This document shows positions 1 to 49,268 of a DNA stretch of 49,268 nucleotides, piece after piece. The notes beneath the pieces were generated by a model, which made no database searches, was not told the origin of the DNA, and saw only the letters and a program-made list of their open reading frames with translations. The stretch comes from Heptranchias perlo. Its lineage: Eukaryota. The stretch is taken from positions 7,378,001-7,427,268 of the forward strand of contig NC_090370.1 in the NCBI RefSeq assembly GCF_035084215.1. The letters run 5' to 3'. Position numbers and translations under genes: made by a program. Numbering within the stretch: position 1 is the first letter of the stretch; each line of letters opens with the position of its first letter.

Positions 1-12888: not shown

Positions 12889-13719
12889 TCAAAGGGCTTC
12901 AAACAATGAATTACATTATTGACATGCACTGGCCATTGTTCTCTGGCCACTTTACATTTAAAAGTGCCTCTTCTTTTAGTCATTCTACTGCAAAGTTTGT
13001 TTTTTGACTCTCTTCCAACCTTTTCAGCCCTGCACGCTGATCTGGAACCGTGCGCCATGCTGAAATGCCACACTGACTGAGTAGGAAGATGCCAGCCCCC
13101 ACAGATTCAATGGAACCATTTGCCGACATACCGTGATGGACATCAAACGTGCAGCTCTCAGGTGCCCATTGTGACTAGATGTGGCCTTTCCTTGAGGCTG
13201 TGGGGAGTGAATTAAAAAGGAAGATTTAAGGCAACAGGTAGACAAAAACAAATTGTAGTGCAACAACTCGAGGGAGAACTGTTATTTTGCCACATACATA
13301 ATATACTTGAAAAGGAGAAAGGCTATGGGAAAAGGGCAGGGAGGTGGGACTAATTGGATAGCTCTTTCAAAGGGCCAGCTCAGGCATGCTGGGCCGAATG
13401 GCCTCCTTCTATGCTGTATGATTAAATGATTCTATGAGTAATGCTTTTAACGTGTTGACGATGAAGAACTAGAATTGAGTAGCATTTACATTTGCATATA
13501 AATTTTGTATTTGAAGGCTCTCTAGTTCAGAAGTTCTACATAATAGGATATTTGATACAATGGAAGTTTATGCTTAGCTCCCACACATTTAATCGTGGAG
13601 TCAATTCTAATCGAACATCTAAATTTAATATTTTGATAATATTCAGTCAGAGGGAACTTTAGAAAGAAATGAAAGTCAATGCAGATTTTTATATCTTTTC
13701 ATATTGCTTCCCTGATGGC

Positions 13720-14105
13720 TCATTTGGTAACAACATTTGGCTGAACCATGGAGACCAGAAGGTCTCAGGCTCAATTCCTTGTCTTTTTTGAGTTAGCTGA
13801 TCTCAGCCAGGGTGGTAGCAGCAATGCTATAATTGTCCTTGGTACCCTGGTTTAGGGAGGGGAAAATTAGCAAGGGTTCTTGTTTTTGATTGCTATTAAA
13901 GCATCTTCTGAAGGATAATATGTATGTGTGAATGTTGAGCAGGGACAGGATTGGGCCCAGCTCTAATGCTGTTGACAGCGAACTGTCCTGTTGACGCTTA
14001 TGTGTAGGCTCACACATGAAGAATAGCCACTTGGGTTAGTTACCAGTGGGTATCCATGGAATTGTGTTCCAGCAGTAGTCAACACCGTCAGGAGAGTAAG
14101 GGGGG
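13720..14105 (+). mobile_element. Old tRNA-derived SINE, AmnSINE2-like
   Basis: GAGTTAGCTGATCTCAGCCAGGG...AGGCTCACACATGAAGAATAGCCACTTGGG; related pieces at ~1230, 9495, 24200, 28660, 36840, 42900. Confidence 0.55.
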
Positions 14106-15577
14106 AGCATGTCCCAAAAACAACATCAAACTACAGCACTGTCTGCATTGCACTGACAACCACATGAATACCACAAGATTTGAAACACTGAAATCATAAA
14201 GCTTGAAACCCTAAAAGACTGGCACCTAAAATTATTAATATTACACCAGACACATATTACACCGGGTTCTCAATGCTTGACTATGTAGTGTCGCCAGAAG
14301 ATAGGATATGAGATCACTTTGAATGCTTGTGTGTAGTTAACATTGAATCACAAACCTAAATGATTTTCCTTACAGTGTAACTCGATCCAAGGGAATTTTG
14401 TATCTATTAGGTTTCAACTGTCAACAAAACTCAACAGGATTCTTGCTAAAATATTAAGGTGATAACTCAAGTCTTTAGAATACTTATTTAGGCATTGCTG
14501 CTGGTGTAGATATAAATATAGTAAAAAATTGTGATTTCTTTCTATAAAGTTGAGAAAATCTACCATTAAAATTATGAATTTAACCAAATTTAATATGTTT
14601 TTTGATAAATTGCAAATACAGACTCAAGGACTGAAACTTGCTCAAGTTCATACAAATTAGGCTTTGTAATCCGGTTCTTTCATCTTTGAAGGGAAGTGGG
14701 ACAATGAAACCTAGCGAAGATGATCTCGGATAATAGCTATTGAGTGCCACAGTACTTAACCGGTCAAGACAATACCGCTTCACATTATATCCTGAGTATT
14801 AAAAGATGTAAATATAGGTTCTGTTTTAAAATGACTTGCATTTATTTTTCCCTGTGTTCAAATTTATTTCAACCCCTGTCGTGATTGGTGTCCGCTTTCT
14901 GCATGATTATGTTAATGATTCATTTCAAATCTTGATCTTGTAATAGTTTTAATGTATATTACTCAGTATTAGGATTTGCATATATTTCAAATTGTTTAGC
15001 TTCAACTTTTTAATTTTTATTTTTACGGTGCATGCTTTAAGCCTCTTACAGTAATCATAAGAAGACGATTTCTCACAACTTTCTTCCAGAGTAGAAGAGA
15101 TTTCTGCTGTGAATCATGTAATCAAAAGTTAGTACTTAAGATGCTGTCGGAGTTTCACTCTTTTCTGGGCACATTATAGTATTGCAGGTTGCAGTTGCAA
15201 GTTAGCTTTTCCACTTTAATTCCAAAGGAATCAAAAAGAGATTATACACTGGTCAGTTACAGAATTATTTGAAAAAGGGAAAAAAAGGTTAAAAAAAAGA
15301 CAAGTCAAAAGGCAGAAAAAAGGATTTTTTAAAAAGGTCAAATCCAACATTTCACTGTTCTTGCAGGCAGTGTCTCCAGAAGTGAAACAACTGTGGTAAG
15401 CCTTTAAATAGCAGCCAAAAGCAGGGCTTAGGGGCTTTAGTTAACTACTTGACTTCTGACTGTGTATAATTGGGCCAGAAGTGTCCAACCGTTTGGAGCA
15501 GTGGGCCAGATCTTTATGTCGCAACCATTGAGTCAGCTATATTTGATTAAGGGCACATATATGCACATTCATTGTTT

Positions 15578-15870
15578 GAACAACAACTTGCATTTATAGC
15601 TCTTTTAACGTAGTAAAACATCTCAAGGCTCTTCACAGCAACGTAATCAGACCAAAATTGACACAGAGCCAAAGAAGGAGGCATTAGAACAGGTGACCAA
15701 ATTCTTGGTCAAAAAGGTTGGTTTTAAGCAGTGTCATAAAGGAGGAGAGGTGGAGAAGCAAAGACATTTTAGGAAGGAAATTCCAGAGCTTAGGGCCTAG
15801 ATAACTGAAGGCACGGCCGCCAATAATGGGGTGAAGGAAGTCGGGGATGCACAAGAGGCCAGAATTGGAG
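15578..15870 (-). mobile_element. L2 3' end
   Basis: Homologous to 3110-3420 and 5572-5830. Confidence 0.7.
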
Positions 15871-15914
15871 CCCTTTGAAATGTTTCAATGTGAAAGGTGT
15901 AATATAACTACAAG

Positions 15915-16306
15915 CATTTTCATTAAAATATCCCCCCACTCCCAACACACGCATGTCCACAATAATTCTCTCCCTTAATTAGTTAACCCAAAGCACATGG
16001 AGACAACAGCAGGTTCTTGTGTTATTTTGGGTAGATGTGCTCAGCATCTTCTGTCCTCTGTTTGGATTGAACTACAGGTGAATGGTTAGAAATGGTACAA
16101 AGATTTGCAAATTGCCTGATTTTTTTTATTCTTTTGTAAAATTCTTGATGAAAGCATAATTCTGGCTGAACCTTTAAAATTTGTTGTCCAACTAATTAGT
16201 TGGGATTTTATTATACAGGTTCAAACTAGTTAATGCTGTTTGATAGGGTTAACTATATAGTATACAAACTAGACTGCCACATAGCAGGCAAACAGCTATA
16301 TAACTG
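15915..16306. repeat. ~390-bp inverted repeat, right copy (partner 12492-12888)
   Basis: e.g. CTCTCCCTTAATTAGTTAACCCAAAGCACATGGAGACAACAGCA is the reverse complement of ~12787-12830. Confidence 0.9.
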
Positions 16307-16424
16307 TGCACTGTTGAAGAGATGAAAGAGATTAAAACAGAAAAGAAAGGGAAGGAGAGAAAAGAAATGTGAAAGATCAGAGCGGGGGAGAGACAGCAAT
16401 GAAGGCAGAGAGACTGAAGTGAAC

Positions 16425-16900
16425 TCTAGAAGCTTGAGCTCATCCAAAACTCTGCTATCCGTATCCTAACTCGCACCAAATCCCGTTCGCCCATCACCCG
16501 TGTGATCGCTGACCTACATTGGCTACCGATCTGGCAATGCCTTGAAATTAAAATTCTCATCCTTGTGTTCAAATCCCTCCAAGGCCCCTCCCTATCTCTA
16601 TAAGCTCCTCCAGCCCTACAACCCTCCAAGAACTCAGCGATTCTGGTCTCTTGTACATCCCCGATTTCCATCGCCCCACCATTGGCAGCCGTGCCTACAG
16701 CCTCCTGGGCCCTAAGCTCTGGAATTCCCTCCCTCTCCTTTAAGATGCTTCTTAAAACCTACCTCTTTGACCAAGCTTTTGATCACCTGACCTAATATCT
16801 CCTTATGTGGCTTGGTGTCAAATTTTGTTTGATAATCGCTCCTGTGAATCGCCTTGGGATATTTTAGTACATGAAAGGTTCTATATTAGTGCAAGTTGTT
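16425..16900 (+). mobile_element. L2 3' end
   Basis: KLELIQNSAIRILTRTKSRSPITRVIADLHWLP plus L2 tail. Confidence 0.75.
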
Positions 16901-17728
16901 GAAGGTGGAAAAAGAGACAAACTGAAATGGAGGCATGAAAGCAATTTAAGGTTGTATTTACAGTACAGATTTAGCACTGGGACACTGGCACTCAGTAAAT
17001 TTGTAACATAAATGTGCAGGGAGGGATTCCGATATGGCTGAACTAGAGGCAGCAGCAGGAAGGGACTCATGCAGCAGGTAGAAGCAGTACTATCAGGACT
17101 GAGGTGGGTGGGCAGGTTAGAGGTAGCCAGTGAGTCTGGGGCATGGTGGGAAGTACCACTGTGTGCTGGGAGCAAGGTCAGAGTCTCGGTCAGTAGCTGC
17201 CTGTGGAGGGCAGGGGTACTGTCATCCCAAGGATTAGCCTTTGTGACTCAGTTGCCACAAGATGGGGTATCCTCCTATACCCAAGTACACTAGTAGCTGT
17301 ACAGGTGAGCCTGCTATTGGAGCGGGATTGATTTTAAAAAAAAATTCCCACAGACCCATCAGCAAATCACCTGTTTCTGCTATTGGGGTGGGAGGATGCT
17401 CGTGTGGAGCATAAACATGGGCATGGACCAGGTGGGCCACAATGGCCTGTTTGTGCTGTACATTCTATGTAATTATATTGGTAGGGAATCAAAAGATGGA
17501 ACTCCAGGAGCCAGATAAAAATCAGGGACTGGGCTGGATTTGGTCTACACACCCTGGGTTGGACACTTCTGATCTGGGCAATGTTACCATGCACTCGATT
17601 ACACGTGATGAAGTCCTGCCCTTTTGCTGTTAATCAGCATCTTATCTCAGTAGCTTTTGTCAAGATACTCTTGAAGATTATTGTCTTTTTTAATAAGGAC
17701 AAGTCAAGATTGAAAGTTAAGCACTATC

Positions 17729-17734
17729 TTTATT
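17729..17734 (-). terminator. polyadenylation signal of krt18-like gene
   Basis: AATAAA on the minus strand ~95 nt after the stop. Confidence 0.65.
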
Positions 17735-17829
17735 TTCATCAGATTCAAACAGAGGGCAGACTATTACATTTCAGCTAGAGATGATCTGTTGTGGCAATTG
17801 AATCTAGGTGGATGTGGTTTCATTGCCAT

Positions 17830-17924
17830 TTAGTTGATGCGAATTGATTCACTCTCAGTCACCATTTTGCCATCCAACATTTTCTGAGTGGTTACCATAG
17901 TCTTCTTGATAGTTTGTGATGTTC
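17830..17924 (-). CDS. krt18: krt18-like exon 8 (tail, stop TAA)
   Basis: (G)[30 protein letters not shown]; tttgcag acceptor. Confidence 0.9.
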
Positions 17925-20890
17925 CTGCAAATAGATAAAAAATTGTGAGCAGGTATGTTCACACACAAGCTTAACATGCGATAGATTTCTGTCTTCACTG
18001 CCTGGGTGACAATCTGCCAGGGCAGATCGCACACCCTTTAAAGAACCCCCGATTCTCAGCCCATTCATTTTAATGGAATGTAAATCAGATGGGTTCCATA
18101 AAGGGCTTGCAGTCAGCCCTGGCAGATTACTACCCAGGCAGTGCAGACAGAAATCTATCCCATGGCCTTTACAGTAGAAATGTTTATAAAATTACACACA
18201 AGTGTCCTGAAAGCAATTAAAATGGTCTTACCTGAAGTTGATTCAACAAGTGCGCTGTAAAAAGAGAAAAAAAGTCAAACATAGTTCAATCTGCCCACAC
18301 CAATTATAGATATTTAACCAGGATGGGAGGGGGGGGGGGGGGGTCACCATTTTGCTATGGTTGTAACAATTTTTTTTCCTACCAATGCTAAATGTAACCC
18401 CAGCTTACTTGATGGCCTCTCCATCTAGCAGACGTTTGTATGTTGCTATTTCAACCTCAAGCTTCATCTTGATGTTCAGTAGATTTTCATAGTCTCTGGC
18501 CTGGGACTGCATTTCACTGCGGAGCTGAAGCAAATCTGCCTCCAACTTGGCAATCAGGGCATTTAGCTGCTGCAGCTCCATCTCATATCTCAGCTCTGTA
18601 TCTCGGAGAGTGTTTTCCAGTGAGTTTTTCTAGAATGAAAAAAAATGTATCCAATAATGCAGCTTGGTGAAATTGACTGTTACCATTCAATTAACTCTCA
18701 GTGAGTATTGGATTTTAAATTTTGGTTAAATGACACTTGTTCAGAATGTAGGTATGTCTTCAAGGTTATTAAAAGTGTATACCATGAGATTGAATTAAAT
18801 GTCTTTGGAGTCCTCACCATGCTTAGAAGACTCTCCAGCTCAACCTCCAGAGACTGTGTCTGGCGGCGTAGTTCAGTGACTTGTCCCTTTGAACCTTCCA
18901 GTGCATCAGTATTCTGTTGGACTTCAACTGTGTAGAAATCCATCTACAATTAGAAGAAATGCAATTAAGAGCCAGTACTTTTCACAAACGTTACCAGGTT
19001 CTAATATTTTGACAATGTAGTAATCTTGCGACCCTGTGTAGGTTTGTGTTTTAATGTGCACTTCATGTTATCAGTAAAGGCATTATGTGGAGTTGTTCAG
19101 GTTTTTAAATATAATTTCATTTACCTGGGTCTTGTACCAGTTCTCTGCATCATCTTTGTTTTTCTGTGCTATTTGCTCATATTGTTCCCTGATCTCTGAA
19201 ATGATCTTAGTCAAATCTGGACCTCGAGGAGAATCCACTTCAACCTGCACATTGGAGGTGGAGATCTGGGAACGGAGGGCTTTGATTTCCTGTGGAAATA
19301 AAACACACATTGCCATTCCATCTTTGTCAAACTGTCCATACCCTGCTTAAATATATAGAATACAAGCAAAGGATGAGAGAATCAAAAATGCAGCTTGTAA
19401 TACATAGAAATACACATCATACTTGAATAACCCATTTCCTGCACATTAGCCATTATTCAGATTATTTCCCAAAAGGAAATTACTTGTGTAACAATAATGG
19501 GTTTCCCAATAGTACATTGCAATCTTTCTCTAGAACTATGCCCTCTACAATATCCATTGACCCTGTTAGGTGTGGGTGAATTCCACCATGCTTTCCAGAA
19601 CCCACACCCTACTTTTCATATCATTATCATCCTGATATTTCCTTTCTAATAAGCGCCTGCTCTGTGGCACTTACATCATCATGGTTCTTTCTGATGTAGA
19701 TAAGCTCCTCTTTCAGAGACTCGATCTCGCTCTCCAGGTGCAGGCGTCCAATGTTGGTGTCGTCAATGACTTTGCGCAATCCGTTGATGTCAGTCTCCAC
19801 AGACTGCCTGATGGCCAGCTCAGACTCCCATCTACCGAGGAAACACAACCACGAGAGCCCATGTTAAAGGAGCTCAAACTTTGAGACTTGACCCCAAACA
19901 CCTTCGTGTGGCTATGGGTCACCTCATTGATACAATGGGGTTGAACACTCGCAACTTTAGGGACCATGAAAGAAGTGGAGGGGTTTGAAACCTTAAAGAA
20001 AAAAAACGCTTTGCATTGAATGCTGCGTTAGTAACTTTGTTCAATAATTGTATAACAGGATATGTGGATCGGTAAACTGATCGGTTATTGTATTTGTATG
20101 AGAAAGAAAGCACTCACTTCACCCTGAAGTCGTCAGCAGCCAGGCGAGCATTATCGATCTGAAGTATTAAACGAGCGTTATCTACGGTCATGTCATAGAC
20201 CTAGAAGATTAAAATATATATATTAAAACAATTTACATCCCATATGTTACCTACTCGGCCTTCCTGACAATCAGCCGATAAATTACAGTTGGTGATACTG
20301 GCGCAGGAAGGGTTAATCCCTGTCCAGTGGAACAGGTCTTTAAAATACAAAGGTTCCTCCGCTTGTGACCAGCTTGAGACGTCCTGCACCCCCTAGCAGG
20401 TGGCATGGTGGGCAAAGCATATGCCAGGTGCCAGGAGCCGCCACCCCCCGGGCCATCCCTAATGGGTTTGCTGAGCTGCTGGAACTTTTACCTGTTTGCG
20501 AAGATCATTCAGCGGCTTCTCGTAGGCACTCAAATCACGAGCACTGGGTCCCCTGGCGTCCAGGTGCTCCTTGATGTGCAGCTCCAATTTGGTGTTGGCG
20601 CTCTCCAGGCTGCGCACCTTCTCCAGGTAGTTGGCCAGGCGATCGTTCAGGTCCTGCATGGTCTCCTTCTCGTTGGCTACGCCCCCGATCCCGCTGCCCA
20701 CCATGAGTCCAACGCCGCCGCCGCCGCCGCCCATCCTGCTCGACCTGGAGAAGGAGCTGGACACCCGGCTCACAGCGACCCTGGGGCCAAAGCCACTGAA
20801 GCTGCTGGCGCTCGACTGCAGAGGCATGGACCTCCGGATGGAGTGGCTGTGCACAGGGCTACCGAAAGATGACAACGAAGAGTAATTCAT
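17830..20890 (-). CDS. krt18: Type I keratin, keratin 18-like; 8 exons join(complement 20492-20890,20118-20200,19675-19831,19125-19289,18818-18943,18409-18629,18232-18254,17830-17924); 422 aa
   Basis: Helix-initiation [40 protein letters not shown], linker VEVD, helix-termination [16 protein letters not shown]18-type tail [13 protein letters not shown]. All introns GT-AG; exon sizes 83/157/165/126/221 match the type I keratin pattern; total 1269 nt is in frame. Orthology to KRT18 rather than a paralogue is inferred. Confidence 0.9.
17975..18164. mobile_element. Fold-back MITE filling most of krt18-like intron 7
   Basis: Whole-length imperfect palindrome: GATAGATTTCTGTCTTCACTGCCTGGGT... / ...ACCCAGGCAGTGCAGACAGAAATCTATC, centred on CCATTCATTTTAATGG. 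Confidence 0.75.
18232..18254 (-). CDS. krt18: krt18-like exon 7 (23-bp micro-exon)
   Basis: Strong polypyrimidine tract ttttttctctttttacag and donor G|GTAAGA; converts phase 2 to phase 1 as needed for the last exon; encodes (N)ALVESTS(G). Confidence 0.85.
18409..18629 (-). CDS. krt18: krt18-like exon 6 (221 bp, coil 2 end)
   Basis: [19 protein letters not shown]...[24 protein letters not shown]; ttctag acceptor, gtaagc donor. Confidence 0.95.
18818..18943 (-). CDS. krt18: krt18-like exon 5 (126 bp)
   Basis: [42 protein letters not shown]; tgtag acceptor, gtgagg donor. Confidence 0.95.
19125..19289 (-). CDS. krt18: krt18-like exon 4 (165 bp)
   Basis: [26 protein letters not shown]...WYKTQ; ccacag acceptor, gtaaat donor. 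Confidence 0.95.
19675..19831 (-). CDS. krt18: krt18-like exon 3 (157 bp)
   Basis: [24 protein letters not shown]...YIRKNHDD; AG acceptor, GTAAGT donor. Confidence 0.95.
20118..20200 (-). CDS. krt18: krt18-like exon 2 (83 bp)
   Basis: [27 protein letters not shown]; ttctag acceptor, gtgagt donor. Confidence 0.95.
20492..20890 (-). CDS. krt18: krt18-like exon 1 (head + coil 1A)
   Basis: ORF 20459..20890 MNYSS...LRKQ; donor CAG|GTAAAA at 20491. Confidence 0.93.
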
Positions 20891-20972
20891 CCTAGCGGGA
20901 GAGATAGGGCAGCTTGTCTAACACTTACAGAAAACAATTCGTGAACCGCACAAAAAACCAAGACGTCCCAGG

Positions 20973-21081
20973 AAGTTTATAAACTTTATACCCCTCGGCC
21001 ATCACCAATTGGCCGAGAGCTGTGTCCAATCTGTGTCTGACTGCATTCCTGTCCAATGGGAGTGCCAAGGGCTGGTATAAA
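20973..21081. promoter_or_regulatory. Compact bidirectional promoter for the type I/type II keratin pair
   Basis: Minus-strand TATAAA at 20985-20990, plus palindromic AAGTTTATAAACTT at 20973-20986; CCAAT boxes at 21005 (palindromic CCAATTGG), 21026 and 21053; plus-strand TATAAA at 21076-21081; flanked by CpG-rich first exons. Confidence 0.75.
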
Positions 21082-21233
21082 CCACACACCGACTAACGGG
21101 ACCGCAGTTCGCCTTGGGGCAAAGAGGATTCAGAAACAGGTTTCTTTTAAAAGTTTTTAAAAAAAAAAACAATTGGCAAACTTTTCATTTTTTATTTCAT
21201 TCTAAGGTTGAAATCGAAAACTTTGAAGGAAAA

Positions 21234-21509
21234 ATGTCTAACCGTAGCTTGTACCGTGTCAACTCCCGCTCCAAGCAATTCAGCAGCCAGTCTTATACCC
21301 CCGGCTCAGCAATGCAACGGGCCAGCTCCGTCCGCTCGGTCGGACTCCTGGGCACAGCGGCCGGGCAGAGACTGGGCGTCGTGCCCCTGGGCAAGGGGTC
21401 CCTCGAGCTGCCCCGATTCGAGGATTGCCAGGCTTTCCAGCAGCTTCGCGTTCAAGAGAAAGAACAGATCAAAGGATTAAATAACCAGTTCGCCACTTTT
21501 ATCGACAAG
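21234..21509 (+). CDS. krt8: krt8-like exon 1
   Basis: [10 protein letters not shown]...[19 protein letters not shown]; donor AAG|GTAAAA. Confidence 0.9.
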
Positions 21510-24500
21510 GTAAAAATAACGTTAGTTTAAAATTTATAAGTAACAAAAAATATTAAACTAAAATACAAAGTGTGGTTAAACTGTAACAAGATATTTAACT
21601 GTGAAATATGAAGTATTATCAAACAAAGTAAACTAACTGAAGTGTTATGTTAAACTATAAAATTATTTAAGTATATAATATGACATATTATCAGTCTGGA
21701 AGCTCCGGTTTAAACGGGTTATAGTTGATCCCTTCAAACATTTCAGATTGTTCTATATATAAAAGTAAACTGGAGACCTGCCGAATGAGCTCGCCTGGGG
21801 GCAAATTGCACTGAACCGTGACCAGCCCCACCAGTCTCCTGTCGGTGACTTTGAAGGTGCAGGTAGCGCACTTTGTAATAAAACATCAAATCCACAGATT
21901 GGAATGAAAAACAAAGTACTATTTCCGTCCTAGATTTGAGTCCGATTGTCTTATTTAATTCTCCTTTCCAAACTGCCCGTTACTTTGCTAAATGTGAAAG
22001 TTCACATTTAGAGATGAGTGTGAAATTAATATAATAAAAGGGGGAACCCCCCCTTAGATTAGATCCATTCCTTGTGAAATGTAATCAATTTTTTAGTTTG
22101 GCCATTTCACCTTTTACCGATTTGCATTTGGGTCTTAAGGGCGTTTTAAAGTCTCATTCCCTGAGTAACATTTGAAATCTGAAGCATATATTTTCTTTTT
22201 TATAGTGTTAAATGAGACTTTGTACTTTTTACTCTGAATTCACAAGCTTTCGGAGGCTACCTCCTTCCTCAGGTGAACGATGAGGAAGGAGGTAGCCTCC
22301 GAAAGCTTGTGAATTTAAAATAAAATTGCTGGACTATAACTTGGTGTTGTAAAATTGTTTACAATTGTCAACCCCAGTCCATCACTGGCATCTCCACATC
22401 ATGACTTTTTACTCTGAGTCGAGGTTTTTAACAATTTCTTGCTGCTTGATATTTAAATATGGGTTGTCTGTATCTTTTATCTGTAAATGAGCAGTTTGTG
22501 ACTAAGTGTCACTTGTTCTGCATTGGCACTGACCTAGACTATGGAGACCTGTAATTTTTTTACTCCACTCACCCTACCTGCAAACAGGTGCATGAAAAAT
22601 ATTAAAACATCTATATTTGATATGTTCTATTTTGGGGAATAAAGCTCCTGTGTACTGTAAATGTGTTTAAAACTCTGGTGACAGTGCAGTTCTAACCCCA
22701 AGTGCATTTGCTTGTGTTTCAGGTGCGGATACTGGAGCAACGGAACAAGCAATTGGAAATGCACTGGAAGCTGCTCCAGGAGAAAGGTGTGCGCACTTCC
22801 AATATTGACAACCTGTTCCAGGCTTATTCCAACAACCTCAAACAGCAGGTCGATGCCTTGGCCCAGGAGAAAATCCGCCTGAGTGCCGAGCTCGAAGGCA
22901 TGCAGATGCTGGTGGAAGACTACAAGTCAAAGTATGTGGAGAAGTGTTCAAAAGTGCCTCTGATCGAAGAATTAGAGAGAGGTTGAAATTCCTTTGTGCC
23001 ATTGTGGTCATGATGGCGAGTAGACAATGGCTAATGACTTAGTTGGAATAGAATATACATGAATTTTAGCCAGAGAGAAACAAAAGTTTGACTGCAGATT
23101 TTTCCCATGAAATCATGCGGTGCAATATAAGTAGTGAATGTTTTCCCCATGAAATTCCCCTGGCTGCTATTTTAGCAAAGATGCTAACTGGTTTTTAAAA
23201 TAAATTTAACACTTCCTTTAAAATAGGGAACAAGAGAATTACTTATAAATATGTTAACACACTCATTACTAATATCTTGTAGCATGTGGCTTGGGCACGG
23301 AATCTGCAGTGTAACTGTAGACTGACATAACCCATCTGAGTGCAAATTGATTTCAGGGTCGTCACAGTCACACGATCACTGGGAATTTCCTGAGGGGGGG
23401 TCCTTCCGATTGGTCACTGCAACGTCGGCAAAAACCGCCGTTCACTCGGTGTACCCAGGATTTCTGCCGCAGTTAAGGTGGGCAATCGGGAGAACACTCC
23501 TCCCCGCCGCCAGGAAATTTCCCGTGTAAGTTTCTAATGCTGGTAAAAACCCAACAGGAAAGTCAGCTCTCTATTAACAATAAGCAATTCACCAGCACTC
23601 TGATGCATGTGAGCAGAGCTCTGTGCCCATGTTTCTGTACACCAGCACAGAGCTCAGAGCAGACACAACTGGGGGTGAGGCCGTATACCATGGTGTTCCC
23701 ACTTGCAGGGGCTCTCTGTAGCTAAAACAAAAGCGACAGTTGAGTGAAGCACAAAGACATTTTGTAAAGTAATCTGAGACTCCCTTTTGCTGCAAAACTG
23801 GTTTTGGTAACCAGAAGTCTTGTGTGCCAAGCCAATATCAAATATCAACCATGTTCTTTTTGGCAAAAGAATCAGAGGGGAGAATTTTTTAAAAACTCAG
23901 CAAGTTGTTACAATCTGGAATATACTGTATGAAAGGGTGGTGGAAGCAGATTCAATAATAACTTTCAAAAGGTGAATTGGATATATATTTGAAAAGGAAA
24001 AATTTGCAGGGCTATGGGGAAAGAGCAGGGGAGTGGGACTAATTGGATAACCAATGAAGTATTTTTGAAGTGTAGTCACTGTTGTAGAGTTGGGAAACGT
24101 GGCAGGCAATTTACACTCTGCAAGGTTCCACAAACTCGTGATGTTGGTTGAGGGCTAAATGTTGGCCAGGAATCTCGACGCCTGTTGCTTAAATACACTG
24201 CCCAGCGCCGATTGAAACCGTACAGACCAAAAGGTCCCAGATTCAGTCCTCCGTCTGTGCTGAATTAGCTGATCTCTGCCAGGCTGGTGAGTGAGATACT
24301 ATGCTAAACCTCAGTGCAGCCAAGGTTCCAACCCTGATCTCCATCCAGTGAACACTTTGCTCATGTGGGGTTTAAAGACCAACATGGATTGGTTGGACCC
24401 AATGGCCTGTTGAAATTCTATGTGGGAGTGCCACTCTTATCTCTGGTGTCTTGCCCAAGTGGCTGCTGTTCTTATGTGAGTATTGGCTGACTGTTTGTTT

Positions 24501-27500
24501 GCCTGGGGAGGGACATCAGTGTTGTTTGATCCTGTCCCTGCCCTTTGTGCACAAATGCACTTTACAGTTGGAACCATTGTATGGTAAACAGGTGGAGGAA
24601 CTCTAGTTAATTATTCCTTCCTTAGCCCAGAAGTGCTGAGGTAAATTGCATTACCAGTTCAGCTGGGCAGATAGTAACCTGGGACCTTCCTGGTCTGTTT
24701 TGGCCCAATACCACACCACACAGTCTATAACCATCTTCTATTTTTTTTTTAAATTAAAATGTCACTTAACATTATTCATGCATCGACACTCTTCAACGGA
24801 AGACTGTGCAACCAGCAATTAAAATTAGTTTGAACAGTTCAGCTATATTTCAGTACACCTGTCACTCTGAACCTGTACACCCTGAAAACAGCTTTGAAAT
24901 GAAATCTTTCCCCTTCGATAGGACACTACCACCAAATGCTGGCAGAGCCATTTACTTCAGTATATCTGTAGCCAGTGGCAGACATTAAGTGCTCTAATTC
25001 TTCCTGGGCGTGCACACAGGTTAATGGATTTGCATTCAAATTTCTTTGCTATTTTAATATACTTTAAATGCACCTGCTTAAAACAAATGAGGGCTGATTT
25101 TAACTCCCTCTGCCCTGTGAGGGGAAAAAGGGTGGTAGCAGCCCAAAAATGCTGTCTGGTCACTTATTGCCCCATTTAGGCAGGCACTCTGGCTGCTGCC
25201 ATCTTGGGGAGGGCCCTCAGATGGGCAGCTGAATGCCAATTACCCCTTTAGAATTCCACCAGTAATACCAAACCAAGAGGAAATTTTCACTAACCCATTC
25301 AGTGCCACTACTTGTGACCAGAACAATTCCTACCTGCACATTAGTAGAGTTACATTAATTGCTTTTCCCGGAGCAGTTTGGCCTAGAAAAGAACAGGTTG
25401 CACACTGAAATGAATCAGTCGAATTACTGTTGAAGGCACAAAGTGAGCACCCAGACTCAACGACAAGCTTGCATTTATATAGTGACTTTAATGCAGCGAC
25501 ATGACTCGGTGATGGGGGGGGGGAATAAACTGAACACAAATGGGGGAGTTAGGTGACCAGATGCATGATCGAATCGATTTATGTTTTAAGAACGTGCTTC
25601 AAGACTGTTGGTGGAGAGAGAGAACACAAATTTTAAATAAATGAAAGTATGTGTTGGTGTTTGTTTAATTTTTTTTTGCTTGCCCCCCTCACTTGGATCA
25701 CTGCTGTAGCTCTTTATATTTCAGTCTGGTCTCTCTCTCATCTGTTGCTCATCCTGTCTTGCTGGGCTAGTCTTGCTCATTCCTGACTCTCTGATTGCTT
25801 AAGTTTAAGCTTCCTTTGGCTTCCCTGTTCCCTGGTTGTGGCTGATGTGTAGACCTGTGAGGAATAGAAAGGTAGGATAGAGTACCATCCCCCATTGGCA
25901 CAGAAAAATAACTTTCAGGTCCTCTTGTTCCTTCTCCCTCCCCTTCTGTCTGCCATTGTACTTGTGATTTTTGGGGGGGGGAGGGTGGGAATCCTATTAT
26001 TGTGTGCTTGCCTCCCTCTGCACACCTCTTCAAAAAATCCACCCTTGACTCCTCTGTCCTTGCAAACTACCGTCCCATCTCCAACCTCCCTTTCAAGTCC
26101 TTGACTGTGTTGTCGCCTCCCAAATCACTGCCCATCTTTCTCTCAACTCCATGTTTGAATCCCTCGAATCAGGTTTCCGTACCTGCCACAATACTGAAAC
26201 TGCCCTTATCAAAGTCACAAATGACATCCTATGTGACGATGGTGAACTATCCCTCCTCATCCTTTGACACGGTTGACCACACCATCCTTCTCCAACGACT
26301 CTCCTCTGTCGTCCAGCTGTGGGACTGCCCTCACCTGGTTCCATTCCTATCTGTCTAGTCTTAGCCAGAGAATCACCTGCAATGGCTTCTCTTCCTGCTC
26401 CCACACCATTACCTCTGGAGTCCCCCAAGGATCTATCCTTGGCTCTCTCCTATTTCTCATCCTTGTTTTCAAATCCCTCCATGGCCTCACCCCTCCCTAT
26501 CTCGAACGTCCTCCAGCCCTACAACCCTCCAAGATCTCTGCGCTCCTCCAATTCTTGCCTCTTGCGCATCCCTGATTTTAATCGCTCCACCATTGGCTGC
26601 CGTGCCTTCAGCTGCCTAGGCCCTAAGCTCTGGAATTCGCTCCTTAAAACCTACCTCTTTGACCAAGCTTTCGGTCATCTGTCCTAATACCTCCTTGTGT
26701 GGTTTGATGTGAAATTTTGTTTGATAATTGCTCCTGTGAAGCACCTTGGGACCTTTTACTATGTTAAAGGTGCTATATAAATATAAGTTGTTGTTGCTTA
26801 GCACAGATGACTTTCTATTGCACAGGCCCACTCAGAAGCTGACTTTTTTTGTGTAAAATTGTGGTACTCAGCAGCACATTATGCTCTGAGTAGGTGTTGC
26901 AATTTGCAGGATGTATCATGGGCGAGCTGCCTAACCACTTGCCCTAACCACAGTCCGGAGGGCAGTTCTGGTTCTTATTTAACTATCCTGACGTCACTGA
27001 AGGCACAGAGTGATTGTTTTATTGAAAGAGATGTGTTCTTATCGGCTTCACCCCATCTCTCCCGGGCCATGTTTAAACTACAGTAATTGGCAGACTGGAA
27101 TTCCTCTTTAAGGAAACAAATGCCCAAACTTTATCTCTACCCTCTGATAAAGGAGAGACTGCTCATCAATGTGATTTCCTGTGTGGCCACTCATTAACTG
27201 GTTGGGTAGCTGACATCAGCTTGGTGGCTTTTTTTAATTCATGAAAAGGTGGGTCTCCACAACTATAAGGTAGTTCTTTTCAATTTTTGTCCCTCCTGTC
27301 CCAAAGGCACTGACTTATGCAGAGATATGGCTCCACTAGCACTGGTATCTCATCAATGGCTATTCTTCATAGGCAAGCCTAGACTGAGTGTCAGCAATCT
27401 GTTTAACTATGGGATGGATGGATGGATAGGGGGGAGGGGGGGGGGGGGAGAAGGGACGTCATGGTCAAGCCTCATCTTGTACTCACCAGATGTCTATACA

Positions 27501-30500
27501 CATCTGCATTCTGGCAGGAATAGTGATCAGGAGTGGCAACTGCCCGCCACCTCTCCCTAACCTATGGTACTGAGGTCTATTGTATGATTCCTACCACTGT
27601 CCAGTCAACGTTGGCTAATTTGACGCAGACCAAGGGTTGAAGGCAGGACCTGCTCTGCATGGTGGAGTTTCAAAATGGGCTAGTTGAGTCATCGAGGTGC
27701 TCGAGCTCTTTACAATGACGTTTGCTATTTCTTATCTAGATAGGCCAAATACTTCCGCGTGAACAACCCCTCCCTAAACTTATCTTTTCCTTTTGCTCAA
27801 TAGTTTTAATGATTGATTGCTTTTATTGGTGGAAAGCAAGAACTTTTGATTCCTTGCATGATCTCAGGAACTCTCAAAGCACTTTACAACCAATGAATTA
27901 CTTTGAAGGGCAGTCACTGTTGTTTTGTAGGCAAATGCAGCAGCCAAGTTGCACACAGCAAGGTCTCTCAAAGACCAAGAGATGAATGGTCGGTTAATCT
28001 GTTTGGTGATTTTGGTTGAGTGATCAATGTTGGCCAGGACGCTAGGAGAATGCTCCTGCTCTTCTAAGTGCCATGAGATTTTTTTTTTTTACATTCACTT
28101 GAGCCGGGGCCTTGGTTTAACGTCTCATCCAAAAGACGGCAGCTCTGACAGTGCAGCACTCCCTCAGTACTGCACTGGGCGTGCCAGCCTAGATTTTGTG
28201 CTCAAGTTTCTAGAGTGGGATTTGAACACACTGCCTTCTGACTGAGGTGAGAATGCGAACAGAGCTACGGCTGACACACTATTGAGAAGTATGGTGGAAG
28301 GTTATAGCCCAAAGTACAGGACACCAGCAAGGTTGCACAGAGTGGGGGACAACTCGAAGTAGTGGATTGGATTTGAAAACCCTGCAGCTGGTGAGAGGGC
28401 ATTAACCATCTGTGCATTCATGGGTCATGTTTACACAGGGTTAATGATTACTGGGGTTTATTGGGAAATACTCTGCAGTTGATAACTTGGAAATTCTACC
28501 GACAGCTCTTGCCTGGAATCCTTTATTCTGACTTTTTTTGTTCTGCAGGTATGAAGATGAAATCAATAACCGTACAGAGAGGGAAAATGACTTTGTAATC
28601 ATCAAGAAGGTGGGTTCAAGCTTAAAAGTCAATCCAGTCAAGAAACTACTGGGCATCTCCGCAGGCTCAGTGGGTAATGTACTGTCCAGTATGGAGCTGA
28701 GCTATAAACACTAGGAGGCCCTAGGCCTGATCTTCGGTTTGTGCTGTTAGTTGATCTCTGCGGTCAGGTGCTGCAATGGTACTCAGCATCTCTGTGCTCG
28801 GGGGGAGGTGGAAATCTGATGAGGCTGCCTAGGATGAACACTATCCATTTTTTTTTTCCCCCCCTCCCTCGCCACAGTTGAAAACCTGCTGACGCTCAGG
28901 TGGGATTTCAGCAGGTGGGTGCAGAAAGTGGGGTGGGGTACCTTTACATTGGATCCCCTTCCATTTCTATGGCTATCAGACTTTCCTGGCATCACCTGTG
29001 CTGGTGTCTGATGTGCCTCCCCAAATATGGGCAGTGGTATTTAAATGAGGGGGTAATAATGGTGTGACAATAGATTTCCTGTCATTGCCCCCTCAGATAT
29101 GCTGGACATAACTTGTGCCTCAGCTGCTAGGTGATGGGAAATGTGAAAGAAGCTTAAGTGGACATAGCAGGCACTTTGAGAGTGAGCGAGAGAGAGAATT
29201 TGCATTTTGAGTCAAGGCCACTGTTTGGTGAACAATGGAGTTCTTGCCTGGCCCTTTAAGCTGCTGCAGGCATTGGAGATCCTGCTGCCATTTGCCATAT
29301 TCACCTCCTGCCCCCACTGCCCCGGGGACAAGCTCCCAATTGCTGTCAGCAATACTGCTATGCCAAAACCATTTAAATTAAGCTGACCCCAGAACATTCA
29401 CTGGGGTCAGCACCCAGCTCAGAGCGGGCAGACATGCTGCCATGCCACACTTGTGCCGATGAAGAAAATCTAAGCTTAGACGTAAAGAATGGTCGCTTTG
29501 GCAAGATACTAGAAGTGGCTGGTGATCTGGAACCCAATGAGGCTGAGTTCCTTCAGTGGAAGAGAGGAGAAAGAAAAACAATGGAGACCATTAAAAATTC
29601 CTCCCTTGTGTACCTTGTGCTTATGTCTGTCTGTCTGTCTTTGTCTTGTAGGATGTTGACGAAAGCTATCTCAACAAGGTGGACCTGGAGGCTAAACTTG
29701 AGAGCCTTACTGATGAAATCAATTTCCTGAAGGAAATATTTGATGAGGTAATGAACAAATTGTGTTGTAAGAAACAGAGACTTTCACAAAGAACTCTCTC
29801 TATTTTTAAAACTTCAATTTTGTGATGTGGGCATTGCTGGCAAGGCCGGCATTTGTTGTCAATCCCCGGTTGCCCCTCGAGGATGGCGATACAACTCAGT
29901 GGCTTGCCAGGCCACTTCAGGGGGCAGTTAAGAGTCAACTATATGGCATGGGACTGGAGTCACATTGGCCCAGACCGGGTAAGGACGACAGGTTTCCTTC
30001 CCTAAAGGATGTTAGTGAACCAGTTGGGTTTTTACGTCATGTTTACACAGCTTTTACTGAAGCCAGCTTTTTACTTCCAGGATTTTAAAACTGCCATAGT
30101 GGGATTTGAACTCTCATTTACTGGATTATTAGTCCAGGCAGCTGGATTACTAGTCCAGTAACATAATCGATAAGCTACAGTTCCCATATATTTACTGTTT
30201 TACCAATACTGTGGGTTTCTGAACCACTTTACAAAACATTATGCTCTAAAAATAATTAATTGTGTGTAACATTTCAATATGATAAAATGCTATTTAAATG
30301 GAAGCATTTTTTTTACATACTGGGGAGAACAATTTACTTTCGGGGAGGGGGTGCAGGCTAATGCTTGTGCTTAAGATGAGGCATATTAACACTGAGGAGA
30401 CTAACATTTTCTCCTTTTCGACGTCTGGGGCTGGGATTTTCCTCCGGGTGGAGTGGGGCTCATTTGCAGTGCGTGGTGGGCTCCAGACAGAATTGCTGCT

Positions 30501-33500
30501 GCCAAAAGGGAGCTTGCCAGTGTGAGGACAGCACCAGAAGGTGGCATCAAGGCTGAGGCTTTCAACGGGTAAATACAGGGCCCAACTTGGAGGGAGTGGA
30601 AGCTGGTATTGGGCCCTCTCCCTTCACTAGGGGAACACAGGGCCTTTACTGCCATTTCGAGAGGCTACCACTATCTTCCTCATGGTGGCCCAGGGGATTG
30701 GCGGTAAATGGGGCATACAGGAGGGAAATCCTTTAGGGACCTGGTTCCTGTCTTTTTTTTCCCCCCCGCCCAGGTTTGGATGGTATCGTGGAGTCCTGGC
30801 CCCATGCAAGCACACTGAGAAAATGCAAGTACTGCACAGTAGGTTAGTGAGCATTCGAAGGAGACAGATAGGCCAGGGTTTTGGGTGGGACCCTTGCCCT
30901 GAAGGCTTCCACCACTTGCAGTTTTTCTTTTGATCTCGGGCACTCCCAGGTTAGGTTTGTCGCCATTATCTGAACCCATTGACCAGTGGGTTCCCTCCAA
31001 GTATCCACTATCTTTATCTAATACACTGGCATTGGCCCTCTTAAATAAGGGTGCCTTAATACAGTTTACTGTGCACTCCTGCTATGGTTCCCATTAGCCC
31101 CATTCCCTCCTCAACCAAATGTTTTCACAATAACATAGAAAAAGTAATCCAAAATACAAACTGAGTGTTTTAAATCTAAAATAAATCCTGGCACGTGTGC
31201 AAGGGAATATCTGAAATTCAGATGAGTCTGGGACCAACAGAGTGCAATTCAATAGAACGAATACTGAATGAGTTTGTATGAAATCCCATGCTACTTTAAC
31301 AGAGGCATTGCCTCATTTAAAGTAAACATGTGGCAGTAGGAAGAGACACCAAGGTATGATTTGGTGATGAGGGCCACACAGTAAGGGCCGAGGTGTCACC
31401 TCCAGTGAGTCAATTTTCCATCATAGCTAGGATGTCAATGCAACTATCCACAATAAGGCTGTGGATGTCAAAGGCCTTGTTTGCAAGCAAACGGACATTC
31501 TGGAGGGAAATGTGGAGAGGGCCCATGATTGTTGATCCACTGGTAGTCCCAAGGGGGCAGCAGTGGGTGGGATGAGTGGGATGGAAAGGAGGTTGGCAAG
31601 ATTAGCCCCCCAGTGGACGTACAGGGTGGGAAAGTCAGTGAGAGGAGGTTGGTCCTTGTAAGGTGGCAGTGACAATTGCCTTGATGGGTCCTTTTGGAGA
31701 ATGCTGAGAAGCACAAGAGGGTGGACTTAACTAAGCAGAATTCAAGCCTGGAGAGTAGGAAGGCAAAGGAGTAGTGATAGGTTGGGGTCGAGATTAGGGG
31801 AGGGGAGATGAAAGGTGGCATAACTGGGTAATAGGAAGGCAAGGAGACAGGAGAGAAGAGCCCAAGAGGGGGGGGATTAAAAAAAGATAGAAGTAATGGG
31901 CTGGAGCCTGAAGCGGCAGTCAAAATATGCAAGTAAATGGACACAAAGGGAATTCACGTTATATAGGCATGGCAGAGATTAGGAGAGACATTTCCTCATT
32001 GTAAGGAGACAATATGACAGTCCAAAGATAAAGTCTGAGGGCCCATGGTGGGATGAAGTTGACTTGTAGACCGGGTGAAGCCAGCTGGGAGCATCGACGA
32101 ACCAATGTCCAGGCTCGGAGCCTGTTCTGGACTCAATCGCTCGCCACAAGCTATTCAAGGGGCAGTGTATCAGTGGGCGAACTACTGGAGTGGAAACTGA
32201 GGGCTGAGGAGGAGTGGAGAGTCGACCATGAGCCAGCAGAGGTTGATCCAGGGGAAGGACATTAATGCTGGGGAATGGAAGACTTCCCATTTTGGTCATC
32301 AAGCCCTCCCAGGTCAGGCACAGCACATTTAGATGCAGGGTAAAGCTCTCTACTCTGCCCCAACAGTGTGTTTCAGACCCAGCTATAGAAGAACACCCTG
32401 TACTATAGCACTTTCCACTTCTGACCTTGTGGCCTCTGTGCTCATTAGGGCAAAATTAATGCCTGTTTTATCAAAAGAATTGGCACCATTCAATTTACAA
32501 TACAAATCCATCAACAGAATGTTAGGAACAGGACCGGGAGTAGGCCATTCATCCCCTCAAGCCTGTTCTGCCATTCAATTAGATCATGGCTGATCTGAGA
32601 AATCATTAACTGCTGGTGTTATTTCAACCCATACTACAAGGAAATGTAGGGTACTATACATTAGAGCAGAGAACTTGCAGGCTCACATTCAAATCAAGTT
32701 CTTTTAGTGAGCATTACTAATCCTTTTGTTTAAGTCTAGCTTAAGTGCCAAGACCATATTGATGGCCATGCCTGCTAGGAACTGGTTTGAGACGGTCCAA
32801 ACTCATCAGATGCTGTGTTCAACCTGCTACTGCAGATTACAGTAATCTCTGGACCCCTCACTTATATTGCACTTTTGTAAGATACCCAATGGGTATGAAA
32901 CATTTCCATGTGAACATGTGCTAGAGTAGAGTTTCTCCCAGCATCAAATACCTCCTGTAAACACTAACACTGGTGCACTAGCACCAGCAAAAGTGACCTT
33001 TATAATATTTTCCAGTTAGTCCTGTTGACACAACTCTCACATGGTGTACAATACAAATGTGATCTAGTTTTTTTTTGTTTCTATTTAAAGAGTTGTAACT
33101 GGTAAGCAGGACGCAGGCATTGCTAAACTGAAGTACATCTGTTTATTTTCCCACCCAGGAAATCTATGATCTGCAGGCCCAGATGAAGAACACTGCTATC
33201 ACTCTGGAAGTTGACACTAGCCGCAACCTGGACCTTTCCAGCATCATCAGTGATGTCCGGGCTCAATATGAAGGAATGGTGAACAAAATTCGCCAAGATA
33301 CCGTGATTTCATATGAAACCAAGGTAAGGCTTGGTGTATTCTGTCAAAGGGTAAATAACTCTTGGCGAGCAGACACCAGCGCTCACCAGGTTTGAACGGC
33401 CTCCTTCTATGAGGTCACTTCTAGAATGCTGTGACTAAGAAAAAAGGCAAAAACCTAATCTTAGCATCTTGCATAAACATAAATATTGACGTCCAAAGAG

Positions 33501-36500
33501 AAATATCTTGAGCAATGAGCTAAAACCAGACTAATAATATTAGACGGTAGTCATGATGTGGAGATGCCGGTGATGGACTGGGGTTGACAATTGTAAACAA
33601 TTTTACAACACCAAGTTATAGTCCAGCAATTTTATTTTAAATTCACAAGCTTTCGGAGGCTACCTCCTTCCTCATCGTTCACCTGAGGAAGGAGGTAGCC
33701 TCCGAAAGCTTGTGAATTCAGAGTAAAAAGTACAAAGTCTCATTTAACACTATAAAAAAGAAAATATATGCTTCAGATTTCAAATGTTACTCAGGGAATG
33801 AGACTTTAAAACGCCCTTAAGACCCAAATGCAAATCGGTAAAAGGTGAAATGGCCAAACTAAAAAATTGATTACATTTCACAAGGAATGGATCTAATCTA
33901 AGGGGGGGTTCCCCCTTTTATTATATTAATTTCACACTCATCCGTTGTCGAACGGACACCGCGCAACAATCGCCAAACAGGAGGGTTCCCTCCCAGTCGG
34001 GGAACACTTCAGCAGTCAAGGACATTCAGCCACCGACCTTCGGGTAAGCGTACTCCAAGGCGGCCTTCGAGACACACGACAACGCAAAATCGTCGAGCAG
34101 AAATTGATAGCCAAGTTCCGCACCCATGAGGACGGCCTCAACCGGGATCTTGGGTTCATGTCACGCTACACGTTACCCCACCAGCGAACAAATGTTATCT
34201 GTTTTTAATATAACGGGTCAGTTGCTGTCTTTTCTATGTTTCTAACTCTCTATCTCTTTTTTTTTGTTTGTTGTTTTTTTTGGTGATTTGTATATTCTGA
34301 GACCTGGCAGGTAACACCTGTCTGTCTGCACACTGATTGCCTTGGCAACGGGCAGTTGAAAAAACTGTCTGTTATCACCAGCATTGTTCTGTGAATTATA
34401 AATGCGACTTCATTTCGAGGACTTCATTTCCGCATCGTTCACCTGAGGAAGGAGGTAGCCTCCGAAAGCTTGTGAATTTAAAATAAAATTGCTGGAATAT
34501 AACTTGGTGTTGTAAAATTGTTTACAATAATATTAGAAAGTAATGTATTAACATGCAGTTCATCTGTCTGCTATTTTAAGATAAAACTGGTTAATAGTGG
34601 GCAACGGCATTTCATATGAACCAATTAATATGGGCATTCCTAATATTGCACAGCATGCTTTCAATCCCAGGAGTGTTAAGTTGTGGATAAAATGGTGGCC
34701 ATGGCCACCATATTACCAAGGTACTTCACTGCCATTGCTGGCAGGATTCGTGACTTTGATCGCAGTGCTGTAAAGTCACTGTTGGTGGGAGAGGTCACCA
34801 GTTTTTTTCTAGTTGTGGGTGGAATGAAAATGCAGCCTGCCCATAAGGGTCACTGATGTGGTTTCTGGATTGCTGACCTGTATGAACCTTCCTAATGAAA
34901 AAAGGCCTGGAGGCCAGAAAATTAAGTTGTGAATTAATTGTGTCTTTCAAACAAATGTGGGTGCACAAGATTACATAGTCCTTGGGACTGGGAGCACTAG
35001 GCGATTACCAGACCACTTCTCAATGAAGCATTTCTGTAATTTAAAGTAAGCATTAGTCAAAGGCAAGACTTGGATCTGAAGGTTCTGCTAGTTTCTAATG
35101 GGGATTGATCATGTTGGCAGAACAGACAACTGAATCCAGCTTAAGTCACATGCCGATGAAGGTGTGCTGTACCATATTACTGCACTCATGTTGACTTTTG
35201 TGCTAAAATTATAGACTGGAGGAATTTGACCTCCCGGGAGACCAATTTATATCCCGAGCCATTGACATTCGAAGGTATTATTTTGCCTGCACAAGTCATT
35301 TCAAGTGCTTATCTGTTTCACCATAAGGCACCACATAAATGGAACTATTGTTCCTGAAATTCTGTGGGATTTTCCAATTTTTCACCGACGCTCCAACCTT
35401 CAGGGAAGTAGCAGAGCCCTGATATAACCCAGGTTAAGCTGGGTCTGTATGATTTCCCTGGGGTTTACAGCAGGAGACTGGGGAATTTCAGGATTGTTGG
35501 GGGTAATTTTGACTTTGGGTGATTAGTGGAAAACGGGTGATATCGGATCAGCCGCCCTTTACACACCTTACACGATTCTCAAATCCCTTGCACTATCGCC
35601 CAAAGTCAAAATACCCCCATTGCCTTTTATTTTCTGGAAACAGTGAAATGTGGTGTAGTACTGATGTTCTACTGCCAGGTGAATCATGTCTTGGTTGATA
35701 AATCCATTTCCATTTTAAAATCTTCGAAAATGCTGTGAAGCAGTTTGTCTCAAATGTAGAACTTCACTCATTGAGAAAATACTGAATTTATTTTTATTGT
35801 ATATTGCAAGATGATAACCCCACTGTACTGTACCCTCACATGAGAATGGCATCATTTTACAAATTGCCATTCAGCCACTCCACATTCGTTTTCCTCTTTC
35901 TCCTCATTGTATTAAAACCGTGACTCATCACACCATCTCCTACTCTAATTCCTTCTTTCCCACAACCAGAACTTCTTCTTATCTCCCTCAGTTTTATCCT
36001 CCTACAGTCCAAAACCAAAGCTTGGCCTCAAAGAACCCTACTTCCTGATTTTACCTAATCTTCTCTTTTTAAAAAAAAATCAACCTTGATGGCGTCTTGG
36101 ACTGTGGCCGTTGGCCATTCCCTCGGGCTTCTCAATGAAGAGAAAACAATAACCAAGGAAAGCACTACGACAGAGAAAACAAAACTGCAATTTGGAAATA
36201 CAGAAAACATGAGTCCATCACTATCTTTAAAGAGTGAATTATGTTAATGTTTGGGGTGAATTGTTAAAACCATTAGTACAATGGCCCCCCCCTTTATTGT
36301 AGGGATGGTCTGGGTTCCTTTAAAGAATGATTATGAATTTTATGTTATTAATGGTTCTCTATTTTAGTTTGACACTATGAAGAAAAGTTCTGGAAAACAT
36401 ACAGATGAGCTCCGTATCATTAAGACTGAGATATCGGACATGGGCAGACATGTCGGAAGACTAAATTCTGAGATCCAGAGTTTGAAACAACAAGTAAGAT

Positions 36501-39500
36501 CACTTTATGCAGGATTGAAATTCTTAAGTCATTGCTATTTTTGTTGTAAATGCCACTCTGCACCCACTCTCTCTAATTTTCACCCCTCTTCTCCTGGAGG
36601 TGTTGACTCTTTCTGGTTGCACAGCTTCCAACTGCCCTCTGGTACCTCACTCCAGTGGCCAAGTTTCATGTGTGGCCTTACAACAAGTGTTAATGGACTA
36701 TTTGAGATAACTGGCTCGATTGAAGTCAATGGAGAGGATAACTGGGTGGGGTGTATAATGGGGGGCCGATCTGCTACCACCTGTTTTCCACGACCGCTGA
36801 ACATTAAAATCAGCCCCACGGTCTTTGCAGCATGCATTGCTGAACAACAGATCAGGAATGGGAACCCTGGCTGATTATCCCTCCTGATCGAGGGGTGCTG
36901 AGGCCGTGGTGTAGGGCCCCTCTTGCTGCCCTGGCTCAGCTCAACTGACTCAGCACAGACCACGGACTGAACCTGGAACCTTCCTGGTCTGTTTGGATTA
37001 GGTGCACAACAGCAGGTGCACTTGTAAATGGAGCAAATTGACTGGGGAAGGAGGAGCCAAGTTAAGACATTGCTACCATTAAACAGAGGAGATTGTGACA
37101 CTTTTTGTGTTTAACGTTAGTGACTATGGCAGTTTTAACTCTTATCGAAACAATTTGTGGATTTAAAATGAACAAAGATAGTTTTATTTTTAATAATGTG
37201 AAGAAATGTATTTAAAAGGAAAGAGGGGAGATTACAGGGTAAGCTAACCTGGGCTTGTGCCCTTACTACTGACCAACTAGGAGGGCATTGGCAGAGGCCA
37301 GTGAGTTCTTCACCTCTTTTTATAGCTCAAGGAATGGGAGTGGAGGATGGAGGTGGAAAATGAGTAAAGGGAAGGTGGAGGGAGGAGTTATTGATGGTGT
37401 TCAACATCTCAAAAGAATTTCTGCTACTTTATGAATGTGTCAATTAGAATTTGTTGCAAATGTTTGTTTTTGTTAAAATGGCGCACGTACATTAGTGAAT
37501 TGAAGGGCTAGCTTTCAGCAATGCTAATTATCAGTTCGGAACATTGAAACAGGAGGCCATTCAGCCCCTCGAGCCTGTGCCGCCATTCAATTAGATCATG
37601 GCTGATCTGTATCTTGCCTCCATTTACCCGTCTTGGTTCCATATCCCTTAATACCTGACAAAAATCTATCAATCTCAGTTCTGAAATTTTCAATTGACCC
37701 CCAGCCTCAACAGCTTTTTGCAGGGGAGAGTTCCAGATTTCCACTCCCCTTTGTGTGAAGAAGTGCTTCCTGACATCACCCTTGAACGGCCTGGCTCTAA
37801 TTTTAAGCTTATGCCCCCTTGCTCTGGACTCTCCTGACCAAAGGAAATAACTTCTCTCTATCTACCTGATCAAATCCAAAGTTGGGACATTGGCTCACTT
37901 TGCACTGTCCATATGCTACAGAAAGATCAGATGGAGGCAGCAATCGCAGACGCGGAGGGACGCGGGGAGCTGGCCCTTACTGAAGCTAAGAGCCGCATAG
38001 CTGAGCTACAGGCAGCCATGGAGAAGGGTAACCAGGAAATCATCCGTCAGGTGCGAGAGTACCAGGACTTAATGAACACAAAGCTTGCCCTGGACATCGA
38101 AATTGCCACTTACAAAAAACTGCTCGAAGGAGAGGAAAGCAGGTTAGTACATTCTGGGTACCTCTTGAAATAAAAACAGAAAATGCTGCAGAAGCTCAGC
38201 AAGTCGGGCAGCATCTGTGAAGAAAGAAACAGTTAACATCTCAGGTTGAGGACCTTTTGTCAGAACATCTGGGTACCTCTGGAACTGGCTTAGTTCAATA
38301 AATTAGGCTCTTTCTGGAAGGCTGGGTTCAGGGTTGCACAAAGTATCCCAGTTGAGGGTGTCCTTGAGAGTGTTGCACAACATGGCCATGGATGTAACTC
38401 TATTGAAACCTGCCAGAAGATGGCAGGGACCTGGTTGCATTGGGTCTTTGCTGTTTCTGGGACTTTCTGTGCAGCCTTGTTGGATTCAGAACCTCTGTCC
38501 AACCCTTACAGGGCAAATGACTCCAAGGGGGTGGCCACTGGGTGGGGGTGGAGGGAGCAGAGCTAGGGTTAGGGACACTCAATACTAAAAGTTCCTGCTT
38601 CCCTGGGTCAGTTGGGACCCACTTGCCTGGGCAACCTTACCCCCACCCCCCACCCAACATGGTCAGCAGATGCTCGATCTTCAGGCTTCATGGAGCAAGT
38701 TGGAGATATGTTCATAGTGGCACAGGTGCCTGCCAGCCCCAAGTAAATTAGATGTCCTCCCACTGAGCCCACAAACTCTGGCAGGGTCAGTGCTGGTGCA
38801 CTTAATCTCTGCTGATTATTCCGGGCCTGTGTTCCACAACTCGTGTGTGTTAATGAGGGCCAGTGTATGTTTAACTGCTGCAGCATGATCAATCTTCAAA
38901 AAATATAAACAGAGCCCCTTTTTTGGATCAAAGTGGTGGCGTTAGAACACTGAGCTCCCATTCAGATCACCCAAGTTTGTAGGGCATTGGATCATCCAGT
39001 GAGTTCTAAGTGATATAAAAAGAAAGAACTTGCATTTATATAGTGCCTTTTATGACCTCAGGATGTCCCAAAGTGCTTTACAATCAATGAAGTACTTTTA
39101 AAGTGTAGTCACTGTTGTAATGTACGAAACGTGGAGCTGCTCCCACTCCGCCATCGTAACTTCACCGTGAGTATGTCAGAAACCCTCTTTGTGTGTTTAC
39201 ACTGCATTTCCAGTGAAATTACGGCAGTGACAGGGAGCAGTTCCTAAGAGATTAAGGGCATTCAAAGTGCAGTTGACTGCTAGACCAGGATAGAGTAATA
39301 GAGATTATTACTCTTAGAGCTTCATTGTACCTTTTATTCATTCTTAACTGTTCTCGTGTGTATGTTCTTTCCAATAACAGTTACTCTTGTCTCTGATTTC
39401 AGATTGTCAGCGCCAGTGAATGTGTCCTTTCACCAATCAATCAAAAGTAAGAAAACTGCTCTGAATGTTTTCAATTACAAAATCTAATCATTTTGTGCAG

Positions 39501-41414
39501 TACAAAATACATTTTACCTTCCTGGTGTGCCACTTGGTCCTAAAAGACTAAGAAGGACTGAGATTCAATCTCTTACCTGCAACCAGGGCCGGAGTTGGGT
39601 GGTGGTGGTTGGGGGGGGGGGGGTCTCAATGCCCCTAGGCCAGAAAGTGGGGGAAGGGCAAATCAACCTCTGCTCTTGTTGATTATCCAGTGACTCCTGC
39701 TGGACAGTGCTCATGTACAGACATTGGGGGCAATTTTTAATATGGACGATATTGCATTGGCCATCCCTTATACATCCCACCTGATTTTTCCCTTCCATAT
39801 AGAGCAGCTAATTCAATATTGCCAATTTTACACCATCACCCAAAGTTACAACTACCCCCATTGAGTAGAGATAGTCAAGCTTGGTTATAAGGCCCTGGTT
39901 ACAAGGCCTGCCCAGTTCTGGTCTCCATATTATAGAAAGGATATAAAGACATTGAAGGCGGTGCAAAAAAGATTCACAAGGGTAATACCAGAACTGAGAG
40001 GATATCCTTCTCAGGAAAGGCTGAACAGGCTGGGGCTCTTCTCTCTAGAAAAGAGAAGGCTGAGGGGTGACCTGATAAAGGTCTTTAAGATTATGAAAGG
40101 GTTTGATTTGGTAGATGTAGAAGATGTTGCCACTTGTGGGGGAGTCTAAAACTAGAGGTCATCAATATAAAAGTCACTAATTAATAAATCCAATAGGGAA
40201 TTCAGGAGAAACGTCTTCACCCAAATAATGGTAAGAATGTGGAATGCATTACCACAAGGAGTGGTTGAGGCAAATAGAATAGATGCATTTAAGGGGAAGT
40301 GAGATAAACACATGAGGGAGAAAGGAATAGAAGGATATGCTAATAGGGTGAGATGAAGTAGGGAGGGAGGAGGCGCACGTGGAGCATAAACGTCAGCATA
40401 GACCAGTTGGGCTGAATGGCCTGTTTCTATGCTATAATTTCAATGTAACAAAAGGTAGAGTGTAAAAATAATTTGAAAGCCATGGCTATTTTGAACATTT
40501 TGTCATAACAGATTCAGGCAGTAATGCATGGTCCATGGTATCAAATATTTCTTGCTATGTTGATGTGCTAAATATTTTTTATTTGGGGTATGTGCTTAGC
40601 CAGAGGCACCTTCACTGCCCTCTACCCAGTGGTACTCCTTAATACAGCCGGGAACTATTTGTGGCCTTCCTCCCCTTGGCTGTGGTCCTCAGCAGACCTG
40701 TTATTCTGGTAGTCTCTGGACCTCCATGAATAGTCTGCCCAGCTGTAGGATGCCAACTGAACTGTGACCCAATACTATTTCTTGTCCTTTCACTTGCTCC
40801 ACAGCAAAAGGTGGGCAAGGGAATGCTACTAGGAGCAAGTACTATCCCAGTGCCCATACACCAATTGAAAGAGCCCTATTACCAAATGGCACAATTGGTC
40901 CAATCATTTTTTTTTGTTTTCTCCTTTGTTGTTTTGAGAAATTGCTGGCCTTCACTTGGCAATGGCCCACAGCTCCCTGTTTGGGGAATCAGGGCCAGAG
41001 ACCCAGCCCCCTTCATTTACTCCTGTTGCAGCATCCCTTAGTGTGGAACCTCACAAGACATTGGGATTGTGACCCTTGACCGAAAGTCAGTAACGTTGAT
41101 GGACCACACAAAGGAATGCAACGGTCTCCATCTGTTAATGTTTAATGTTGGTCACAGGTACTGCTTAGCGTTCAGTATAATAAATTGGTGGACTAAAAGT
41201 TGTGCTTTCCAATGCAATTGTTGCTCATTCTCTTGCCTCTCATTTTAAAATGTGCACATGTTCAACAGATTACGGACTTCCGGCACTGCAGATCGAGAGC
41301 TTTAACCGTGGTGGGCTGGAAACAAGCGGAGTAAGCCGAACCCTTGTCGTCAAGACTATTGAAACCAAGGATGGCAAAACACTCTCCGAGTCCCCCTTTC
41401 ATCCAAGAAAATGA
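21234..41414 (+). CDS. krt8: Type II keratin, keratin 8-like; 9 exons join(21234-21509,22723-22931,28549-28609,29652-29747,33159-33323,36368-36493,37922-38142,39403-39446,41269-41414); 447 aa
   Basis: [30 protein letters not shown]...[32 protein letters not shown]8-type tail [11 protein letters not shown]. Exon sizes 209/61/96/165/126/221 are the type II pattern; all GT-AG; 1344 nt in frame. The sequence is divergent, so it may be a K8 paralogue. Confidence 0.85.
22238..22406. mobile_element. Penelope-like element: palindromic pLTR-only insertion in krt8-like intron 1
   Basis: Flanked by direct repeat ACTTTTTACTCTGA (22224-22237 and 22404-22417); 35-bp perfect inverted arms 22237-22271/22281-22315; nearly identical to the pLTR at 34433-34528. 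Confidence 0.85.
22239..22277 (-). ncRNA. Minimal hammerhead motif (antisense copy in intron 1)
   Basis: Reverse complement is identical to 34438-34476. Confidence 0.6.
22723..22931 (+). CDS. krt8: krt8-like exon 2 (209 bp)
   Basis: [19 protein letters not shown]...LVEDYKS; tttcag acceptor, gtatgt donor. Confidence 0.95.
23381..23523. mobile_element. Short MITE-like element
   Basis: Ends GGGAATTTCCTG / CAGGAAATTTCCC with internal self-complementarity. Confidence 0.45.
23855..24170. mobile_element. CR1 3' fragment (+) abutting a DeuSINE fragment (-)
   Basis: Reverse-complement similarity to 3700-3860, then SINE tail sequence from ~24050. Confidence 0.6.
26030..26796 (+). mobile_element. L2 RT and 3' end, internally deleted
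   Basis: [21 protein letters not shown]; [13 protein letters not shown]; [11 protein letters not shown]; L2 tail. Confidence 0.8.
27835..28277 (-). mobile_element. DeuSINE copy
   Basis: Homologous to 291-719. Confidence 0.7.
28549..28609 (+). CDS. krt8: krt8-like exon 3 (61 bp)
   Basis: [20 protein letters not shown]; ctgcag acceptor, gtgggt donor. Confidence 0.95.
29652..29747 (+). CDS. krt8: krt8-like exon 4 (96 bp)
   Basis: [32 protein letters not shown]; ttgtag acceptor, gtaatg donor. Confidence 0.95.
29820..30180 (-). mobile_element. SINE sharing its 3' tail with the LINE at 44360-45000
   Basis: GATGTGGGCATTGCTGGCAAGGCCGGCATTTGTTG is reverse-complement-similar to 44946-44980; tRNA-like head near 30180. 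Confidence 0.55.
33159..33323 (+). CDS. krt8: krt8-like exon 5 (165 bp)
   Basis: [38 protein letters not shown]...YETK; cccag acceptor, gtaagg donor. Confidence 0.95.
33549..33942. repeat. 394-bp inverted repeat, copy B (partner 22013-22406)
   Basis: Reverse complement of 22013-22406. Confidence 0.95.
33678..33716 (+). ncRNA. Minimal hammerhead motif (second copy, within a 35-bp hairpin)
   Basis: Identical to 34438-34476. Confidence 0.65.
34438..34476 (+). ncRNA. Minimal type I hammerhead ribozyme motif in Penelope pLTR
   Basis: TTCAC-CTGAGGA-A-GGAGG(TAG)CCTCC-GAAAGCTT-GTGAA: stem I, CUGANGA core, stem II, GAAA, palindromic stem III. Confidence 0.7.
35498..35619. mobile_element. MITE
   Basis: TIRs TGGGGGTAATTTTGACTTTGGGTGAT / ATCGCCCAAAGTCAAAATACCCCCA; a related copy lies at ~39724-39861. 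Confidence 0.65.
36368..36493 (+). CDS. krt8: krt8-like exon 6 (126 bp)
   Basis: [27 protein letters not shown]...SLKQQ; ttttag acceptor, gtaaga donor. Confidence 0.95.
37545..37872 (-). mobile_element. CR1-type LINE 3' fragment ending just upstream of the exon 7 acceptor
   Basis: [14 protein letters not shown]; hairpin-type 3' tail CAGGAGGCCATTCAGCCCCTCGAGCCTG. Confidence 0.7.
37922..38142 (+). CDS. krt8: krt8-like exon 7 (221 bp)
   Basis: [19 protein letters not shown]...[20 protein letters not shown]; ctacag acceptor, gttagt donor. Confidence 0.95.
38166..38267 (-). mobile_element. Short pLTR-like (Penelope-type) insertion with 13-bp TSD
   Basis: TCTGGGTACCTCT repeated at 38153-38165 and 38268-38280; interior is reverse-complement-similar to 47652-47752. 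Confidence 0.65.
39403..39446 (+). CDS. krt8: krt8-like exon 8 (44 bp)
   Basis: (R)[14 protein letters not shown]; atttcag acceptor, gtaaga donor; phases 2 and 1 fit the neighbouring exons. Confidence 0.8.
39895..40445 (+). mobile_element. CR1 RT C-terminus and 3' UTR
   Basis: [17 protein letters not shown]...[25 protein letters not shown]. Confidence 0.8.
41269..41414 (+). CDS. krt8: krt8-like exon 9 (tail, stop TGA)
   Basis: (N)[11 protein letters not shown]...[24 protein letters not shown]; caacag acceptor. Confidence 0.88.
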
Positions 41415-41581
41415 AGTGCTCATCTTTTACAAAAAGATGTGTCTGGTCATTTCAATCATTTTTAACTTGTTGCGTTTCAAATTTTGTTGGTTAAAATGCA
41501 CCTCAAGGCCTCATCAATGGATCCATAAAGGAGTTTGAGAATTATGAAGGATTTCCCCCCCAGTCCTGGTACCAAATGTGA

Positions 41582-41587
41582 AATAAA
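41582..41587 (+). terminator. polyadenylation signal of krt8-like gene
   Basis: AATAAA ~170 nt after the stop. Confidence 0.65.
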
Positions 41588-42499
41588 GCTTGATAATATG
41601 ACATACTTGCATTTTCTGTTTTGATTAATTTTACAATCAACTCTCTCCAGAGATTAGATGTGTCGCTGCCATTTGGGAAATTGTGGCTGATTTGCATGTA
41701 TTTCAATAGACAATCTATGAATTCCCTCACAAAACTTGGTTTGGTTCCCCAGGTGATATCTTGTGCACAATTCTGGCCTCTATTATAAAAAGGATAGAGG
41801 CACTGGAGAAGATGCAAAAAAGATTCACCAGAATGATACCAGAACTGAGAGGATATACTTATCAGGAATGGCCCAGACTCATAAGATCGTCCCAGACAAG
41901 TTGAAAAAGAGTGGGAGAGATAATGAGATCAATCAGAACGTAGTGAAAAGGTAGACCTGAAGCTTGAGTTTGTGAATGTTACAGCACAAAAACATACCGA
42001 TAAACCCATCAATGCCACCTAGTCTGATCTCCTGCTCACTACTCGTTCTTTTTAATATTTCTCTTTCAAACAATGCTTTCAAAAAAAAATTAAGGATTCT
42101 ACTTCAACAATTTGTGGCAGAGAATATTACGTTTGAACGGCCTTTTATGTGAAGAAGTTTTCCCCCTTGAAAGTTTTGTGATTCTCTTATATTTATGCCC
42201 TTGCTGACCAGTACAAGGCAAATGACTGAACACAATATTAGTTCTAGTGTTTTTTTACAAACCCTTAAAACATATTTTCCAAATCAGTGCTGGGAAACTA
42301 GCTTTTAGTTTTTTAAAGCTACAACTTTGGGGTGGGGGAAGGGTGTGGAGGGCACAGCACAGTCTGTGAGGGAGGAATATGTAGAAGACCATGCTGGTGA
42401 GCCCAGTCATAAACATGGTAGTGGGAAACAAGGAGCATAGAACTGTGGAAGGTGATGTACAGGGTTAGGGACTACTCCCCACCCTTGGCCATTGGACCT

Positions 42500-42870
42500 C
42501 TCGCCCAATTCGTCTATCTTCAGTGCAGTACTGAGGAAGTGCTGCTTTGTCTTAGATACCTGTCTTTCAGCTCAAATGTTAAACCGACATCCTTTCTGAT
42601 TGTTCAGCTGGACATATAAGATCCCATGGCACTATTTGAAGAGCAGGGGGTTCTCCCAACTAATATTCTTCCCTCAACCAACACCACCAAAAAACATACT
42701 GTTGAGTGATTCATCTCCTTCACTGTTTGTGAACAGTGCTGGTCCTTGCTGTGTGCAACTTGATAGTTTACCTGCATAACAGCAGTAACCGCATTTCAAA
42801 AATAATCAATTGGCTGAAAAGTGCTTTGAGGTGTCCCAGCTGCTGCATAAATGCAAGTTTATTTTTTCTT
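42500..42870 (+). mobile_element. DeuSINE copy (degraded)
   Basis: GATCCCATGGCACTATTTGAAGAGCAGGGG core and ATAAATGCAAG tail. Confidence 0.6.

Positions 42871-49268: not shown

Follow-up and report, generated by a model that had tools for sequence, protein, structure and literature searches.

A near-perfect inverted repeat around exons 2–5 of a shark keratin gene, a probable by-product of Penelope-like retrotransposition

The window analysed here, a stretch of 49,268 nucleotides of Heptranchias perlo DNA, contains a keratin type II 8-like gene with a seven-exon model (Table 1). Its translation agrees with P0181, which carries the NCBI label Heptranchias perlo, in 384 of 384 residues. Exons 2–5 are each bounded by AG/GT and encode residues 93–269 of 447, about positions 20–197 of the 313 in the Pfam Filament domain. 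Intron 1 is 1213 nt long. Three sequencing runs, whose library type is not on record, were recognised as RNA by their spliced junctions, and the gene is well expressed in them. All canonical junctions from exon 1–2 through exon 6–7 are bridged in the three RNA contig sets (one sample), and the exon 5–6 junction is found in each of the three runs. The keratin-8-like gene is still spliced normally despite the insertion described below. In all three runs the exon 6–7 contig is 1.3–1.6 times deeper than the exon 5–6 contig; this was discarded as evidence because contig depth cannot rank the parts of a gene and 3' bias predicts the same.

Introns 1 and 5 carry the two arms of an inverted repeat (arm A, 22013–22406; arm B, 33549–33942), which are identical in 393 of 394 nt. 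The initial annotation had described a near-perfect 394-bp inverted repeat around exons 2–5, and this is borne out with one mismatch, which lies at a CpG (T at 22386 in A, G at 33569 in B). Its measurements are also correct, with 316 nt between arm A and the exon 2 acceptor, 225 nt between the exon 5 donor and arm B, an exon sum of 209+61+96+165 = 531 nt and both outer junctions in phase 0. None of the other inverted pairs in the window, 74 in all, is as long, the runner-up having 189 nt at 84%. It had been overlooked that the arms are partly transposon, that there is a target-site duplication at each site and that B lies inside a larger insertion.

Table 1. Features of the keratin gene and of the two insertion loci (positions are those of the window)
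Feature	Positions	Strand	Remark
Exon 1, coding part	21234..21509	+	100% to P0181
Host intron-1 DNA, 225 nt including left duplication copy; later copied into B	22013..22237	+	
Target-site duplication of mini-insertion A, left copy, 14 bp	22224..22237	+	chance control done
Inverted pLTR piece with whole minimal hammerhead motif	22238..22280	-	
Forward pLTR piece and tail, ends at the element's ATG; hairpin with inverted piece	22281..22403	+	P0028 match
Target-site duplication of A, right copy; found at A only	22404..22417	+	
Exon 2, 209 nt	22723..22931	+	
Exon 3, 61 nt	28549..28609	+	
Exon 4, 96 nt	29652..29747	+	
Exon 5, 165 nt	33159..33323	+	
Target-site duplication of B, left copy, 12 bp	33533..33544	+	
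Four bases beyond the arm; minus strand continues element ORF start M-T-T, A reads M-T-F	33545..33548	-	
Arm B, inverted copy of locus A (pLTR and tail, hammerhead hairpin, 225 nt of host intron 1)	33549..33942	-	
Whole minimal hammerhead motif, sense of keratin pre-mRNA	33677..33717	+	
12-nt inverted ORF snippet, codons R-Q-R-M; first 4 bases shared with arm B end (microhomology)	33939..33950	-	
3' end of Penelope-like ORF (C-terminal part of GIY-YIG-type endonuclease), 5'-truncated	33951..34205	+	
3' untranslated region and tail-less pLTR, with the second whole hammerhead motif (34437-34477)	34206..34528	+	
Target-site duplication of B, right copy; overlaps pLTR end by 3 nt	34526..34537	+	
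Exon 6, 126 nt	36368..36493	+	

To judge from their sequence, the arms are a non-symmetric pair, A being the source locus and B a copy within a larger insertion. The right copy of the duplication at A is found at A only, so the direction was from A to B. Within the window the 225-nt host piece has only two copies. Insertion B is a Penelope-like element (PLE) insertion of 981 nt with a 12-bp target-site duplication. The perfect duplications of 14 and 12 bp were compared with random position pairs, of which none in 2960 reached 12 bp and none in 2968 reached 11 bp.

The inserted element resembles EN+ PLEs in several respects. The ORF piece in B is 95–98% identical to shark proteins, one of which has a reverse transcriptase domain and a GIY-YIG-type motif. 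This protein, P0002, contains RVT_1 (E 5e-9) and a V-Y-L-I...Y-I-G motif upstream of the matched part; the last 84 ORF residues in the window, which holds no reverse transcriptase part, are 95% identical to it. The combination of reverse transcriptase and C-terminal GIY-YIG in one ORF is thus found by way of P0002. Pfam gave no match on the ORF piece itself, and the Atlas pointer to GIY-YIG amounts to 15% of one cluster. A motif scan found a minimal type I hammerhead in the pLTR (CUGAGGA core, helix II, GAAA and a 6-bp helix I), recognised by the usual layout of the core, and three whole motifs of this kind in the window. Rfam did not call a hammerhead in the window (six matches in all); on the hairpin it gave only microRNA families far below the gathering score, which were dismissed as hairpin look-alikes.

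The pLTR and tail overlap the start of the ORF, and translation of the arm end gives the residues that surround the start of the ORF in P0028. Inverted parts are present at both A and B with the tail at one end only, and the inverted end of B reaches 38 nt (to the ATG) to 45 nt past the forward end. A tail at one end only has been described for PLEs (PMC8557442, excerpt; PMC11167929). Both target sites are AT-rich, with the short duplications expected. Among the contig matches listed, every run coming from one sample, there is no empty insertion site. The summed contig depth over 33474–34527 is about 6e5–9e5 against 9–16 on unique contigs, which points to a very common, young PLE family. Other copies of the family stop at 33552/33553, 7–8 nt short of the end of B, and joints between inverted and forward parts are present among them. 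Scanning metagenome contigs with a pattern for the pLTR end gave no match, and a representative search returned 241 relatives from which nothing further was learned.

We consider the inverted repeat to have arisen, with a probability of roughly 0.8, as a by-product of Penelope-like retrotransposition with copying of a nearby intron; a function is not implied. Two insertions can be read from the sequence. A small PLE fragment entered intron 1 at A with a 14-bp duplication, and a later PLE entered intron 5 at B with a 12-bp duplication. B is built, as PLEs usually are, of two pieces, one forward and 5'-truncated, the other an inverted 5' part. Family sequence that is missing from A is present at each end of arm B, which suggests template switches within one integration. 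The path suggested by the junctions runs from Penelope RNA to locus A, 11 kb away, and back to Penelope RNA. The strand of the inverted part would start on Penelope RNA just inside the ORF start, shift by pLTR homology to the nearest pLTR copy, that of locus A, in the form either of DNA or of nascent keratin pre-mRNA, and cross A into 225 nt of host intron. It may then have gone back to Penelope RNA through a microhomology of 4 nt, immediately upstream of the point where the other cDNA stopped, and copied 8 nt before being joined. The outcome would be at most a minor exon 2–5 circle, some editing or, rarely, inversion of the 11-kb block. The orientation is expected to be the same whether RNA or DNA was copied, and A>G marks are absent from the hairpin copy.

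The evidence for the first switch lies at the outer end of B. Ten residues here are as in P0028, whereas A has W and F at two of those places, and the extra bases extend the ORF by the Thr that P0028 and P0029 also have. The case for the first switch consists of one CpG mismatch and 3–4 extra bases, compared with a single protein record and not with a DNA consensus. If the mismatch were a later mutation, the chance of its falling in the outer 21 nt would be 5–8%. At the inner end 33939–33950, read in reverse, gives R-Q-R-M, and these residues precede N-G/E-H-R in 14 of the 20 motif-bearing hits (27 hits overall).

The same final structure would arise if B had first been an ordinary PLE with an inverted pLTR and a later break at its inner junction had been repaired by one-sided invasion of locus A, and this would account for an outer end that is family-like and an inside that is A-like. 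We regard later repair as unlikely, the arm ending at a 4-nt microhomology with the inverted ORF snippet directly upstream of the forward piece. Such geometry is that of twin priming during integration (PMC11702581, excerpt). The microhomology is not decisive, since repair could also land on an older junction. It is likewise improbable that a single template was used, with the PLE enzyme primed on keratin pre-mRNA at the pLTR end of A, the extra bases untemplated and A changed by a later CpG mutation. Other copies do end at about the ATG, the lone mismatch does fall at a CpG, and pLTRs suffice in cis to mobilise host sequence (PMC3846280, excerpt). This reading has to set aside that the extra bases continue the ORF as Thr in agreement with two proteins, and that both family-like features are found at one and the same end.

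The insertion shares features with several known systems. Canonical EN+ PLEs of the Penelope/Poseidon type (PMC8557442 and PMC3846280, excerpts; PMC11167929) share the C-terminal GIY-YIG-type ORF end, the pLTR with a minimal hammerhead, the inverted 5' copy, the one-end tail and the AT-rich target with a short duplication. Unlike these, B has an inverted 5' part that is more than element sequence, being a copy of an older insertion 11 kb away together with its host flank, and there is a second inversion of 12 nt at the inner junction. Host capture by Penelope elements in Adineta vaga (Pen1_Av spacers and an NRPS gene between pLTRs; PMC3846280, excerpt) is similar in that a PLE insertion, with pLTRs and a target-site duplication at its borders, contains unspliced host DNA. 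The NRPS gene lies between direct pLTRs, whereas the shark sequence comes from the same gene, is inverted and was entered via a resident pLTR. LINE-1 twin-priming, two-template and locally templated insertions (PMC11702581; PMC13174262, excerpt) also have opposite segments within one duplication, microhomology at the joins, a second priming beside the first cDNA end and extra sequence templated near the site. In the shark the enzyme is of another class, there is no poly(A) tail, priming is at the pLTR/ORF start and the switch appears to be guided by pLTR homology. Our literature search, subscription journals and supplements apart, returned no title on same-gene intron capture by a PLE or on PLE-driven back-splicing.

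The arms had been proposed to pair and to give a circular RNA or an exon 1–6 mRNA. Here the arithmetic is right, as both outer junctions are in phase 0: frame 0 of the 531-nt circle has no stop and five Met codons, and exon 1 joins exon 6 in frame. The endless frame is no separate evidence, since any in-frame block between two phase-0 junctions yields one. The geometry also stands, with complementary sequence in both introns flanking exons 2–5, as at circRNA loci and as is known to favour back-splicing, and a computed A:B duplex of -730 kcal/mol, where either arm folded by itself gives about -140 (the host part of the duplex alone gives -393). The products were not found in the RNA contig matches listed. 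Neither the back-splice nor the exon 1–6 joint is among the 15 of 1052 joints and 24 of 2690 loose ends listed, in contigs, which drop rare forms; the compared stretch began after exon 1 and arm A, where an exon 1–6 skip is visible only as a loose end. No A>G places were listed in any of the three RNA runs at 3% and 95% likeness, a check in which heavily edited reads would drop out and repeat contigs swamp the pLTR part. From the geometry and the predicted duplex, a minor exon 2–5 circle or some editing is plausible. The skipped block was described as coil 1B/L12, which holds in part; on the standard rod map, loss of exons 2–5 also removes a portion of coil 1A and the beginning of coil 2. The suggested dominant-negative effect on filaments is without support.

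We think it quite unlikely that pairing in the pre-mRNA gives a sizeable circle or exon 1–6 mRNA, at several percent of the linear form, with a biological effect. The closeness of the arms to the outer splice sites, the stability of the duplex and the expression of the gene speak for it, and young transposon pairs in flanking introns accompany mammalian circRNA loci (PMC8516420, excerpt). The shark pair is also young and near the outer splice sites, but it is a local duplication of which 57% is unique host DNA, its upstream intron is short and its circle is only predicted. Against a sizeable product, the canonical junctions are all bridged, and the listed loose ends at the start of exon 2 and the end of exon 5 are exon 1 and exon 6. 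Intron 1 could be removed before arm B is transcribed 11 kb later, since it is so short. Each arm has a local hairpin of -70 kcal/mol, and for B there is a closer partner at a distance of 769 nt (-140). Such circles have been argued to be mostly low-level by-products (PMC8516420, excerpt). The origin of the repeat as a by-product of retrotransposon insertion accounts for it without any function.

The two whole sense hammerheads in intron 5 lie 760 nt apart and have a palindromic helix III, and type I hammerheads are known to cleave as dimers (PMC6155905, excerpt). That they cut keratin pre-mRNA as a dimer and so lower or alter its output is nevertheless very unlikely. The active dimer is predicted at -23.5 kcal/mol against -70 and -140 for sequestering folds, which argues for the motifs being held in other structures. 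The hammerhead of an anole PLE needed the protein of the element to cleave (PMC11167929), and the exon 5–6 junction is found in every RNA run.

DNA contigs of run X1 match 32777–33571 (left outer junction of B), 34505–35527 (right outer junction) and the right flank of arm A without difference; the inner junction at 33942/33943 is absent among the contig pieces listed. The sequences flanking the arms at 22013 and at 33942 have no direct repeat in common, and a MITE/TIR reading was ruled out as there is no target-site duplication around these ends. An assembly artefact, or a DNA transposon whose terminal inverted repeats carry exons 2–5, would fit the near-perfect identity of the arms, and PLE structures are known to trouble assemblies (PMC8557442, excerpt), but either is extremely improbable given read-built contigs, probably from the same individual as the assembly, across both outer junctions of B and the right flank of A, arms that differ at one site, and duplications that enclose A and B separately and not the 11.9-kb unit.

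Capture of host DNA by PLEs has been published before, as have retro-insertions templated from nearby sequence, and the shark locus is a clean example of this known type; being one locus only, with no effect on keratin implied, it leaves current views unchanged. The steps of PLE integration after the first priming are reported not to have been validated (PMC11167929). Because the insertion is young and all its junctions are readable, it would preserve the traces of two primings, a one-sided tail, a move to a local copy and a microhomology-marked return to the element. The keratin locus also lends itself to testing whether, in a highly expressed gene with a short first intron, a near-perfect 394-nt pair suffices to produce a circle. 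It is a speculative and rather improbable extension that PLEs in active genes regularly switch by pLTR homology onto nascent pre-mRNA of the same gene carrying an older pLTR, writing perfect inverted intron copies around blocks of exons, and that the keratin locus makes a detectable exon 2–5 circle. If this were true, sharks, with their very many young PLE copies, would hold a standing source of circRNAs and of inversion-prone exon blocks.

The inverted repeat pairs 22013-22406 (arm A, in keratin intron 1) with 33549-33942 (arm B, in intron 5). The arms are complementary at 393 of 394 bases, bearing out the near-perfect 394-bp repeat claimed in the initial annotation, and the pair far exceeds every other inverted pair in a comparison of the whole window. 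The exon sizes, phases and arm-to-exon distances in that annotation are correct on recomputation. The host gene encodes a type II keratin. Exon 1 matches P0181 (100% identity), a protein record labelled by NCBI as keratin type II cytoskeletal 8-like from Heptranchias perlo, and the translation of exons 1-7 matches it at 384/384 residues. The predicted 531-nt circle of exons 2-5 does have a frame without a stop, but this carries no weight as evidence because any in-frame exon block enclosed by two phase-0 junctions yields one. This exon layout is probably general among type II keratins. A type I keratin gene, with a tail exon near 17830-17930, starts at 20890 on the minus strand, head to head with the type II gene, whose start codon (21234, plus) is about 340 nt away. 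This arrangement suggests a shared bidirectional promoter for both filament partners.

Arm B forms the 5' portion of an insertion in intron 5 (see table). In a chance control for the target duplications, using random position pairs at the same spacings as the real ones and excluding positions at both real sites, 0/2960 pairs reached 12 bp and 0/2968 reached 11 bp. Downstream of arm B are the final 84 codons of an ORF with 95-98% identity to shark proteins. Pfam gave no match on this ORF piece itself; its reverse transcriptase-bearing relative P0002 contains RVT_1 and a GIY-YIG-type motif. The ORF is followed by the terminal repeat (pLTR) of a Penelope-like retrotransposon (PLE), which holds a second complete hammerhead, and then by the duplication. 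The hammerheads of both loci were located by motif scan, and Rfam did not call them. Along the pLTR, the inverted end of B extends 38-45 nt beyond the forward one. This excess is the tail found at one end of PLE insertions (PMC8557442; PMC3846280). Contigs across B sum to a depth of about 6e5-9e5, compared with 9-16 for unique contigs, and further copies stop at 33552/33553 in the contig comparison; the family is therefore young and very common. Its endonuclease piece is contained in annotated shark proteins (P0001, P0009, P0016, P0021, P0022, P0025, P0026, P0027), including XRCC5, PPP1R12A-like, FAM210B, septin 5a and FAM204A and mostly alternative isoform models, which are either exonised elements or annotation artefacts.

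Features of the two insertion loci (window positions)
Feature	Position	Detail
Host intron part of arm A	22013-22237	2 copies only within window
Small insertion at A	22238-22403	inverted 43-nt piece, then forward 123-nt piece
Target duplication around A insertion	22224-22237 + 22404-22417	14 bp
Insertion B	33545-34525	981 nt; last three pLTR bases overlap duplication
Target duplication around B	33533-33544 + 34526-34537	12 bp

The inverted piece at A contains a whole minimal hammerhead motif, and the forward piece terminates at an ATG. The second copy of the 14-bp duplication lies almost entirely beyond arm A and has no counterpart at B, which marks A as the native site and B as the copy.

Both ends of B suggest template switches. 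The outer-end reading was compared with protein records. On the minus strand, 12 residues agree with P0028, a record compared at the PLE ORF start, and P0029, compared there too, likewise begins M-T-T; A has W in place of R and F in place of the last T. This is modest evidence that the first 21-25 bases of B were copied from an intact element rather than from A as now present. The lone arm mismatch sits at a CpG, and the chance of it falling in the outer 21 nt is 5-8%. At the inner end, 33939-33950 in reverse encodes R-Q-R-M, which directly precedes the motif N-G-H-R in 14 of 20 motif-bearing matches (27 matches in all), N-G-H-R being the start of the forward ORF piece of B. The host copy ends in four of these same 12 bases. 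The strand making the inverted part would thus start on an intact element for those 21-25 bases, switch to locus A and read A into the host intron. The R-Q-R-M snippet and the shared bases suggest that it then stopped at the 4-nt microhomology and went back to the element just 5' of the forward piece, adding 8 bases.

We favour capture during integration, at about 3 to 1, over later repair as the source of the host piece in B. The second priming would adjoin the first cDNA end, a mark of twin priming that points to integration. It resembles LINE-1, where two studies give such priming as the hallmark and describe two-template and locally templated insertions (PMC11702581, PMC13174262). In an anole PLE, the tail was attributed to reverse transcription starting at two sites, both target strands being cut and then extended (PMC11167929); in Adineta vaga, host DNA is reported caught between pLTRs (PMC3846280). 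The template at A could be either pre-mRNA or DNA: pLTR homology imposes the same strand for both, and the copied hairpin in B is without edits. The source is a copy 11 kb off among a very large family, which points to physical closeness whichever template was used.

The backward copying of A set a whole hammerhead in the pre-mRNA sense, 760 nt from the second one. Minimal PLE hammerheads are without helix III, and type I motifs are able to act as dimers, according to PMC6155905. The active dimer here has a computed energy of -23.5 kcal/mol, against far stronger competing folds. According to a preprint, introns of Xenopus have a deficit of hammerhead retrozymes (10.64898/2026.07.22.740005).

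Contig sets from a single sample, one of DNA and three of RNA (4/8 runs found), were aligned to 22407-38200. DNA contigs run through both outer B junctions without a break or a difference. This speaks against misassembly of B and, weakly, against the animal carrying an empty allele. The keratin gene is normally spliced. Exon 3-4, 4-5, 5-6 and 6-7 joints occur in 3/3 RNA runs and the exon 2-3 joint in 2/3, with loose ends in the third; in two runs, loose ends preceding exon 2 carry exon 1 sequence, and the DNA run has no exon joints. The rows listed (15/1052 joints, 24/2690 loose ends) include none for back-splicing, exon skipping, an empty site or A>G changes; contigs lose rare forms, and the libraries are possibly poly(A)-selected. 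The exon 7 acceptor (37922) is used in 3/3 RNA runs, yet its pyrimidine tract is almost absent. At 30547-30552, a 25-nt insertion and a G>A change appear in the intronic contigs of 3/3 RNA runs and are absent from the DNA contig listed; they probably represent this animal's other allele, possibly with allelic imbalance.

A second inverted duplication (12493-12850 / 15947-16305; about 360 nt, 90% identity, 3.1 kb apart, two copies only in the window) is older. By-eye inspection around it recognised neither a target-site duplication nor PLE sequence. A near-perfect 54-nt palindrome with 24-bp arms (12373-12426) lies about 70 nt to its left.

In folding, the long A:B duplex (-730 kcal/mol) is favoured at equilibrium over local hairpins (-70 kcal/mol) and a near pLTR partner (-140 kcal/mol). 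These competitors would be expected to fold earlier, and the first intron is short. Mammalian circRNA loci are associated with young transposon pairs; for the most part their circles are low in abundance and have no conserved function (PMC8516420). Whether some exon 2-5 circle is detectable is a toss-up, and an abundant or consequential one is improbable. The assembly shows the normal orientation of 22407-33548, and short contigs cannot separate both orientations. If the arms recombined, exons 2-5 would be inverted, giving an in-frame exon 1-6 allele.

Our search of open-licence papers found no account of same-gene capture via a resident pLTR. The separate ingredients are already published, namely PLE inverted ends and tails, pLTR-flanked host capture, retro-insertions templated locally, and circRNA exons bracketed by transposon pairs. 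The keratin locus is an unusually legible example of these known processes.

Follow-up and report, generated by a model that had tools for sequence, protein, structure and literature searches.

An older neighbouring Penelope copy as template for an inverted arm in a shark keratin gene

How does a retroelement inserted into one intron of a gene come to carry, in reverse, a piece of another intron of the same gene? The question is raised by a keratin locus of the shark Heptranchias perlo in the stretch of DNA analysed here (the window: 49,268 nucleotides, positions 7,378,001 to 7,427,268 of NC_090370.1; coordinates below are window positions). A first-pass annotation of this DNA had claimed an inverted intron-1 copy inside a Penelope-family insertion, and self-comparison of the window confirmed it: 33549-33942 is the reverse complement of 22013-22406 over 394 nt with one mismatch, which lies at 22386 and is a CpG in the intron-5 copy and a decayed base in intron 1. 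Both insertions are hosted by a keratin-8-like type II keratin gene with nine coding exons on the forward strand (21234..41411, by tblastn of P0004, which is best named as keratin type II cytoskeletal 8-like and whose exon 2 matches a shark protein at 99%). Intron 1 (~21510-22722) and intron 5 (~33327-36390), both on the forward strand, were placed by tblastn exon mapping, and GT..AG joints for introns 1-4 are found in one contig set that is presumed to be RNA. A type I keratin at 20483-20893 on the reverse strand, which we take to be K18-like, stands head-to-head with the keratin-8-like gene starting at 21234 on the forward strand, with start codons ~340 nt apart. Both insertions are intronic, and this single locus gives no evident effect on the keratin gene.

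Element coordinates throughout take the A of the ORF's ATG as +1. The older insertion, in intron 1, is bounded by 12-bp TSDs (TTTTTACTCTGA, forward strand, at 22226..22237 and 22406..22417, by sequence comparison). Within them, a short inverted arm (22237..22287, reverse strand, element -85..-135 by arm mapping) is followed by a forward arm of pLTR plus tail (22281..22406, forward strand, element -119..+6), which has one CpG change at 22386. An origin of this head from fold-back of one cDNA was rejected, the spacer orientation being wrong. The host segment that served as source (22013..22237, forward strand, 33% GC) has the left intron-1 TSD at its end.

The annotated Penelope-family insertion between 12-bp TSDs in intron 5 was likewise borne out by sequence comparison: AATAATATTAGA stands on the forward strand at 33533..33544 and again at 34526..34537, where its first 3 nt are common to the element end, and TSDs of the kind expected from TPRT-type insertion thus flank both insertions. 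After one base absent from the element and from intron 1 (33545..33545, no strand), the left arm (33546..33674, reverse strand) follows the element from +9 to -119 and is identical to the intact copy at 129/129 positions. It runs into a copy of the intron-1 palindromic head (33668..33718, forward strand), of which intron 1 is the sole possible source, and then into captured host intron-1 sequence (33718..33942, reverse strand) that is 100% identical to its source and includes one intron-1 TSD. There follow an inverted piece of 12 nt (33939..33950, reverse strand, element -615..-626), sharing TCATC with the host piece and 1 nt with the right arm, and the right arm itself (33950..34528, forward strand, element -615..-35), which comprises the endonuclease C-terminus, the 3′ UTR and a pLTR without tail. 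The right arm differs from the intact copy by two substitutions and a 2-nt deletion, and matches very young copies at 99% (best 40 of 1571 candidates scored). Its variant at -62 was tried as a switch-point marker and set aside: it has 35 scattered genome matches, and the second variant is absent from 29/29 other loci fetched, so that -62 does not mark a subfamily.

Four extra bases at the start of the left arm had been thought possibly element-derived, and this holds for three of them: 33546-33548 are element +7..+9, and 33545 is not element. The left arm thus has three element bases past the end of the intron-1 copy, and its CpG at -14 is undecayed. Since the element's state is found at +7..+9 and at the CpG of -14, the arm took its start on the element; +9 is a genuine family end, at which 181 arms stop. 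The switch from element to intron 1 is placed between -13 and -119, inside 106 nt of pLTR identity. The return to the element was by the 5-nt microhomology TCATC, the complement of which occurs three times in the element unit; the annotation had already reported it at the joint between host piece and 12 nt. These features support an arm that started on the element, left through pLTR homology and rejoined by microhomology, and the template switch is solid.

It might be objected that a repeat-induced misjoin put intron-1 sequence into intron 5. Both inner junctions are indeed absent from the contig rows listed and rest on the assembly, and one short-read contig crosses 22013 unbroken. This contig evidence is weak, however, since contigs drop low-depth branches, and short-read contigs from a single sample, which may be the source of the assembly, reach 24-29 nt into the element at each of the four outer junctions, an overlap below the 31 nt required for a junction bridge. 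Given also that the copy has a CpG which intron 1 lacks, begins with element-only bases and returns by a 5-nt microhomology at a family-typical position, and that comparable captures are found at other loci, we consider an assembly artefact very improbable. A second objection would be that the 225 nt belong to the ordinary interior of a many-copy, non-autonomous element, and one captured filler elsewhere has indeed passed from L323 to L291 (see below). The annotation had proposed as a check that the host piece should occur at these two sites alone, and the search of the 3.25-Gb genome gave, within its sensitivity, just two matches, both of them these sites; as the piece moreover forms one uninterrupted stretch with the rest of intron 1 and contains the TSD of the insertion there, we attach next to no credence to this objection.

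What is usual for the family was assessed from its other copies. An intact copy (L063) has a 902-aa ORF with an RT (Pfam RVT_1, E 3.4e-10). Pfam gave no GIY-YIG match at E 0.01 in this ORF, and its C-terminal endonuclease is presumably the part carrying a Cys pair, YIG and RQRMNGHR, the motifs by which we identified it. One ORF with RT and C-terminal endonuclease (the latter by motifs), a tandem unit of 3066 nt with partial tandem/pLTR and inverted 5′ arm, and a 30-40 nt tail at one end alone are those of a Penelope/Poseidon-type EN+ PLE, which this family is, with the Poseidon clade name resting on architecture. The available extracts on Penelope/Poseidon elements describe the same single ORF of RT and C-terminal endonuclease, a pLTR with a hammerhead-like motif, partial tandems, a head-to-head inverted arm, a one-end tail and two initiation sites (PMC11167929, PMC8557442).

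The exact 36-nt pLTR core has 6152 genome occurrences. Our survey, a non-random sample drawn by patterns and contig order, covered 314 of 322 loci (four copies of the keratin locus and four embedded in satellite were left out) and yielded 259 distinct TSD-bounded insertions, besides 106 arms without a TSD call, many of them cut by the locus edge. The median TSD length is 12. Two arms are present in 183 of the 259, and the inverted arm of the keratin locus, once put forward as proof that such an arm can be a separate product, is not needed for that purpose, as overlapping head-to-head arms are already the family norm. A tailed arm is paired with a tail-less arm in 175 of 180 two-armed insertions, and likewise in intron 5. 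This pairing matches the behaviour of PAc, described in part of one study as having two initiation sites and two-strand extension (PMC11167929).

The pLTR contains a minimal hammerhead-like motif, recognised by eye at 34437..34477 on the forward strand (CUGANGA, stem II, GAAA and a palindromic stem III). Core motifs and stems I/II are seen in the predicted hammerhead (z -1.28); Rfam returned no hammerhead match at E 10, and the matches it did give were dismissed as hairpin-shaped chance matches, all below gathering score. Minimal hammerheads occur in pLTRs, according to the available part of the study that guided this reading by eye (PMC4209133). Short-arm ends depend on the subfamily and lie mostly at -122, -130 or -137, just upstream of the hammerhead-like motif, and are likely to mark the transcript 5′ end. 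At L217:3909-4558 the forward arm is preceded by four tandem inverted pLTR arms (0..-130, then +9..-130 three times), read here as successive switches to another template on reaching the 5′ end of the RNA. Several further arrangements were seen in the survey. L200:3958-4447 is a tandem pair of palindromic insertions at one site with three TSD copies. Eight places on one contig (L111-L119, G000 C23) agree in arm layout and in a variant and presumably belong to a larger repeat or duplication, and L064/L065 (G000 C1:15.59-15.60 Mb), with identical palindromic heads 12.5 kb apart and shared neighbours, are a local segmental duplication and not two insertions. Finally, an element match in run X9 (100%, with the keratin exon-1 bin uncovered) was rejected as a sign of horizontal transfer because several repeats share similar depth ratios, ~1e-5 to 1e-4 of X2.

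The annotation had described the 12-nt piece as an inversion by twin priming which, when flipped, restores RQRMNGHR. The restoration agrees with the 29/29 other copies in which the 12 nt stand un-inverted before AACGG, and with the intact 902-aa ORF, which has RQRMNGHR at this position. The mechanism fared less clearly. The piece is inverted, and -615..-626 abuts the right arm at -615 with a 1-nt overlap, as in the abutment of L1-type twin priming, which in the extract available likewise predicts an inverted piece abutting the other arm (PMC11702581); the central spacer of a family-typical long palindrome, however, fits the 12 nt equally well. Inner ends lie within 21 nt of each other in 12 of 31 long two-armed copies, against a shuffle mean of 1.26 and with 0 of 20000 shuffles reaching 12 (the 31 were taken from 43 survey rows, 12 being dropped because an inner end lay 3′ of -250, the subfamily UTR could not be resolved or the centre was complex). 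The intron-5 inner ends, -626/-615, fit this near-equal class (compare L283, -415/-426), and the kept 12 nt correspond to the would-be hairpin loop plus 1 nt. The palindrome and twin-priming readings fit L173 alike; there the left arm jumps from -494 to -1174 and the right arm starts at -1164.

That the family duplicates host sequence locally, another claim of the annotation, received support from other insertions. A local donor, defined as a copy of at least 25 nt at 96% or more within 1.1 kb, was found for 7 of 11 non-element fillers (L069, L084, L098, L134, L168, L262 and L321), the 11 having been hand-picked after several matches had already been seen; the same rule is satisfied by 9 of 256 flank control windows. 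L168 lies outside the 259 surveyed insertions, and fillers that looked element-derived, tandem or doubtful were left out of the retest. An eighth filler (L233) has a local match at 93%, and three of the 11 gave no local match under the rule. These other captures have donors on either side and in either orientation, with no pLTR homology, and the microhomology-type captures seen are all within 810 nt. The local donor of L098 lies inside a decayed LINE with many stops and, of the 40 candidates scored out of 1750, is the sole other one to match at 100%. In L262 an inverted filler of 177-190 nt stands on the left side, directly after the TSD and with short microhomology, and is 100% identical to a donor without pLTR 305 nt away; there is no second arm. 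The filler of L323 comprises 162 nt from 465 nt away, and it is repeated 842 kb off on the same contig in L291, with its own TSD and outer ends. Between L291:4920-5328 and L323:1928-2343 (G000 C2) the TSD differs and the tail side is swapped, so that L291 may have arisen by retrotransposition from an L323 transcript or by ectopic gene conversion; an arm variant common to both was discarded as proof of descent, being a subfamily mark with 3477 matches. In the small sample of two-armed captures, the donor is on the tailed-arm side in five of six (L084, L098, L134, L168, L321 and L323), as in the window. At L171:3833-4284, 87 nt of LINE flank stand circularly permuted between two arms plus a repeated head, as would be seen if a small circle with an insertion and its flanks had been copied.

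Which template, then, was copied, and when? The annotation had proposed keratin pre-mRNA: during TPRT, the top-strand arm would have left element RNA for the nascent keratin transcript via the intron-1 pLTR, and would then have re-primed on element RNA beside the other cDNA. Several observations can be read in this way. The copied template strand is the sense strand of the keratin gene, and the arm starts at an initiation site of the family, with 181 arms ending after +9. Between the inverted 12 nt and the right arm the offset is no more than 1 nt, and L217 records several successive moves onto further pLTR templates. Oocytes and early embryos may express keratin-8-like genes. In vitro, the PAc protein is able to cut either strand and to extend it, as reported in part of PMC11167929. 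However, the orientation of the intron-1 pLTR dictates the strand, and therefore the captured strand cannot tell RNA from DNA; that the captured piece is antisense to the keratin transcript, as in RNA chimeras, is forced in the same way. Position 22013 lies ~500 nt inside the 1213-nt intron, where no RNA end is expected, and such an RNA would carry a 42-bp hairpin (predicted, -70.9 kcal/mol). The other captures come from within ~1 kb and are not scattered over transcripts, and this short range points to DNA near the break. Within the captured piece we found no splice junction, RNA end, poly(A) or editing; it is colinear intron, 100% identical and ending mid-intron, and an unspliced template would leave no mark. 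With the strand forced, the captures local and the 12 nt explained equally well otherwise, the results do not support keratin pre-mRNA as the template, which we regard as unlikely, and germline or early-embryo transcription of this keratin is not implied. A broader form of the idea, that any nearby pLTR-bearing transcript can be a second template for the Penelope RT, with the left arm from nascent pre-mRNA and L291 as a local daughter of an L323 transcript, appears doubtful.

Alternatively, the switch could have been to DNA while insertion was under way. The unjoined left cDNA arm would have paired with intron-1 DNA in cis, by snap-back on an exposed top strand or by invasion, would have been lengthened by a repair polymerase or the element's own RT, and would then have annealed to remaining element RNA beside the other cDNA. 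L262, whose geometry is identical, indicates that such copying occurs at insertion time, and templated insertions of L1 are described in these terms in the parts of two studies available (10.1101/2024.08.27.596794; PMC11702581). On the other hand, the microhomology-type captures seen do not exceed 810 nt, 11 kb is long for an exposed single strand, and the element RNA must survive the DNA excursion; we hold this course of events, too, to be improbable. Entry into intron 1 by microhomology with a homologous return was rejected, as the arm would have had to land by chance within 225 nt of the pLTR.

The explanation we prefer, at about even confidence, is that this young Penelope/Poseidon insertion began as an ordinary head-to-head palindrome, the greater part of whose left arm was exchanged for sequence from intron-1 DNA during replication or repair. 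The first product would have had a left arm of +9..-626 and a right arm of -615..-35, that is, a perfect stem of 580 bp with an 11-nt loop. The top strand, nascent or broken, would have stalled in this stem and paired with the intron-1 pLTR, its inverted repeat 11 kb behind; from intron-1 DNA it would then have copied the head, a single TSD and 225 nt of host intron, and re-entry would have been through TCATC at the loop, the hairpin's only unpaired part. The near-equal inner ends of 12 of 31 long copies count for a palindrome precursor. The sites that prove element origin (+7..+9 and -14) are both in the tail, outside the stem, and the local captures inspected join the forward arm without an abutting inverted piece of upstream element. 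Their donors are within ~1 kb, and one, a decayed LINE copy, is the best genome match. Junction 1 lies in a 106-nt inverted-repeat identity and junction 2 has the microhomology TCATC, a combination expected of BIR/MMBIR. A weak clock also exists: the 373 copied nt have no changes and the 579-nt right arm has three (p 0.08, or 0.19 for substitutions only), which weakly favours a tract younger than the insertion, although the clock would be void if the changes in the right arm were errors of the reverse transcriptase, as they may be.

Arm replacement has its own difficulties. No intact-palindrome allele was seen in the one sample examined, and both arms survive in the 12 near-equal palindromes of the survey. 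Strand invasion would have had little homology to use, 106-125 nt, and would have faced competing donors in the sister chromatid or in thousands of homologues of greater length. Single-armed captures such as L262 show that capture happens during insertion too, and an abutting inverted piece is also predicted by twin priming, L173 being readable both ways.

Comparison with known systems places the keratin locus between several of them. Penelope/Poseidon elements differ in that an arm filled with host DNA from a neighbouring older copy is absent from their descriptions in the available extracts of PMC11167929 and PMC8557442. Penelope elements of the rotifer Adineta vaga are alike in having non-element sequence between pLTRs within the TSD, host-DNA spacers and palindromes at the inverted junction; the part of that study at hand treats trans-mobilisation of genes and spacers and shows no local donor, whereas the shark donor is identified in cis and was entered via pLTR homology (PMC3846280). 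L1 also copies local genomic DNA, mostly <250 bp, into new insertions, but its donors are typically within 15 bp, whereas those in the shark are mostly at 250-810 nt (microhomology) or at 11 kb (homology) (10.1101/2024.08.27.596794, in part). L1 also forms two-template insertions and inverted pieces that abut other cDNA; in the extract available these pieces lack the overlap of hundreds of bases with the forward piece that the shark arms have (PMC11702581). LINE-1 chimeras resemble the keratin case in an opposite-orientation host piece inside the TSD, read in the part seen as twin priming on a second RNA; their pieces come from mRNAs elsewhere, whereas the shark piece is intronic, from the same gene, with an RNA origin as a candidate only (PMC13174262). 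In BIR/MMBIR products of the DUP-TRP/INV-DUP type, as far as one paper is available, the first switch is likewise in cis inverted-repeat homology and the second at 1-9 nt of microhomology, with repeats of ~0.9 kb or longer and tracts of kb to hundreds of kb (PMC11293582). The shark case, by contrast, has 106-125 nt of homology, with <400 nt copied, inside a retroelement palindrome. A literature search with most subscription papers outside its scope found no local templated capture or neighbour-copy templating in vertebrate Penelope elements.

The origin of head-to-head inverted Penelope arms is still unsettled, to judge from extracts of two studies (PMC11167929, PMC8557442), and the keratin locus adds a case in which an older neighbouring Penelope copy served as template. 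The thousands of near-identical young copies in this genome allow base-level rules on arm formation to be drawn: one arm is tailed and one tail-less, coinciding inner ends are frequent, and fillers come from DNA near the site. If the copying was DNA-templated, Penelope palindromes would be small rearrangement hotspots that duplicate host sequence; if it was RNA-templated, host pre-mRNA would have been written back in cis. Should the doubtful reading in terms of pLTR-bearing transcripts be true, pLTR-tagged host RNA would be returned to the chromosome near its site of transcription, and this would amount to a local, RNA-guided route of duplication in vertebrate germ lines.
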